NCBI GenBank assembly: GCA_902494165.1
Contig: CABUSD010000002.1
Location: 8,050 to 72,049 of the forward strand
Direction of reading: 5' to 3'
DNA: 64,000 nt
From: an uncultured Collinsella sp.
GTDB lineage: Bacteria; Actinomycetota; Coriobacteriia; Coriobacteriales; Coriobacteriaceae
The position numbers and the translations under genes are program-made. The notes beneath the pieces are model-generated. The model was given only the letters and a program-made list of their open reading frames with translations. It was not told the DNA's origin and searched no databases. This document shows, piece after piece, positions 1 to 64,000 of the stretch (position 1 is the first letter of the stretch; each line of letters starts with the position of its first letter).

Positions 1-182
1 AATACCATTGGTTCGTCGGTTTCGGTTTCGATGGAAAGATGGCCCCGGGCGACACTCCGTATGCCATCGACAAGGAAACGGGGAAGATTGACTTCTTCCC
101 GATTCCATTTTTCCTCAGAGGCGAGAGCCCGTCTGCTATCGAGCTTGAGATGGACAAGGCCCACGAGGTAAAAATCCAATAG
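1..182 (+). CDS. Hypothetical protein, 3' fragment (start outside window)
   Basis: Open frame from the window edge to TAG at 180-182 (...GKIDFFPIPFFLRGESPSAIELEMDKAHEVKIQ*). It is followed by its own hairpin + T6 terminator and is too short for the ORF track. Confidence 0.4.
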   Translation, partial: YHWFVGFGFDGKMAPGDTPYAIDKETGKIDFFPIPFFLRGESPSAIELEMDKAHEVKIQ

Positions 183-192
183 ATCACAGCGG

Positions 193-216
193 GCCCCGCC
201 ACGGCGGGGCTTTTTT
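193..216 (+). terminator. Rho-independent terminator
   Basis: GCCCCGCC / GGCGGGGC stem followed by TTTTTT. Confidence 0.75.
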
Positions 217-267
217 CATGCCGCGTGACCGTGCCGTGACACTGCCCGCAGAGAGATTGGGGCAGGC

Positions 268-489
268 ATGAAAGAGCTATTCACTTGCGCGAGCTGCGGC
301 GACTGCGCCGTAAAGCTGGGCTTCGGCTTCACGTTCCCGGATACCTACATCTGCACGCAGCGCGGCGACGAGGTCGAGCCCGACGACGGCTGCACGCTCG
401 GGTGCGAGGGCGTTCCGGTGCAGGCCATCGAGGCCATCGAGGCGGACGTCGACGGGCGCGTTGGCTACGGCTGCGAGGTGCTCGACTGA
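268..489 (+). CDS. Small Cys-rich hypothetical phage protein (73 aa)
   Basis: ORF-track entry with CxxCxxC near the N-terminus and further Cys residues. Its stop overlaps the next start (ATGA at 487-491). Confidence 0.5.
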   Translation: MKELFTCASCGDCAVKLGFGFTFPDTYICTQRGDEVEPDDGCTLGCEGVPVQAIEAIEADVDGRVGYGCEVLD

Positions 490-911
490 TGGCTTACGGG
501 CTCGTCGGCGGCGTCGGCGACCACGGCCGGCACGGCACCCTCATCACCGAGGAGATCGTAAACGCCGCGAAGCTGGATACCGCCGAGTGCATCGAGATAC
601 GGCAGAACAACATCGAGCAGGTCGAGAAGGCCCTCCTGCGCGCCTATAAAACGGGCCTAGAGGAGATAGGCCTCGTCGCGGAGGGCTACGCCAAGGCGAC
701 GTGCCCGGTCGACACGGGCAGGTTGCGCAACTCCGTCACGCACCTCCTCAAAGGCTACGACTGCTTCATCGGCACCAACGTCGAGTACGCGCCGTACGTC
801 GAGGAGGGGACCTCCCGCATGAAGGGCAAGCACTTCCTGCGCAAGGCGGCGACTGGCCACGGGGACACGTACCGGGCGATTCTCGAGAAGCACCTGAGGG
901 GCGGCGCATAG
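489..911 (+). CDS. HK97 gp10-family phage head-tail component
   Basis: Internal ATG of ORF 285..911. The motif ...CPVDTGRLRNSV...GTNVEYAPYVEEGT... is typical of the HK97 gp10 family. Confidence 0.7.
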   Translation: MAYGLVGGVGDHGRHGTLITEEIVNAAKLDTAECIEIRQNNIEQVEKALLRAYKTGLEEIGLVAEGYAKATCPVDTGRLRNSVTHLLKGYDCFIGTNVEYAPYVEEGTSRMKGKHFLRKAATGHGDTYRAILEKHLRGGA

Positions 912-1038
912 GGCCGCGTTACTCCGTTTGGATACTCACCCTTGCCGCGAGGTATTGCGGCGCGGGCCCCGCCAAGGCAACAGGTGGGAACCCGCCCATT
1001 CCGAAGCAAGGGAGATTCTGTTGGCACTTACGCGAAAG

Positions 1039-1584
1039 ATGCTCAAGGCAATGGGCATCGAGGACGAGAAGATCGACCAGATCATCGACGAGCATGCCGA
1101 GAGCGTGAACGCGCTCAAGGCACAGCGCGACGAGTTCAAGGAGGCCGCTGGCAAGGCGGACGGCTACAAGAAGGAGCTGGACGCACTCAAGGCCAAGGGC
1201 GAGGGCGCGGGCGAGTACGAGGAAAAGTACAAGGCCAAGTGCAAGGAACTCGACGACTACAAGGCCGAGGTCGCTGGGGAAAAGGCAGCAGCCGAGAAGC
1301 GCGGCCTGTACCGACAGCTGCTCGAGTCGGCGGGCGTCGACCCCAAGCGCATCGACACTGTTCTCAAGGTCTCCGACCTCGAGGGCGTGACCGTCAAGGA
1401 CGGCGCTATCGAGGACGCGGACAAGCTGACCGAGGGCATCAAGGCCGACTGGGCCGACTTCATCGCAACCACGACCGTCAAGGGTGCCGACGTGGCCCAC
1501 GCCCCCAAGGGCGAGGGCGGCAAGGACATCAACGAAATGAGCACCGCCGAGTACATGAAGTACAAGGCGGAGCAGAGAGGCTAA
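1039..1584 (+). CDS. Phage scaffolding protein (charged coiled-coil)
   Basis: Internal ATG of ORF 928..1584. The sequence is K/E/A-rich and helical (MLKAMGIEDEKIDQIIDEHAESVNALKAQRDEFKE...) and lies directly upstream of the capsid gene. Start is uncertain (1039 or 1051). Confidence 0.65.
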   Translation: MLKAMGIEDEKIDQIIDEHAESVNALKAQRDEFKEAAGKADGYKKELDALKAKGEGAGEYEEKYKAKCKELDDYKAEVAGEKAAAEKRGLYRQLLESAGVDPKRIDTVLKVSDLEGVTVKDGAIEDADKLTEGIKADWADFIATTTVKGADVAHAPKGEGGKDINEMSTAEYMKYKAEQRG

Positions 1585-1593
1585 GGGGTATCT

Positions 1594-2475
1594 ATGTCGA
1601 ACACCATCCTTACACCCAACATCATCGCCAACGAGGCGCTGGACGTTCTGCGCACCAACGCCGTCATGGCCAACCTCGTCCACCGCGACTACTCCTCCGA
1701 GTTCGTCGCCGGCGTGGGCGACACCATCACCGTCCGCAAGCCCGCCACCTTCGAGGCCAAGGAGTTCACCACCGAGGTCGAGGTGCAGGACGCCACGGAG
1801 GGCAAGGTCCCCGTCAAGATGGACAAGCTGCTCGACGTGACGTTCGCCGTCACGTCCAAGGAGCTGACGATGGGCATCGTCGACTTCTCCGCGCAGTTCC
1901 TCGTCCCCGCGATGCAGGCCTTCGCCGACAAGATCGACGGCTACCTGCTCTCGCTCGAGAAGGACGTCACGAACCGCGTCGACCACGCCAAGGGCGCCAT
2001 CACCGTGGCGGACATCATCGCCGCCCGCAAGTTCCTCGTGGACGCCAAGGCGCCCTCCACGGAGCGCCGCTTCGTCTACGGCTCCCAGGCCGAGGCCGAC
2101 CTGCTCAACACCGAGGCGTTCACTAACGCGTCCGCCGTCGGCGACAACGGCACCGCCCTCAAGGAGGCATCGCTCGGCCGCAAGTACGGCCTCGACTTCT
2201 ACTGCGACCAGAACGTGCAGAAGACCACGGCGGAGACGGCCAACTACACGCCGTCCATCGCGTTCCACAAGAACGCCTTCGCGCTCGTGACTCGCCAGCT
2301 CGAGATGCCGCTCGGCGCCCCCAAGGCGTTCTCCACCTCCTACGACGGCTTCGGTCTGCGCGTCGTGCAGGGCTACGACCAGAAGACCAAGACCGACACC
2401 GTCTCCATCGACATGCTCTGCGGCGTCAAGACCCTCAGCCCCGAGCTCGCCGCCGTCATCACCGATAAGCGATAG
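1594..2475 (+). CDS. Major capsid protein (P22-coat-like family)
   Basis: 293 aa. The N-terminus MSNTILTPNIIANEALDVLRTNAVMANLVHRDYSSEF..GDTITVRKP resembles the P22 coat-like capsid family, and it sits after the scaffold gene. Confidence 0.75.
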   Translation: MSNTILTPNIIANEALDVLRTNAVMANLVHRDYSSEFVAGVGDTITVRKPATFEAKEFTTEVEVQDATEGKVPVKMDKLLDVTFAVTSKELTMGIVDFSAQFLVPAMQAFADKIDGYLLSLEKDVTNRVDHAKGAITVADIIAARKFLVDAKAPSTERRFVYGSQAEADLLNTEAFTNASAVGDNGTALKEASLGRKYGLDFYCDQNVQKTTAETANYTPSIAFHKNAFALVTRQLEMPLGAPKAFSTSYDGFGLRVVQGYDQKTKTDTVSIDMLCGVKTLSPELAAVITDKR

Positions 2476-2483
2476 GCGCAGAA

Positions 2484-2900
2484 ATGCTCGAGCAGGTGCT
2501 TCTATCGCTGCGCAACTGGTTCGTCGCCGACAAGCGCACGGGGCGCGTCCGTATCGAGGATGGCCGCCTCGTGCCGCCCGCGGCACTCGGCCTCAAGGAG
2601 GGCCAGTACGTCCGCATCACGGGCTCCGTGTTCAACGACGGGCTGCATGCGTGGCCCTGCAACGGACTCACGGACGAGGAGTTCGTCGGCACCGTCTGGG
2701 CGCTCGCCATCCCGCAGGCCGTGGTCGACCTCGCTGACGAGATCGCGGCGTGGCAGACCGAGCACGCCAAGGAGCTGGACAGCCCCTACGCATCCGAGAG
2801 CTTCGGCGGCTACAGCTACACGCGCGTCGGCGGCGACGGCTCGCCCATCACGTGGCGACATCAGTTCAAGGCACGTCTCGACCCTTGGAGAAAGCTGTGA
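2484..2900 (+). CDS. Phage head-tail connector-region protein (hypothetical)
   Basis: 138-aa ORF in the head-completion position. Its stop overlaps the next start (GTGA). Confidence 0.5.
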   Translation: MLEQVLLSLRNWFVADKRTGRVRIEDGRLVPPAALGLKEGQYVRITGSVFNDGLHAWPCNGLTDEEFVGTVWALAIPQAVVDLADEIAAWQTEHAKELDSPYASESFGGYSYTRVGGDGSPITWRHQFKARLDPWRKL

Positions 2901-3250
2901 GCCGCCTGTACGAGCGCATGGCGGTAGCGTGCGCGAGGCTCGTCTCAAAGACCGAGCCTGACGGCGAGGGCGGATTCAAGACCGTCCTCGCCGTCGGCGA
3001 CGGCTTCATGGCGGCGATTGTGCGCGACAGCTCGACGGCCTCGCGCATCGCGGAGCACGACGGCGTGAGGAACGTCTACACCGTGACCACCGGCGAGCCG
3101 CTACGGTACGGCGACCTCTTCCAGCGTGCGTCCGACGGGCAGGTATTCCGCTGCACGTCGAACACGGACGACGGGGCCGCGCCGCGCTGCGCGTCGTTCG
3201 GCTTCGGCCAGTGCAGCGCGGAGGAGTTGGAGGTGCCGGATGGCGACTAA
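2897..3250 (+). CDS. Putative head-tail adaptor / head closure protein
   Basis: GTG at 2897 overlaps the previous TGA (alternative ATG at 2918). Size and position fit a head-tail joining protein. Confidence 0.45.
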   Translation: MSRLYERMAVACARLVSKTEPDGEGGFKTVLAVGDGFMAAIVRDSSTASRIAEHDGVRNVYTVTTGEPLRYGDLFQRASDGQVFRCTSNTDDGAAPRCASFGFGQCSAEELEVPDGD

Positions 3251-3608
3251 GGCGGCGGCGCTGCAGGCGTGGCTCGAGGGCTTCGGGCTGCCCGTGTACC
3301 GCGACTCGGCGGTGCCGGGCGAGGCGAAGATGCCATACATCACCTACGACCTGCCGACCGCGGCGTTCGGCACGCAGTGCAACTCCGAGGTGAACCTCTG
3401 GTACCGGACCTCGTCCGAGGTCGCGCCAAACGTCAAGGCCGAGGAGGTCGCCCGGGCGCTCGGGCTCTCCGGCGTGCTCATGCCGTGCGACGGCGGCGGC
3501 ATGTGGGTGATGCAGGGCGATCCGTTCTGCAACGCCATGGCCGACGAGGACAACGCCGTGAAGCGCCGAATCATCAACCTGACCATTGAGTACATGACCA
3601 GCTACTAG
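3240..3608 (+). CDS. Putative tail completion / tail terminator protein
   Basis: ATG at 3240 inside ORF 3126..3608, overlapping the previous gene end. A 122-aa protein immediately upstream of the major tail gene. Confidence 0.45.
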   Translation: MATKAAALQAWLEGFGLPVYRDSAVPGEAKMPYITYDLPTAAFGTQCNSEVNLWYRTSSEVAPNVKAEEVARALGLSGVLMPCDGGGMWVMQGDPFCNAMADEDNAVKRRIINLTIEYMTSY

Positions 3609-3616
3609 GAGGTCAT

Positions 3617-4186
3617 ATGTCTAAGTTCACGCGCATCCCCGAGAACACGTTCAAGGAGATCGTCATCAACGCGGGCCTGCTCGCCACGAACTTCAACCCC
3701 AAGACCGCCGAGGTCGCGGAGTCCGAGCTGATGGGCGCGACGAGCGGTGGCGTCAGCTTCACCGCTACGCCCAGCTTCATCGATTACGGCGAGGACATCG
3801 ACAACTGCCCCGCCAACACGATGGAGCTCAAGCGCATCGACAGCATCGAGGCCAAGCTGAGCGGCACCTTCGTGACGCTGAACACCGCGCTCGGCAAGAA
3901 GCTCGCAGCCGCAGCCGACGAGGCCGAGGGGAAGATCGTCCCGCGCTCCGCGCTCTCGGAGGCCGACTTCGCCGACATCTGGCTCATCGGCGATTACTCG
4001 GGCGAGAACGGCAACGGCTATATCGCCATCCGCCTCATCAACGCGCTCAACACGGGCGGTCTGCAAATCACGACGCAGAACAAGGCCAAGGGCCAGTTCG
4101 CGTTCGAGTTCACGGGCCACTACTCAATCAAGAACCCTGAGATCGTGCCCTACGAGCTGTATATCGAACAGGAGATTGGAGCCTAA
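3617..4186 (+). CDS. Major tail protein
   Basis: 189 aa with RBS AGGAGG at 3607-3612. It lies just before the chaperone/tape-measure pair. Confidence 0.7.
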   Translation: MSKFTRIPENTFKEIVINAGLLATNFNPKTAEVAESELMGATSGGVSFTATPSFIDYGEDIDNCPANTMELKRIDSIEAKLSGTFVTLNTALGKKLAAAADEAEGKIVPRSALSEADFADIWLIGDYSGENGNGYIAIRLINALNTGGLQITTQNKAKGQFAFEFTGHYSIKNPEIVPYELYIEQEIGA

Positions 4187-4188
4187 CC

Positions 4189-4614
4189 ATGAAGCTGGAC
4201 AACCTTAACGCCGACGAGTTCCAGAACGCCATGTGCCTGTTGGCGGACGTGGCGGAGGACGTCATGAACGGCGAACTCGGCGCAAAGGCAAAGGCCGCCT
4301 ACGCCAAGTTCCGCTCCGACTCCGCCAAGGCCAAGGCCAAGGCGACCGCCAAGGCGAAGGGCGACCCCGAGGCCGCGAAAGCAGCCGCCACCGCCGAGGT
4401 CAACGGCCTCGCCGTGGACATGGTGGCCGGTCTGCTGCCCGACGTGCTGCGCCAGGGCGGCGAGATCAGCTACAAGCTGCTCGCCGCACTCGACGGCCAG
4501 ACGCTCGAGGAGTACAAGGCCGAGTTCACCGTCAAGAAGTGGGTGAACGACATCAAGGATGCCATCGACGGCATCGACGGCATCAAGGACATTCTGGCTC
4601 CTTTTTTTGGATAG
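4189..4614 (+). CDS. Tail assembly chaperone (short, G-type product)
   Basis: 141 aa, acidic/Ala-Lys rich, ending ...LAPFFG* on a T7 run. Canonical position between major tail and tape measure. Confidence 0.75.
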   Translation: MKLDNLNADEFQNAMCLLADVAEDVMNGELGAKAKAAYAKFRSDSAKAKAKATAKAKGDPEAAKAAATAEVNGLAVDMVAGLLPDVLRQGGEISYKLLAALDGQTLEEYKAEFTVKKWVNDIKDAIDGIDGIKDILAPFFG

Positions 4615-4910
4615 CCGCCGAGGACCCATCTCACATATGGCTCTGTCTGGGCGAGTACGTCGGGCCACGGCGTGCTCGCCCTTTCTGTAGGTACATGGTC
4701 GCGCGGTGGCGCGAGCGGGACGAGCGGGAGGCGTTCCGCGTGTACCTGAGCGAGTCGGTGCGCCTCATGGCGCAGGGGAAGTGGCTCAAGGAGCCCTTCC
4801 TGAGCATCGTCAACGGCGGTGCGGGCGATGGGTCCGAGGCGGAGGACACGCGCGGCGGCGACGAGATCGCCGCAGACATCATCGAGCGGATGGGATTGAA
4901 GGTGGTCTAG
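4189..4910 (+). CDS. Tail assembly chaperone, -1 frameshift fusion product (GT-type)
   Basis: Slippery heptamer T TTT TTT at 4602-4608. The -1 frame continues ...FFWIAAEDPSHIW... to TAG at 4908-4910, abutting the tape-measure start. Confidence 0.7.
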
Positions 4911-7334
4911 GTGAACCTTCTCGACCTGATGATTAAGGTCGGCCTCAAGGACGAGGCCAGTGACAAGGCCGAGGGCGTGGCCTCGAAGGTCGTGGGCACG
5001 CTCGGCAAGGCCGGCGCGACCGCCGCCAAGGCGATAGGCGTTGGCGTCGCCGCCGTGGGGGCGGGCGTCGCCGCCATCACGGGCATGAGCATGAGCGCAT
5101 ACGCCGCATACGAGCAGAACGTCGGCGGCATTAAGAAGATATTCGGCAACATGGGCAAGTCCCTCGAGGACTACGCTGCCATGACCGGCCAGACCGTCGA
5201 GCAGTGCTCCGGTAAGTGGGAGCAGCTCGAGCAGGCCCAGACGACGGTGCTGGCCAATGCCGACCGCGCCTACATAACGGCTGGCCTGAGCGCCAACCGG
5301 TACATGGAGCAGGTGACGGGCTTCTCGGCCTCGCTTGTCTCCTCGCTGGGCGGCGACACGGTCAAGGCGGCCGAGTACGCCAACACGGCCATGGTCGACA
5401 TGAGCGACAACGCGAACACCTTCGGCACGGCGATGGAGGACCTCCAGAACGCTTACCAAGGCTTTGCCAAGCAAAACTACACGATGCTCGACAACCTCAA
5501 GCTGGGGTATGGCGGCACCAAGGAGGAGATGCAGCGCCTCGTCAAGGACGCGCACGCCGTCAACTCCGCCGTGGACGAGTCGAGTCTCTCATTCGACAAC
5601 ATCGTGCTCGCCATCCATACGATGCAGGAGCAGATGCAGATCGCCGGCACGACCTCGCGCGAGGCCGCGACGACCATCGAGGGCTCCTGCAACATGGCGA
5701 AGGCCGCCTGGGAGAACTGGATGACGGAGCTGGGTAAGGACGACGCCGACATGGGCAAGCTCACCGAGGAGCTGGTACAGTCGGTCGAGACAGCGGCCTC
5801 GAACGTCATCCCGCGCGTGGCGACCATCGCCGGCACTGCGCTGTCGCAGCTGCCGAGCCTTGTCACGTCGGTCGGGCCCGTGCTCGGTCAGGCGTTCGTC
5901 GGCATCTTCACGCAGGCACTCGACAGCGCGGCGGCAGCCGTGCCCGGGCCCATGGGCGACATCCTCTCCGCCGTGTCGGACGGCGTGGACGAGATCGGCG
6001 AGCGCTTCAAGGGCCTTGGCGAGATCTGGGCGGTTGGGGACAACCCGTTGGAGTCGCTGCACCTTGCCATGGTCTACGGCCTGACGCTGCTCGAGGGCGA
6101 CCTGTCCACGCTGCAGGAGAACATCACCTCATCGCTGCCCGGCATCGCCGAGGGCTTCGCCGACGTGGGCGGCGAGGTCGTTCCCAGGCTCGCCGAGGGA
6201 ATCGAGATGGGGCTGTCGTTCCTCTCCGAGACGGCGGCGTCGCTCATGACATCGCTCGGCGGCTACCTGTCCGAGAACCTGCCCTCCATCACGGAGAGCG
6301 GCCTGCAGATTCTCACCGGCCTCTCCGAGTCCATAGCCGAGAACGCGGGCGTTCTGGCAGAGGGCGCGGCGAACCTCATCGTCGGCTTGGCGCAGGGTAT
6401 CGCCGGCAGCCTGCCGACGCTCATCGAGCAGGCCCCGGTCATCGTGCAGAACCTCGCCAGCGCGATCAACGACAACGCGCCGATACTGCTCGGTGCCGGC
6501 ATCCAGGCAATCGTGACGCTGGCGCTCGGCATCGTGCAGGCGATACCGACGCTCATCGCCAACATCCCGGCCATCTTCTCGGCCTTCGTCTCGGCTTGGT
6601 CGGCGCTCGACTGGCTGAGCCTTGGCAGGAACGCCATCACGTTCCTGGGCAACGGCATCACCGGCATGGCCGGCTTCGTCAGCACGTGCGGCACCAACAT
6701 CGTGTCCGCTATCCGCGGCGCAATCCAGAACCTGCCGTCCACCCTGGCGAGCATCGGCCGCAACGGAATCAGCAGCCTGGGTTCCGCCATCCGCGGCGCG
6801 GTCGGCTTCGTGACCTCGGCGGCCTCGAGTATCGGCAGTTCCATCATGGGCGCCCTGTCCTCCATCCCGGGCCGCGTGGCCTCCATCGGCTCGCAGATCG
6901 TGCAGGGCATCGCCAACGGAATCAGTGGCGCGGCGGGCGTGGTCGTGAGCAAGATTACCGGCGTGGTGGGCGGCGCCATCGACGCGGCCAAGAACCTGCT
7001 GGGTATCCACTCGCCGTCGCGCGTGTTCCGCAAGATTTTCGGCTACGTCATGGAGGGCGCGGCCCTCGGCATCGACGACACGGCGGACGAGCCGGTGAAG
7101 TCCATGAGGTCGGCGGTGCGCAACGTCGAGAAGGCCGCCGTGTTCGGTGTGAGCGTTACCGGCGGCGGAGCATACGGGGCGACCGCCAGCGGAGCCGCGG
7201 GCATCGCGGGCGGCGGCAACATTTACAACCTCTACCTCGACGGCGACCTGCTGGGCGTCGACGGGCGCGTGGCCTCCGCCTTCAGGAGCTTCGTCGCGGC
7301 GGTGGAGCAGAGCATGGCGATGGGGGTCGCGTAG
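4911..7334 (+). CDS. Tape measure protein
   Basis: 807 aa, GTG start abutting the chaperone stop. Ala/Gly-rich helical repeats and the longest gene in the tail module. Confidence 0.85.
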   Translation: MNLLDLMIKVGLKDEASDKAEGVASKVVGTLGKAGATAAKAIGVGVAAVGAGVAAITGMSMSAYAAYEQNVGGIKKIFGNMGKSLEDYAAMTGQTVEQCSGKWEQLEQAQTTVLANADRAYITAGLSANRYMEQVTGFSASLVSSLGGDTVKAAEYANTAMVDMSDNANTFGTAMEDLQNAYQGFAKQNYTMLDNLKLGYGGTKEEMQRLVKDAHAVNSAVDESSLSFDNIVLAIHTMQEQMQIAGTTSREAATTIEGSCNMAKAAWENWMTELGKDDADMGKLTEELVQSVETAASNVIPRVATIAGTALSQLPSLVTSVGPVLGQAFVGIFTQALDSAAAAVPGPMGDILSAVSDGVDEIGERFKGLGEIWAVGDNPLESLHLAMVYGLTLLEGDLSTLQENITSSLPGIAEGFADVGGEVVPRLAEGIEMGLSFLSETAASLMTSLGGYLSENLPSITESGLQILTGLSESIAENAGVLAEGAANLIVGLAQGIAGSLPTLIEQAPVIVQNLASAINDNAPILLGAGIQAIVTLALGIVQAIPTLIANIPAIFSAFVSAWSALDWLSLGRNAITFLGNGITGMAGFVSTCGTNIVSAIRGAIQNLPSTLASIGRNGISSLGSAIRGAVGFVTSAASSIGSSIMGALSSIPGRVASIGSQIVQGIANGISGAAGVVVSKITGVVGGAIDAAKNLLGIHSPSRVFRKIFGYVMEGAALGIDDTADEPVKSMRSAVRNVEKAAVFGVSVTGGGAYGATASGAAGIAGGGNIYNLYLDGDLLGVDGRVASAFRSFVAAVEQSMAMGVA

Positions 7335-7335
7335 A

Positions 7336-9522
7336 ATGGCGCAGGGAAACTGGGTTCAAGGCGGAAGCGGCTACCGCAAGTACTGCTGGTGCGCGTACGT
7401 GGACGTTGCTGAGGTCGCGCGCACGGACATCACCGTGACCTACCGCGTCACGCACGGGTACGGCACGCGCTATGCCATCAACTGCTACGCAAACGGCAGC
7501 TCGTCGGCGGGCGGCTCGTGGAACGGCTCGGTCTACTCGACGAACAACTCCGGCTGGGTATGGGTGCAGTGCACGTCGCGCGACGTCGAGCTCGCGCGCG
7601 GCAACGGCGACGCCTACAACCACACCTTCACTGGCCAGATTAACGTCACGGGCGGCTTCGGCAACGGCACCTCGAACGCCTCCAACACCGTCACGGTGCC
7701 GTGCCGCGCCTACCACACGCCGCACACGCCGAAGAACATCAGGGCGGAGCGCCTGAGTGACACCAGCGCGAAGGTCAGTTGGGACGTCGACTACACGGGC
7801 ATGAACGGCGACTACCCCTGGTCGACCGTGACCGTCGGCGTGGTGAAGAACGGCCCCGGGAAGTTCACCGACGTCGGCACCGTGGGCTGGGATACCACGA
7901 GCCACACCTATAACGGCCTCGAGCCGGGCTGCATGTACATCTTCTCGGCCAAGGCGACGGGCCCCGGCGGCACGTCGGACTACGGCGTGAGCGCGCCGGC
8001 GATCTACACCACGCCGACGGCGCTAGGCATGCTCGAGGCAGTCAAGGCGGAGGCGGCGAAGGTCGTGCTCAGGGGGCACGACGCGCCGGCCTTCGTCGAC
8101 AGCTGGGAGTTCCAGCTCACGACCGACGGTAGAAAGACGTGGGTCGATGCGGACGTGAACGCCTCATGGGAGGACGAGGAGGCACCGGCGGGTACGGTGC
8201 GCTACCGCGCCCGCGCGGTCAAGAGCGGCCTCAAGGGACCGTGGACCGAGTCAAACGAGGTCACGACTATATGCCCGCCGCTCGCACCGTCCATCAGGGG
8301 CGTCAGGGCGGCTTATGCCACACGCTCGACCGCGACACTCGAATGGGTGCCCAACCATCCGGATGGCTCGGCGCAGGCCTCCGCTGAGGTGCAGATCACG
8401 ACGCCGACGGGTCCCACCACCACGACGGTCGATGGCCCGGGTGCGAGCCTGAAGCTGCCGACTGGCACCAAGGGCCTCTACACCGTGCGCGTGCGCACCA
8501 AGGGCCTCGACGAGGACTGGGGAGCGTGGTCGAGCGCGGCGGCCTATACCGTTGCGGACGCGCCCCAGGCATTCTTCACCGACCCGGCTGCGGACGGGGC
8601 GACCCTGCGCGCGGTGCCGCATACCTTCACGTGGAAGGTGACCGACGAGACGGGCGTCAGCCGACAGTACCTGTCTTTATGCGACATCAGGGGCAACCTT
8701 CTGTGGAGCGGGGCTATGGACAAGGACGCGCGTTCCTTCCGCCTGGGCTACGCGCAACACGCCTTCGTCAACTTCACGCCGTACAGGGTCATGCTCACGG
8801 TCACGGCCGGATCGTCGCTATCGGTCACCGTCTCGAGAACTTTCCGGACCGACTGGGCACCGCCAGCCAAACCGTCGCTAAACATCTTCGTCGACGAGAG
8901 GCTGGGATGCCAGCTGTCGGTATTTCCAGGCAAGGCCGACAGCGACGACACGCCCGAGACGTCCCACTTCACCGTGTCGCGCGTCCTGCCCGACGGCTCG
9001 ACCCTGCAGCTCGGCTCTCACCTTGCGGCGGGCGAGGGCGCGAGCGACCAGCTGCCTCCGCTCAACAGCGAGTTCGAGTACGTCGCGGTCGCCTACGCCG
9101 CGACGGGCGTGAGCACGGCGACGAGGGTCAAGACGACCGTGGCGAGCCGCGCGGTGGCTCTCAACTGGGGAGCCGGCGCTGAGAGGTCGTGGCTCGGGCG
9201 CTATCTCAAGAAGGGCTCGAGCCGCAAGGTGACGCACGGGTACAAGATGCTGCACTTTGCCGACGGCGGGGAGGGGCTGCCCGTCTCGTACGGCATCAAC
9301 GAGAGGGACGTCAAGGACAGCATGGACTTCCTGCTGCTCGACGAGGAGGACTACAAGTCATTCCTCGAGATCATGAACACCGCGGGGCGTTTCTGGGTGC
9401 GCGACCTCCACGGCGAGCGGTTCCGCGCCCGCCTGAGCTGCGGCGTGAAGCGTTCTGATGGCGCGTGGGTGGCTTCGTGCGACCCGACGTGGGAGACGTG
9501 GGAGGAGCCCGCCAATGGCTGA
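7336..9522 (+). CDS. Phage tail protein with fibronectin-III-like repeats (distal tail / baseplate)
   Basis: 728 aa directly after the tape measure, with FN3-like segments (e.g. PKNIRAERLSDTSAKVSWDVDY..., LEWVPNHPDG...). Confidence 0.65.
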   Translation: MAQGNWVQGGSGYRKYCWCAYVDVAEVARTDITVTYRVTHGYGTRYAINCYANGSSSAGGSWNGSVYSTNNSGWVWVQCTSRDVELARGNGDAYNHTFTGQINVTGGFGNGTSNASNTVTVPCRAYHTPHTPKNIRAERLSDTSAKVSWDVDYTGMNGDYPWSTVTVGVVKNGPGKFTDVGTVGWDTTSHTYNGLEPGCMYIFSAKATGPGGTSDYGVSAPAIYTTPTALGMLEAVKAEAAKVVLRGHDAPAFVDSWEFQLTTDGRKTWVDADVNASWEDEEAPAGTVRYRARAVKSGLKGPWTESNEVTTICPPLAPSIRGVRAAYATRSTATLEWVPNHPDGSAQASAEVQITTPTGPTTTTVDGPGASLKLPTGTKGLYTVRVRTKGLDEDWGAWSSAAAYTVADAPQAFFTDPAADGATLRAVPHTFTWKVTDETGVSRQYLSLCDIRGNLLWSGAMDKDARSFRLGYAQHAFVNFTPYRVMLTVTAGSSLSVTVSRTFRTDWAPPAKPSLNIFVDERLGCQLSVFPGKADSDDTPETSHFTVSRVLPDGSTLQLGSHLAAGEGASDQLPPLNSEFEYVAVAYAATGVSTATRVKTTVASRAVALNWGAGAERSWLGRYLKKGSSRKVTHGYKMLHFADGGEGLPVSYGINERDVKDSMDFLLLDEEDYKSFLEIMNTAGRFWVRDLHGERFRARLSCGVKRSDGAWVASCDPTWETWEEPANG

Positions 9523-11080
9523 TAGCTGGATAAGGCCGTTCGACGCCTCCTACGACTTCGTGCGCGTCTCGCGCGAGACGGGGCTCGAGCTCGACTTCGT
9601 GCGCGACATCGAGAACGGCGGCTCCATAGAGCGCAACGCGAACACGGCGCTCTACGAGACCGCATCCCTGGACTTCGCCGACAAGTTCGACGTCGGCAAC
9701 GACTTTCTGCGCGTGTACCTCAACGCCTCCTTCTCGGACGGCAGCGAGAGGCGCGAGTGCCTCGGCACGTTCATGCCCGTGGTGGACTCGGTGGACATCG
9801 ACGGCGCCTACCGCGAGGGACAGATCAATGCCTACGGCCTCCTGAAGCGGCTCAAAGACGACGACTTCGACGGGCCGTACGTGATCGTTGCGGGCAGCAA
9901 TCTGGTTGATGAGGCCGTCAAGATAGCCGAATCGGTCGGCCTCACCGTCTACGCCGACCCCAGCAGCCTCCTTCTGGGCAGCACCTTGGTTTTCGGCGTG
10001 GGCAGGGACAACGACGCCAAGAACAAGCTGGACGCGGTGGACCTGCTCCTCAAGGCGGCCGGGTTCCGCTCGCCGGCGACCGACCGAATGGGCAACGTGA
10101 TCTACAGGCGCTACGTCGAGCCTGCCGACATGCCCATCTCGGCGGAGTTCACCGAGGGCAGGGACGCGCGCTTTATGTCCGCCATGACCGAATCGACAAA
10201 CCGCGCCGAGGTCTGCAACGTCGTGCACGTGGACTTCAGCACGCAGGACGCATCGGTGCGCGGCACGGCGGTGGACGACTCGCCCGATTCCGACCTCTCG
10301 ACCGTCTCGGTCGGTCGTCGCATCGTCAAGAGCTACAGCTACGACAGCCTGCCGGGCGTGGACACCGAGGACGCCAACCTTGTCGAGGGTGCCGCCAACG
10401 CCCTCATCGGCACCGGCAAGAAGTCGGATAAGAGCTTCAGGCAGAGCGATTCGCACGGCAGCATCCAGACCGTCTACGTTCCCGACTCGCCGCAGACGGG
10501 CGTGCTTTTCGGCATCAAGGTCGTTTCGAGTGGCGGGCGCGTCGGCTTCTGCCAGGACGAGGGGCCGAGCGTCAAGAAGGATACGGACTACACGCAGAGC
10601 GTGTGGGTCAAGGGCACCAAGGGCGCGACGGGCATCATACAGTCTTTCTGGGATCAGGAGAGGGGGCTTGGCCCGGTGACCAAGGGGTTCACCATGACTG
10701 GCGAGTGGCAGAAGGTCAGCTACACCTACCGCGCCACGGAGAACCACAACAAGGTCAGCTGGGGCTACTGCTACATCGACGGCGGCGAGGCCATCTTCGT
10801 CGCCGACAAGGTCGAGGAGGGAGGCAACGCCACGCCTTGGCCCCAGGACGCCATGCAGGCGGCGGCGGACCGCAAGGCGGCGGAGCTGCTCGCCACCGAG
10901 CGCGCCGTGACGCGCACGGACGAGTTCAGGAGCGTCTACAAGCCCGTCGAGCCGTGCATGGCGGTGGCGATGAACTACAAGACCGGCGGGGTTGTCGGCA
11001 AGCTGGCAATCCAGAAGCAGACGCTGACGCTCGACGCCGGCTGCGTCATAAAGCACACGGCGAGGAGGTACGAGCGATGA
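9515..11080 (+). CDS. Phage tail-tip / receptor-binding protein with C-terminal beta-sandwich (carbohydrate-binding-like) domain
   Basis: ATG at 9515 overlaps the previous TGA by 8 nt. 521 aa in the position of a tail-associated lysin or receptor-binding protein. Confidence 0.55.
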   Translation: MADSWIRPFDASYDFVRVSRETGLELDFVRDIENGGSIERNANTALYETASLDFADKFDVGNDFLRVYLNASFSDGSERRECLGTFMPVVDSVDIDGAYREGQINAYGLLKRLKDDDFDGPYVIVAGSNLVDEAVKIAESVGLTVYADPSSLLLGSTLVFGVGRDNDAKNKLDAVDLLLKAAGFRSPATDRMGNVIYRRYVEPADMPISAEFTEGRDARFMSAMTESTNRAEVCNVVHVDFSTQDASVRGTAVDDSPDSDLSTVSVGRRIVKSYSYDSLPGVDTEDANLVEGAANALIGTGKKSDKSFRQSDSHGSIQTVYVPDSPQTGVLFGIKVVSSGGRVGFCQDEGPSVKKDTDYTQSVWVKGTKGATGIIQSFWDQERGLGPVTKGFTMTGEWQKVSYTYRATENHNKVSWGYCYIDGGEAIFVADKVEEGGNATPWPQDAMQAAADRKAAELLATERAVTRTDEFRSVYKPVEPCMAVAMNYKTGGVVGKLAIQKQTLTLDAGCVIKHTARRYER

Positions 11081-11334
11081 GCGATTCGGCAGCCGAGATC
11101 AAGGGCGCGGCGGCGCGGCTGGCGGCGGCGATGCCGTCGGGCGGCAAGCGGCTGACGATGGAGTTCGGCACGGTCGTGGGCGTCCACGACGCGGCGCTCG
11201 ACGTGATGCTGCACGGCGCGGTGGTGACGGTCCCGATGGTGCGCTCCTGCACGGGGTGCATCATCACCGACCGCGCCGTGATCCTGTCGCAGGGCCCGCT
11301 GGCCGTGTGCGTCGGCACGATGGCGGCGGTGTAG
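11077..11334 (+). CDS. Hypothetical phage protein (85 aa)
   Basis: ATGA overlap with the preceding gene, in the frame of ORF 10603..11334. Confidence 0.5.
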   Translation: MSDSAAEIKGAAARLAAAMPSGGKRLTMEFGTVVGVHDAALDVMLHGAVVTVPMVRSCTGCIITDRAVILSQGPLAVCVGTMAAV

Positions 11335-11412
11335 GCCGGCGTTACGGAGGCCTGAACCTGCAGTGTGGCGGGGAATGGGCCCCACTGCACTGCAGAACGG
11401 GAAGGAGGCCAG

Positions 11413-11826
11413 ATGGAGGTGCTCAAGCTCTTCGCGCCGTACGGACCCGGCTGGCTTGGCGGCGCGGCGCTGGTGCTGATCGCCTTCTATTTTGGGCGGC
11501 AATTTCTGGACGAATACAAGGTCCAGAACGAGCGCAAGGCGAACATCGACCTCAAGCACGAGGAGCGAAAGCAGGCCGAAGTGGACGAGCGGGCGCAGCG
11601 AGATCGGGAGCGCTCGCAGATGGAAGGGCGAATCGCCGCGCAGATGGAGCGAAGCAACAGTCTCATGGAGGCGATGAAGACCCTCATGGAGTCGGTCGTC
11701 GCGTCGAATGACGTGTTGCACGCCGATCTGGTCCACAGCCAGGCGCGCAGCCAGGGGATGGCCGAGAAGGTCGACCACATCTGCGACCGCGTCGACCTCA
11801 TGTACAACAAGGATACAAGCAGATAG
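11413..11826 (+). CDS. Membrane-anchored coiled-coil phage protein (lysis-module associated)
   Basis: RBS GGAAGGAGG precedes ATG 11413. There is an N-terminal TM segment (WLGGAALVLIAFYF) followed by a charged coiled coil. Confidence 0.55.
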   Translation: MEVLKLFAPYGPGWLGGAALVLIAFYFGRQFLDEYKVQNERKANIDLKHEERKQAEVDERAQRDRERSQMEGRIAAQMERSNSLMEAMKTLMESVVASNDVLHADLVHSQARSQGMAEKVDHICDRVDLMYNKDTSR

Positions 11827-11836
11827 GAGCAATCAA

Positions 11837-12142
11837 ATGACTGAGATTCAGGCCGGCCTCACCGTCGCCACGGTGCTCGTGGTGCCGTACATCGTGCAGG
11901 CCATCAAGACTAAGGCCATGACGGGCAGCGTCGCCCGCTGGACGGCCATCGCCGTCTCGGCGGGGTGCGGTGCCCTCACGGCCATGGCGGGAGGCGTGCC
12001 CACCGACCCCTCGGCGTGGGTGACGTCCATCTTCGCGTGTGTCGGCGGCGTGCAGGTGGCCTATGCCGCCTTCAAATCCGTCGGTATCACGGACAAATGG
12101 CTCGACGCGCTGCTCGCGCTCGGCGACATCAAGGAGGACTAA
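11837..12142 (+). CDS. Holin
   Basis: 101 aa with hydrophobic TM segments and a charged C-terminus. RBS TAGGAG; directly upstream of and overlapping the endolysin start. Confidence 0.65.
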   Translation: MTEIQAGLTVATVLVVPYIVQAIKTKAMTGSVARWTAIAVSAGCGALTAMAGGVPTDPSAWVTSIFACVGGVQVAYAAFKSVGITDKWLDALLALGDIKED

Positions 12143-13215
12143 TGGCAGACTTCGCAAACGTTCAGCCAGACGAATACAAGCTGCTGGGCTGCAACTTCTC
12201 GGCAGGTCGTCCGTTCGGCATCAAGGGCGTCACGATCCATCACATGGCCGGCGACCTCAACGCCGACCAATGCAACAGCATCTGGGGTGCTAACGGCTGT
12301 TCTGCCAACTACTCGGTCGACCGCAACGGCTACATCGTGCAGCACGTCAACGACACCGACCGCGCCTACGCCTGCGGCGACGGTATCGGCACGGGCGGCG
12401 GCAACGACACCACAATCTCCATCGAGCACGCCAACAGCGCGCGCGGCCCGTGGACGGTGCACGAGGCCGCCATCGAGAGCGGTGCGCACCTCGTGGCGGC
12501 GCTGTGCCTGTACTACGGTCTGGGCCGTCCGGCATGGATGGTGAACGTGTTCCCGCACAAGCACTGGTCGTCCACCGCCTGCCCGGGCGAGCTTGCAGGC
12601 TCCCAGCGCGACCATTACATGCAGCGCGCGATGGAGTGGTACGACGCGATGGTCGGAGGCACGCAGCCGTCCGCGCCGACCGTGCAGCCCGCGGCGACCC
12701 CCGCTGCGCCTTCGGCGTCACAGGGCGCGCCGGGCGGTTTCCCGCGCTCCACTGGGTCCAAGGTGCCCGTCCACTACTCCCTCCATCTCAAGGGAGGCGG
12801 TTGGCTCGACGAGGTGACCGACTTCGGCTCCGGCGACGACGGCTTCGCGGGCTACCCGTGCCGACAGCACGACCTCCTTTGCGCCCGAGTTGATCGCGGT
12901 ACGCTCAAGTATCAGGTCCACACCGTCGAGGACGGCTGGCTCGACTATGTAACCAAGGGCGACCGCAACGACACCGTAAACGGCTGCGCCGGTATCGCCG
13001 GTCATACCATCGACGGCGTGCGCATGTACTACGTGACGCCGAGCGGCGAGGAGTACAAGCAGGCGTGGTACCGCTCCCAGACCACTGCGCGCGCCGGATG
13101 GCTGAACACCGTGTGCGACGACGGCTCTACCTATAGCGGCGACGACTACGCCGGTATCTACGGCGAGCCGCTCGACCGTCTGCAGGTCTGCGTCACCGAC
13201 GGGGTGCCGTGGTAA
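12142..13215 (+). CDS. Endolysin: N-acetylmuramoyl-L-alanine amidase (PGRP/Amidase_2 type) with uncharacterised C-terminal domain
   Basis: RBS AAGGAGGA. N-terminal motifs ...GVTIHHMAG..., ...ISIEHAN..., ...FPHKHWSSTACPG..., then a Pro/Ala linker and a roughly 165-aa W/G/D-rich C-terminal domain. Confidence 0.85.
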   Translation: MADFANVQPDEYKLLGCNFSAGRPFGIKGVTIHHMAGDLNADQCNSIWGANGCSANYSVDRNGYIVQHVNDTDRAYACGDGIGTGGGNDTTISIEHANSARGPWTVHEAAIESGAHLVAALCLYYGLGRPAWMVNVFPHKHWSSTACPGELAGSQRDHYMQRAMEWYDAMVGGTQPSAPTVQPAATPAAPSASQGAPGGFPRSTGSKVPVHYSLHLKGGGWLDEVTDFGSGDDGFAGYPCRQHDLLCARVDRGTLKYQVHTVEDGWLDYVTKGDRNDTVNGCAGIAGHTIDGVRMYYVTPSGEEYKQAWYRSQTTARAGWLNTVCDDGSTYSGDDYAGIYGEPLDRLQVCVTDGVPW

Positions 13216-13316
13216 TGGCTTTCGTCATGGGCGCGGCGCTCGGCGCGATTTTGGGCAGCTTCGTCACGGTTGTCGCGCTCGCCCTGATCTGGGGCGGGAG
13301 CGACCGCGGGCGATAA
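13215..13316 (+). CDS. 33-aa single-TM peptide (possible lysis accessory)
   Basis: The ATG overlaps the endolysin TAA (TAATG). Sequence MAFVMGAALGAILGSFVTVVALALIWGGSDRGR*. Below the ORF-track size cutoff. Confidence 0.4.
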   Translation: MAFVMGAALGAILGSFVTVVALALIWGGSDRGR

Positions 13317-13320
13317 CGGC

Positions 13321-13359
13321 AAAAGGGGCCGTGGCGGTTCGTCGCCACGGCCCCTTTTT
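13321..13359. terminator. Bidirectional rho-independent terminator at the prophage/chromosome junction
   Basis: AAAA-GGGGCCGTGGCG-loop-CGCCACGGCCCC-TTTTT, a 12-bp perfect stem. Confidence 0.9.
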
Positions 13360-13476
13360 CGTATCCCTCGAATATCCTAAGTTGCCGCCAAACCCTAAGT
13401 ACGGTCAGCGTGTTGCGGTACGTTCAGCGAGTTTTGCCTGATGGTCAGTATCAATAGCGAGCTGCGGCAAACTGTC

Positions 13477-14307
13477 TCAATACTGCCACATGTGATTGAC
13501 GGGGCCGGAGCCTTTGCCCATGTTCAGGCCGGCGGCCAGAGCGCCTGTCAGGTATGCCTTGCCCGCATTGACGGCGTCGGCAAGATCCATGCCCTGGGCC
13601 AGCGCGCAGGCGATGGCGGACGAGAGCGTGCAGCCGGTGCCGTGCGTGTTGTCGGTCTCGATGCGCTTGTGGCGGAACCACGTGGTGAGTGGATCTCCCA
13701 GATGGTTGCCCTCGTCATCGAGTGGCGCGGGTTCGGCCAGTACATCGTTGGCCTCGTTGACAAGATGCCCACCCTTAACGAGGGATGCGCAACCAAAGCC
13801 GCGGGTGAGGAGCATGGCAGCATTTTGCTGCGTGCGCTCGGAGTCGACCTCGTAGTCGAGCAGGGCCATGGCTTCGGGAATATTGGGCGTGATAACCGTC
13901 GCTAGCGGGAACAGGCGGCGGGTGAGTGCCTCGGCGGCATCTTCGGCAATCAGCCGTGCGCCCGAGGTGGCTACCATGACGGGGTCGACTACCACGTTTG
14001 TCGCGTTCCAGACGCTCAGGCGGTCGGCGATAACATCGATAATCTCGGCAGAGGAAACCATGCCAATCTTGACGGCGTTGGGGCGGATATCGTCAAAAAC
14101 GGCATCGATCTGCGCCGCGACAATATCTGGGGAGATGTTCTGCACGGCGGTGACGCCTAGGGTGTTTTGTGCGGTTATGGCTGTGATGGCCGTCTCGGCA
14201 TACAGGCGGTGCGCCGTGATGGTCTTGATGTCGGCCTGAATGCCGGCACCACCGCTGGAATCGGATCCGGCGATGGATAGAACGGCGGGTACCTTACTGC
14301 GATCCAT
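13477..14307 (-). CDS. thiD: Hydroxymethylpyrimidine / phosphomethylpyrimidine kinase
   Basis: 276 aa with motifs VLSIAGSDSSGGAGIQADIKT, ...VVDPVMVATSG..., ...THGTGCTLSSAIA... Confidence 0.9.
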   Translation of the reverse strand: MDRSKVPAVLSIAGSDSSGGAGIQADIKTITAHRLYAETAITAITAQNTLGVTAVQNISPDIVAAQIDAVFDDIRPNAVKIGMVSSAEIIDVIADRLSVWNATNVVVDPVMVATSGARLIAEDAAEALTRRLFPLATVITPNIPEAMALLDYEVDSERTQQNAAMLLTRGFGCASLVKGGHLVNEANDVLAEPAPLDDEGNHLGDPLTTWFRHKRIETDNTHGTGCTLSSAIACALAQGMDLADAVNAGKAYLTGALAAGLNMGKGSGPVNHMWQY

Positions 14308-14488
14308 GTTCGCTCCCTTGTTCGGTCGGATTCAAATGGGTCTTCTGCCTGCATTATAAAGATGCCCGGGCCGACTCTATGTCGAACCCGGGCGGGCGAT
14401 GCAATCTTTACGCAAATGCAAGCAAATGTTCACACGTCAACAATTGACAGGCACCGGCTCGCCGCCAGAAGCGGCCGCGGCGACAGGG

Positions 14489-15823
14489 CTAGTCCTCCAT
14501 GCCGAGGTCGATCGTGGTGCCCTCGAAGATCTTGTTGACGGTGCGGACGGCGCACATCTTGCCACACATGGTGCAAGTGCCCTCGGTGGCGGCGGGGGAC
14601 TCCTCGTAGCGCTTCTTGCCCGTAACTGGGTCGAGCGCGCACTTCCACATGGCGTCCCAGTCGAGCTTACGGCGTGCCTGGCCCATCCTGTCGTCCATGT
14701 CGCGGGCGTGGGGCACCTTCTTGGCGATATCGGCGGCGTGCGCGGCAATCTTAGTGGCCATGAGGCCATCGAGCACGTCCTGGGCGTTGGGCAAGCACAG
14801 GTGCTCGGCCGGCGTCACATAGCACAGGAAGTCGGCGCCGGAGCTGGCGGAGATGGCGCCACCGATGGCGGCGGTGATGTGGTCATAGCCCACGCCGATA
14901 TCGGTCACCAGCGGCCCGAGCACATAGAACGGGGCGTTGTGGCACAGGCGCTTTTGCAGTTTCATGTTGGCGGCGATCTCGTCGAGCGCCATGTGACCCG
15001 GGCCCTCGACCATGACCTGGACGCCGGCGGCCCAAGCGCGCTTGCACAGCTTGCCCAGCTCGATCATCTCGGCGGTCTCGGTGGCATCGTTGGAGTCGTA
15101 GAGGCAGCCCGGGCGGCAGGAGTCACCGAGCGAAATCGTCACGTCGTACTCGTGGCAAATCTCGAGCAACTCGTCGTAGAACTCATAGAACGGGTTCTCG
15201 TTACCGGTGACCTCCATCCAGCCAAACAGCAGTGAGCCGCCGCGGCTCACGATGTTCATCAGGCGGCCGGTCTCCTTAAAGGTCTTGGTGACCGACTTGT
15301 TGATGCCGCAGTGAATGGTCATAAAGTCCACGCCGTCCTCGGCATGCGCGCGCACGACTTCGAACAGGTCGTCCTTGGTGAGCTTGACCAGCGGCTTTTC
15401 CATGTAGCCGATGGCGTCGTACATGGGGACGGTGCCTACCATGAGCGGCGTCTCGTCGATGAGCTGCTGGCGGAACTGGCGCGTCTTGCCCGAGTTGGAG
15501 AGGTCCATGATGGCGTCGGCGCCAAAGTCCTCGGCAATCTTGACCTTCTTCCATTCCTCGGCGGCATCGGCCTTGTCGCCCGAGATGCCCAAGTTCACGT
15601 TGACCTTGGTGGATAGGCCCTCACCGACGCCAAAGGCGCGCATGCCTTTTTTGATGTGCACGATGTTGGCGGGAATGGCGATGCGGCCGTCGGCCACGCG
15701 CTCGCGGATGTACTCGGGGTCGCGATGCTCGCGCTCGGCGACTTCCTTCATCTGCGGCGTGATCTGCCCGGCACGGGCGAAGTCGATTTGCGTGACGAGC
15801 TTGGGCTCGGTCTGTGTGCTCAT
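14489..15823 (-). CDS. thiC: Phosphomethylpyrimidine synthase
   Basis: Radical-SAM ThiC signature near the C-terminus (CTMCGKMCA). The start is moved to ATG 15823 (MSTQTEPK...) because the ORF-track extension runs into the TPP riboswitch. Confidence 0.9.
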   Translation of the reverse strand: MSTQTEPKLVTQIDFARAGQITPQMKEVAEREHRDPEYIRERVADGRIAIPANIVHIKKGMRAFGVGEGLSTKVNVNLGISGDKADAAEEWKKVKIAEDFGADAIMDLSNSGKTRQFRQQLIDETPLMVGTVPMYDAIGYMEKPLVKLTKDDLFEVVRAHAEDGVDFMTIHCGINKSVTKTFKETGRLMNIVSRGGSLLFGWMEVTGNENPFYEFYDELLEICHEYDVTISLGDSCRPGCLYDSNDATETAEMIELGKLCKRAWAAGVQVMVEGPGHMALDEIAANMKLQKRLCHNAPFYVLGPLVTDIGVGYDHITAAIGGAISASSGADFLCYVTPAEHLCLPNAQDVLDGLMATKIAAHAADIAKKVPHARDMDDRMGQARRKLDWDAMWKCALDPVTGKKRYEESPAATEGTCTMCGKMCAVRTVNKIFEGTTIDLGMED

Positions 15824-15830
15824 TGGCACG

Positions 15831-15930
15831 GCTCCCTTCGTTGGCATTACCCATATCAGGTTTGCGGGTCAGGGCGGGCGCGCCCAGTCTCAGCCTGCCG
15901 TCTTGTCCTGCAAGCTCCCCGTTTATGTGG
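15831..15930 (-). ncRNA. TPP (THI-box) riboswitch
   Basis: The minus-strand reading contains GGGGAGC..., CUGAGA, and ACCCGCAAACCUGAUAUGGGUAAUGCCAACGAAGGGAGC immediately 5' of thiC. Boundaries are approximate. Confidence 0.8.
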
Positions 15931-15994
15931 TGGGCTCAAGTATAGCCTGAATGGGTACGATTGGGCCAACAAGCGTGCCTGTGGGGAGGCGAAC

Positions 15995-16510
15995 ATGGAA
16001 GACAAGCATCTATATCGAGAGACACAATGGGATGTATCGGCCGAGGAAAGCCGTGCGCACCATGGCCTTGTCGCGATTGGTTTTGCGGTGCTTGCCGTGT
16101 TGGTGATTGCCTTTTGTATTTGGACGTTCGGCGGTCGTGGCGGCGTCACCTGGGGGTTTGAAGCCGACGATGCCCTGCCGATTATGACCATGAAAGTTTC
16201 TGGTGGCAACACGGTTGCCGCACCGGGCGACTATTGGTATCCGCGCGACGAGTTTGTGCAGCTGCAGTTGAGCGGCGGGTCTATTCCGGGCGAAGAAATC
16301 GAACGCGTGACGTTTGATGAGGCACTCAAAACACTCATGGTGAAGCTCAAAGATCAGGGCGATGTGCCCACGACCATGGATATCGCTCTGACGGAGTGGC
16401 GTCTGGAACCTCCGTCGGGCGTTACGGTATCCGACGTAGAGCACGTTAAGATTACCTACCAAAATGGCTCGACGAGCGAGATTGCAAAGGCCGATGGCTT
16501 GGCGGAGTAA
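15995..16510 (+). CDS. Membrane-anchored hypothetical protein (171 aa)
   Basis: RBS GGGGAGG before ATG 15995, with a single TM segment (LVAIGFAVLAVLVIAFCIW). Confidence 0.55.
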   Translation: MEDKHLYRETQWDVSAEESRAHHGLVAIGFAVLAVLVIAFCIWTFGGRGGVTWGFEADDALPIMTMKVSGGNTVAAPGDYWYPRDEFVQLQLSGGSIPGEEIERVTFDEALKTLMVKLKDQGDVPTTMDIALTEWRLEPPSGVTVSDVEHVKITYQNGSTSEIAKADGLAE

Positions 16511-16533
16511 CGGGGTGTTTGGAAACGGCGGGC

Positions 16534-17343
16534 CTATAGTGCCTGCGCGTTCATGAAAACCAGGGTGTTTTTGTCTGAAAGCTCGGGGATGTGCCGATAG
16601 CCGATATTGAATGCGGTAAGTTCGCTTGCATCCTCGAGCTTGTTTTCTGCCATCCACCGCACCATGGAGCCGCGCGCCTTTTTGCTGGCGGTCGACTGTT
16701 GGATGGGCTTCCCGTTGCGGATGCCCTCGCCAAAGAGGCATGTGACGGCTGTGGCGTCGCCCGCGAGGTGGGGCAGAACGGCTTTGGCATACTCTACGCT
16801 GGCGAGGTTGACGATCGTGGTGTTTGAGCCTGCCGGGGCGATAGCCCGCGCGAGCTTATCGCTCCAAAACGCGTAGAGGTCTCGGGCATCGTCAACGGCG
16901 AGCTTCGCGCCCATCTCCAGCCGATACGGTTCGACGGCATGAAAGGGACGAACGCACCCGTAGAGGCCGGAGAGGATCCAGAGATGGTCTTGCAGCCATG
17001 CGAGCTGCGCGGAATCCATCACCTCGGGTGCCATGCTCTGGTATTGAATGCCGTGATAGGACATGACGGCGGGGGAGGTATTGCGGGCGATATCGGGATT
17101 GTCGAGGTCGCCGTTTTCCAAGATGGGCTCGAACTCATGCAGGGTGTTGAGGCAAGGCCCCAGCAGTTTGTCACTCACGTTCCATAGCGCCTGCAGGCCG
17201 CCGCTGCCTTCATTTCGCTCAATATCTAGCAACGCGCGATGCAGTCGAGCCGTCTCGCGCGCAAAGGGCGGAATGCCCAGGACTTCAAAAGCATCTTGGG
17301 CCGAGCGCATCTGCTTGGCGGGCGAAATGATGACCTGCAGCAT
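16534..17343 (-). CDS. yaaA: Peroxide stress protein YaaA (DUF328/UPF0246)
   Basis: Start at MLQVIISPAKQM..., the characteristic YaaA N-terminus. The ORF-track extension upstream is unsupported. Confidence 0.8.
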   Translation of the reverse strand: MLQVIISPAKQMRSAQDAFEVLGIPPFARETARLHRALLDIERNEGSGGLQALWNVSDKLLGPCLNTLHEFEPILENGDLDNPDIARNTSPAVMSYHGIQYQSMAPEVMDSAQLAWLQDHLWILSGLYGCVRPFHAVEPYRLEMGAKLAVDDARDLYAFWSDKLARAIAPAGSNTTIVNLASVEYAKAVLPHLAGDATAVTCLFGEGIRNGKPIQQSTASKKARGSMVRWMAENKLEDASELTAFNIGYRHIPELSDKNTLVFMNAQAL

Positions 17344-17365
17344 GGACTCTCCTCTGTCAAAAAGG

Positions 17366-17433
17366 AAGTTGCGGTGGAATACGGTCTGTTTTGGCCGTTT
17401 ATAGGCCAGTTTAGTCCGTATTTCACCGCAACT
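17366..17433. repeat. Degenerate copy (D) of the 69-bp palindromic repeat family
   Basis: AAGTTGCGGTGGAATACGGTCT...AGTCCGTATTTCACCGCAACT. It lies between the aminopeptidase stop and the yaaA start, and is followed on the minus strand by CCTTTTTG. Confidence 0.7.
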
Positions 17434-17447
17434 GATGAAGGGGCTGG

Positions 17448-18845
17448 TTAGGCGCGCTCGAGGAAGGCCTTGTAGCCGCGATAGGCCTCGTAGATATCGG
17501 CCTTGTTGGCGACCTCCCACAGGGCGTGCATGGACAGGACGGCAACGCCGGAGTCGATGACGTTCATGCCGTACTTGGCCATGATGTAGGCAATGGTGCC
17601 GCCGCCGCCCGCGTTGACGCGACCGAGCTCACAGGTCTGGAAATCCACGCCGGCCTCGTCCATGATGTCGCGGACGAGGGCCACGTACTCGGCATCGGCG
17701 TCGTTGGAGCCGCCCTTGCCGCGGCTGCCCGTGTACTTGTTAAAGCACAGACCGCGACCCATAAAGGCGGCGTTCTTGGTCTCGAACTTGCCGGCATAGC
17801 CCGGGTCAAAGCCGGCGGACACGTCGGAGGAGAGCATGCGGCTGCGGGCGAGCGCGCGGCGCAGGGCCAGCGGGCTATTCTCGCCGGCGAGCGTCATGAT
17901 CTCGGCGACGGTGTTCTCGAAGAAGCGGCTCGTCATGCCGGTGGCACCCACGGAGCCGATCTCCTCCTTGTCGACGATGAGCGTGATGCTCGTGCGCTCC
18001 ACGTTGGCGACGTCGATTTGGGCAAGCATGGAGGGGTAGGCACAGACGCGGTCGTCATGGCCATAGCCCAGAATCATGGAGCGGTCGAGGCCCATGTCGC
18101 GGGCGGGGCCGGCGGGCACGACCTCGATCTCGGCGGAGAGGAAGTCCTCCTCCTCGACGTCGTACTGCTCCTTGAGGATATCCAGGAACAACTGCTTGAC
18201 GGGCTCCTTGGGGGCGTCCTTGTCGTCCTCGTCAAACTTGACGGGGCGGCCGCCCACGATCACGTCGAGAATCTCGGCATCGACGGCGTCCTTGGCAGGC
18301 TTGGACATCTGCTCGCTCGAGAGGTGGATCAGCAGGTCGGAGATGGTAAAGACCGGGTCGTCCGCCTTGTCGCCGATATTGATGTCGACGGTGGTACCGT
18401 CCTTTTTGCAGATGACGCCCACGAGTGCGAGCGGGGAGGCCACCCAGTGGTAGCTCTTGACGCCACCGTAGTAGTGCGTGTCGAGGTAGGCCATGTCGCC
18501 GGCCTCGAAGGCGGGGTTCTGCTTAAGGTCTAGGCGCGGCGAGTCCACGTGGGCGCCCAGGATGTTAAAGCCCTGCTCGAGCGGGGCGGTGCCCAGGTTG
18601 ACGAGCATAAGGTCCTTGCCGTGATTGGCGGCGTACACCTTGTCGCCTGCCTTGAGCTCGCGGCCTTCGGCGATTACGGTCTCCAGGTCGACGTATCCCG
18701 CCTCCTCGGCCATCTTGATGCCGGCCTTGACGCACAGGCGCTCGGTCTTGTTCTCGCTCAAAAACTGCTTATAGCCGCGGCAAAGCTCCTCGAGCTCCTC
18801 GATTTGCTGTGGCGTGTACTTTTTCCATGCGCAGGGACGCTCCAT
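17448..18845 (-). CDS. M18-family aminopeptidase
   Basis: Start at MERPCAWKKY... with RBS AAAGGAG. Motifs GAHVDSPRLDLK and YLDTHYYGGVKSYHW. The 196-codon N-terminal extension in the ORF track overlaps polA and is rejected. Confidence 0.8.
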   Translation of the reverse strand: MERPCAWKKYTPQQIEELEELCRGYKQFLSENKTERLCVKAGIKMAEEAGYVDLETVIAEGRELKAGDKVYAANHGKDLMLVNLGTAPLEQGFNILGAHVDSPRLDLKQNPAFEAGDMAYLDTHYYGGVKSYHWVASPLALVGVICKKDGTTVDINIGDKADDPVFTISDLLIHLSSEQMSKPAKDAVDAEILDVIVGGRPVKFDEDDKDAPKEPVKQLFLDILKEQYDVEEEDFLSAEIEVVPAGPARDMGLDRSMILGYGHDDRVCAYPSMLAQIDVANVERTSITLIVDKEEIGSVGATGMTSRFFENTVAEIMTLAGENSPLALRRALARSRMLSSDVSAGFDPGYAGKFETKNAAFMGRGLCFNKYTGSRGKGGSNDADAEYVALVRDIMDEAGVDFQTCELGRVNAGGGGTIAYIMAKYGMNVIDSGVAVLSMHALWEVANKADIYEAYRGYKAFLERA

Positions 18846-19011
18846 GACGCAGGCTCCTTTCGGATCGATCGTGCTGGTTGATGTACCGTGAGCCATCGTA
18901 TCACGCGCGGGCTCACGGTGGCGGGGGAGCTTGATGTGAGGTGGCCGCGGGGCGGGGAGCGTGTAAACTGGAGTGAGCAAACCGTGCCCAGCCCAAAGCG
19001 AGGTATTCAAT

Positions 19012-21762
19012 ATGTCTGACAAGCGCCGCACCTTTGCCGTTATCGACGGCAACTCGCTCATGCATCGCGCCTTCCACGCCGTGCCGCCGACCATGAACGC
19101 GCCGGACGGTCGCCCCACCAACGCGATTTTTGGCTTTCTGAACATGTTTCTTAAGATGATCGACGCCTTTAACCCCGACGGCGTTGTTGTGGCGTTTGAC
19201 AAGGGCAAACCGCGCGTGCGCATGGAGATGCTGCCGCAGTATAAGGCGCAACGCCCGCCCATGGACCCCGATCTGCATGCGCAGTTCCCTATGATTAAGG
19301 AGCTGCTCACCGCGCTCAACGTGCCGATTCTGCAGTCCGAGGGCTGGGAAGGCGACGATATCCTGGGAACCATGGCGCGCCTGGGTGAAGAGGCCGGCTG
19401 CGACATGCTACTGGTGACCGGCGACCGCGACATGTATCAACTCGTGACCGAGCACGTCAACGTGGTCTCGACCCGCAAGGGCCTGTCCGACGTGGCGATT
19501 ATGACGCCCGAGAGCGTGGACGATCTGTATCACGGCATCACGCCGGCGCTCGTGCCCGACTTTTATGGTCTGAAGGGCGACACGTCCGATAACATCCCCG
19601 GCGTGCCGGGCATCGGCCCCAAAAAGGCGAGCGCGCTCATTGCGCAGTACGGTAGCCTGGACGAGGTCATCGCGCATGCTGACGAGGTCAAGGGCAAGAT
19701 GGGCGAGAACCTGCGCGCACACATCGACGACGCGCTGCTGAGCCGTAAGGTGGCGACAATTCGCACCGATGCGCCCGTCGAGCTCGACTTTGAGGCGACG
19801 TCCTTCCCGACGTTTTCTGCCGATGAGGTTTCCGCGGCGCTGGGTACGCTTGGCATCACCGCCATGCAGAACCGTTTCTTGGCGCTGATCGGCGGCGAGG
19901 GTGGCGCTGCTGCCGCTGCTAGAACGTTTGAGATGCCCACGATTGAGCGCACCGCTGCCGGCGATGCCGAGGCGCTTGCTGACGTGGCGTCCGAGGTTTC
20001 GCGTGCGATCGAGGCGGGCGAGTGGGTCGCCGCCGTGGTGGACGATGATAAGGAAGAGGGCGCGCTCTTTGGACTGACGCGCACGCTGTGGTTGGCGACG
20101 TCCAAGGGCCTCTTCGCGCTCGAGGAGGGCGACAGCTGCGCGGCGGCTGAGGTTGAGGGCTTCAACTTCGTCCACGGCGTGATTGCTGGCGTGCTCGCGC
20201 GTCTGTTTATGGAGGGTCGCGTGGCGAGCCCGGATATGAAGGTGCTGTTGCACGAGCTTTCGCCCATCGATTCTTCTGAGCCCGAGCTCATGGATCCGCT
20301 GTCCGCTGATTCCACACGCATCTTCGATACCGTGGTTGCCGCCTACCTGTTGGACTCCGACCGCTCCGAGTTCGATGAGGCATATCTTGCCGATACGTAT
20401 CTGCGGATGGCGCTGCCTGCGGCGCGCGGTGCAGAGGATGCCGGTGAGGACGCTCCGGCGCCCGCCGCTCGCACGGCGGCCTTGACGCTGGCGCTGGTCG
20501 CACCGCTGCGCGATCGCATGGCCCGTGAGAACGCCGCCAACGTGTTCGACGGTATCGAGATGCCGCTTGTGCCGGTGCTTGCCAAGATGGAGCGCGCGGG
20601 CATGCTCGTGGATCCCGATCGGCTGCGCAGCCTGTCCGAGGGCCTGGCGACCCAGATTACCGAGGTTGAGCGCAGTATTCGCGACCTGGCGGGTGACGAG
20701 ACCTTTAACATCGGCAGTCCCATGCAGCTGTCGCACGTGCTCTTTGATGTGATGGGGCTTCCGACCAAGGGCCTCAAGAAGACTAAGCGCGGCTATTATT
20801 CGACCAACGCCAAGGTGCTGAGCGACCTTGCGCGTGACCACGAAATCGTGCGCCTGATTTTGGACTGGCGTGAGAAGTCCAAAATCAAGTCCACCTATCT
20901 GGACACGCTGGGCCCGCTACGCCGTGGTGACGGTCGTGTGCACACTACGTACAACCAGACCATCACAGCAACGGGGCGTCTGTCCTCGAGCGACCCGAAC
21001 CTGCAGAACATCCCGACGCGCTCGGAGCTGGGTCGTACCGTCAAGACGGCGTTTTCGGCAGGCGAGGGAAGCGTCTTTTTGGCGGTGGACTACTCGCAGA
21101 TCGAGCTGCGTCTGCTGGCGCATCTCTCGGGTGACGAGCACTTGGTGCGCGCCTTTAACGAGGGCGAGGACTTCCATGCCGAGACGGCGGCGCGCGTGTT
21201 TGGCGTTCCCGTGTTCGAGGTAACGCCCGACCTGCGCAGTCGCGCCAAGGCCGTGAACTTTGGCATCGTGTATGGTCAGCAGGCTTACGGCCTGTCGCAG
21301 TCGCTGCATATCTCGATGGCCGAGGCACGCGACATGATCGACCGCTACTACGAGGCCTACCCGGGCGTGCGTACGTTCCTCGACAACGTAGTGGCGCGCG
21401 CCAAGCAGACGGGCTACGCCGAGACCATGTATGGCCGCAGACGCCATATTCCCGAGCTCAAGGCCAAAAACCCGCAACTCCGCGGCTTTGGCGAGCGCAC
21501 GGCCATGAACCACCCCATGCAGGGAACCGCCGCCGACATCATCAAGATCGCCATGGCCCGCGTAAGCCGCCGCCTGGAAGAAGAGGGCTTTGCCGCCCAC
21601 ATGATCCTGCAGGTACACGACGAACTGGACTTTGAGTGCCCCGTCGACGAAGTCGAGCGCCTAACCACCATGGTCCGCGACGTCATGGAGCACGTCGTAG
21701 ACCTCCGCGTCCCCCTAATCGCCGAAGCCAGCACCGGCATAACCTGGGCCGACGCTAAATAG
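19012..21762 (+). CDS. polA: DNA polymerase I
   Basis: 5'-nuclease N-terminus (FAVIDGNSLMHRAFHA), polymerase motifs (DYSQIELR, QVHDEL). ATG 19012 is preferred over GTG 18973. Confidence 0.95.
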   Translation: MSDKRRTFAVIDGNSLMHRAFHAVPPTMNAPDGRPTNAIFGFLNMFLKMIDAFNPDGVVVAFDKGKPRVRMEMLPQYKAQRPPMDPDLHAQFPMIKELLTALNVPILQSEGWEGDDILGTMARLGEEAGCDMLLVTGDRDMYQLVTEHVNVVSTRKGLSDVAIMTPESVDDLYHGITPALVPDFYGLKGDTSDNIPGVPGIGPKKASALIAQYGSLDEVIAHADEVKGKMGENLRAHIDDALLSRKVATIRTDAPVELDFEATSFPTFSADEVSAALGTLGITAMQNRFLALIGGEGGAAAAARTFEMPTIERTAAGDAEALADVASEVSRAIEAGEWVAAVVDDDKEEGALFGLTRTLWLATSKGLFALEEGDSCAAAEVEGFNFVHGVIAGVLARLFMEGRVASPDMKVLLHELSPIDSSEPELMDPLSADSTRIFDTVVAAYLLDSDRSEFDEAYLADTYLRMALPAARGAEDAGEDAPAPAARTAALTLALVAPLRDRMARENAANVFDGIEMPLVPVLAKMERAGMLVDPDRLRSLSEGLATQITEVERSIRDLAGDETFNIGSPMQLSHVLFDVMGLPTKGLKKTKRGYYSTNAKVLSDLARDHEIVRLILDWREKSKIKSTYLDTLGPLRRGDGRVHTTYNQTITATGRLSSSDPNLQNIPTRSELGRTVKTAFSAGEGSVFLAVDYSQIELRLLAHLSGDEHLVRAFNEGEDFHAETAARVFGVPVFEVTPDLRSRAKAVNFGIVYGQQAYGLSQSLHISMAEARDMIDRYYEAYPGVRTFLDNVVARAKQTGYAETMYGRRRHIPELKAKNPQLRGFGERTAMNHPMQGTAADIIKIAMARVSRRLEEEGFAAHMILQVHDELDFECPVDEVERLTTMVRDVMEHVVDLRVPLIAEASTGITWADAK

Positions 21763-21796
21763 GGAAGCAACCACAGTTCCAAAGTAACCAAAAACA

Positions 21797-21838
21797 GAAG
21801 GACGCCCCTTATCAACAAGGAGCGTCCTTCGTTCAATT
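21797..21838 (+). terminator. Probable polA terminator
   Basis: GAAGGACGC / GCGTCCTTC stem followed by a weak T-tract. Confidence 0.5.
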
Positions 21839-21899
21839 AAATTCAGCCTAAGTATCTAGACACTCAAGACGCCATCTTGGCGGCAGGTAAGTAAACCTA

Positions 21900-22028
21900 G
21901 GGCCTGGCCGGGCGGCACGGGTTAACTTTTCGTAGATTCCGCACGCAAAGAAAGCCACTTAATGTGGCTTTCGTCTTGCGCAGGACCTGACCGAGCGAAA
22001 AGTTAACCCGTGCCGCCCGGCCAGGCCC
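21900..22028. repeat. 129-bp element with 33-bp perfect terminal inverted repeats and an inner imperfect palindrome
   Basis: GGGCCTGGCCGGGCGGCACGGGTTAACTTTTCG at 21900-21932 is the exact reverse complement of 21996-22028. An inner hairpin AAAGCCAC-TTAA-TGTGGCTTT is present. Confidence 0.85.
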
Positions 22029-22039
22029 AACGAGCCACG

Positions 22040-22867
22040 TTAACGAGCCGCCAGGATGGCGTCGATGAGCGTCAGTACGCCCCCGTCGTTGTTGCTCGGA
22101 ATGCGCCATTTGGCATGCGCGTTCATGTGCTCCTCGGCATTGTCCACGATAAAGCTGTGACCGACGCGCTCCAGCATGGGGATGTCGTTGTACGTATCGC
22201 CCACGGCGGCGGCGTCGGCAATATCGATGCTCAGGTGTTCGCACAGGTGCGCGACGCCGGCGCCCTTGTCGACGCCCAGGTTCATAAAGTCGATCCACTC
22301 GCGCCCGGCGTTGGTGACGTAGAGCTTGTCCGAGAACTCGGGACTATAGGTCTCGCGAAACGCGGGCTCGGCGTCGTAGCCGGGGAAGAAGACCGAAATC
22401 TTGTTGGACTCGAAATCAATGCCATCAAAGCTGTCGACGTAGTTGATTGTGTTGTAGTAGACGCTGATCTCGTCGTGGTATTGATGGTCGCGGGCAAGCA
22501 CGTAGAACTCGTCGAAGCAGCAAAGGACGGGGACAGCGCGCGGATCCTCCGAGGCACGGCTCAAGACCTGCTGATACAGCTCCACGTCAATAGTGCTCTT
22601 ATAGATATAGCTGCCGCGATAGATCACGCACGCTCCGTTGTCGGGACAAAAGGCGAGGCGGTTCTTGACGCCCTCGAACATCTCCTCGAGCTTGGGGGCG
22701 GGACGTCCGCTGGCGGGGCAGAATACGATGTCGGCGTCGGCGAGCTTGTCTAGGCGCTCATCAAGACCCTGGGGCAGCACGCGCTCGTCGGTCAGCAGCG
22801 TCTTGTCCATGTCGACGGCGAGAATCTTAATGTTTCCGATATTGGCGTCCGATTCGTAAGTTTGCAT
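22040..22867 (-). CDS. Cof-type HAD-IIB family hydrolase
   Basis: 275 aa with the DMDKTLL motif near the N-terminus and GDTYNDIPML near the C-terminus. Confidence 0.8.
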   Translation of the reverse strand: MQTYESDANIGNIKILAVDMDKTLLTDERVLPQGLDERLDKLADADIVFCPASGRPAPKLEEMFEGVKNRLAFCPDNGACVIYRGSYIYKSTIDVELYQQVLSRASEDPRAVPVLCCFDEFYVLARDHQYHDEISVYYNTINYVDSFDGIDFESNKISVFFPGYDAEPAFRETYSPEFSDKLYVTNAGREWIDFMNLGVDKGAGVAHLCEHLSIDIADAAAVGDTYNDIPMLERVGHSFIVDNAEEHMNAHAKWRIPSNNDGGVLTLIDAILAAR

Positions 22868-23141
22868 AAAAGCGAGCCTTTCGTTTCGAGATTGTTTCAG
22901 ACGTTATAGCCATCAATTCGTAGTCGGGCGTATTTTCGCAGGAACGGAGCGTATTTGCACCACGCTTCACAAAGTAATGAAAAAACTTTTCAGAAATTTG
23001 AATTTGTCGCTTGTGCTGCGGGCACTTTAGCGTAATATAGCGACCATCGAAAACGGAGACGGAAAAACAACCGCTTACCGAGGAAAAGGTACCGTTTACG
23101 ATATTAGAATTGCGCCCGGCGATAGGTGAAAGGAGAGGCAG

Positions 23142-23216
23142 ATGCAGTTCGTAACGATCATCACCACTGCAGACAATGCCATCCGACGCCAGCGCGCAAT
23201 TTCCCGACGACGATAA
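23142..23216 (+). CDS. Candidate 24-codon Arg-rich upstream mini-ORF (possible leader peptide)
   Basis: AAAGGAGAGG SD 6 nt upstream of the ATG. Sequence MQFVTIITTADNAIRRQRAISRRR*, whose last three codons are CGA CGA CGA. It lies 205 nt upstream of argG. Confidence 0.3.
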   Translation: MQFVTIITTADNAIRRQRAISRRR

Positions 23217-23421
23217 CAATCGTCTCTGTCCGCATGGGGCGAATTGCCTCAACAGAGTCATTTTGAGGTCGTTGGGTTTTAGCACGACATTGCTGCATGT
23301 TTCTAGGGCATGTATGTGCTGATTTTTGCTATTTAACCTGATATTGCACGGTATATGACCTTGAAATGACTTGCAACTGACCGATGTTCTAACTAGCTAC
23401 CAAGGGCGAAAGGAAACAGCC

Positions 23422-24648
23422 ATGAGCAAGGAAAAAGTCGTTCTCGCATATTCCGGTGGTCTTGATACATCCGTATGTGTCAAGTGGCTCCAGGACGAGA
23501 AGAATCTCGATGTCGTTTGTGTCTGCGGCAACGTGGGCCAGGAAGAGACCGGACTGGATGCCAAGAAGCAGAAGGCGCTCGACCTGGGCGTTCTCGATTG
23601 CCAGGTGCTCGACCTGCGCGACGAGTTCTCCGATGAGTTCCTGACCAAAGCCATTGCAGCAAACTCCATGTACGAGAACAAGTATCCGCTGCTCTCCGCC
23701 CTGTCTCGCCCGCTGCTTGCCAAGAAGCTTGTTGAGGTCGCCCACGAGTTTGGCGCGACCTACGTCGCCCACGGCTGCACCGGCAAGGGTAACGACCAGG
23801 TCCGTTTTGAGGCCGCCGTCAAGGCCCTCGACCCCGAGCTCAAGGTTATCGCCCCGGTTCGCGAGTGGGACCTGAAGTGTCGCCCCGACGAGGTCGCCTA
23901 TGCCCACGCCCACAACGTGCCGGTTCCCGAGGGTGCCAACGACAACCCCTACTCCATCGACGACAACCTGTGGGGTCGTGCCATTGAGTGCGGTCACCTG
24001 GAGGATCCCTGGAATGAGCCGCTCGACGACGCTTGGGTTATGACCAAGAATCCCGAGGACACCCCGGACACCCCGACCTACACCGAGATTGAGTTTGAGG
24101 CCGGCAAGCCCGTCGCCGTCGACGGCAAGAAGATGAAGCTCTCTGAGATCGTCATCGCCCTCAACAAGATCTCCGGCGACAATGGCTTTGGCCGTCTCGA
24201 TCTGGTCGAGGATCGCCTGGTGGGCCTTAAGAGCCGCGAGTGCTACGAGGTTCCCGGCGCCCTGACGCTCATCACCGCCCACAAGGCGCTCGAGGACATC
24301 TGCGTCGAGGGCGACCTGCTCAAGACCAAGATCAAGCTCGAGCAGGATTGGGCCACCGCCGTGTACAACGGCCAGTGGTACAGCCCGCTCAAGAACGCGC
24401 TCGATGCCTTTATGGCCGACACGCAAAAGTTCGTGACCGGCACTGTCCGTCTGAAGTTCTTTAAGGGCAACTGCCATGTCGTCGGCCGCAAGAGCCCCTT
24501 CAGCCTCTACGACTACGGTCTGGCTACCTACGACCGCGACACCACGTTTGACGAGAAGGCCAGCGCCGGCTTTATCGAGATCGATACGCTGTCGCTCAAG
24601 ACGTGGGCAAAGGTCCAGGGCCCCAGCTCTGCTGCTGCCCAGGCCTAG
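23422..24648 (+). CDS. argG: Argininosuccinate synthase
   Basis: Start MSKEKVVLAYSGGLDTSV (ATP pyrophosphatase motif) with RBS AAAGGAAA. Confidence 0.95.
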   Translation: MSKEKVVLAYSGGLDTSVCVKWLQDEKNLDVVCVCGNVGQEETGLDAKKQKALDLGVLDCQVLDLRDEFSDEFLTKAIAANSMYENKYPLLSALSRPLLAKKLVEVAHEFGATYVAHGCTGKGNDQVRFEAAVKALDPELKVIAPVREWDLKCRPDEVAYAHAHNVPVPEGANDNPYSIDDNLWGRAIECGHLEDPWNEPLDDAWVMTKNPEDTPDTPTYTEIEFEAGKPVAVDGKKMKLSEIVIALNKISGDNGFGRLDLVEDRLVGLKSRECYEVPGALTLITAHKALEDICVEGDLLKTKIKLEQDWATAVYNGQWYSPLKNALDAFMADTQKFVTGTVRLKFFKGNCHVVGRKSPFSLYDYGLATYDRDTTFDEKASAGFIEIDTLSLKTWAKVQGPSSAAAQA

Positions 24649-24801
24649 CGCCTCCTTCCCTTGGTATCCGCGCGGCCCATCCGCGTGATACATAACGGGC
24701 GCACGGGGTCCCTACCTTTCGTTATGCTTGCTGACACTTCTTAACATCGGTGGCCCCTACGTTCCGCCCGCATATATGATGCCGCGTCTGCGGCTGAGTC
24801 C

Positions 24802-24840
24802 GAGCCCCGCCGGGGTTGTCCGGCGGGGCTCCTTCTATCA
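24802..24840 (+). terminator. Rho-independent terminator downstream of argG
   Basis: GAGCCCCGCCGG / CCGGCGGGGCTC 12-bp stem followed by a T-rich tail. Confidence 0.6.
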
Positions 24841-24881
24841 ATTTGGCGGCTCTGTGCCTATATATATGAGGAGTATCCATT

Positions 24882-25052
24882 ATGTTCAATGCTATCGCGC
24901 ATGCTTTGCTTGCCCTCGCGCCCGAGTTCGATGCTGTAAGGGTCGAGGACGTTCCTATGAGCCTGAAGGCCTGGATCGATGGTTCGCAGGGCAACATCCG
25001 GAGGGAGACGTTGGGCGCCAAGTGCATGGTGCGTCACTTCTTTGCAAATTAG
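24882..25052 (+). CDS. Hypothetical 56-aa protein between argG and argH
   Basis: GAGGAG SD 8 nt upstream of the ATG. Sequence MFNAIAHALLALAPEFDAVRVEDVPMSLKAWIDGSQGNIRRETLGAKCMVRHFFAN*. Below the ORF-track cutoff, with no recognisable family. Confidence 0.3.
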   Translation: MFNAIAHALLALAPEFDAVRVEDVPMSLKAWIDGSQGNIRRETLGAKCMVRHFFAN

Positions 25053-25170
25053 CCACATGGCCCCGCGCGCGGCAGGGAGTGTGTAAAACTAGCGGTTGAT
25101 AAATCGCTTTAGCGACAGGGCACATTGCTTTGGACGCTTGTTTTGGTATTTGGAGAAAGGAGACGGTTCC

Positions 25171-26601
25171 ATGGCTCTTTGGGGCGGTCGTTTTGAGGCG
25201 GGCGTGGCCGAGGTCACGCAGGAGTTTGGCGCGTCGCTGCCGGTCGACAAACATCTCTATAAGCAGGATATCGCCGGCTCTAAGGCGCATGCCAAGATGT
25301 TGGCCGCCCAGGGCATCATCAGTGCCGAGGACGAGCAGGCGATTGCCAAGGGCCTGACCGGAATCGAACAGGATATCGATGCCGGCAACTTTACCTTCGA
25401 CATCAACGATGAGGACATTCATATGTCCATCGAGAGCGAGCTGACGCGTCGTATCGGCGAGGCTGGCAAGCGCTTGCATACTGGGCGTTCGCGCAACGAC
25501 CAGGTGGCGACCGATACGCGCCTGGGCGTCAAGGCGCTGGCCAAGGAGCTCATGGAGGCCAATCTTGAGCTGCGCCATGTGCTGGTGGATGCGGCCAAGA
25601 AGTACGACAAGGTGATTCTGCCGGGCTACACGCATATGCAGCACGCTCAGCCCGTGCTGCTCTCGCATCATCTGCTGGCGTATTTCTGGATGTTCGCGCG
25701 CGACTTTACGCGCCTGAAGGCCGCCTTTGATGCCGCCGACAACTGCCCGCTTGGTGCTGCCGCGCTTGCCGGTACGAGCTATCCGCTCGATCGCCAGATG
25801 ACGGCTGCCGAACTTGGCTTTGCGGGCGTGATCCCCAACTCGCTCGATGCGGTTTCCGACCGTGATTTCCTGCTCGATCTGCATTACGCCGGATCCGTCA
25901 TGGCGATGCACCTGTCGCGTCTTTCCGAGGAGATCGTGCTGTGGTCGAGCTCCGAATTTGGCTTTATCACGCTTTCAGACTCCTACTCCACCGGCTCGTC
26001 TATCATGCCGCAGAAGAAGAACCCCGACTTTGCCGAGCTTATCCGCGGCAAGAGCGGTCGCGTGTACGGCAACCTGGTGCAGCTGCTGGTAACCATGAAG
26101 GGCTTGCCGCTTGCTTATAACAAGGACTTGCAGGAGGACAAGGAGGGCGCGCTCGATACCGCCCATACGCTCATGCAGTGCCTGTCCGTTATGGCCGGAA
26201 TGATTTCGACTTGGACCGTCAACGAGGATGCCATGGCGCGCGAGTGCGGCGTGGGGCACCTTGCCGCCACCGATGTTGCCGATTACCTGGCCAAGCGTGG
26301 CCTGCCGTTCCGCGAGGCACATGCCGTGGTGGGCCATCTGGTCCTGATGTGCGAGAAGCGCGGCTGCAATCTTGAGGACCTGCCGTTTGAGGTGTTCCAG
26401 GAGGCAAGCCCGCTCTTTGAGCGCGACATTACCGAGGCGCTCGACATCCCGTCGATTGTCGCCGCGCGCACGACCGAGGGCGGCACCGCCCCTGCCGCCG
26501 TTGCCGTGCAGCTTGATCGCGCCGAGGCACAGCTCGTGGCTGACGAGGGTGTGTTTGGGTCACTGACTAAGGTCGTCGAGATGGGCCACGGGGTAAAGTA
26601 G
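25171..26601 (+). CDS. argH: Argininosuccinate lyase
   Basis: Start MALWGGRFE... with RBS GGAGAAAGGAG. Contains the fumarate-lyase signature GSSIMPQKKNPD. Confidence 0.95.
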   Translation: MALWGGRFEAGVAEVTQEFGASLPVDKHLYKQDIAGSKAHAKMLAAQGIISAEDEQAIAKGLTGIEQDIDAGNFTFDINDEDIHMSIESELTRRIGEAGKRLHTGRSRNDQVATDTRLGVKALAKELMEANLELRHVLVDAAKKYDKVILPGYTHMQHAQPVLLSHHLLAYFWMFARDFTRLKAAFDAADNCPLGAAALAGTSYPLDRQMTAAELGFAGVIPNSLDAVSDRDFLLDLHYAGSVMAMHLSRLSEEIVLWSSSEFGFITLSDSYSTGSSIMPQKKNPDFAELIRGKSGRVYGNLVQLLVTMKGLPLAYNKDLQEDKEGALDTAHTLMQCLSVMAGMISTWTVNEDAMARECGVGHLAATDVADYLAKRGLPFREAHAVVGHLVLMCEKRGCNLEDLPFEVFQEASPLFERDITEALDIPSIVAARTTEGGTAPAAVAVQLDRAEAQLVADEGVFGSLTKVVEMGHGVK

Positions 26602-26653
26602 GGATTTGGCTGAAGCCGTTTTGGCCATTTATTGATAAATCGTTTTTGCTTTT

Positions 26654-26690
26654 ACGGGTGTCTGCTGATGCGGACGCCCGTGTTTTGTTG
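26654..26690 (+). terminator. argH terminator
   Basis: ACGGGTGTC / GACGCCCGT stem followed by GTTTTGTT. Confidence 0.6.
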
Positions 26691-26987
26691 CTATGGGGGA
26701 GGGGCTTGTCGAGAACTTCTGTAGGACCTTTGGGCAGGTTGTGAAGGGGTTACGTTCGCGGGCGGCAACCGACCGCCTGCTCTGTTCGATGCGGTTGATG
26801 GGCGGTCGGATGGTACTCTAATCGGGCTTCGAAACAGAAGTGACACATATGGAGCGCTTTAATAAATTACAACGTTTCAATAAACAGCTTTTTGTTTAAC
26901 TGCAGCTAAAACTCTGTTACGATGCAGTCCAGGCGGGTGCCGGAATGGGACTTGGGCACGCGCGAACCTACTTGAAAGGCTACTTTT

Positions 26988-27392
26988 ATGGCTATCGAGA
27001 AGACCTTCATCATGATTAAGCCCGACGCCGTGCGCGACCGCAAGATCGGCGAGATCGTTGCTCGCATTGAGCGCAGCGGCCTTGTCATCGAGCGCATGGA
27101 GATGACCACGCTCGAGCGCGCTACCGTCGAGGAGCACTACGCCCATCTGGCCGACAAGCCCTTCTTTGGCGGTCTCTGCGACTTTATGACGAGCGGTCCG
27201 GTCGTCAAGATGGTCGTTTCCGGTCTCTCCGCTGTTGCTAAGATGCGCACCCTCATGGGCGCTACCAACCCGCTTGAGGCTGCTCCTGGTACCATCCGCG
27301 GCGACTTTGCCGTCGATGTCAACGCCAACGTGATCCACGGCTCCGACTGCCTGGAGAATGCCGAGATCGAGATCAAGCGCTTCTTTGGCTAA
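26988..27392 (+). CDS. ndk: Nucleoside-diphosphate kinase
   Basis: 134 aa with MAIEKTFIMIKPDAV... and ...NVIHGSD (active-site His). Confidence 0.95.
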   Translation: MAIEKTFIMIKPDAVRDRKIGEIVARIERSGLVIERMEMTTLERATVEEHYAHLADKPFFGGLCDFMTSGPVVKMVVSGLSAVAKMRTLMGATNPLEAAPGTIRGDFAVDVNANVIHGSDCLENAEIEIKRFFG

Positions 27393-27430
27393 ACCAGCTT
27401 TGACTCCTTAAAGCTGTTAGCGTGTGGCTT

Positions 27431-27466
27431 GGGCGCCGCGGAACTCCATCCGCGGCGCCCTTTTAT
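27431..27466 (+). terminator. ndk terminator
   Basis: GGGCGCCGCGGA...TCCGCGGCGCCC followed by TTTTATT. Confidence 0.8.
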
Positions 27467-27469
27467 TCC

Positions 27470-27518
27470 AAAATCTATGCAGGGGCCCGCTCGGATATGT
27501 GTTCCGAGCGGGCCCCTG
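27470..27518 (-). terminator. rpiB terminator
   Basis: CAGGGGCCCGCTCGGA / TCCGAGCGGGCCCCTG 16-bp stem. On the minus strand it is followed by ATAGATTTTGG. Confidence 0.6.
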
Positions 27519-27543
27519 CTGTTAGCTTGTGGCACTGAGTAGT

Positions 27544-28011
27544 TTAGGCCTCGTCGACGACCTTGAGGCCGCGCGTGTGGTCGATCTCGTTGAGGAGGTT
27601 AACGCGACGCTCGTGACGACCGCCCTCAAACTCGGCGTCGAGCCACTCGTCGACAATCATCTTGGCGAGCTCGGAGCCCACGACGCGGGCACCAAAGGCG
27701 AGTACGTTGGTGTTGTTGTGCATGCGGGAGAGCTTGGCGCTGAAGGGCTCGGAGCATACGACGGCGCGAACACCTTCGACCTTGTTGGCGGCCAGGCTGA
27801 TGCCGACGCCGGTACCGCAGATCAGGATACCCAGGTCGACGTCACCGTTGGCCACGGCCTTACCCACCTTGTAGCCGGCGATGGGGTAATCGAAGCTCTC
27901 GGAGGTGTCGGTGCCAAAGTTCACGACCTCGCAGCCGCGCTCCTTCAGGTGCTCGGAGATGATGTTCTTGAGCTCGACGGCGGCGTGGTCGTTACCGATA
28001 CCAATCTTCAT
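27544..28011 (-). CDS. rpiB: Ribose-5-phosphate isomerase B
   Basis: 155 aa with MKIGIGNDHAA... and ...ICGTGVGISLAANK... Confidence 0.9.
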   Translation of the reverse strand: MKIGIGNDHAAVELKNIISEHLKERGCEVVNFGTDTSESFDYPIAGYKVGKAVANGDVDLGILICGTGVGISLAANKVEGVRAVVCSEPFSAKLSRMHNNTNVLAFGARVVGSELAKMIVDEWLDAEFEGGRHERRVNLLNEIDHTRGLKVVDEA

Positions 28012-28282
28012 GAGTGGTTCCTCTCTGGTCCGTGCGGCGGAATTGCTAAAGGTTTTACCGCGTTCGACTGCATGATAGCGCGACTTTTGTGGAAACGCTC
28101 GGGCGTTTTTTGGTCAAACGCTTTAGCATGCAACAAGACTAGCTTTTCATGTATTAATGCCGTCAGTTTGCGCTTGAACGCCGTCCGCCGGAACTTGGGT
28201 TGCGGTTTTTGATGCATTGTTATCAAATAAAAGAGCTAATTATTTTCGAGAGCCCTGTCCGTTATACAAGTAGGAGATACCT

Positions 28283-29602
28283 ATGCCTGCCGATTCTCTT
28301 CGCGATGCCGCGTTTTGCGATGTTTTGAACCGCGAGCTTGTCTGTGCACTCGGCTGCACCGAGCCCATTGCCGTTGCCTATGCAGCGGCGTTGGCGAGCC
28401 AGACGCTTGGTTGCGAACCCGATCATATGGATGTTGCCTGCTCGGGCAACATCATCAAGAACGTCAAGAGCGTGACCGTGCCCAACTCGGGTGGTATGCA
28501 CGGTATTGAGGCCGCGGCCGTGCTGGGTGCCGTGGGCGGCGACGCCAAGAGCGCGCTCGAGGTGCTCGAGAGCGTTAACGATGAAGACCGTGCACGCGTG
28601 GTCGAGCTCCTCGCCGACGCCGACTACTGCGATGTGTCGCTTGTCGAGGGCGTGCCCAACCTCTACATCAAGGTGACTGCGACGGCCGGGGGCCATACCG
28701 CGGTCGTCGAGATTACCGATCACCACACCAATGTCACGTGCCATACGCTCGACGGTATTCCGGTGTGCGGCAAGTCGGCGGGGGAGTGTGCCGCCTGCGC
28801 CGAGCGCGTGGTGGCCGAGCGTGCGGCGGATAAGGCCGACACGCCCATGTCGATCGAGACCATCATCGACTTTATCGAGGACGGCGACATTGAGGACGCC
28901 CGCGCTGCCGTTGAGCGTCAGATTGAGCTGAATGGCGCGATCAGTGCCGAGGGCCTTGCGCACGCTTGGGGCGCCGAGGTGGGTCGTACGCTGCTGGGTG
29001 CTCGTGCCGATGACGTCGCCTGCCGTGCCCGTGCCCGTGCGGCCGCCGGGTCCGACGCCCGCATGAATGGCTGCGCGCTGCCGGTCGCCATTGTGTGCGG
29101 CTCGGGCAATCAGGGCATTACCTGCGCATTGCCCGTCATGGAGTATGCCGAGTACCTGCGTTGCGACCACGAGCGCCTGGTGCGCGCCGTGATGCTGTCC
29201 GATCTGATCGCCGTGCATATCAAGAGCTATATTGGTGCGCTCTCGGCGTTTTGCGGTGCTATTTGCGCCGCGTGCGGCGCCGGCGCTGCGATTACCTGGC
29301 TGTGCGGTGGCACGCGCGAGCAGATTGGCGCGACGGTCTCGAATACGCTCGGTAACGTGGGCGGCATCGTGTGCGACGGCGCCAAGGCGAGCTGTGCCGC
29401 CAAGATCTCGGCTGCCGTCGATGCGGCGATTCTGGGCCATGATATGGCCATGCAGGGTCGCGGCTTCCGCGCCGGCGAGGGCCTGATCCAAGATACCGTT
29501 GAGCAGACAATCGCTAGCATGGGCTACGTAGGCCGTGTGGGTATGAAGGACACCGACGTCGAGATCCTCAACATCATGATCGGCAAAACCCAAGTGTGCT
29601 AG
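28283..29602 (+). CDS. cyuA: L-cysteine desulfidase family protein (UPF0597 / YhaM-CyuA-like)
   Basis: 439 aa with the N-terminal ALGCTEPIAVAYAAALA motif typical of the serine-dehydratase-alpha-like CyuA family. RBS GTAGGAGA. Confidence 0.7.
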   Translation: MPADSLRDAAFCDVLNRELVCALGCTEPIAVAYAAALASQTLGCEPDHMDVACSGNIIKNVKSVTVPNSGGMHGIEAAAVLGAVGGDAKSALEVLESVNDEDRARVVELLADADYCDVSLVEGVPNLYIKVTATAGGHTAVVEITDHHTNVTCHTLDGIPVCGKSAGECAACAERVVAERAADKADTPMSIETIIDFIEDGDIEDARAAVERQIELNGAISAEGLAHAWGAEVGRTLLGARADDVACRARARAAAGSDARMNGCALPVAIVCGSGNQGITCALPVMEYAEYLRCDHERLVRAVMLSDLIAVHIKSYIGALSAFCGAICAACGAGAAITWLCGGTREQIGATVSNTLGNVGGIVCDGAKASCAAKISAAVDAAILGHDMAMQGRGFRAGEGLIQDTVEQTIASMGYVGRVGMKDTDVEILNIMIGKTQVC

Positions 29603-30357
29603 GACAGTTCGTCGGCTATTTGGTGCTCGTAGAAGGCTTCTACTACGGCGTTGAACTCGCGGGCGAAGTCTTCCATGGTTCCGCGCCAGGTGGCTCGGCT
29701 GGGCTTGCCTTGGCCCACAAAGGCGGTTTGGATGCCGCAATCGGGGGACGGGAAGTCGCGTTTGGGATCGTTGCCCACCATAAGGACCTCGTGTGGCTCG
29801 AGCCCCATCACCTGAAGCTGCTCTAGATAGTAGGTAGCATCGGGCTTGCAGCGGGTAGTGTTTCCCATGTGCGTCACGAGTTCAAAGGGGGCGTCGGCCA
29901 GGTCGCCCCAGCCCATGCGGCACTCGATGGCCCCCTGGGGAAAGCTGGGGTTGGTAAAGAGCGCGCAACGCAGTCCAGCGTCCTGTACGGCCTGGAGCGC
30001 GGCGTGCGCGCCCGGCATAGCGTGGGCGTTAATGACATCGTCGTTCTTGTACGGAAGAACTTCGCGGTCGTAGTAGGTAAACGCCTCGTAGATGAGGGGA
30101 TCGGAGAGGCAGATCCCGCATCGGCGCTCGACCTCTTCTTGGTAAAACTCAAGATTGGTGCGGTTGTCCGTGCCGCTGCGGCGATTGGCGTTGAGGTCGA
30201 CCAGGATGGTGCCGAGGCGTGCCATCGTGCCACCGCGGCTGCGGCGGCCGATATCCGCGAGCATCGAAGAGACATCCTTAAAATAGCGAAGGATGAACGC
30301 GTTGAGGTTGATGCTGAGAAGCGTTTCGTCCATATCGAAAACGACTGCTTTGAGCAC
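29599..30357 (-). CDS. HAD-family hydrolase
   Basis: GTG 30357 has RBS GAGAAAGG, giving VLKAVVFDMDETLL (HAD motif I at the N-terminus). An alternative upstream ATG lies at 30465. Confidence 0.65.
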   Translation of the reverse strand: MLKAVVFDMDETLLSINLNAFILRYFKDVSSMLADIGRRSRGGTMARLGTILVDLNANRRSGTDNRTNLEFYQEEVERRCGICLSDPLIYEAFTYYDREVLPYKNDDVINAHAMPGAHAALQAVQDAGLRCALFTNPSFPQGAIECRMGWGDLADAPFELVTHMGNTTRCKPDATYYLEQLQVMGLEPHEVLMVGNDPKRDFPSPDCGIQTAFVGQGKPSRATWRGTMEDFAREFNAVVEAFYEHQIADELS

Positions 30358-30672
30358 GCGGGCACCTTTCTCGAAAAATCGATCTAGAATCGTTGGCTCC
30401 GGATACTTTACCCCAAAGCCGAATGCCTGGCTGGTTATCGTCAAGTTGCGGAGACGTGTGTTCATAAGATTACGAAAAAGTCTCCACACGAGTAAAAAAT
30501 CGCAGTTCACGCTTGAAATCGAACTCATTTCCCCGTAACCTATACGAACGTGATTGCATAAGCGTCACATTAGTATCTGTCGGCTCCCGAGTGTTCCTAA
30601 ACGTTGTGTGCTTGTCGCACCCTTCTGTAGGTCCTAGCAATCGGGGCCCCGTAGTTCGAAAGGGGTCCACCT

Positions 30673-31839
30673 TTGAGTGAGATTCAGAACTCGTCCATTT
30701 TCTCTCTTGACGATGTCAATGAGGAGGAGATGAACAACCTCATCGACGGTACGATTACCGACTTTGATGAGGGCGATCTCGTTAACGGCACTGTCGTTAA
30801 GATCGAGCATGACGAGGTGCTCGTTGACATCGGATTCAAGTCCGAGGGCGTTATCCCGGTCCGCGAGCTGTCCATCCGCAAGGACGCTAACCCTGCAGAC
30901 ATCGTTGCACTCGGTGATCCCATCGAGGCTCTGGTTCTCCAGAAGGAGGACAAGGACGGTCGTCTGGTCCTGTCCAAGAAGCGTGCCGAGTACGAGCGTG
31001 CTTGGAACCGCATCGAGGAGAAGTTCAACTCCGGCGAGAACGTCGAGGGCGAGGTTATCGAGGTTGTCAAGGGCGGCCTGATCCTCGACATCGGCCTGCG
31101 TGGCTTCCTGCCCGCTTCCCTCGTCGACCTCCGTCGTGTCAAGGACCTCACCTCCTACATGGGCACCCGCATCGAGGCTCGCGTCATCGAGATGGACCGC
31201 AACCGCAACAACGTCGTCCTCTCCCGTCGCGTCGTGCTCGAGGAGTCCCGTAAGGCCGAGCGCTCCGAGATCCTGTCCAAGCTCAAGTCTGGCATGCGTC
31301 TCCAGGGCACCGTTTCCTCCATCGTCGACTTCGGCGCCTTCGTCGACCTCGGCGGTATCGACGGCCTCATCCACATCTCCGAGCTCTCCTGGAACCACGT
31401 CAACCATCCTTCCGAGGTTGTCAAGGTCGGCCAGGAGGTCGAGGTCGAGGTTCTCGACGTCGATCTCAACCGCGAGCGCATCTCCCTGGGTCTCAAGCAG
31501 ACCACCGAGGATCCGTGGCGCGCACTGGTCAAGAAGTACCCCGTCGGCGCTATCGTCGAGGGCACTGTGACCAAGCTTGTCCCGTTCGGCGCCTTCGTCG
31601 ACCTGGGCGAGGGCATCGAGGGCTTGGTGCACATCTCCGAGATGGCCAACAAGCACGTCGATCAGCCTTCTCAGGTCACCCACGTGGGCGACAAGGTTCA
31701 GGTCAAGGTCATGGAGATCGACCTCGACCGTCGTCGTATCTCCCTGTCCATGAAGTCCGCTGCTGAGACTCTGGGCGTCGAGATCGAGGTTACCCCGCTT
31801 CCTTCCGAGAAGAAGGACGAGGAGACCGACGCCGAGTAA
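30673..31839 (+). CDS. rpsA: 30S ribosomal protein S1 (four S1 domains)
   Basis: Repeated S1 motifs (G.V..I..FGAFVDLG.IDGL.HISE). TTG start preceded by AAAGGGG. Confidence 0.9.
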   Translation: MSEIQNSSIFSLDDVNEEEMNNLIDGTITDFDEGDLVNGTVVKIEHDEVLVDIGFKSEGVIPVRELSIRKDANPADIVALGDPIEALVLQKEDKDGRLVLSKKRAEYERAWNRIEEKFNSGENVEGEVIEVVKGGLILDIGLRGFLPASLVDLRRVKDLTSYMGTRIEARVIEMDRNRNNVVLSRRVVLEESRKAERSEILSKLKSGMRLQGTVSSIVDFGAFVDLGGIDGLIHISELSWNHVNHPSEVVKVGQEVEVEVLDVDLNRERISLGLKQTTEDPWRALVKKYPVGAIVEGTVTKLVPFGAFVDLGEGIEGLVHISEMANKHVDQPSQVTHVGDKVQVKVMEIDLDRRRISLSMKSAAETLGVEIEVTPLPSEKKDEETDAE

Positions 31840-31864
31840 ATCGGTTTGACGATCACTTGTTTTA

Positions 31865-31897
31865 AGGGATCCGTCCGTAATGGACGGGTCCCTTTTT
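31865..31897 (+). terminator. rpsA terminator
   Basis: AGGGATCCGTCC-GTAA-TGGACGGGTCCCT followed by TTTTT. Confidence 0.85.
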
Positions 31898-32159
31898 GCA
31901 TTTGGTGCCGAGATGCACGATGCTGCCCATGCTGTCCACAGGCTATTTGGTTGTCGCTGCATGAAAAAACGCCGACATCCCGCCTCGGGGAGGAGGCGGG
32001 AACGCACCGAGTAGACGGAGGGGTGCGGAGCGCGGTCGCGTCTCGACTGACGACGTTGCCCATCGACAGGACCATTGTAGCGCATGGCGGTTCTTGGTTT
32101 ATCGTGTCGAGCGTTTGCGTTGTGCCATTGCCTGCGGCAACGGTGTGTTACACTCTTGC

Positions 32160-32526
32160 ACTGCTGAGTGGGCCAGACGGTCGCGCGATGTGCTGCTTGC
32201 AGTACGCGTGAGGAAAGTCCGGGCTCCAGAGGGCGGGATGCCGGCTAACGGCCGGGCGGAGTGATCCGACGGAAAGCGCCGCAGAAAAGAAGACTCCCAC
32301 CTGCGCCGCAAGGCGTAAAGGGAAAAGCTGAAACGGTGGTGTAAGAGACCACCAGCGTCGTGGCAACACGGCGGCTTGGCAAGCCCCATCCGGAGCAAGC
32401 GCGAATAGGAACGCTATGGGCCGGCCCGGTCCGCGTTCGGGTAGCGTGCGTGGAGCTGCACGGTAACGTGCAGACAAGATAAATGACCGTTCACGACAGA
32501 ACCCGGCTTACAAGCCCACTCGGCAC
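32160..32526 (+). ncRNA. rnpB: RNase P RNA (bacterial type A)
   Basis: Conserved GAGGAAAGTCCGGGCTCC (P4 5' strand) at 32210-32227 and ACAGAACCCGGCTTA (P4 3' strand) near 32496-32510. P1 pairs TGCTGAGTGGGC with GCCCACTCGGCA. Ends are approximate. Confidence 0.9.
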
Positions 32527-32538
32527 TTTGTTGACGCT

Positions 32539-32643
32539 GCGAACCCGTCAGCGCGGCAATCTGCCTTTCAAGCCTTCGGGCATGACCATAAGGTCAATGC
32601 CCTCGTCTTTCAAGGCACCTTGCTCGCGCTGACGGGTTCTCGC
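32539..32643. repeat. About 105-nt rod-like imperfect palindrome
   Basis: Outer 15-bp perfect stem (GAACCCGTCAGCGCG / CGCGCTGACGGGTTC), inner TGCCTT/AAGGCA, and apical GGGCATGACC-ATAA-GGTCAATGCCC. Confidence 0.6.
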
Positions 32644-32749
32644 TGTTGGTGACGGTATCATTGGCGTTTCCGTTCTTGTTAGAGGGCAACGGTGCTGTCT
32701 TTGCCGTATTATTGAGGCTGTTTGTTGCTTTGCTTGTTGTTGAGGGGCT

Positions 32750-33388
32750 TTGTTGGACAGCTATTTTACTCTGCAATCGAATATTGAGGCTACGGGCGAG
32801 TTCGTTGACCGCAAGAGCCGGTTTATTGCCCAGCTGGTCCATATTGAGTCCGAGGATGAGGCGAATGCCTTTATCGAGATGGTTCGCAAGCGTCATTACG
32901 ACGCTCGACACAATGTTCCCGCGTGGATTTTAGTCGATGGACGCGAGCGCCAGAGCGATGATGGTGAGCCGAGCCGCACGAGCGGTATGCCGACGCTCGA
33001 GGTGTTGCGCGGCGCAGAGCTCAAAAATGTTTGCTGCGTGGTGACGCGCTATTTTGGTGGCACGCTGTTGGGACCTGGTGGCTTGGTGCGCGCCTATACT
33101 GCGGCGACGCAGGCGGCGGTGGCAGCTGCTCGGGAGGCCGGGCAGATTGTCGAGATGACGAGTGTCGTGCCTGTTGACGTGCATGTGGCCTATCCGCAGT
33201 ATGAGCAGGTGCTTCGTTTGGCGCAGGATTCGGGTGCCAAGGTTTCGGATACCGATTACGCGGATGCCGTGACACTTCACCTGGTATTCAAAGCGGGGGA
33301 GCAGGAGCAATTTTGCGCCAAGATGCGCGAGCTTATGGCGGGGCGCGAAGAGATCGAGGTCGGCGCTCCCAAATTTGCCGAGTTCTAA
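32750..33388 (+). CDS. yigZ: YigZ / IMPACT-family protein (UPF0029)
   Basis: 212 aa with ...VDRKSRFIAQL...RHNVPAWIL...DDGEPSRTSGMP...VVTRYFGGTLLGPGGLVRAY. TTG start (32750 or 32753). Confidence 0.8.
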   Translation: MLDSYFTLQSNIEATGEFVDRKSRFIAQLVHIESEDEANAFIEMVRKRHYDARHNVPAWILVDGRERQSDDGEPSRTSGMPTLEVLRGAELKNVCCVVTRYFGGTLLGPGGLVRAYTAATQAAVAAAREAGQIVEMTSVVPVDVHVAYPQYEQVLRLAQDSGAKVSDTDYADAVTLHLVFKAGEQEQFCAKMRELMAGREEIEVGAPKFAEF

Positions 33389-33391
33389 CGG

Positions 33392-33443
33392 CGACGGCCG
33401 GCGTTTTTTTGGATGGATCCCAAACGCGCCGGCCGTCGTTTTA
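33392..33443. terminator. Bidirectional terminator between convergent yigZ and the C_GCAxxG gene
   Basis: CGACGGCCGGCG / CGCCGGCCGTCG 12-bp stem with T-runs on both sides. Confidence 0.75.
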
Positions 33444-33455
33444 TGTTGCTGCCGT

Positions 33456-33902
33456 TTACTCGGCGAGCTGCTTTAGCACATCGCAGGCGATCTCGATGGC
33501 ATCGTCGATGCAGCCGGGGCAGCTGCGGAGCGGACCCTTATCCGATCCGATGCCCTTGAGCGTGCCGCAGACGGTCGTCGTGTTCTTCTCGCCAAATCGC
33601 TTGGCAATCTCGCGCGACAGCTTGTAGGTCTGGCCTTTGGTCTTGGGGTTCTCCATGCCGTCGCTCATTACAAAGCCCATTATGGCAACAGCGCCCGAGA
33701 TGGCGCCGCAGGTCTCGGTCATGCCACCCATGCCGGCGCCAAAGCCCTCGGTGAGGGTAAAGGCAGTCTGGGGGTCGAGCCCGACGGCAGGTGCGAGCGT
33801 GCAGGCAACGGCCTGGGCGCAGTTAAAGCCACGGGCGTGGTATTCGGCAGCTTGAGCCTGACAGGCGGTGATGTCGAGCTGGGCCGTATCGATTTGCTTC
33901 AT
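33456..33902 (-). CDS. C_GCAxxG_C_C family (redox-active Cys) protein
   Basis: Start MKQIDTAQ... with RBS AAGGAGA. Motifs ...GFNCAQAV... and ...CGAISGA...C. Confidence 0.75.
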   Translation of the reverse strand: MKQIDTAQLDITACQAQAAEYHARGFNCAQAVACTLAPAVGLDPQTAFTLTEGFGAGMGGMTETCGAISGAVAIMGFVMSDGMENPKTKGQTYKLSREIAKRFGEKNTTTVCGTLKGIGSDKGPLRSCPGCIDDAIEIACDVLKQLAE

Positions 33903-34132
33903 CGTTGTCTCCTTGGTTACGGTGTACCCGCCTATGGTACCCGTGACGGGGTATGTAATCATCGAGAGCTTCATGTATGCCTCATTTTTATCTATCGAGC
34001 AAATGCCCAAGGCTTGAGATAAATACCCCTGATCAATTTGTCCTATAACCTACCTTGGGGATGGGTTGAGAGGGGTGCAGGGTAGCGGTATCGTGAACCG
34101 AATGAAACGTAACCCAGGCTAGGGAGCTAGAT

Positions 34133-35416
34133 ATGAGCGAGCAGACCATCGGTACCACATGTGTTCAGGGCGGCTATCACCCGGGAGATGCCGAGCCGCG
34201 CCAGGTGCCCATCTACCAGTCCACCACGTGGAAGTACGACACGTCGGAGCACATGGGCAAGCTGTTTGACCTGGAGGAGTCTGGTTACTTCTACAGCCGT
34301 CTGCAGAACCCCACGTGCGATCTCGTTGCCGCCAAGATCTGCGAGATGGAGGGCGGCACCGCTGCGATGCTCACGAGCTCGGGCATGGCTGCGAATTTCC
34401 TCGCGATTTTTAACGTGGCCGGTGCCGGCGATCATGTGGTCGCGAGCTCTGCTATCTACGGCGGTACCTACAACCTGCTCGCCCATACTATGGAGCGCAT
34501 GGGTTTGACCTGTACCTTCGTTGCCCCCGACTGCACCGACGAGGAGCTCGAGGCAGCCTTTGAGCCCAATACCAAGCTCGTCTTTGGCGAGACCATCGCC
34601 AACCCCGCCCTTGCCGTGCTCGATATTGAGCGCTTTGCCAAGGCCGCGCACGACCACGGCGTGCCACTGATGGTCGACAACACCTTCCCGACGCCCGTGA
34701 TGTGCCGTCCCTTTGAGTGGGGCGCCGACATCGTCACGCACTCCACCACTAAGTACATGGATGGCCATGCGGCCTACCTGGGCGGCGTGATCGTCGATCA
34801 CGGCCAGTTTGACTGGATGGCCCATGCAGATAAGTTCCCGGGTCTCACCACGCCTGACGAGAGCTATCACGGCGTGACCTATGCCGAGAAGTTCGGTCGC
34901 GAGGGCGCCTTCATTACCAAGGCCACCGCGCAGCTCATGCGCGACCTCGGCCCCATGCAGAACCCGCAGGCGGCCTTCTTCCTGAACAGCTCGCTCGAGA
35001 GCCTGCATGTACGCATGCCGCGTCATTGTGAGAACGGCCTGGCCGTTGCCAAGTTCCTGCAGAGCCATCCCAAGGTGCGCTTCGTGAGCTATCCGGGCCT
35101 GGAGGGCGATAAGTACTATGACCTGGCTCAGAAGTACATGCCCAACGGTACCTGCGGCGTTGTGAGCTTTGGCTTTAACGGTGGTCGCGCGGCGGCCGAG
35201 ACCTTTATGAAGAGCCTCAAGCTCGCCCAGATCGCCACGCACGTGGCCGATGCCCGCACTTGCTGCCTGCATCCCGCTAATGCCACGCATCGCCAGATGA
35301 ACGATGAGGAGCTCATCGCCTGTGGCATCTCCGCCGACATGGTGCGCCTGTCGTGCGGCCTCGAGGACACGGCCGATCTGATTGCCGACCTTGAGCAGGC
35401 ACTCGAGCAGTGCTAG
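34133..35416 (+). CDS. metY: O-acetylhomoserine sulfhydrylase (aminocarboxypropyltransferase), PLP-dependent
   Basis: 427 aa of the Cys/Met-metabolism PLP family, including HSTTKYMDGH (PLP lysine). Confidence 0.85.
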   Translation: MSEQTIGTTCVQGGYHPGDAEPRQVPIYQSTTWKYDTSEHMGKLFDLEESGYFYSRLQNPTCDLVAAKICEMEGGTAAMLTSSGMAANFLAIFNVAGAGDHVVASSAIYGGTYNLLAHTMERMGLTCTFVAPDCTDEELEAAFEPNTKLVFGETIANPALAVLDIERFAKAAHDHGVPLMVDNTFPTPVMCRPFEWGADIVTHSTTKYMDGHAAYLGGVIVDHGQFDWMAHADKFPGLTTPDESYHGVTYAEKFGREGAFITKATAQLMRDLGPMQNPQAAFFLNSSLESLHVRMPRHCENGLAVAKFLQSHPKVRFVSYPGLEGDKYYDLAQKYMPNGTCGVVSFGFNGGRAAAETFMKSLKLAQIATHVADARTCCLHPANATHRQMNDEELIACGISADMVRLSCGLEDTADLIADLEQALEQC

Positions 35417-35484
35417 GCTAGCTCCGTACAAGGTGCCGATGCTGGCAGAAAGCTTCGGTGACCTTTCGTTCCGATTCCGTAGGC

Positions 35485-35531
35485 GGGACCCCAATCGCGG
35501 CTGTTTGCAGGCGATCGGGGCCCCGTTTTTT
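35485..35531 (+). terminator. metY terminator
   Basis: Imperfect GC-rich stem followed by TTTTTT. Confidence 0.7.
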
Positions 35532-35551
35532 GCGTTAGGCCACTCGAAAGG

Positions 35552-36862
35552 ATGGATATGGAGAAAACTGCAGAGCAGTTGCGCCGCGAGCACATTGCTC
35601 TAGAGGGCGACACCCATGGCAAGAACAAATGGGCGATTCTGTTTACCGTGCTCATCATGACGTTTATGTCGTGTCTGGATTCGACCGTCGTGACCGTGGC
35701 GTTGCCCGTGATGCAAAAGGAGCTGGGCGTGGGCCTCGACCGCATCCAGCTGGTGAGCTCGGTGTACCTGCTTGCGACATGCGTGGCTATGCTGCCGTTT
35801 GGCCGCTTGGGCGACGTGCGCGGCAAGGTGGGCGTATTCCAGCTGGGCGTAATCGTTTTTACGGCCGGCTCGCTGCTTTGCGGCCTTTCGGGTTCGCTCG
35901 AGGTTCTTATCCTGGCACGCATTGTTCAGGGCGTCGGTTGCGCGGCGGCCATGGCTAACAACATGGGTATCATCACCGAGTCGTTTCCGGCGCGCGAACG
36001 TGGCCGTGCCATGGGTATTCTCGCGACCTTTGTGGCCCTCGGCATGATGTGTGGCCCCGTGCTTGGCGGCATGCTGGTGGCAAGCTTTCCCTGGGAGAGT
36101 ATCTTCCTCATCAACCTGCCTATTGGCGTGATCTCGTTTATCGTGGGGCTCTACACGCTGCCGCATGTTAAGCCGGAGGCCGGCGAGCGCCCCATGTCCC
36201 TGATCGAGGCCGCTCGTCGCTGCTTTGCAAATTCGGCCTTCACCATCAACCTTGCCTGCATGCTCATCGTGTTCGTTGGCATTGGCGCATCCGAGTTTAT
36301 TCTGCCGTTCTATTTTCAGGACGCCCACGGCTTTGGTTCCGACATTTCCGGATTGCTCTTTTTGGCGCTGCCGATGGTGAATGCCTTTATCGGGCCGCTT
36401 TCGGGTACGGTTTCGGACCGTGTTGGCTGCGAGGGCCCTACGGCGGTCGGCCTGGGCGTGTATGTGTGCGGTCTCTTTGCGGTAAGCACGCTCGACGAGC
36501 GCTCTTCTATCCCTGTGATCGTGTGCTGTGTCGCGTTTATGTCGTGCGGTACGTCGGTTTTCCAGAGTCCTAACAACTCGTTGTACATGGGCTCGGCTCC
36601 GCGCGAAGCACTCGGCTTTGCGGGTAGTCTGGGTAGCCTGGCGCGTTATGCGGGTATGGCACTCGGCATTACGGTGGCGTCGAATATCCTGTATGGACAG
36701 ATGAGCGTGGCGATGGGCGAGGCCGTGACCAGTTTTGTTGCAGGACGTCCGGATGTGTTCCTGTTTGGTTTCCGTTCGGTGTTCTATGTGTTGATGGCTG
36801 TGGCCGCTGTGGGCTTTGCGCTTGCCATGGTGCGTTTGGTGAAGATGCGCGCCCGCCATTAG
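35552..36862 (+). CDS. MFS transporter (DHA2/EmrB-like drug:H+ antiporter family)
   Basis: 436 aa with multiple TM segments and motif ...LDSTVVTVALP...GRLGDVRGK. Start is 35552 or 35558. Confidence 0.8.
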   Translation: MDMEKTAEQLRREHIALEGDTHGKNKWAILFTVLIMTFMSCLDSTVVTVALPVMQKELGVGLDRIQLVSSVYLLATCVAMLPFGRLGDVRGKVGVFQLGVIVFTAGSLLCGLSGSLEVLILARIVQGVGCAAAMANNMGIITESFPARERGRAMGILATFVALGMMCGPVLGGMLVASFPWESIFLINLPIGVISFIVGLYTLPHVKPEAGERPMSLIEAARRCFANSAFTINLACMLIVFVGIGASEFILPFYFQDAHGFGSDISGLLFLALPMVNAFIGPLSGTVSDRVGCEGPTAVGLGVYVCGLFAVSTLDERSSIPVIVCCVAFMSCGTSVFQSPNNSLYMGSAPREALGFAGSLGSLARYAGMALGITVASNILYGQMSVAMGEAVTSFVAGRPDVFLFGFRSVFYVLMAVAAVGFALAMVRLVKMRARH

Positions 36863-37019
36863 CGTGTTGGGAGGCTGTCTGCCACGATTCGCGCCGTCCC
36901 AAAAAGACTGGTTTGTGGTGCGATGCGGCTTGTGGGACGGGCGGGGGTCGGTCCGTGGTAGACTATCGAACAACGTTTATTAATCGCGCGGTATCGTTGC
37001 CGCGAGAAGGGGTTGCGCC

Positions 37020-37598
37020 ATGCAGGAGCTTGAGGATCGTATTCGCCATGACGGCATCGTAAAGGCCGGTAACGTCCTTAAGGTCGATGCCTTCCTCAAC
37101 CACCAGTGCGACGTTGAGCTGTTCGACCACATGGGTGCCGAGTGGGCCCGTCTGTTCGAGGGTGTCGAGATCAACAAGATCCTGACGATTGAGGCTTCGG
37201 GCATTGGCATGGCCTGCATCGCAGCTCAGCATTTTGGCGGCGTGCCGGTGGTCTTTGCCAAGAAGGCGCAGTCCATCAACCTCGATGGCGAGCAGTATGC
37301 CACGACCATCTACTCCTTCACCAAGCAGAAGGAGTACCCGGTCATTGTAGGTAAGCGCTTCCTGTCCGAGGGCGACAAGGTTCTGATCATCGACGACTTC
37401 TTGGCTAACGGCTGTGCGCTTGAGGGTCTCATCAAGATCTGCGAGGCTGCGGGCGCCGAGGTTGCCGGCATCGGTATTGCCGTGGAGAAGGGCTTCCAGG
37501 GCGGCGGCGATAAGCTCCGTCAGCGCGGCTTCCGCGTTGAGAGCCTGGCCCGTATCGCCGATATGGACTGCGAGAACGGCGAGATCACCTTCGCCTAA
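37020..37598 (+). CDS. xpt: Xanthine phosphoribosyltransferase
   Basis: 192 aa with [10 protein letters not shown] and the PRPP motif [11 protein letters not shown]. Confidence 0.9.
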
Positions 37599-37626
37599 GC
37601 GCGCAACACAAGCGATTGGTATGCGA

Positions 37627-37661
37627 TGTGACAAAGGGACTTTCCCTTTGTCACATTTTTT
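37627..37661 (+). terminator. xpt terminator
   Basis: TGTGACAAAGGGA-CTT-TCCCTTTGTCACA followed by TTTTTT. Confidence 0.9.
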
Positions 37662-37679
37662 ATGAGGGGAGGTGTTGAT

Positions 37680-38060
37680 ATGGATGAGAACAAGATGGGA
37701 TGGCGTGAGTATGCGCGCTATGCCGAGATGTCGGTCGAGGAGCTGGCGCACGATTGCGAGGTACAGGTGTTTCGCGCGACAGGTCCGGGCGGGCAGGGCG
37801 TGAACACGACGGACTCTGCGGTGCGCATGAAACATGGGCCCACGGGGATTGTCGTGACGGCGCGTGAGAGCCGCAGCCAGTTTCAGAATCGCGCGAGCTG
37901 TCTGCGTAAGCTGCGCGCTGAGCTTGAGCGTCGCGGGCGTCCACCGCGTCGACGCGTAAAGACCAAGGTGCCTCAGCGCTCTCGCCAGCGCAGGCTCAAC
38001 GACAAGCACTTCAACGCCATTAAAAAGGCCAACCGTCGCAAGCTGGGCGGGGAGGAATGA
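37680..38060 (+). CDS. arfB: ArfB-like GGQ peptidyl-tRNA hydrolase (RF-1 domain protein)
   Basis: [14 protein letters not shown] motif and a basic C-terminal tail. RBS GGGGAGG 7 nt before ATG 37680. Confidence 0.75.
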
Positions 38061-38070
38061 TCTTATCAAT

Positions 38071-38139
38071 AAGTTGCGGTGAAATAGGGACTGTTTTGCG
38101 GCTTTAGATGCATAAACAGTCCCTATTTCACCGCAACTT
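38071..38139. repeat. 69-bp palindromic repeat, copy A
   Basis: 25-bp perfect arms AAGTTGCGGTGAAATAGGGACTGTT / AACAGTCCCTATTTCACCGCAACTT with a 19-nt loop. It lies between convergent arfB and the lipid-kinase gene. Confidence 0.9.
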
Positions 38140-38146
38140 AGGTGGG

Positions 38147-39109
38147 TTAGCGGGTGGGATGCCAGACGTGGAGGACGCCGGCAAGGATGTCGACCTCGAT
38201 GCGCGAGGCGACAACGGGCTCGCCGTCGGCCTGGATGGGGTAGTCGGGCTCCTCAAAGGTGAGCTCGACATGGCGGCAGCGGCGCATGCGAACCGGCGGC
38301 AACTTGGTATGGTGGCCGTCCTTGGCCGAAAGAAACATAGGCAGGGCAACCGCACGCGGAACGGGGCCGCAGGCGTAGCAGACGTCGAGTACGCCGTCGC
38401 AGGGGTCGGCATCGGGGCAGATGCGATAGCCCGAGCCATAGGTAGGACCCAGCTGAATTGCCATGATGATCGCCCGCACGCGCTCGGCGGGCGCGCCATC
38501 AAAGCTGATGGTCATGGGGTAGTTGCGATAGCGCAGGCCAAACTGCTCAAGTCCCGATAGGGTGTAGAGCGGAGCGCCGGCGAGGCCCGTCTTTTTGCGC
38601 AGCTCGGTGGTGCCAAGGCCGATGGCGGCATCGATGCCGATCGAAAGCGTTTGATCGTAGTACTCAACGGTAGCCTCGCCGCTGCCGCTCGCTGGGCTCC
38701 ACGAGCGAATGCACCCGATGTCCTGACGCTGCAGCTCGCAGGTGAGCAGCGCGCCAAAATCCTTGCCGGAGAAATCGTCGATGCCGAGCGTCTGGGCAAA
38801 ATCGTTGCCGGAGCCTACGGGCAGGACGGCAAGGGCGGGACGGACCGCCTCATCCTGCGCCATAAGCCCGTTGACGACCTCGTGGATCACGCCGTCGCCG
38901 CCAAGGGCGATAACGGTGCGATAGCCCGTTGCCTGTGCGGCCAGCTCCTTGGCGTGTCCCATGCGCTCGGTCAGCACCAGGTCAAACTGGGATGCGCGCG
39001 CGGTCATATCCAAAAAGCGTTGCATGCGCTCGGCAACTTCGTGCGCCGCACCCGACTGGGCGGCTGGGTTGGCGATGATGAGCGTGCGGCCAAAATCAGT
39101 TGCGTGCAT
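38147..39109 (-). CDS. Diacylglycerol/lipid kinase family protein (YegS/DgkB-like)
   Basis: Start MHATDFGRTLIIANP... with RBS GGGAG. Motif ...IALGGDGVIHEVVNG... Confidence 0.8.
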   Translation of the reverse strand: MHATDFGRTLIIANPAAQSGAAHEVAERMQRFLDMTARASQFDLVLTERMGHAKELAAQATGYRTVIALGGDGVIHEVVNGLMAQDEAVRPALAVLPVGSGNDFAQTLGIDDFSGKDFGALLTCELQRQDIGCIRSWSPASGSGEATVEYYDQTLSIGIDAAIGLGTTELRKKTGLAGAPLYTLSGLEQFGLRYRNYPMTISFDGAPAERVRAIIMAIQLGPTYGSGYRICPDADPCDGVLDVCYACGPVPRAVALPMFLSAKDGHHTKLPPVRMRRCRHVELTFEEPDYPIQADGEPVVASRIEVDILAGVLHVWHPTR

Positions 39110-39196
39110 GGGGCGACTCCCGGCGTATGACGTGACGATGCGGTCGCGCTCAGGTCGAATTGCCCCCGATTGTGGCTGCACGTCGAGTACTTACGT

Positions 39197-40618
39197 CTAC
39201 TCTATCAGGTCGTTGTGGCGCTCGATAGCATCCGCTACCGTACCGCCCTCATCCACAATAAGCGAACGGCGCTTGGGCGAGATAATGCGCTGGGCGGGGT
39301 ACACGCCGCGGTGTCCGGCGGTTAGGTAGCTGATAAAGGCCACGATGACAAAGAACCCGGCAGCCGTGCCGTGGAACAGGTCGATGGCCATCATACAGGT
39401 GGTGATAGGCACGTTAAGGCCGGCGCAGAACACGCCGAGCATGCCCAGCGCTGCCAGAAAGCTGGGATCGATTCCGACGAGGCAACCTATCCAGCCGCCG
39501 AGCGCCGCACCGATACCAAACAGGGGCGTGACCTCGCCGCCTTGGAAGCCGGCACCCAGGGTGAGCGCTGTGACGACCAACTTGATGGCTGCGTCCGCCA
39601 GGGTGGTGTTGCCGGCAAATCCGGCGCCGGAAAGCCATGTGGAAAGGCCGGCGTAGTCCCAGGCGTCGAGGAGGGCATACGCGGCCAAAACCACGAGTGC
39701 GCCTATAAGTGCGCGAACGAGGTAATTGGTGATAAAGCGACCGTACAGGCTCTTGACGGTTCGAACTGACCAGGCAAAGAGGCGTGCCGTCAGACCGAAG
39801 ATAATGGCGCTGATAACAACGATGACAACCGTCCGTGGTGTCATGTTGGGAACGCTGGCGATAACATTCGCCTCGTACTCGGTACCCAGGGCGAGTGATG
39901 TAAAGTAGCCGGTAAACGAGGCGACCAGGCAGTAGATGCCCGCGGTGTAGTCGATCTTGCCGATAAAGCACATCTCCATGCCAAAGAAAGCTCCGGCAAG
40001 GGGCGAACCGAATACGGCGCCAAAGGCCGACGAGATGCCGGCGAGCATGAGGTCGTGGTGGTCATGCTTTTTAAGGTGGGCGAGGCTCGAGATGTTGCTG
40101 GCGATGGTGCCGCCAATCTGAACCGCGGCTCCCTCGCGACCGGCCGATCCACCCGTTAGGTGCGTGAGCGTGGAGCAGACGAAGGTGAGGACGGCCATGC
40201 GCATATGGATGAGGCGTGTGCCCAGAGCGGAGTCGATGACCAGGTTGTTACCGCGTTTGGCGGCAAGACCGTGGTTTTTGTACACCCATGCGGTGGCAAC
40301 GCCCACAACGGGAAGCAGTGCGTAAATCCACGCATGGTGCTCGCGATAGTCGGTGGCGATATTCAGCGAGGCCAAAAACGCCCAAGCGGCAACGCCCATG
40401 GCGAGCGAGACAATGACGACGAGCGCGAGCAACTTGGCGCTCGCGAGTAGGTTGCGGGCGTTGCGGCGCGTGTCGGCAGCCAGGAGATGCTCGGAGCGGG
40501 TAAGTTGATGCCTGCCTGCCGTGATGACGTCGTTCAGGGAGAAAAAGCCGCCGTCGTCGAGCGGCTGGGAATGATCCTGCGTTTCGTTTGCGCTTTCGGT
40601 TTTGTCGTTATGAGCCAT
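39197..40618 (-). CDS. ClC-family voltage-gated chloride channel / H+-Cl- antiporter
   Basis: About 473 aa with ClC motifs GSAGREGA and GFQGGEVTP. ATG 40618 with RBS AAGAGGA. Confidence 0.85.
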   Translation of the reverse strand: MAHNDKTESANETQDHSQPLDDGGFFSLNDVITAGRHQLTRSEHLLAADTRRNARNLLASAKLLALVVIVSLAMGVAAWAFLASLNIATDYREHHAWIYALLPVVGVATAWVYKNHGLAAKRGNNLVIDSALGTRLIHMRMAVLTFVCSTLTHLTGGSAGREGAAVQIGGTIASNISSLAHLKKHDHHDLMLAGISSAFGAVFGSPLAGAFFGMEMCFIGKIDYTAGIYCLVASFTGYFTSLALGTEYEANVIASVPNMTPRTVVIVVISAIIFGLTARLFAWSVRTVKSLYGRFITNYLVRALIGALVVLAAYALLDAWDYAGLSTWLSGAGFAGNTTLADAAIKLVVTALTLGAGFQGGEVTPLFGIGAALGGWIGCLVGIDPSFLAALGMLGVFCAGLNVPITTCMMAIDLFHGTAAGFFVIVAFISYLTAGHRGVYPAQRIISPKRRSLIVDEGGTVADAIERHNDLIE

Positions 40619-40828
40619 ACGTTCCTCTTTTAGGTTGCAACGCAAGCATTATAAAACGCGGTAAACGCGACGAGCCGGTGGGTTGGTTTCCATTCTGTTT
40701 CGCGGCCTGCAACCGACAGGTGTATTTGCGGGTACAGGCCGAGTCGCGGTCGTGCGTCGGGGGATTATACTGAGACAAGCATAAAGAATCGGCGCCCCTG
40801 TTGTGCGCCGTGGCATTAAGAGGTGCAT

Positions 40829-42091
40829 ATGGCAGAGAAGCTCATTCCGTTGGAGGACGCGCAGTCGATTGTCCTGTCGCACGTTGCTCCGACCGATCTC
40901 GTCGAGATTCCCGTGTGGCAGGCGGCTGGTTTTCCCTTGGCCGAGGACGCGGTGGCCGATATCGACATCTCGCCGTTTGCCAACAGCGCTATGGACGGAT
41001 ATGCCGTGAGCTCGGCGGACTTGGCGCAGGCATCTGGCGAGGCGCCGGTGACGCTCGACGTTATCGGACACGAGGCCGCGGGCCATGTGTTTGAGGGCGC
41101 AATCGGCGCGGGCGAGACGGTCCGCATCATGACGGGCGCGCCGGTACCCGAGGGTGCCGATGCCGTGGTGAAGTACGAGATCGTCGATGTGCTCGACGGT
41201 GACGGCAACGAGGGCTCGCGTGTGGGGTTCTCGGCGCCGGCCAAGGTGGGGGAGAACGTTCGCTCTGCCGCCGAGGAGGCCCATGCCGGCGACGTCGTGA
41301 TGCGTGCTGGCGAGGTTGTGGCTCCGGCGGGCGCGGGTCTGCTGGCAAGCGCCGGATACGCGAGCGTGAAGGTGCACGCTGCCCCACGTGTGGGCATCAT
41401 CTCGCTGGGCACGGAACTGGTCGCACCGAGCAAGGTACCGGCGCGCGGTCAGATTCGCGACTCCAACTCGTCGGCGCTGATGGCTGAGGCACTCGATGCC
41501 GGTGCCGAGCCCGTGTTCTACGGCATTGCGCCCGATGATGAGCAGGCGATCTCCGAGCTTGTGCATCGCGCCGTGCAGGAGTGCGATTTTGTCATTACGA
41601 GCGGTGGCGCCTCGGCGGGTGATTACGATTTCGTGACGGCGCTCGTCCGGTGCGAGGGCGAGGTGCTGTTTGACCGTATCTCGATGCGTCCGGGCAAGGC
41701 CATCACGTTTGGCTTGCTCGGGGGTAAGCCCTACCTGGGACTTTCAGGCAATCCGGCCGCGGCGTATGTGGGCTTTGAGATGCTCGCCCGCCCGGCGATT
41801 CGCAAGATGCGCGGCTTTGCCGAGGGTGCGCGTCCCGTGCAGCAGGCGACGCTCACACACGACGTGAAAAAGCGACAGCATCGCCGCTTCTTCGATCGCG
41901 CGACGGTTTTGCGCGACCCCGAGACCGGTGAGCTGTTGGTGACCGAGGCCAAGACGCAGAATTCGGCGCTGCTCGGCACGATGCAGCGGGCCAACTGCCT
42001 GCTGCGCATTGACGAAGGACCGTGCGACTTCAAGGCTGGCGCTGCCGTGGACGTCGTGCGCGTCGACCTGCCTGAGGGAACGGTGTTGTAG
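40829..42091 (+). CDS. moeA: Molybdopterin molybdotransferase
   Basis: MoeA features (...SPFANSAMDGYAV..., ...IITSGGASAGDYD...). ATG 40829 with RBS AAGAGG. Confidence 0.9.
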   Translation: MAEKLIPLEDAQSIVLSHVAPTDLVEIPVWQAAGFPLAEDAVADIDISPFANSAMDGYAVSSADLAQASGEAPVTLDVIGHEAAGHVFEGAIGAGETVRIMTGAPVPEGADAVVKYEIVDVLDGDGNEGSRVGFSAPAKVGENVRSAAEEAHAGDVVMRAGEVVAPAGAGLLASAGYASVKVHAAPRVGIISLGTELVAPSKVPARGQIRDSNSSALMAEALDAGAEPVFYGIAPDDEQAISELVHRAVQECDFVITSGGASAGDYDFVTALVRCEGEVLFDRISMRPGKAITFGLLGGKPYLGLSGNPAAAYVGFEMLARPAIRKMRGFAEGARPVQQATLTHDVKKRQHRRFFDRATVLRDPETGELLVTEAKTQNSALLGTMQRANCLLRIDEGPCDFKAGAAVDVVRVDLPEGTVL

Positions 42092-42101
42092 GAGGAAGAC
42101 T

Positions 42102-42581
42102 ATGGAGTTGAAGATTTCGATTGTGACGTGTTCGGACACGCGCGATCTTGCGCAGGATGAGGCCGGAGCCGCGCTCGAGGAGCTTATCGAGGCGCAGGGC
42201 TGGACGGTCTCCTCACGCGTGGTCGTACGCGACGACGTCAGCGAGATCGGTGATGCCATTGCGGAAGCCGCCGATGAGTGCCACGCCAATGTCGTGCTCA
42301 CCTGCGGCGGAACGGGTCTTTCGATGCGCGACGTGACACCCGAGGCGACGCGTGCCGTCTGCGACCGCGATGTGCCGGGTATTGCCGAGGCGATTCGCGC
42401 GTACTCGATGACTAAGACGCGCCGCGCTATGCTCTCGCGCGCCGTGTGCATGCAACGAGGTCATACACTTGTCGTAAACTTTCCCGGTTCTACGAAGGCC
42501 GCCCGCGAAAGCTGGGAGGCCATAGCAGACCAGCTGGAGCACGCGGCTCAGATGACAGCGGGCGGCGGACATACCAACTAA
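42102..42581 (+). CDS. mogA: MogA/MoaB-family molybdenum cofactor biosynthesis protein
   Basis: RBS TAGGAGGAAG. Motifs ...VVLTCGGTGLSMRDVTPEA... and ...LVVNFPGSTKA. Confidence 0.85.
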   Translation: MELKISIVTCSDTRDLAQDEAGAALEELIEAQGWTVSSRVVVRDDVSEIGDAIAEAADECHANVVLTCGGTGLSMRDVTPEATRAVCDRDVPGIAEAIRAYSMTKTRRAMLSRAVCMQRGHTLVVNFPGSTKAARESWEAIADQLEHAAQMTAGGGHTN

Positions 42582-42784
42582 GCGGTTTACCTGCGGCGGG
42601 GCGACCTAAACGGCTGCTCCGCCTTTGTTTTCCGCCGAAGCGACGCCGAGGTGCACGGTAACTTGAAACTATATTCTCTGACGAGAATAATATCTCACTA
42701 TCATTATTCGCGCAGAAGTATAATCTGGTTGCAGATTAAAGCCCGCGGCGGGGTGCCCGGGCGTAGCGTTCGAAAGGGTTGAAT

Positions 42785-43660
42785 ATGTTCGATATGGTTT
42801 CTCGCCGCGGATTCGTCTCGCTTTCTGCTGTCGCCGCTGCCGGCCTCGGTCTTGCCGGCTGCTCGGGCAACAAGACGTCCGAGCCTGCTGGTTCCGATGC
42901 CGGCTCCGCCAAGTCTTCCTCTAAGAAGAAGACTGTCGAGCTGCAGGTCTTTGCCGCCAACTCGCTCGAGAAGGCCTTGCCCGAGGTCCAGGAGCTCTAC
43001 ACCGAGCAGACCGGCACCACGTTTGCCGACACGCAGTTTAAGGCGTCCGGCGACCTCGTCGAGCAGATGCGTGCCGGCGCCACGGTCGACGTGCTCATCA
43101 CTGCTTCCAAGGGCACCATGGATGACGCTGAGACCGCTGAGCTCGTCGACACCGACACCCGCGAGGATATGTTCGTCAACGACCTCGTGATCATTCGCGC
43201 CGAGGGCTCCGACACCAAGGTCGAGGCCATCGCCGACGTCGCGAACCTGGACGGCAAGATCGCCATTGGCGACGCCAAGACCGTCCCCGCCGGCAAGTAC
43301 GCCAACCAGGCCCTGGCCTCCGTGGGCCTCTATACCGGCACCGAGGGCGACGACGGCGAGTATGCTCCCGAGATCGCCGACAAGGTCGCCCTGGCCGACA
43401 AGGTTGGCACTGCTGCCGCCTATGTGTCCACAGGCGACTGCGTGGCCGGTTTTGTCTACAGCTCCGACATCTTCCGCTACGATGGCATCGAGGAGGCCTT
43501 CGTTTGCCCCGAGGATTCGCACAAGCCCATCGTGTACCCGGGTGCCGTTGCCGATGGCTCCGAGCACGCCGACGAGGCCAAGGCGTTTATCGACTTCTGC
43601 CTGTCTAACAAGAAGGCTCAGAAGATTTGGGCTAAGTACGGCTTTGAGCTTTCCGCGTAG
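42785..43660 (+). CDS. modA: Molybdate ABC transporter substrate-binding lipoprotein (Tat-type signal)
   Basis: SRRGFVSLSAVAAAGLGLAGCSG (twin-Arg plus lipobox), then a ModA-like body (...VFAANSL..., ...TVPAGKYA...). Confidence 0.85.
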   Translation: MFDMVSRRGFVSLSAVAAAGLGLAGCSGNKTSEPAGSDAGSAKSSSKKKTVELQVFAANSLEKALPEVQELYTEQTGTTFADTQFKASGDLVEQMRAGATVDVLITASKGTMDDAETAELVDTDTREDMFVNDLVIIRAEGSDTKVEAIADVANLDGKIAIGDAKTVPAGKYANQALASVGLYTGTEGDDGEYAPEIADKVALADKVGTAAAYVSTGDCVAGFVYSSDIFRYDGIEEAFVCPEDSHKPIVYPGAVADGSEHADEAKAFIDFCLSNKKAQKIWAKYGFELSA

Positions 43661-43728
43661 TGCGGCTTGGCGCGATAATTCCATCGTTTTGTGTTTCACT
43701 CCGTCCTTGTATTCACTTGGAGCTTTTC

Positions 43729-45171
43729 GTGCTTAATAGATTCCGCATGTTTGTCGCCTGTGCTTTGACCTTCGCGCTTTGCTGGGTGCCGGGATTTGCG
43801 TTTGCTGGGGGCGCTGAGGACGGGGCCCAGGTTGCTGCGACCGCTCATGGGCTTTCCTACGGGATCGAGGGTTTTGAGCGGCTGGCCAAGGGGACCGCTC
43901 GTGCCATGGAGGGCCAGCCTGAGGGCTACCGGTTTCCCGTTGACGAGGACGTGGACCTTGTAGTGGCGCCTGCTGCCGATCGCGTTGTGGTGTGGATATC
44001 GCCCAAGGCGGTCGAGAAGTATGGACTGGATCCGCAGGACAACGAGTGCGTATCGGGTCTCAAGGCCCTCGTCTGTAAGCTCGACAGCGCAAACTGCATG
44101 GGAGGTGCGCAGCTAGGGGACGTGGATCTTCCTTGGTATGTTACGGCGGAAACAACGTTTGATGCTGGCGGGTATACCTATAGCTTTGACGAGCGCGGTG
44201 TGGATGGGGACCGCTATGTGGTGATTGCATCAGCCTCGGGTGATGCCAAGGGCGGCGCGCGTTGGCTTGATAGCGCTCAAATGGTAGAGGCATCGTCTGT
44301 CGTGTTGCGGGATGAGCAGGGGCCCTTGACCTCTCTGGCCTCCTTATTGGGCGACATCGACTATCGCCCATTTTGGGTGTCCATAAAAACGAGCGGCCTT
44401 GCACTGCTGATCTCCTTTGCGTTGGGCCTGTTCGCCGCGTGGAAGACTATGGGTACCTCGAGTCGCATCAAGGGCCTGCTCGATTCGGTCTTTACGATTC
44501 CTATGGTGCTGCCGCCCACGGTCTGCGGTTTTCTGCTCCTCATGCTGTTTGGTCGCTCGACCGGGGTGGGCCAGTGGCTCATCGCGCACGGCGTCTCCAT
44601 CGTCTTTACGTGGCCCGCAGCGGTGATATCTGCCGTGGTGGTGTCGTTCCCGCTCGTCTATCGTACGGCACTCGGAGCCTTCGAGAGCCTCGACACGCAG
44701 ATGCTCGACGCCGCGCGAACCCTGGGATGGTCCGAGCGTCGCATCTTTACCAAGCTTATGATGCCGCTTGGTTGGCCCTCGATTGCCGCCGGCACGGTGC
44801 TCGCCTTTGCCCGCGCGATGGGCGAGTTTGGCTGCACCCTGTTCTTTGCGGGCAACTACGCCGGCATTACCCAGACCATCCCCATCGCCATCTACTTTGA
44901 GTGGATGGGCGGCAACACCTCGGTGGCCCTCTTTTGGGTCGCCGTCGTGATCGTCTTTAGCTTTTTGGTCATCCTGTTCATCAACATGTATACGGCACAT
45001 TCGCAAAAGTACCGCGAGCGTGGCCTTTCCCGTGCGGAGCGCAAGAAGGCCAAAGAGCTCGCCGGTCAGGGCGATTCGCTCGACCCGGCGGGCGGCGATG
45101 CCCTGCGTATCGATCGCGAGGCATTGGCTGAGCTCATGCGCGATGATGCGGCGCCGCAGGGAGGTCGATAG
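43729..45171 (+). CDS. modB: Molybdate ABC transporter permease fused to an N-terminal roughly 225-aa extracytoplasmic domain
   Basis: The C-terminal half aligns by eye with ModB (LLDSVFTIPMVLPPTV, EAA loop DAARTLGWSERRIFTKLMMP). The N-terminus has a signal/anchor (FVACALTFALCWVPGFAFA) followed by an unassigned domain. Start is GTG 43729 or ATG 43747. Confidence 0.75.
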   Translation: MLNRFRMFVACALTFALCWVPGFAFAGGAEDGAQVAATAHGLSYGIEGFERLAKGTARAMEGQPEGYRFPVDEDVDLVVAPAADRVVVWISPKAVEKYGLDPQDNECVSGLKALVCKLDSANCMGGAQLGDVDLPWYVTAETTFDAGGYTYSFDERGVDGDRYVVIASASGDAKGGARWLDSAQMVEASSVVLRDEQGPLTSLASLLGDIDYRPFWVSIKTSGLALLISFALGLFAAWKTMGTSSRIKGLLDSVFTIPMVLPPTVCGFLLLMLFGRSTGVGQWLIAHGVSIVFTWPAAVISAVVVSFPLVYRTALGAFESLDTQMLDAARTLGWSERRIFTKLMMPLGWPSIAAGTVLAFARAMGEFGCTLFFAGNYAGITQTIPIAIYFEWMGGNTSVALFWVAVVIVFSFLVILFINMYTAHSQKYRERGLSRAERKKAKELAGQGDSLDPAGGDALRIDREALAELMRDDAAPQGGR

Positions 45172-45174
45172 GCC

Positions 45175-46245
45175 ATGTCACTCGTTTTGGATATCAAAAA
45201 GCACTATCCCGGGTTTATGCTCGACATGCAACTTGAGGCTGGCGAGGAGCGTGTGGCGCTGCTCGGTGCCTCGGGTTGCGGCAAGAGCTGCACGCTGCGC
45301 TGCATTGCCGGCGTGGAGACGCCCGACGAGGGCAAGATCGTCGTCAACGGCGTGATCTTCTTTGACTCGGCGGCGGGCATCAACCTGTCGCCCCAGGAGC
45401 GCAAATGCGCCCTGCTGTTCCAAAACTATCAGCTGTTTCCCAACATGACGGTGGCCGATAACGTATGCGCCGGTGTAAAGGATGCGGGCGACGCCGCCGC
45501 GCGCAAAAAGCTCGCCGAGCGCTATCTGAGCATTTTTGGTCTAGCCGATTTTGCCGACCGCTACCCCGCGCGACTCTCTGGCGGGCAGCAGCAACGCGTG
45601 GCGCTTGCCCGTATGGTGGCGGCGCATCCGGGCATTTTTATGTTCGACGAGCCCATGAGCGCACTCGATTCCTATCTTAAGAGCGCCCTCGAACAGAACA
45701 TGCTAGACCTGTTCGATGTATGCAACCGCACCGTGCTCTACGTGAGCCACGACATCGACGAAGCGTGCCGCCTGTGCCAGCGCATCTGCGTGATGCACGA
45801 CGGGCGTGTGGAGGAGATCGGCTCCGTCGAGGACGTGGTCCGTCGTCCGCAGACGCTGGCGGCACTGCGCCTGACGGGCTGCAAGAACACAAGCCGGGCG
45901 CGCAAGATCGGCGACGAAGAAGTTGAGGCGCTCGATTGGGGCATGACCTTTAACGTGGGTCGCGAGGTTCCCGATAATGTGGCGTACCTGGGCATTCGCG
46001 CGAGCTACTTCCATGTGGACAACCGTGCCGAGCGGGGTCGCAACAGCTACGACCTGCACGTGGCGCGCGTGAGCGATTCGCGTTTTGAGCGCCTGGTGCT
46101 GTTGGATGCGCCGCGGGCCGATGCGCCAACGCGTCTGCAGTGGAAGGTCAACAAATTGAGCGTACCAGCGGATGGGTTACCGCAAGAAGGCGAGACCCTG
46201 CGTATGCATTTTGATGCCAGCAGGATCCATTTGGTTTGTCGATAG
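45175..46245 (+). CDS. modC: Molybdate ABC transporter ATP-binding protein with C-terminal TOBE-like domain
   Basis: Walker A GASGCGKS, signature LSGGQQQRV, Walker B IFMFDEP. Confidence 0.85.
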
Positions 46246-46674
46246 CGCCGGGTAATGCCGTCGGGGATATAAGCCTCGGCGGCTTTGCCTTGCCGCTCGC
46301 CGAATGGGGAATGACAAACTCTTATCAACACAGATAATTATTTATTAAACGACGGCACACGAGGTTGTCGTACGAATGTCAACGGTGTTCGCATGGTCGA
46401 CGACCGTTGATATAGTTGACCTCAACTTGTAGAGGAGGGTGCGCACATGCCGCAGACGACATACATTCGCCGCGTTGCCGCGCGTGCCCTATATATGGCT
46501 CGGAGCCGCATATGAGCAGGTATGTTCACGGCTCCGGGAGAGACGACGCACAACTAAAAAACCGTCCGCAAGGCAGGTTCCCTAAAATTCCGGGTTTAGG
46601 CGCGGCTGGGTTTTCGCCACCCACCGTGCAGCAATACCGTAGCTATTCATTTTTGGTTCAAGAGGGGAACCGTT

Positions 46675-47841
46675 ATGGCTGAAGCAATCGAAGAAGTCAA
46701 GCTGCCCAGCACGTTTGAGGAGTTCAACGAGCAGCGCAAGGCGGCGTTTATTCGCGTCAAGGATTATAAGCAGGCGGGTAATCGCCTGGTCGGTTTTCTG
46801 TGCAGCTACACGCCGCTCGAGATTATCGATGCCGCGGGGGCTGCGAGCGTGGCGCTGTGCGGCACGTCCGACGAGGTGATTCCCGAGGCCGAGAAGGTGC
46901 TGCCGGCAAACCTGTGCCCGCTCATCAAGTCTACGTATGGTTTTGCCTATTCGCAAAAGTGCCCGTTTACGTACTTTAGCGACATGATCATCGGCGAGAC
47001 CACCTGCGACGGCAAGAAGAAGATGTACGAGCTGCTCAACGAGCTCAAGCGCACGCACATTCTGCACCTGCCGCAGAGCCGCGATCGCGCCCACGAGCGC
47101 GAGGGCTGGTACGAGGAGTGCCGCCTGCTCAAGGAGGAGCTCGAGAACTTCTACGGCATCGCGATTACCGACGATGATCTGCGCGCTGCCGTGCGCCGTC
47201 GCAATCGCCTGCGTGCGGCCCAGCTCGAGATGTTTGCGCTGCAGGCCAACCAGCCGGCGGCCATGAGCGGCGTCGACCTGATGAGTACCATGTTTGCCGG
47301 TACGTTCAGCTTTGATATCGAGGCCTATACGCAGCAGCTGGAGCAAAAGGTTGCCAAGCTGCGCGAGGCCTACGACGCGGGCGAGCGCCCGGTCGCGGCG
47401 GATGCCAAGCGCATTCTGATCACCGGCTGCCCGGTGGGCGGCGTAATCAACAAGATCGGTCGCACCATCGAGTCCAACGGCGGCGTGGTCGTGTGCATGG
47501 ACGACTGCTCGGGCGAGCGCACGGCGGCTATGATGATCGACCCGGACGCGCCCGACATTCTGCGCGCCATCGCCGACCGCTACCTGGATATCAACTGTTC
47601 GGTCATGACGCCCAACGACGGCCGCATGGAAAACACGCTGGCCATGTGCGAGAAGTACCATGTCGATGGCGTGGTAGAGAGCGTGCTACAGGCCTGCCAC
47701 ACCTTCAACGTTGAGAGCGCGCGCATGCAGGAGGCTGTCGAGGGTGCGGGTATTCCGTATATGAAGATCGAGACCGACTACAGCAACGGTGACATGGGCC
47801 AGATCGAGACCCGCATCGCCGCCTTCATCGAAACCCTCTAG
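46675..47841 (+). CDS. 2-hydroxyacyl-CoA dehydratase-family protein, single-subunit YjiM-like (double-cubane cluster protein family)
   Basis: 388 aa with RBS AGAGGGG. Conserved Cys positions ([35 protein letters not shown]) are typical of the HGD-D family. Its size matches the single-subunit members. Confidence 0.7.
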
Positions 47842-47996
47842 CTTCCTCAGGCACCGGATCTTGCTCCTCAAACCGTCGCTTGCGTACCCAAAGTACGCTG
47901 CGCTCCTCTTTCGGGGCAATCTCCGGCACCTGAGAAACCTAGAGCTAAGGCGCCTGAACGCGCCGCTACCTTTGATGTTTAGATTGGGAGAGAGCC

Positions 47997-48761
47997 ATGA
48001 TAGGGATCGGGATCGATATCGGGTCTACGGCGGCTAAGGCCGCTGTGGTCGACGGGGAGGGTTCGGTGGCGTGGACGTGCGTGCAGCCAACCGGGTTCTC
48101 CTCGGTCGATGCTTCCGAACGGCTGCGCGAGGCGCTGGCAGCGGCCGGCTACGACGTGACGGCCGACGATGCTCGCGTGATCGCGACCGGCTACGGCCGT
48201 GTCGCCGTGCCCTATGCGCACAAGGTCGTGACCGAGATTACCTGCCACGGCACCGGTGCCGTGCGCCTGTTTGGCGATCACGGCACGGTGATTGACGTGG
48301 GTGGTCAGGACACCAAGGTCATTCAGCTTAAAAGTGGCCGCGTGGCCAAGTTTGCCATGAACGACAAGTGCGCTGCCGGCACGGGGCGTTTTTTGGAGAT
48401 CATGGCCGACCGCCTAGGCATTTCCCAGCAGCAGATGGCCGACCTGGCGCGTTCCGGCGAGCCCACCAAGATCAGCAGCATGTGCACGGTGTTTGCCGAA
48501 AGCGAGGTCATCAGCCTGATCGGTCGCGGTGAGCCGCGCGAGAACATCGCCCGCGGTGTGATCGAGAGCGTCGTGTCGCGCGTGGCCACTATGGCCGGGC
48601 AGGCGGCGGGCGCCCCGTACTACCTGACCGGTGGCCTGTGCGAGAACGCCTTCGTGGTGGAGCGGTTGGGCGAGCTACTGGGGTCGCCGGTGACCACCTC
48701 GCCCCAGGCTCGCTTTGCCGGAGCGATCGGCGCGGCTGTCCGCGCCGCCGCTTTGGCCTAG
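47997..48761 (+). CDS. BcrAD/BadFG-type ATPase (dehydratase/reductase activase, YjiL-like)
   Basis: 254 aa with MIGIGIDIGSTAAKAAVV (ASKHA phosphate-1), DVGGQDTKVI, and NDKCAAGTGRFLE (cluster-ligand Cys). Confidence 0.85.
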   Translation: MIGIGIDIGSTAAKAAVVDGEGSVAWTCVQPTGFSSVDASERLREALAAAGYDVTADDARVIATGYGRVAVPYAHKVVTEITCHGTGAVRLFGDHGTVIDVGGQDTKVIQLKSGRVAKFAMNDKCAAGTGRFLEIMADRLGISQQQMADLARSGEPTKISSMCTVFAESEVISLIGRGEPRENIARGVIESVVSRVATMAGQAAGAPYYLTGGLCENAFVVERLGELLGSPVTTSPQARFAGAIGAAVRAAALA

Positions 48762-48775
48762 GGGTGTACCGCGAC

Positions 48776-49993
48776 ATGCGCATCCTCAATATCACGGCAC
48801 AAAAACCAGATAGCACCGGCAGCGGCACCTACCTTGCCGCGCTTGTGCGCGAGCAGATCGAGACAGGGCATCGCGCCGCCGTGCTTTGCGGTGCGGCGCC
48901 GGGTGATACCCAAGGCGAGCTGGACCGGCGTGCTGCTGTGTTTGCCGTGCCGTTCGAGTCGCCCGAGCTGCCGTTTCCCATCTGCGGCATGTCCGATGTC
49001 ATGCCCTATCCCTCTACACGCTATCGTGACCTGACGCCTTCGATGCTCAAGGCATTTGAGCGGGCATTTGCTGCTGCAATCGATCGGGCGGTGGCTGAGT
49101 TTCGGCCCGATCTGGTGCTCTGCCATCACCTGTATCTGGTGACCGCATTGGCGCGCGAGTGCGTCCGGGGCGTGCCGGTTGTTGCCGTGTGCCATTCGAC
49201 CGACCTGCGCCAGCTGCGTTCGCATACGCTCGAGCGCGATCGCATCGTACGTGCGGTTCGTCGGCTCGATGCCGTCTTTGCGCTCCATGCTGAGCAGGCT
49301 GAGCAGATTGGCCTGGTGTGCGGCGTCGATGCCGATCGCATCCACGTGATTGGGACGGGCTACGACCATCGCGTCTTCTGCCGCGACGCAAGCGTGGCGA
49401 GGCGGCCGGGATCGCTTGTGTACGTGGGCAAGATTTGCTTTAAAAAGGGCGTCGAGTCGCTGGTTCGAGCCATGTCATTGCCGATTGACGATGGCGTCCG
49501 CCCATCTGGCTTGGTACTTGTGCGCGGCCGCGGGGACGATGCCGAGTACGCGCGTATCGAGCGCTTGGCCGCGGCCTCGGATGTGCCGGTGACGCTGGCG
49601 GGGCGCCTGGATAGCGATGGGCTCGTGCGTGCCTACCGCAGTTCCGACGTCTTAGTGCTGCCTTCGTTTTACGAGGGCCTGCCGCTCGTGACGATCGAGG
49701 CCCTCGCGTGCGGCTGCAAAGTTGTGGCGACCGATTTGCCCGGCGTTCGTCCCTGGATGGAGGCGATGCTTCCCGGTGCTCCCGTGACGTGGGTGGCGTC
49801 GCCGCGTATGACGGATGTCGACACGCCCGTGGCGGCCGACCTTCCGTTGTTTGAGCGCGCACTGGCAGATGCTATCGCGCAGGCGCTTGCGGATCCGCCT
49901 TCGACGTTCGAGCCGTCGGCGGTCTCTTGGGAAGCGTGCCTGGGGCGTATACTTAAAGTCGTTGATTTGTTAGAAGGGGGTTCGTATGGCTAA
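48776..49993 (+). CDS. GT-B fold glycosyltransferase (GT4-like), translationally coupled to selD
   Basis: 405 aa starting MRILNITAQKPDSTGSGTYL, with a C-terminal E-x7-E motif (FYEGLPLVTIEALACG). The start is 14 nt after the activase stop, and the stop lies 8 nt inside selD. Confidence 0.75.
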   Translation: MRILNITAQKPDSTGSGTYLAALVREQIETGHRAAVLCGAAPGDTQGELDRRAAVFAVPFESPELPFPICGMSDVMPYPSTRYRDLTPSMLKAFERAFAAAIDRAVAEFRPDLVLCHHLYLVTALARECVRGVPVVAVCHSTDLRQLRSHTLERDRIVRAVRRLDAVFALHAEQAEQIGLVCGVDADRIHVIGTGYDHRVFCRDASVARRPGSLVYVGKICFKKGVESLVRAMSLPIDDGVRPSGLVLVRGRGDDAEYARIERLAAASDVPVTLAGRLDSDGLVRAYRSSDVLVLPSFYEGLPLVTIEALACGCKVVATDLPGVRPWMEAMLPGAPVTWVASPRMTDVDTPVAADLPLFERALADAIAQALADPPSTFEPSAVSWEACLGRILKVVDLLEGGSYG

Positions 49994-51035
49994 GGACACC
50001 ATGAGGCTCACGTCCATGACGGCCGCGAGCGGTTGAGCCGCTAAGTTGGCTCCTGGAGCCCTCGCCCAGGTCCTGGGCGACTTACCCAATGTGCATAACG
50101 ACAACCTGCTCGTGGGGTTCGATACCTCCGACGATGCGAGTGTCTTTCGTGTTGGCGAAAACCTGGGCCTCGTGCAGTCCGTCGACTTCTTCCCGCCGAT
50201 GGTCGACGATCCCTATCTGTTCGGCCAGATCGCCGCAGCCAACTCGTTGTCGGACATCTACGCCATGGGCGGGCGGCCGAGCCATGCTATGAACTTGCTG
50301 TGCATTCCGAGCTGTCTGGGCGTTGAGGTTGCCGGTCAGATTCTGGCGGGCGGCGCCGACAAGTGCGTCGAGGCGGGTTGCTCCATCGCGGGCGGTCACA
50401 CCATCAACGACGACGAGCCCAAGTACGGTCTGTCCGTGAGCGGTTTTGTCGCGCTCGACCGCATGCTCGCCAACAGCGGCGCACGCGTGGGCGATGTTCT
50501 GCTGCTGACCAAGGCGATCGGCTCGGGCATCATCACCACGGCTATTAAGGGCGAGCTCATCGAGCATGACGAGGCCGCAGCCATGTTTGACTCGATGCGC
50601 ACCCTCAACGAGGCGCCGATTCGTCTGGCCGAGGGACTTGAGCTTCACGGCTGCACCGACATTACGGGCTTTGGTCTGATCGGGCACGCGTGCGAGATGG
50701 CCGAAGGCTCGGGCGTGCAGATTGAACTTGCGTCGGGGGCGGTGCCGCTCTTTGATCAGGTGCTCGACATGGCACGTCTGGGCATTATCCCCGCGGGCTC
50801 CTATCGCAACCAGGACTTCTTCGGCCCGCGCGTGGCTGCCGACGAGAACCTGGAGCCGGGTATGCTCGACGCGCTGTACGATCCACAGACGTCTGGTGGC
50901 CTGCTTATCGCGGCACCTGCTGCCGATGTGGATGAGCTTGCGCGCCGTCTGCATGCCGAAGGACGTATCGCCGCCGCCGTCGGTCGCGTGTGCGAGCCGG
51001 TGCCAGGCGGTCCTGCCGTCCACGTTGTCCGCTAG
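49986..51035 (+). CDS. selD: Selenide, water dikinase (selenophosphate synthetase), selenocysteine-containing
   Basis: MAKDTMRLTSMTAASG-U-AAKLAPGALAQVL..., with in-frame TGA at 50034-50036 where other SelD proteins have Cys/Sec in the G(C/U)xxK loop. Downstream is a PurM-like body. Alternative start at ATG 50001. Confidence 0.9.
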
Positions 51036-51095
51036 CCCGCACGTTTATGTAACTGTTTACCGTTTTCTAGAACGGTTCTTTCGAAAGGAAAAACT

Positions 51096-51722
51096 ATGCC
51101 TACTAAGATTGAAGTCAATGCCATGGGCGATGCCTGCCCGCTGCCCGTCGTCAAGACGCTTAAAGCCCTGAAGCAGCTCGATGGCGAGGGCGTTGTCGTG
51201 ACCTCGGTCGATAACGAGACCGCCGTCAAGAACATCTCCAAGATGGCGCAGGAGAAGGGCTGCACGGCCTCGGTCGAGAAGGTTTCTGACGCCGAGTGGC
51301 ACGTGACCGTGGCGACCTCTGGCGCCGTGGCCGTTGTGGACCCCGAGCAGGACGGTGCCGCTTTTTGCGACGCAAGCGCCGGCAAGGGCAAACTCGTCAT
51401 TTCCGTCTACACCGATTGCATGGGCCGTGGCGACGACGAGCTGGGCCACAAGCTCATGAAGGCGTTTATCTTTGCCGTGACACAGCAGGAGGAACTGCCC
51501 GCGACCATGCTGTTCTACAACGGCGGCGCCAAGCTCACCGTCGAGGGCTCGCCAGTGCTCGACGACCTGAAGGGCCTGGCGGAGCAGGGCGTCGAGATCC
51601 TTACCTGCGGTACCTGCCTCGACCACTATGGCATTAAAGACCAGCTCGCGGTGGGCGAGGTCACCAACATGTACGTGATCGTGGAGAAGATGGAGCAGGC
51701 TGTGCGCGTCGTGCGCCCGTAG
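51096..51722 (+). CDS. yedF: Selenium metabolism protein YedF (TusA/SirA-like N-domain + DsrE-like C-domain)
   Basis: 208 aa with NAMGDACPLPVV (TusA-type CP motif) and a C-terminal ...LTCGTCLDHYG... Confidence 0.8.
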   Translation: MPTKIEVNAMGDACPLPVVKTLKALKQLDGEGVVVTSVDNETAVKNISKMAQEKGCTASVEKVSDAEWHVTVATSGAVAVVDPEQDGAAFCDASAGKGKLVISVYTDCMGRGDDELGHKLMKAFIFAVTQQEELPATMLFYNGGAKLTVEGSPVLDDLKGLAEQGVEILTCGTCLDHYGIKDQLAVGEVTNMYVIVEKMEQAVRVVRP

Positions 51723-51741
51723 CGTATTGGTTGGAGTTGCC

Positions 51742-51993
51742 ATGAGGGAGAAGCGCCCGGCGCTTGTCATCACGTTTCCCACCACGGCGGCCGCCATGGG
51801 GTGCGAGTCCCTGTGCATCGAGCGCGGCCTTCCCGGGCGAACGATTCCCGTGCCCGGGGAGGTCGCTGCTGGCTGCGGTCTGGCGTGGAAGGCGTTGCCT
51901 GCCGATGAGGAGCTGCTGCGCGGCGAACTCGCCGCGGCGGGCGTTCCCACCGAGGGCTATACCGTGATTGATATGTGGGAGGTCGTGCGATGA
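51742..51993 (+). CDS. DUF3343 (putative Se/S carrier-like) protein
   Basis: 83 aa with ...LVITFPTTAAAMGCESLC...IPVPGEVAAGCGLAW... Confidence 0.7.
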   Translation: MREKRPALVITFPTTAAAMGCESLCIERGLPGRTIPVPGEVAAGCGLAWKALPADEELLRGELAAAGVPTEGYTVIDMWEVVR

Positions 51994-53129
51994 TCTACCT
52001 GGATAACGCGGCGACGACCATGCACAAGCCGCAGGAGGTCATCGATGCGGTGACGCAGGCGATGTGCTCGCTCGGCAATGCCGGGCGCGGCGCCACGTCG
52101 GGTGCACTCGATGCGGCACGTACCATCCACGGCTGCCGCGCCAAGCTTGCGCGCTTGCTGGGCTGCCCGCGTGCTGACCATGTTTGTTTTACGCTCAACT
52201 CCACCGCGGTGCTCAACACCGCCATCAACGGGGTGGTGCGCCCCGGCGACCGCGTGGTCACGACGGTGCTCGAGCACAACTCGGTGCTACGTCCGCTCAA
52301 CCGCTTGGCGGCAGAACAGGGCGTGACCGTTGAGCATGCGGGCTGCGACGCGGACGGCGTTCTCGATTATGACGAGCTCGAGCGGCTGGTCACGCCGGGC
52401 ACGCGTGCCGTGGTGGTGACGCACGCCTCCAATGTGACCGGCAACGCGGTCGACATTGCGCGCGTGGCGGCCATGGCCCATGCTGCCGGCGCGCTGGTGA
52501 TCGTCGACGCCTCGCAGTCTGCCGGCGCGATGCATATCGATATGCAGGCCATGGGGCTCGACATTGTGTGCTTTACCGGCCATAAGGGGCTCATGGGACC
52601 TCAAGGCACCGGCGGCCTGGCCGTGGCGGAGGCTGTTGACGTGGCTCCGTGGGCCATGGGCGGCACGGGCGTGCACAGCTTCGATGCGTTGCAGCCGCTT
52701 GAGTGGCCCACGCGCCTCGAGGCGGGCACGCTCAACGGCCACGGCATCGCGGGCCTTTCTGCCGGTCTCGACTTTATCGAGGCGCAAGGCGGGGTCGAGG
52801 CGATCGCGGCGCATGAGCGAGCGCTGGCTGAGCGCTTTCTCGCTGGCGTGCGCGAGATTCCGGGGATTAAGCTCTACGGTGCGTTTGACCAGCCGACGCG
52901 CTCTGCGATTGTGTCGCTCAACGTGGGTGATATCGACTCTGCCGAGATCTCGGACGCGCTCATGCAAGGGTGGGGGATTGCGACGCGCCCCGGTGCCCAT
53001 TGCGCTCCGCTCATGCACCGCGCGCTGGGGACCGAGCGCCAGGGCGTCGTCCGCTTCTCGTTTGGGTATTTCAACACGGACGAGGAAGTCGACACTGCGA
53101 TTGACGCTTTGCGCGATTTAGCCTGCTAG
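51990..53129 (+). CDS. Class-V aminotransferase: cysteine desulfurase / selenocysteine lyase family
   Basis: ATGA overlap with the previous gene. MIYLDNAATT..., ...FTGHKGLMGPQG (PLP Lys), and ...TRPGAHCAP (active-site Cys). Confidence 0.85.
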   Translation: MIYLDNAATTMHKPQEVIDAVTQAMCSLGNAGRGATSGALDAARTIHGCRAKLARLLGCPRADHVCFTLNSTAVLNTAINGVVRPGDRVVTTVLEHNSVLRPLNRLAAEQGVTVEHAGCDADGVLDYDELERLVTPGTRAVVVTHASNVTGNAVDIARVAAMAHAAGALVIVDASQSAGAMHIDMQAMGLDIVCFTGHKGLMGPQGTGGLAVAEAVDVAPWAMGGTGVHSFDALQPLEWPTRLEAGTLNGHGIAGLSAGLDFIEAQGGVEAIAAHERALAERFLAGVREIPGIKLYGAFDQPTRSAIVSLNVGDIDSAEISDALMQGWGIATRPGAHCAPLMHRALGTERQGVVRFSFGYFNTDEEVDTAIDALRDLAC

Positions 53130-53143
53130 AGCGTATATACTTG

Positions 53144-53178
53144 CGGGACGGGTGTTTTTGCCCGTCCCGTTTTTGTTT
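53144..53178 (+). terminator. Terminator ending the Se gene cluster
   Basis: CGGGACGGG-loop-CCCGTCCCG followed by TTTTTGTTT. Confidence 0.9.
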
Positions 53179-53197
53179 CGACCCGAAAGGTGTGTCT

Positions 53198-54556
53198 ATG
53201 GCCTCATCCGCGCCGCGCGGTCTGCGCTCCGACCATGTCGTCACCGTCGGCATCGCCCTATTCTCGATGCTCTTTGGCGCCGGCAACCTCATTATTCCGC
53301 CACTGCTGGCGCTGCAGGCAGGCTCTGCCACGCCGGTCGCCATGCTCGGCTTTCTCATCGCTGCCATCGGCCTGCCCGTCATGGGCTTTATCGCCGTGGC
53401 GCTTGCCGGAACGGCGCGCGAGCTTGCCGGCCGCGTACACCCCAAGTTCGGTGAGTTCTTTGTCGCGGCGGTGTATCTGGCCATCGGCCCGTGCCTGGCT
53501 ATTCCGCGCACGAGCTCCACGGCCTTCGAGATGCTGGTGCCGCTGCTGCCCGAGGGCGTCTCGCTTGGCACGGCTCGCCTGGTGTTTGCCGTTGGCTTCT
53601 TTGTCGTCGCGTTTGTGCTCACGCTGCGTCCGGGCGTCATCACGCGCGTGCTCGGCCGCATTACGGGCCCCGCGCTCATTGCGCTCATCGTGCTGGTCGT
53701 GGGTGCCGCCGTGGTCTCGCCGTTGGGTCCCGCTGCCGCGCCGCAGGCTCCCTACAATGCCGGTGCTGCCGTGCAGGGCTTTTTGACTGGCTACCAGACC
53801 ATGGACCTGCTCGCGTCGCTCGCCTTTGGCATCATCATCGCCGAGACCATCCACGAGCTGGGCGTTACCGATGACAAGCGCGTGGCCTTCGAGATTTCGC
53901 GTTCGGGTGTGATCGCCGGCGTGCTCATGGCCATCATCTACTGCGGCCTGGCGCTTGCCGGCACGCAGCTCAGCACCGTGATGCCCGATGCCACCAACGG
54001 CGCCGCCATCCTTGCCCGCTCTGCCTCCATGCACTTTGGCCTTGCCGGCACGGTCGTGGTCTTTGCGATCTTTTTCCTTGCCTGCATGAACGTGTGCATC
54101 GGCCTTATTAGCTGCTGCTCGCGGTACTTCTGCGAGACGTATGTGGTCGAAGGGGGAGCGGAGGCTTCCGAGGAGGCCATGCGCCGTCCCTTCGCGGTTC
54201 TCGCCTTTGTGTTTGCAGCGTTTTCGTGCGTGCTCTCCAACGTAGGCCTCGACGTGATCCTTATGTTCTCGGTGCCTATGCTCAATGCTCTGTATCCCGT
54301 TGCCATTGTGCTGGTACTTATGGGCCTGGTGCACGGTTTTTGCGATGCGCATCCGCAGGTGTGGGTCTGGGTCGGCGGCGTTGTCGCGGTGCAGAGCGTA
54401 ATCACTTCGGTTCGCGATGCGTTTTTCGCGGGCGCGTGGCTACCGTTTGATGTGCTGCCGCTGGCGGATATCGGTGCCGCGTGGGCGCCGGTTGCCGTGG
54501 TTGCCTTTGTAATCGGCCTGCTCCATAGTCGTTTTGTTGCACATTCGAGGAGCTAG
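53198..54556 (+). CDS. brnQ: Branched-chain amino acid transport system II carrier
   Basis: Start MASSAPRG.... The motif GIALFSMLFGAGNLIIPP is characteristic of BrnQ, and there are about 12 TM segments. Confidence 0.85.
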   Translation: MASSAPRGLRSDHVVTVGIALFSMLFGAGNLIIPPLLALQAGSATPVAMLGFLIAAIGLPVMGFIAVALAGTARELAGRVHPKFGEFFVAAVYLAIGPCLAIPRTSSTAFEMLVPLLPEGVSLGTARLVFAVGFFVVAFVLTLRPGVITRVLGRITGPALIALIVLVVGAAVVSPLGPAAAPQAPYNAGAAVQGFLTGYQTMDLLASLAFGIIIAETIHELGVTDDKRVAFEISRSGVIAGVLMAIIYCGLALAGTQLSTVMPDATNGAAILARSASMHFGLAGTVVVFAIFFLACMNVCIGLISCCSRYFCETYVVEGGAEASEEAMRRPFAVLAFVFAAFSCVLSNVGLDVILMFSVPMLNALYPVAIVLVLMGLVHGFCDAHPQVWVWVGGVVAVQSVITSVRDAFFAGAWLPFDVLPLADIGAAWAPVAVVAFVIGLLHSRFVAHSRS

Positions 54557-54567
54557 GGTTTCTGCGC

Positions 54568-54596
54568 TTGCACAGGCGGGGAGTCTCCCCTATAAT
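54568..54596 (+). promoter_or_regulatory. Near-consensus sigma-70-type promoter for the tRNA pair
   Basis: TTGCAC - 17 nt - TATAAT, about 50 nt upstream of tRNA-Pro. Confidence 0.6.
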
Positions 54597-54647
54597 TTCC
54601 TTCGCTTTGGGACACGCAAGGTTTAGACCTTAGCTGCTCAACACCTT

Positions 54648-54724
54648 CGGGACGTGGCGCAGTTTGGTAGCGCGCCTGCTTTGGGAGCAGGATGTCGCAG
54701 GTTCAAATCCTGTCGTCCCGACCA
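54648..54724 (+). tRNA. tRNA-Pro (anticodon TGG)
   Basis: Hand-folded cloverleaf: acceptor CGGGACG/CGTCCCG, anticodon loop TTTGGGA, T-loop TTCAAAT, encoded CCA. Confidence 0.9.
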
Positions 54725-54730
54725 TATCTT

Positions 54731-54804
54731 GCGGGCGTAGTTCAATGGTAGAACCCCAGCCTTCCAAGCTGATGACGCGGGTTCGATTCCCGTCGCCCGC
54801 TCCA
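54731..54804 (+). tRNA. tRNA-Gly (anticodon TCC)
   Basis: Acceptor GCGGGCG/CGCCCGC, anticodon loop CTTCCAA, T-loop TTCGATT, encoded CCA. Confidence 0.9.
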
Positions 54805-54884
54805 TAGGATAGTTTTAACGGCTTTGGCTCTATTTGGTGCCAGAGCCGGTTTCATATACATGCCGGGACCCCACATCCCCACCT

Positions 54885-54953
54885 AAGTTGCGGTGAAATA
54901 GTTCCTGGATTAGCCGCAAAAGCTGTTATCCAGGAACTATTTCACCGCAACTT
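54885..54953. repeat. 69-bp palindromic repeat, copy B (inverted relative to A, C and D)
   Basis: 25-bp perfect arms AAGTTGCGGTGAAATAGTTCCTGGA / TCCAGGAACTATTTCACCGCAACTT, with a C-rich flank CCCCACATCCCCACCT on the left. Confidence 0.9.
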
Positions 54954-55015
54954 ATTGAGGCCGAGCGGGCTGGGTCGATGATGGGTTCTGTTGTCGAGAA
55001 GATGAGGACAGCCGG

Positions 55016-56023
55016 TCAGGAGCCTGCGTAGGGTTTTGTGGTTGGTATACCGTAGCCGCGCATCATGGAGCCGAACGCTTTGACATCGTAGGTGTCTGCG
55101 AGCTTGAAATGAATGACGTTGTGGCCCATGGCACGCAGGTTCGCGTCGCGCATGAGGGCAGCTCGATAGGTTTTTGCCGCAGTATGTTCCGGTTCATTTT
55201 GGGCATCGTCCTCAAACTTGCCTAGTCCATGCAGCTCAGCCAGCATCCAAGAGCCGTTTGGCATCTGCCAGCCGTAATCTGCCAAATAATAGCCGGCGTT
55301 TCCCGGTCGAGTGATTTCAACCTGAAGTTCAGGAGCGGCAACTCCCGCCAGAATCATTGCCGCTCGTGCTTCGGATTCTCCACCGTTATCCGATCTGCCA
55401 TCCATGTGTTCAAAAACGTCAAATGCGCGCGCGATGCCGTGCAGTCCGCGGCAGTTCGCTTGTGCATATGCACGCAATTCTTCACGCTCGACACCGTACT
55501 CACGAGCCAATCCGTCGACATAGCCTAGTGCATATCGAAAAGCGCTCGTTCGAGCGATGTCGACCACCGTGCGATATGGATCCGTTAACGTAAACGGGCC
55601 GAGCTGCCATACGTCGCCCGGCCGCCAGCGTCGGTATTCAACGAATTCATACGTATCGCGTCTGGTGGAACGCGGCAGCAGCACCTGCACCTTGTCGAGA
55701 AGCGAATATGCAGAACCGATGCCATAGAGCAGTGCCGCCGTTGCTCCGCAAAACACGGCATCCGGTTCAACGACCGCAATAGCGGATGCCAATTGAAAGA
55801 TGCGATCTTCGACGCCGAGGTCATTCCAATACGCGGGATCAGCGTAGACATGGTTGTAGAGTCGAATAATCATCTCTTTTTGCATGAGCGCGTAAGCACA
55901 GCGTTCATCCCATTTTTTGGTAGCTACAAACAGGTGCCCGCCATGATGGGCCTCGAATAACCGGAAGAACAGCTCTACTTGCGGTTTGGAACAGCGTTTA
56001 TCATGGCTCATTTTCGACCCCAT
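55016..56023 (-). CDS. AbiEi-N-like / DUF559 (Vsr-like endonuclease fold) domain protein
   Basis: 335 aa. The C-terminal pattern ESEARAAMILAGVAAPELQVEI...YLADYGW...LAELHGLGKF...RDANLRAMGHNVIHF resembles actinobacterial DUF559/AbiEi-associated proteins. No AbiEii partner is adjacent. Confidence 0.5.
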   Translation of the reverse strand: MGSKMSHDKRCSKPQVELFFRLFEAHHGGHLFVATKKWDERCAYALMQKEMIIRLYNHVYADPAYWNDLGVEDRIFQLASAIAVVEPDAVFCGATAALLYGIGSAYSLLDKVQVLLPRSTRRDTYEFVEYRRWRPGDVWQLGPFTLTDPYRTVVDIARTSAFRYALGYVDGLAREYGVEREELRAYAQANCRGLHGIARAFDVFEHMDGRSDNGGESEARAAMILAGVAAPELQVEITRPGNAGYYLADYGWQMPNGSWMLAELHGLGKFEDDAQNEPEHTAAKTYRAALMRDANLRAMGHNVIHFKLADTYDVKAFGSMMRGYGIPTTKPYAGS

Positions 56024-56195
56024 GGTCTCGAGGGGGAGTGAATGACACTACGCTATCCCATATTTGGTCCGCCAGTCCTTGCCATGAACTGACCAAAAGC
56101 TTGACGGGGCAGGTCAGAGCCATGAGTCAGAGCCAAACATATCGGCAAACGGTTGATTAGTGCCCCTCGGCGGCACTAAAAACCACCCTTACAGA

Positions 56196-56264
56196 AAGTT
56201 GCGGTGAAATAGTTCCTGAAAAGCTTGAATAAGCCTAAATCCAGGAACTATTTCACCGCAACTT
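56196..56264. repeat. 69-bp palindromic repeat, copy C
   Basis: 23-bp perfect arms AAGTTGCGGTGAAATAGTTCCTG / CAGGAACTATTTCACCGCAACTT, with a G-rich flank AGGAGGGGATGGGGCTG on the right. Confidence 0.9.
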
Positions 56265-56309
56265 AGGAGGGGATGGGGCTGAGGGGCGGGTGATGCCGTT
56301 GCTTGTCGG

Positions 56310-56786
56310 TTAGTGGCGACCGTGGTGGCGGAGCTTGTCGATGGTGGAGTCGGTGCTTCGGCTGCGGGCTTCGGCGGCACGGTCGCGGACTTCGGCAGCG
56401 GTTTGGCGCTTGCGACGGTAATCGATCATGCCTTGGATGATGGGCTTGCCAAAGCTCACGACATCATCGTTGTAGATGGCGGTTCGGGCTGCGAGGAGGC
56501 AGTCGGTAAAGTCCATATGGGTCTTGCCAAAGAGTTTGATGGCAAGGGCGACAACGGTGGGCTCGTCAACCATGACGTCATCGAGCAGCCTTCTCATGGC
56601 CGTAGCAATCTCAACGCGGGGAACCTTATAGACGTCGCGCAGCGTGACCACGACGCGCGTGATGATCTCGGGGTAGACACGAGCGGTGCGCGTGGCGATG
56701 ACCTTGGCAGCGCGAGGTGACAGAACTTCGTCGTCGTCAAGCAGGTAGCGTAGGATGACGGTCTCGTCGATGATGGTGCTACTCAT
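56310..56786 (-). CDS. PIN-domain (VapC-like) toxin with basic C-terminal tail
   Basis: 158 aa. N-terminal IIDETVILRYLLDDD (first acidic PIN residue), later ...DFTDCLLAA... Overlaps the upstream antitoxin gene by 8 nt. Confidence 0.6.
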   Translation of the reverse strand: MSSTIIDETVILRYLLDDDEVLSPRAAKVIATRTARVYPEIITRVVVTLRDVYKVPRVEIATAMRRLLDDVMVDEPTVVALAIKLFGKTHMDFTDCLLAARTAIYNDDVVSFGKPIIQGMIDYRRKRQTAAEVRDRAAEARSRSTDSTIDKLRHHGRH

Positions 56787-57102
56787 GGATATCTACTTCC
56801 TCGGGACCCAAAATCGAATCGTCGCTTTCTGTAGCAAGGTACTCAATCCAAGCATTGCGCTCCTCGGAGCGGCGATTGGGGTCCCCATATGCTTTGAGCG
56901 ATCTATAGGCGGCGGTGCCGTCCTTTGAGCGCACGCCGACCGGCTGAAAGGGAAGCTTGCGCATCAAAATGCTCTGCGCGACAAATAGACGGACGGCCTC
57001 GGCAAGCGATGTGCCCATGGCGTCGTAGAGGCGCTCGGCATGCTGTTTGTCCTCTTCGCGAATGCGCACCTGCAGGATGGCTCGTTTTTGCGTCGATGAC
57101 AT
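56779..57102 (-). CDS. RelB/DinJ-family antitoxin
   Basis: ILQVRIREEDKQHAERLYDAMGTSLAEAVRLFVAQSILMRKLPF is the RelB/DinJ ribbon-helix-helix pattern. ATG 57102 has RBS GGGAGGG. Confidence 0.7.
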   Translation of the reverse strand: MSSTQKRAILQVRIREEDKQHAERLYDAMGTSLAEAVRLFVAQSILMRKLPFQPVGVRSKDGTAAYRSLKAYGDPNRRSEERNAWIEYLATESDDSILGPEEVDIHE

Positions 57103-57529
57103 CACTGCCCTCCCTTAGCTAACGTGCAATATAGTCGGTCAAATGCGGCATACACCGACATCTTAGAATCTTATAACCTTTACTTTATTTTACTCAAGTA
57201 AATAACCATTAACACGAATACAAGCGTAGTACATCCAAAATGAGAGCGCGTAAAAATCTCTGAGGCGTACGCATGTAATACACTCACCTTTATAGCTTCT
57301 AGAGAATAATTCCAACCTGCCAAAACCCCTGCAATACACCCGTATTGCAGGGCCTATGCTCAAGTTTGCCCCCTGCAACTGCGTATTTTTAACCTGTATA
57401 TCGTTGGAGAAACTCTACCGAGTGCATGTTTCGCCGCATGCATTCGATACGTCGATGCCAGGCCACGGGCGGCTTGGGTCAATGTCGACAGGGTCTCTCC
57501 GACAAGGGATTCAGGAGGGAGTGAACAAC

Positions 57530-58048
57530 ATGGGTAATAAGCGAGTCGTAGCCGATTCTTCGCGCTGCATTGGGTGTCAAACCTGCATGGCGGCGTGTAT
57601 CGAGGCGCACGACATCCCCGGTAACATCGCCGCGCCGCGCCTGCGCGTGACGCGTACGTACGAGATCTCCGCACCGGTGGCTTGCCATCACTGCGAGGAT
57701 GCCCCGTGCGCGAAGGCCTGTCCTACGGGCGCCTTGTTCTTTGATCCAAAGAACCATCGCATCGGCGTCAACGAGGACAACTGCATCGGCTGCAAGAGCT
57801 GCGTCATGGCCTGCCCCTTTGGCGCCGTGAGCGTGGCGACCACGCAGGTCCCCGTCTTGATGGGCGACGTGCGCGTAGGTTCGCAGACTAAGAGCTTCGT
57901 GCTCAAGTGCGACCTGTGCGTGGACCGTCCCGGCGGTCCGGCGTGTGCCGAGGCTTGTCCGACCAAGGGCCTCACCCTGGTGGACGAGGAGCGCCTGGCG
58001 GAGCTGACTGCCGAGCGTGCCCGCGCCACCATCGAAAACGAGGCGTAG
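57530..58048 (+). CDS. 4Fe-4S ferredoxin-type electron-transfer subunit (HycB/FdhB-like)
   Basis: RBS CAGGAGGGAG. Four Cys clusters (CIGCQTCMAAC, CHHCEDAPC, CIGCKSCVMACP, CDLC...C). Confidence 0.85.
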   Translation: MGNKRVVADSSRCIGCQTCMAACIEAHDIPGNIAAPRLRVTRTYEISAPVACHHCEDAPCAKACPTGALFFDPKNHRIGVNEDNCIGCKSCVMACPFGAVSVATTQVPVLMGDVRVGSQTKSFVLKCDLCVDRPGGPACAEACPTKGLTLVDEERLAELTAERARATIENEA

Positions 58049-58124
58049 GCGGGCGGCCATACAAGCCCAACGATTGTCAAATACGTACCGATTAATCGGT
58101 AGCAGAGAAAGGAAGGAGGGTGTC

Positions 58125-60347
58125 ATGGAGAAGCATAAAGTGATCTGCCCGTATTGCGGCGCCGGTTGCCAGTTTAACCTCTTGGTCCAAAACGGCCAGG
58201 TCGTGGGTACCGAACCGCTCAACGGCATCACCAATCAGGGCGAGCTGTGCCTTAAGGGCATGAGCGGCTACGACTTCATCAACGACACCAAGATCTTGAC
58301 TCCTCGCGTACTGCACCCGATGATCCGCCGCACTAAGGGCGCGGATCTTGAGCGCGTAAGCTGGGACGAGGCACTGGATTTCACCGCATCTAAGATGCAG
58401 GCCATAATTGACGAATATGGTCCTAACGCTGTCATGACCACTGGCTCTTCGCGAGGCGGCGGCAATGAGGCGAACTACGTTATGCAGAAGTTTACGCGTG
58501 CGTGCATCGGCACCCACAGCGTGGACAACTGCGCCCGTACTTGACACGGCCCTACTGTCCTCGGTCTGATGGACACGGTTGGTTCAGGTTGCATGTCATG
58601 CTCCATCCCCGGTATGGAGGATGCGGGCTGCATTTTCCTCTTCGGCTATAACCCTGCCGATTCGCACCCCATCGTCGCAAGGCGTATCGTGCGAGCCAAA
58701 GAAAAGGGTTGCAAGATCATCGTCGCCGATCCGCGCCATATCGAAACCGCGCGTATCGCCGATCTCTACCTTCCGATCAAGAATGGTTGCAACGTCGCGT
58801 TCCTCAACGCCTTTGCCAACTGCTTGGTCAACGATGGCCTCTACGACAAGGAATTCGTCGCCGAGCACACGAACGGCTTTGACGAGTGGTGGGAGACCAT
58901 CAAGAACTACACTCCCGAATCCGTACAGGACATCACGGGCGTCGAGCCTGCGTTGATCCACCAAGCTGCCGAGATGTACGCCACGGCGAAGCCCTCTGCC
59001 ATTATTGGCTGGGGCATGGGCGTATGCCAGCAGAAGCAGAACCTGAAGACAGTGCACACCATCGCCTCCATCGCCTGCGTTGCCGGTCAGATCGGCAAAC
59101 CCAATTCCGGTCTCGCGCCCGTGCGTGGCCAGAATAACGTCCAGGGCTCCTGCGATATGGGCATGCTGCCCAACCTGTACCCTGGCTACCAGAAAGTCAC
59201 CGACCCGGCAGTGCGTGCCAAGTTTGCCAAGGCTTGGGGCGTGCCCGAGGAAAAGCTCCCGCTCGAGGAGGGCTACAAGCTCACCGACCTGGGCCACCTG
59301 GTCGACGAGGGCAAGGTGCACTGCTTCTACAACTACGGCGAGGACCCGGTGCAGACCGAGCCCGATTCGGCCGGAATGCGCAAGACGCTCTCCGAGCTGG
59401 ACCTGTTCATTTGCCAGGACATCTTTATGACGCAGACGACCATGCTCGCCGACGTCATCCTGCCCGCTACCTCTTGGGGCGAGCACGAGGGTGTCTTTAC
59501 CGCATCCGACCGTAGCTTCCAGCACTTTGACGCGGCTGTTCCGCCCAAGGGCGAGTGCCGCCACGACTGGGAGATCTTCGCGGACCTGTCTACGCGTATG
59601 GGCTATCCCATGCACTACGACAACACCGAGCAGATCTGGAACGAGTGCATTAGCCTGTGCCCCAACTTTGTGGGCGCGACCTACGAGAAGATGGCTCCCG
59701 AGGGCGGTTACGCCCAGTGGCCGGTCAAGAGCACCGATGTGAACGACCACGGTACGCCCGACATGTTCGCTGGTGGCAAGTTCACCACCAAGGACGGCCG
59801 CGCCAACCTGATGGCGCACGACTGGGAGGCGCCCTCCGAGCTTCCCGACGATGAGTACCCGCTCATTCTGTGCACCGTCCGCGAGGTCGGTCACTACAGC
59901 TGCCGCTCGATGACCGGCAACTGCAAGACGCTGGCGCTGCTCGCCGACGAGCCCGGCTTTGTCCGCATGAATCCCGCGGACGCCCAGGCGCGCGGCATCA
60001 AGAACGGCGACATCGTCTCGATTCATAGCCGCCGCGGCCAGGTATACAGCCGCGCCGACGTGAGCGATCGCATCAATAAGGGCACGGTCTACATGACCTA
60101 CCAGTGGTGGATCGGCAAGTGCAACGAGCTGACCATTCACAAGGTCGACCCGGTCTCGCATACGCCCGAGGACAAGTTCTCCGCCTGCCAGGTCGACGCC
60201 ATTGCCGACCAGGTTTGGGCAGAGGGCGAGGTAGAGCGTCAGTACACCGAGCTCAAGCAGGCTCTGGTGGACGCCGCTGCTCCCCAGGACGTTGAGCCCG
60301 GCGCCGCCAAGTTCGACGACGAGACGCACGTGAACCAAATCGTGTAG
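58125..60347 (+). CDS. fdhF: Formate dehydrogenase H (molybdopterin, selenocysteine-containing)
   Basis: RBS GGAAGGAGGG. N-terminal CPYCGAGC 4Fe-4S motif. In-frame TGA at 58542-58544 (codon 140) within VDNCART-U-HGPTVLGL, which joins ORFs 58017..58544 and 58569..60347. Confidence 0.92.
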
Positions 60348-60368
60348 TCCCGTTCTCGTTGGCTTTTT

Positions 60369-60411
60369 GGGCCGGGCGTCCCGTACGTTCGGGAGCCCGG
60401 CCCGTTATTTT
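60369..60411 (+). terminator. Terminator-like / attenuator hairpin between fdhF and downstream hydrogenase genes
   Basis: GGGCCGGGCGTCCCG-loop-CGGGAGCCCGGCCC followed by GTTATTTT. Confidence 0.5.
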
Positions 60412-60425
60412 GAAAGGAAGTGGGG

Positions 60426-61043
60426 ATGAACCGCTTCATCGACATCAACCCGGAGAGGTGCATCGGCTGCGGAACATGCCAGTCCGCCTGTGCCGACGCC
60501 CACCGGATGCAGGGTCTTCAGGATACGCCGCGCCTGGCGCTCGTGAAGACCGGCGGTATTTCGGCCGCCCTTGCCTGCCACCATTGCGAGGGTGCTCCCT
60601 GCGCCGAGGTTTGCCCGGTGAATGCCATCGAGCACGATGGCGATCGCATCCACGTCAAGGAGCAGGAGTGCATCGGGTGCAGGCTGTGCGCCATCGCGTG
60701 CCCCTTCGGAGCCATCCATCCCGATGGCACGTCTATCGCCGGTGTCGCAGGCATGTGCGACCCGACGCCTTCGTATCCTAAGTCCCTGAGCAGCCTGCTT
60801 ACGTGGGCTCCTGGCCAGTACACCTGCGCCGTCAAGTGCGACCTGTGTGCCTTCGATCCGGACGGCCCGCATTGTGTGGCGGCGTGCCCCACCAAGGCGA
60901 TGACCGTCATGGGCGGCGCGGCCGATCGCGAGCTCGACGAGGCCAAGCGCCTGCGCTCGATCGAAAACGGTCCAGTCGTCGACGTTACCGCTGTGGCCCA
61001 GGGCCTGTCCGAGAAAGCAGAAGGGAGCGTAAACAATGGATAG
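60426..61043 (+). CDS. hycB: 4Fe-4S ferredoxin-type subunit (HycB/HyfA-like)
   Basis: Motifs CIGCGTCQSAC, CHHCEGAPC, CIGCRLCAIACP, CDLC...C. RBS AAGGAAG. Confidence 0.85.
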   Translation: MNRFIDINPERCIGCGTCQSACADAHRMQGLQDTPRLALVKTGGISAALACHHCEGAPCAEVCPVNAIEHDGDRIHVKEQECIGCRLCAIACPFGAIHPDGTSIAGVAGMCDPTPSYPKSLSSLLTWAPGQYTCAVKCDLCAFDPDGPHCVAACPTKAMTVMGGAADRELDEAKRLRSIENGPVVDVTAVAQGLSEKAEGSVNNG

Positions 61044-63054
61044 CATGACGCTGTTTATCGCATCGCTTGCCGTCTCGTGCATCGGTGCGCTCGCCTCGGT
61101 TCTGCTGATCAAGGCCGATAACGCCGCCAAGACCGCCGGCTGCCTGATCGGCGCCGTCGCGGCCGTGCTGTCGTTCATCGCGGGCCTCGAGGCCGTGCTT
61201 GGCGACGTTTCGTCCCTCAACACGGTCTTCTTTTTCCCGTTCGCCCGTCTCGAGCTCTTGCTCAACGGCCTTGCGGGCCTGATCGTGGTCCTCATCTCAA
61301 TCCTCGCCTTTGCGGGCTTCATCTACGGTCTGTCCTACTTCGATGAGTACCCGGGCAAGGTCGGGCGCGCCGGTTTCTTCATGAACACCTTCGTCGCCTC
61401 GATGATGCTCGTCATCACCGCCGACAACGTGTTCTGGTTCCTGGTCGCCTTTGAGCTCATGTCCCTTACGAGCTACTTCCTTGTCGTTATCGAGGAGAAC
61501 AAGAACTCCATTAGGGGCGGTTGGCTCTACTTCGTCATCGCGCACGTGGGCTTTGTCCTTATCATGGCGAGCTTCCTGCTCATGACCAACTTCGCCGGCG
61601 GCTCGTTTGCCTTTGCGGATTTCCGCGCTACGCAGTTTAGCCCCGCGGTCGCATCTGTGTGCTTCGTGCTCGCCTTCTTTGGCTTTGGCGCCAAGGCCGG
61701 TATCATCCCGCTGCACGGCTGGCTGCCCAAGGCACACCCCGAGGCGCCGTCCAACGTTTCGGCCCTCATGTCCGGCGGCATGATCAAGATCGGTATCTTC
61801 GGCATCCTCAAGGTTGGTCTCGACCTGCTCTCCGCCTCGGGCGTTCAGTTCTGGTGGGGCCTTATGGTCATGGTCTTCGGTGCGATCTCGTCGGTCCTCG
61901 GCGTGGCCTTCGCCCTGCAGGAGCATGACATCAAGCGCCTGCTGGCCTATCACTCCGTCGAGAACATCGGCATCATTCTGCTCGGCGTCGGCGCCTCCAT
62001 GGCCGCCATGGCGCTCAACTCTGTCGGCATCGCCGTCCTGGCTCTGATGGCCGCCCTCTACCACACGTTTAACCACGCGATGTTTAAGGGCGAGCTGTTC
62101 CTGGGCGCCGGTGCGCTGCTGTACTCCACGGGTACGCGCAATATGGAGAAGATGGGCGGCCTGTTCCGTCGTATGCCGGCAACGGCCATCTGCTTCCTTG
62201 TTGGCGCGCTGGCCATCTCGGCCATCCCGCCCTTCAACGGCTTTGTGTCCGAGTGGTTTACCTACCAGTCGCTGTTTAACGCCGCCATGCAGGGCGACAA
62301 GGCCGTCATGATCGTGGCCGTGTTCGCTGCCGTCGCGCTTGCCATTACCGGCGCGCTGGCTGTCACGTGCTTCGTCAAGGCCTATGGCGTCTCCTTTGCC
62401 TCCGCGCCCCGCTCCGAGGCAGCGGCCAATGCCAAGGAGGTTCCCGCCCCCATGGTGTTTGCGCAGGGCCTGCTCGCGTCCATCTGCGTCGTGCTGGGCA
62501 TTGGCGCTCCCGTGATCGCGCCCGTGCTGGTCGATGTCGCCGCGTCCGTGCTGCATCCGTACGGTGGCGTGTTTGCCGCCGAGGGCATGGAGCTCATGAA
62601 CCAATACTCCGGCGCTGCCACCTCCACGCCCGCGATCGCCATTGCGCTCGTGGTGCTCGTTGGCCTTGCCTGCGGTTATCGCAAGCTCAAGACCGTCGGC
62701 AAGGTGCAGAAGTCCCAGCCGTGGGCATGCGGTTATGCTCCCAACGAGCATATGCCCGTCGTGGCCACGACCTTTGCCTCCGAGGTGTCCTGGTTTATGC
62801 AGCCGCTCTACACGCTGCGCGACCGCTGCACGGCCATCTGCTGGTCCATCGCGCACCTCTTCCAGAAGCTTACCGGTGTGGCCGAGGCTGTGGAGCCCGT
62901 ACCCGACAAGGTTCTCGTCGATGCCCCGCATAAGGGTGTCGAGAAGCTCGCCGACCTCGCGACTAAGCTCGAGGGCGGCAACTACAGCATCTATATCTGC
63001 TACATCGTCGCGGCACTCGTGGTGTTCCTCGTGCTCGCCGTGCAAATGGGTTAA
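61036..63054 (+). CDS. hyfB: Hydrogenase-4 component B-like membrane subunit (NuoL/HyfB/HycC family)
   Basis: 672 aa, polytopic. Antiporter-like motifs (...GWLPKAHPEAPSNVSALMSG...). Overlaps the hycB end by 8 nt. Confidence 0.85.
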   Translation: MDSMTLFIASLAVSCIGALASVLLIKADNAAKTAGCLIGAVAAVLSFIAGLEAVLGDVSSLNTVFFFPFARLELLLNGLAGLIVVLISILAFAGFIYGLSYFDEYPGKVGRAGFFMNTFVASMMLVITADNVFWFLVAFELMSLTSYFLVVIEENKNSIRGGWLYFVIAHVGFVLIMASFLLMTNFAGGSFAFADFRATQFSPAVASVCFVLAFFGFGAKAGIIPLHGWLPKAHPEAPSNVSALMSGGMIKIGIFGILKVGLDLLSASGVQFWWGLMVMVFGAISSVLGVAFALQEHDIKRLLAYHSVENIGIILLGVGASMAAMALNSVGIAVLALMAALYHTFNHAMFKGELFLGAGALLYSTGTRNMEKMGGLFRRMPATAICFLVGALAISAIPPFNGFVSEWFTYQSLFNAAMQGDKAVMIVAVFAAVALAITGALAVTCFVKAYGVSFASAPRSEAAANAKEVPAPMVFAQGLLASICVVLGIGAPVIAPVLVDVAASVLHPYGGVFAAEGMELMNQYSGAATSTPAIAIALVVLVGLACGYRKLKTVGKVQKSQPWACGYAPNEHMPVVATTFASEVSWFMQPLYTLRDRCTAICWSIAHLFQKLTGVAEAVEPVPDKVLVDAPHKGVEKLADLATKLEGGNYSIYICYIVAALVVFLVLAVQMG

Positions 63055-63066
63055 GGAGGGGAGAGC

Positions 63067-63993
63067 ATGAACAACATCGTACTTGCCGTTCTGCAGGGCG
63101 TGGTCGTTATGGCCGTCGCGCCGTTCTTCTCCGGTCTCGGTCGCGTTATCCGCGCCAAGATGCACAACCGTCGCGGCCCCAGCATCATGCAGGACTACCG
63201 CGACCTGGCCAAGCTCTTTGCGCGCCCCGAGTCCCAGAGCGAGGACGCGAGCTTTGCGCTGCGCATTATGCCGCCGCTGTTCTTCGCCGTCACCTTTATG
63301 CTCGCGATGGGTCTGCCGCTCTTTACGGCACAAAGCCCCATCCCGGTTTTTGGTGACGCCATCACCATCATGTACAGCCTGGCGCTCGCCCGCTTCTTCT
63401 TCGCCCTCTGCGGTGTGGATTCGTCCAACGCCTACGCCGGTATCGGCGGCGTTCGCGAGCTGCTCATGAGCGTGCTCATCGAGCCGTCCATGCTGCTGGC
63501 GCTGTTTGCCGCCGCCCTGGTGTGCGGCTCCACTGACATCGCCACCATGGGTCAGCACATCATGACGGGCGCCATCGACGCGCCGGTCGCCGTGATCCTC
63601 GCCGGCATCGCCTTTGCGATCGCCTGCTACATGGAGCTCGGCAAGCCGCCGTTTGACCAGGCCGAGGCCGAGCAGGAGCTTCAGGAAGGTCCGCTCGCCG
63701 AGCTTTCCGGCCCGTCGCTCGCCATGGCCAAGCTTGCCATGTCCATGAAACAGGTCCTGGTCGTCGCTTGGTTCTGCGCGATCTTCGTCCCCTGGGGCGA
63801 GCCCGCGACCGTGGGCGTCGCCGCCGTTCTGGGCGCGGTCATCTTCCTGGTGAAGTGCCTGATCGACTTTGTCGTATGCGGCGTGATCGAGAACTCCTGC
63901 TCGCGCTCGCGTTTTAAGGTGCTCGGCAATCAGACCTGGGCCGTCGTGGGCATCGCCGTTCTGGCGTTTGTCTTCGTGGTCGTCGGCGTGTAG
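63067..63993 (+). CDS. hycD: Formate hydrogenlyase subunit 4 (NuoH-like, HycD/HyfC)
   Basis: 308 aa, polytopic, with ...RKMHNRRGPSIMQ... and ...PFDQAEAEQEL (NuoH-type PFD..E.E motif). Confidence 0.85.
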   Translation: MNNIVLAVLQGVVVMAVAPFFSGLGRVIRAKMHNRRGPSIMQDYRDLAKLFARPESQSEDASFALRIMPPLFFAVTFMLAMGLPLFTAQSPIPVFGDAITIMYSLALARFFFALCGVDSSNAYAGIGGVRELLMSVLIEPSMLLALFAAALVCGSTDIATMGQHIMTGAIDAPVAVILAGIAFAIACYMELGKPPFDQAEAEQELQEGPLAELSGPSLAMAKLAMSMKQVLVVAWFCAIFVPWGEPATVGVAAVLGAVIFLVKCLIDFVVCGVIENSCSRSRFKVLGNQTWAVVGIAVLAFVFVVVGV

Positions 63994-64000
63994 GAGAAGG

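Follow-up and report, generated by a model that had tools for sequence, protein, structure and literature searches.

Whether a glycosyltransferase gene that runs into the start of selD takes part in selenium metabolism, and through which chemistry it might do so, is the question raised by the locus analyzed here, which lies within a 64,000-nucleotide stretch of an uncultured Collinsella sp. contig (hereafter "the window"). The preliminary description had offered two answers: that the glycosyltransferase (GT) and SelD make up a SenB/SenC-like selenosugar module devoid of SenA, or that the GT is an ordinary envelope GT4 enzyme residing next to selD by chance. The GT is the third gene of seven (DCCP, activase, GT, selD, yedF, DUF3343, nifS-like; Table 1), which are predicted to be one transcription unit, as there are terminator- and promoter-like sites before the DCCP gene, a terminator-like hairpin after the nifS-like gene, intergenic gaps of no more than 155 bp and two overlapping junctions; an Rfam search of the 5' leader of the operon gave no match. 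Four of the six operon partners of the GT belong to families tied to selenium mobilization and activation, and the other two, the reductase and its activase, have been linked to genomes that contain SelD. The nifS-like gene scores 353.8 bits against the SclA model, under its cut-off of 525, and its probable start (ATG at 51990) would result in a 4-nt overlap (ATGA) with the DUF3343 stop. The window also holds a Sec-containing fdhF (58122-60347). The ABC transporter encoded upstream (42779-46245), considered as a candidate PhnS2T2U2-like importer, was rejected as such and is ModABC (modA, 139.8 bits; modB, 208.7 bits), the genes of which adjoin moeA and are set apart from the selenium operon by a terminator-like hairpin.

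Table 1. Features of the selenium operon and its borders (positions are those of the window).
Feature	Position	Strand	Evidence
Terminator-like hairpin closing the modABC unit	46257-46283		Upstream of the promoter-like sites
Promoter-like sites 5' of the operon	46311..46416	+	Consensus scan, 10/12 and 9/12 matches; consensus matches only
Double-cubane [8Fe-9S] cluster anaerobic reductase (DCCP), first gene of the unit	46675..47841	+	NF040772, 498.5 bits (cut-off 350); Pfam HGD-D, 373.6 bits
ATP-dependent activase (BcrAD/BadFG family) for DCCP	47997..48761	+	TIGR00241, 234.7 bits (cut-off 125.4); PF01869, 192.5 bits
GT4 glycosyltransferase, "GMSDxMPY" subfamily, 405 aa	48776..49993	+	Pfam, NCBIfam, profile, fold, motifs
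selD, selenide-water dikinase, predicted selenoprotein (Sec17)	49986..51035	+	TIGR00476, 340.8 bits (cut-off 125); NF002098, 305.8 bits (cut-off 299); translation
Candidate SECIS: 8-bp hairpin with a GUC loop, 26 nt 3' of the UGA	50062..50080	+	RNA fold
yedF (TusA and DsrE domains), selenium metabolism protein	51096..51722	+	TIGR03527, 213.8 bits (cut-off 110); Pfam TusA, DsrE
DUF3343/Se_S_carrier small protein	51727..51993	+	PF11823, 65.7 bits; true start probably ATG 51742
NifS-like cysteine desulfurase/selenocysteine lyase family (EF2568 type)	51975..53129	+	TIGR01977, 419.7 bits (cut-off 377)
Strong intrinsic-terminator-like hairpin closing the unit, 12-bp stem, T tail	53143..53170	+	Sequence scan

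The boundaries that the preliminary description had given for the two genes proved exact (GT from the ATG at 48776 to the TAA at 49991-49993, 405 aa; selD from the ATG at 49986 to 51035), and the 8-nt overlap it had reported is real, the octamer ATGGCTAA at 49986..49993 (+) being common to the selD start and the GT stop. As a Shine-Dalgarno-like GAAGGGGG lies 7-14 nt 5' of the selD ATG, within the GT coding region, and ribosomes finishing the GT 8 nt inside selD can restart on the latter, translation of the two genes is probably coupled. In a survey of 80 Collinsella loci, the 8-nt overlap was kept in 70 of the 77 in which selD was detectable, and a divergent GT allele class (L077-L080) showed an altered junction: a 20-nt overlap in two loci (e.g., L077), and tblastn matches leaving a gap of ~10 nt between the genes in L079 and L080. 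The two GT alleles of Collinsella share 71% identity. Short stop/start overlaps are, however, common between neighboring genes of bacterial operons, so the one seen here shows co-transcription and probable coupled translation, not a shared pathway. What the preliminary description was silent on is an in-frame TGA at 50034..50036 (+), codon 17 of selD (motif SG-U-AAK), which is kept in 77/77 of these loci and indicates that SelD is itself a selenoprotein; the fold of the RNA following it, which contains the candidate SECIS, has an energy of -22.1 kcal/mol (50034-50085) and an only modest z of -1.82. This SelD, a match to the housekeeping equivalog models, is the housekeeping Sec-containing enzyme of a selenoprotein-making organism, and not a dedicated SenC paralogue.

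The GT itself is a soluble GT-B enzyme of family GT4, the members of which normally retain the anomeric configuration: both Pfam domains score above their cut-offs (Glyco_transf_4, 67.8 bits; Glycos_transf_1, 60.1 bits), the E-x7-E motif is present (E300...E308), and the AlphaFold2 model (pLDDT 93.1) comprises two Rossmann-like domains. The best Foldseek matches of this model are almost all GT4 enzymes, ManT (7QSG) being the first, and by profile and structure the nearest relatives are ManT, GlgM (6TVP), sucrose-phosphate synthase (SPS; 6KIH/9DCM), MshA (3C4Q), BshA (5D00/6N1X) and the BH4 glucosyltransferase. These are soluble, small-molecule enzymes, and the acceptors of the nearest characterized ones (GlgM, SPS, MshA and BshA) are small and soluble, and mostly phosphorylated or anionic. 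The GT shares with the latter four the two-domain architecture, GKxxxxKG and E-x7-E, whereas its identity to them is only 15-24%, and it stays far below the cut-offs of the MshA (TIGR03449, 41.4 vs. 462.5 bits), BshA (TIGR03999, 30.1 vs. 273.7 bits) and GlgM-type (TIGR02149, 55.9 vs. 302.4 bits) models. Since its N-terminal (acceptor) domain has invariant motifs of its own (GMSDxMPY, CHHLY and HSTDLRQ), the acceptor is expected to differ from those of GlgM, SPS, MshA and BshA.

As for SenB, for which solved structures are available (PDB 8K5U and related entries), it is an inverting GT-B enzyme passing through a selenophosphosugar intermediate, carries a conserved donor-binding motif EGGAHV (E231) along with N20/T23, has SPS (6KIH) and BshA as its closest structural relatives, and has been described as the sole characterized enzyme forming a C-Se glycosidic bond (PMC10891094). 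The GT resembles it in the GT-B fold, in the adjoining SelD-type gene, in having SPS (6KIH) and BshA as structural neighbors, and in a conserved lysine of the diphosphate-binding region. The catalytic lysine of SenB, K158, serves Se-P cleavage; the GT has K219 and K224 in GKxxxxKG, a motif kept across the GT family examined. None of the available tests, however, supports the GT being SenB-like. The SenB model TIGR04348 gives just 21.7 bits (cut-off 300) over residues 207-324, a match confined to the generic C-terminal nucleotide-sugar domain (28.6 and 33.7 bits for the relatives P0253 and L161), and SenB appears neither in the top 60 hits of the GT family profile against PDB sequences nor in the top 50 PDB hits that Foldseek gave for the confident model. 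EGGAHV is missing, its place being taken by the canonical GT4 E-x7-E stretch YEGLPLVTIEA (residues 299-309), and the absence of SenA pointed out previously holds, no EgtB/SenA-like gene or domain having been found among the subset of window ORFs scanned. The two enzymes also differ in length (~330 aa for SenB, ~405 aa for the GT) and in that SenB inverts the configuration which GT4 enzymes normally retain.

Its motifs and a full-length match to the family profile place the GT in a large GT4 subfamily that is sharply delimited, has yet to be named and is characterized by Q(K/R)PxxTGSG, GMSDxMPY, (C/S)HHL(Y/W), H(S/G)(T/S)xLRQ, GKxxxxKG and LPSxxEGLPLVxxEA, although the window GT was a founding member of the family profile, which makes its own membership test partly circular. 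The subfamily comprises 650 representatives (50% clustering) with E <= 1e-30; the best 150 of them score 324-568 bits and reach down to 31% identity, with the six motifs largely kept save in truncated entries, and the motifs are likewise kept in all 31 representatives used for genomic context. None of the NCBIfam models reached its cut-off on three members searched. In a neighbor-joining tree, high-GC GTs with and without selenium linkage intermingle, and the N-domain motifs are common to all of the genomic-context classes, an argument for a single chemistry throughout the subfamily. Apparent activase-GT "fusion" proteins (P0002, P0004, P0005, P0008 and P0009) were dismissed as functional fusions and are considered frameshifted assembly calls, because at their junctions the activase frame is left for the upstream extension of the GT ORF, which is in another frame. 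In P0185 and P0200, the GT is fused to DUF6873, a domain for which no PDB or NCBIfam relative was found, and which hence offers no functional hint.

If not SenB-like chemistry, then what could keep a GT next to selD? A profile search of genome contigs, with the GT alignment as the query, brought up 76 nearly identical loci from Collinsella, a genus that GTDB splits finely, and these inform on conservation rather than diversity; the diversity sample came from exact-protein look-ups and a metagenome scan, with the metagenome loci screened using selenium-gene and transporter queries only. Of the 22 high-GC GT clusters (presumably Coriobacteriia) whose flanks extend over 5 kb or more, 16 have the orthologue in the company of selenium genes (selD, selA, selB, yedF, DUF3343, nifS-like), in at least 10 architectures, which makes the GT a recurrent, albeit not universal, selenium-island member in these lineages. 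The selenium-linked orthologues (48-60% identity) come from Thermophilibacter, Arabiibacter, Slackia and many metagenomic lineages, and often overlap or abut nifS-like or selD genes, the commonest direct neighbor being the nifS-like gene and not selD (spurious antisense ORFs, produced by crude ORF calling on the high-GC metagenome loci, were left out of the GT/nifS-like gap annotation). Comparative genomics thus supports the suggestion that the GT lies next to selD for a functional reason, whereas the SenB/selenosugar mechanism attached to it finds no support in the tests run.

The linkage has its exceptions. In six high-GC lineages and in the low-GC members, selenium genes are absent within 10 kb of the GT; members from Desulfuromusa and Desulfobaccales (Desulfobacterota) are solitary, outside selenium clusters; and in one locus (L168), with the order activase-DCCP-GT, no selD, selA, selB, yedF, DUF3343 or nifS-like gene was detected in the flanks. 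Starting from SelD instead led to two loci without the GT within 10 kb, one being an Olsenella-like selenium island and the other a lone selD; together with the members outside selenium clusters, these are the evidence against a strict selenium role of the subfamily. A search with SelD found it in other Olsenella and in Paratractidigestivibacter and gave nothing decisive for the GT-bearing, selenium-unlinked Olsenella sp. YH-ols2217, and no paper mentioning Olsenella with SelD was found in the literature searched. Every selenium-linked case comes from a high-GC lineage (presumably Coriobacteriia), so inherited synteny, rather than selection, may account for part of the linkage. The partners of the GT elsewhere differ: a PHP+PHP_C phosphoesterase gene lies directly 3' of it in six clusters (five low-GC ones, of 40-48% GC, and one of 57% GC), and a HAD hydrolase gene directly 5' of it in Olsenella; neither partner is found in the Collinsella window. 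There are also glgC/glgD-like genes beside the GT in L143, and MFS and PhnS2T2U2-like ABC importer genes flanking it in L081, L084, L085, L100 and L120.

The explanation favored here, tentatively and at somewhat less than an even chance, is that the GT is a soluble small-molecule glycosyltransferase recruited into a selenium-mobilization operon, with a product serving selenium handling. With a nucleotide sugar as the donor, the enzyme would transfer a hexose to an acceptor that, by analogy with the relatives and neighbors of the GT, is most likely small, soluble and anionic, and probably phosphorylated; in related lineages, the adjoining PHP or HAD phosphatase would then strip the phosphate from the product. 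In Coriobacteriia, this metabolite-forming step may have been recruited into the selenium-mobilization module, and the product would, therefore, serve selenium handling, be it as a carrier, a buffer or an acceptor. The presence of the subfamily inside selenium gene clusters across a class of gut bacteria makes it a good candidate for a step in selenium handling.

Next comes a housekeeping GT without any chemical link to selenium, making a compatible solute, a storage glycoside or a glycolipid precursor, and owing its position to inherited synteny and to hitch-hiking on a convenient operon, which we consider unlikely, yet the most serious of the competitors. Compatible-solute synthesis is classically laid out as a pair of GT and phosphatase (e.g., SPS/SPP), and phosphatase genes beside the GT are seen in its relatives, much as they are for SPS/SPP and MshA/MshA2; the occurrence of the subfamily outside selenium contexts in three groups, the glgC/glgD-like and importer genes mentioned above, and the existence of selenium islands without the GT all agree with such a role. 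Set against it is the persistence of the GT in the selenium island through at least 10 rearrangements, which would hardly be expected unless co-expression were selected for, and the 16/22 lineages observed, as compared with the ~1% that we estimate for a random gene falling within 10 kb of a single ~10-kb island in a 2-3 Mb genome. The recurrent placing among selenium genes and the soluble small-molecule relatives likewise speak against an "ordinary envelope GT4" that is there by chance.

Less probable still is selenosugar synthesis independent of SenB, whereby the GT would glycosylate selenophosphate, its anionic acceptor, supplied by the translationally coupled SelD, and water, the GT itself or the PHP/HAD phosphatase of other lineages would then break the Se-P bond of the resulting glycosyl selenophosphate, yielding a 1-seleno-sugar that could store, carry or donate selenium. 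The predicted coupling to selD and the embedding in a selenium-mobilization module in many lineages are in its favor, as is the precedent of SenB, a GT-B enzyme with a selenophosphosugar intermediate that shares SPS (6KIH) and BshA as relatives with the GT (PMC10891094); a small anion could be accommodated by the invariant His, Arg, Thr and Ser of the N-domain motifs, and a phosphoesterase partner in relatives fits the need for phosphate removal. However, apart from the failed SenB comparisons and the retaining nature of GT4 enzymes, the nifS-like gene outranks selD as the direct neighbor, many members without a nearby selenium gene keep identical motifs, and no downstream consumer (SenA, OvsA) was found in the cluster. 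That gut Coriobacteriia, and possibly many other anaerobes with the GMSDxMPY subfamily, have such a SenB-independent route, the seleno-glycoside of which feeds the selenium-mobilization module, is doubtful. Least likely of all, and only by analogy with MshA/BshA, the GT could catalyze the first step towards a low-molecular-weight thiol/selenol carrier, its glycoside being built up elsewhere into a cofactor that bears a cysteine and serves NifS-like, YedF, DUF3343 and SelD by reducing or carrying selenium, for which MshA and BshA being among the closest structural relatives, the phosphatase that an MshA-type product needs being present as a partner in relatives, the frequently adjoining cysteine desulfurase-like gene and the fact that we know of no major thiol described in Coriobacteriia would speak, but against which stand the MshA and BshA model scores and the absence of deacetylase- or cysteine ligase-like genes among the annotated neighbors, the metagenome loci having been screened with selenium-gene and transporter queries.

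The selenium-utilization island of anaerobes comprises selD, selA, selB, yedE, yedF, DUF3343, Sec-lyase-like and LysR_Se genes (Lin et al. 2015, PMC5322559), and the window agrees with it in having selD, yedF, DUF3343 and the nifS-like gene in one predicted unit, to which orthologous islands of other Coriobacteriia add selA, selB and LysR. The published island model has no glycosyltransferase, however, other than in an undiscussed table, where STRING ties YedE of Slackia heliotrinireducens to an adjacent "glycosyltransferase" at rank 6 (PMC5322559 Table 1), which may be of the same GT family. Similarly, the double-cubane preprint (Haft 2022, 10.1101/2022.07.06.499078) reports 955 of 970 high-scoring DCCPs to be in SelD-positive genomes, and DCCP (NF040772) with its activase does head the GT/selD operon, whereas a glycosyltransferase is not mentioned there.

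Selenium-island models that have so far been devoid of sugar chemistry thus gain a conserved GT4 subfamily as a recurrent and, by prediction, co-transcribed member, in hosts that are abundant human-gut Actinomycetota (e.g., Collinsella and Eggerthellaceae), and the finding adds to the still unexplained link between the double-cubane reductase and selenium. Even if the linkage turned out to be merely inherited gene order, the analysis would still have defined an enzyme family that is large, as yet without a name, and marked by clear signature motifs and by phosphatase partners. The GT is a concrete and cheap experimental target, which would reveal either a second selenosugar route or small-molecule selenium carrier, or else a new soluble glycoside made by one of the widespread proteins labeled "glycosyltransferase family 4 protein".

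The preliminary description had proposed that a 405-aa glycosyltransferase (GT) and the adjoining selD form a SenB/SenC-like selenosugar module (SenB being the selenosugar synthase and SenC the SelD-type enzyme of the selenoneine pathway) or, alternatively, that an envelope GT4 enzyme sits beside selD by chance. Its coordinates were exact, as the GT ORF runs from ATG 48776 to TAA 49991-49993, and the 8-nt overlap with selD (ATG 49986) is real, the nucleotides common to both ORFs being ATGGCTAA, with a purine-rich GAAGGGGG lying 7-14 nt 5' of the selD ATG. The GT is assigned to GT4 by Pfam (Glyco_transf_4, 67.8 bits; Glycos_transf_1, 60.1 bits) and the downstream gene to SelD by NCBIfam (TIGR00476, 340.8 bits, cut-off 125; NF002098, 305.8 bits, cut-off 299). 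Absent from the preliminary description is an in-frame TGA of selD (50034-50036; codon 17, Sec17, context SG-U-AAK), after which an 8-bp hairpin (50062-50080) could be the SECIS element. A genome search with the GT gave 80 loci, of which 76 have a GT 91-98% (mostly 94-98%) identical to that of the window and nearly all are labelled Collinsella, which places the window in the Collinsella aerofaciens group; selD is detectable in 77 of the 80, and these keep the TGA without exception and the overlap in 70 cases, the TGA being found in the Thermophilibacter selD (locus L081) as well. Judged from gene arrangement, the overlap shows co-transcription and probably coupled translation, yet it is no proof of a common pathway, because short gene overlaps are frequent in bacterial operons.

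Coordinates of the features in the window and, in the last two rows, in related loci recovered by similarity searches (L-numbers)
Feature	Position	Remark
Prophage neck/tail-completion protein	within 285-13215	
Prophage major head protein	1594-2475	
Prophage tape-measure protein	4911-7334	
Prophage tail protein	9458-11080	
Prophage amidase endolysin	11965-13215	
RNase P RNA	32165-32526	276.5 bits
moeA, then modA, modB, modC	40823-46245	
Terminator-like hairpin	46257-46283	end of upstream modABC
Promoter-like sites	46311-46416	
Double-cubane cluster reductase (DCCP)	46675-47841	first operon gene; NF040772, 498.5 bits
Activase of DCCP	47997-48761	
GT	48776-49993	third gene
selD	from ATG 49986	fourth gene
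yedF	51096-51722	TIGR03527, 213.8 bits
DUF3343/Se_S_carrier	51727-51993	
NifS-like enzyme, EF2568 family	51975-53129	TIGR01977, 419.7 bits
Strong terminator-like hairpin	53143-53170	after operon
tRNA-Pro(TGG) + tRNA-Gly(TCC)	54648-54804	just 3' of brnQ
GT-PHP+PHP_C two-gene module	L137, L142, L148/L152, L161, L169, L135	conserved
PhnS2/T2/U2-like importer	L081 10420-14111; L084 13223-16998; L085 11368-14909; L120 11341-~14900; L100 11306-15232	

No gap between the seven operon genes exceeds 155 bp, and two junctions overlap, the second at 51990-51993, where the probable nifS-like ATG (51990, with GGGAGG 8 nt 5' of it) and the DUF3343 stop share ATGA. A terminator-like hairpin lies between the operon and the moeA-modABC unit, whose ModB permease ORF, taken from its first possible start, is 503 aa long with a ~238-aa N-terminal extension lacking a domain match. 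On the other side, brnQ as listed starts at TTG 53141 (Pfam match from residue 31) and crosses the terminator-like hairpin, so its true start lies further downstream; far upstream is a prophage late region (285-13215). The host makes selenoproteins, as is seen from SelD itself and from a formate dehydrogenase H gene (~58122-60347) with a classical CART-U-HGP site (TGA 58542-58544), at which ORF callers split it, and the window selD is therefore a housekeeping enzyme rather than a pathway-specific paralogue like SenC. Selenocysteine-containing formate dehydrogenase H likely consumes the operon's product; its gene is preceded by one for a 4Fe-4S protein (57356-58048) and the genes after it encode membrane subunits whose domains are of the NADH dehydrogenase and Mrp-antiporter types (61036-63993), the region (57356-63993) possibly being a formate hydrogenlyase.

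As to the first two operon genes, 955 of 970 double-cubane proteins of this kind are reported to be in SelD-positive genomes (Haft 2022 preprint). DCCP and activase are found again in the selenium islands of further lineages (L138 and L149 are listed with them), and one locus (L168, 7932-11203) holds activase, DCCP and a GT orthologue in direct series, its flanks having yielded no further selenium gene. In many Collinsella strains (L001, L013, L066, L069, L078-L080) another DCCP paralogue (38-39% identity) lies between modC and the operon DCCP, and some have an extra ~5-kb insert containing two ABC ATPase genes; in the window this interval is just a 430-bp gap. Two GT alleles occur in Collinsella. 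Four loci (L077-L080) carry one whose protein has 71% identity to the GT of the window, against 90-97% for DCCP, activase, SelD, YedF and the NifS-like enzyme, and, because DNA identity in L078-L080 drops to 59-80% over ~48650-49980 (the GT gene and a short upstream stretch) and returns to ~90% on both sides, allelic replacement of the GT gene alone within the operon seems to be indicated; L110 and L111 are also listed in the comparison of divergent GT alleles.

The SenB-like reading of the GT is rejected by model score, profile search, fold search and donor motif alike. The curated SenB model TIGR04348 reaches 21.7 bits where its cut-off is 300, covers only residues 207-324, which form a generic nucleotide-sugar domain, and is outranked by fifteen other GT4 models. 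When a profile of 60 family members was searched against all PDB sequences, GlgM, sucrose-phosphate synthases, MshA and BshA came out on top and SenB was not among the best 60 matches; Foldseek with the confident AlphaFold2 model (pLDDT 93.1, pTM 0.90) led to the same relatives, with no SenB entry in the top 50. SenB has a conserved EGGAHV donor motif (PMC10891094), whereas the GT has the canonical GT4 YEGLPLVTIEA in its place. The catalytic Lys158 of SenB is no discriminator here, as conserved Lys residues also occur in the GKxxxxKG motif, which all GT-family members examined retain. No EgtB/SenA-like ORF was found among the window ORFs scanned, in agreement with the preliminary description.

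Chance adjacency of an envelope enzyme does not fit the comparative data either. Exact-protein look-ups (orthologues 53-60% identical to the GT) gave the order selD, selA, selB, yedF, DUF3343, GT, nifS-like (4-nt overlap) and ABC importer in Thermophilibacter immobilis; GT, nifS-like, yedF and DUF3343 divergent from selB and selA in Arabiibacter massiliensis, with selD and a LysR gene after DUF3343 on the opposite strand; and a GT divergent from selB and selA in Slackia faecicanis. A metagenome scan added 80 loci, whose flanks were annotated by tblastn with selenium-gene queries and whose GTs were clustered at 85% identity; of the resulting clusters, 22 were high in GC (55% or more, presumably Coriobacteriia) and had flanks of 5 kb or longer, and in 16 of these the GT adjoins or lies close to selenium genes. 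At least ten different architectures occur, the nifS-like gene being the commonest direct neighbour. We estimate that about 1% of random genes would fall within 10 kb of a given ~10-kb island. A gene labelled "glycosyltransferase" (Shel_25140) is, together with activase and dehydratase-like genes, among the STRING partners of Slackia heliotrinireducens YedE, although it was never discussed (Lin et al. 2015, PMC5322559, Table 1).

Six high-GC lineages have no selenium genes within reach of the GT: Olsenella sp. YH-ols2217 (neighbours: HAD hydrolase directly 5' of the GT, MFS gene, ABC importer), L085 (ABC importer), and L087, L099, L103 and the L113 group, which lack all three of these neighbours as well. 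Clusters at 40-48% GC showed no linkage to selenium genes by tblastn of their flanks, and Desulfuromusa and Desulfobaccales members are solitary. From the SelD side, no GT was found within 10 kb at two loci, a lone selD and an Olsenella-like island with yedE, two nifS-like genes, yedF and DUF3343. Island composition varies, as is seen in L170 (4974-12876), an Olsenella-like island without a GT that has yedE (Sulf_transp), a short TusA gene, two DUF3343 and two nifS-like genes, a C_GCAxxG_C_C protein gene and a SLAC1/TehA-like channel gene. Because selenium-linked and unlinked high-GC GTs interleave in a neighbour-joining tree and the N-domain motifs are common to all context classes, these data argue for what would be one chemistry across the family and an older selenium linkage probably lost repeatedly in some of the lineages. 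That the GT is a housekeeping enzyme whose place in the operon is inherited synteny is rather unlikely.

The family is far wider than Coriobacteriia (650 representatives at E <= 1e-30 among 1.84 billion searched), its six signature motifs being largely kept in the best 150 of the 650, down to 31% identity, truncated entries aside. Its nearest characterised relatives are mostly soluble GT4s whose acceptors are small phosphorylated or acidic molecules (Glc-1-P for GlgM, Fru-6-P for sucrose-phosphate synthase, inositol phosphate for MshA, malate for BshA). Six clusters (40-48% GC in five, 57% in the sixth) have a PHP+PHP_C phosphoesterase gene (208-227 aa) immediately after the GT, in L135 with nifS-like and DUF3343 genes 6 kb away. 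A PhnS2/T2/U2-like ABC importer with double-length permease, ATPase and binding protein adjoins the GT at five loci, and at L081 and L120 the pair lies inside a selenium island. Fusion partners of distant members (P0185, P0200, P0255, P0224) are DUF6873, for which no PDB or NCBIfam relative was found, a GFO/IDH/MocA oxidoreductase and an N-terminal GGACT domain. NCBIfam has no model that names the family. From these data we infer a synthase that would glycosylate a small anionic acceptor to give a phospho-glycoside; in some lineages the phosphatase would be a separate enzyme. Apparent activase-GT fusions (P0002, P0004, P0005, P0008, P0009; 602-669 aa) are frameshifted gene calls, since the junction passes through the stretch (48638-48775 of the window) where the GT ORF is extended upstream out of frame.

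A SenB-independent selenosugar synthase with selenophosphate as the anionic acceptor would account for both the selD coupling and the phosphatase partners, but is improbable given that the GT lacks SenB features, GT4 enzymes normally retain configuration, nifS-like is preferred over selD as neighbour and numerous members of the family show no linkage to selenium genes. Less probable still is that the GT, like MshA or BshA, catalyses the first step in making a thiol carrier. The proposed module is partly supported: the GT-selD adjacency is meaningful on comparative grounds, and the SenB mechanism is not supported. Our tentative preference is for a soluble small-molecule GT4 that Coriobacteriia would have recruited into a selenium-mobilisation module (nifS-like, yedF, DUF3343, selD), that in Collinsella would be co-translated with SelD, and whose product may serve selenium handling. 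The known selenium-utilisation island would in this form hold an uncharacterised GT4 subfamily.
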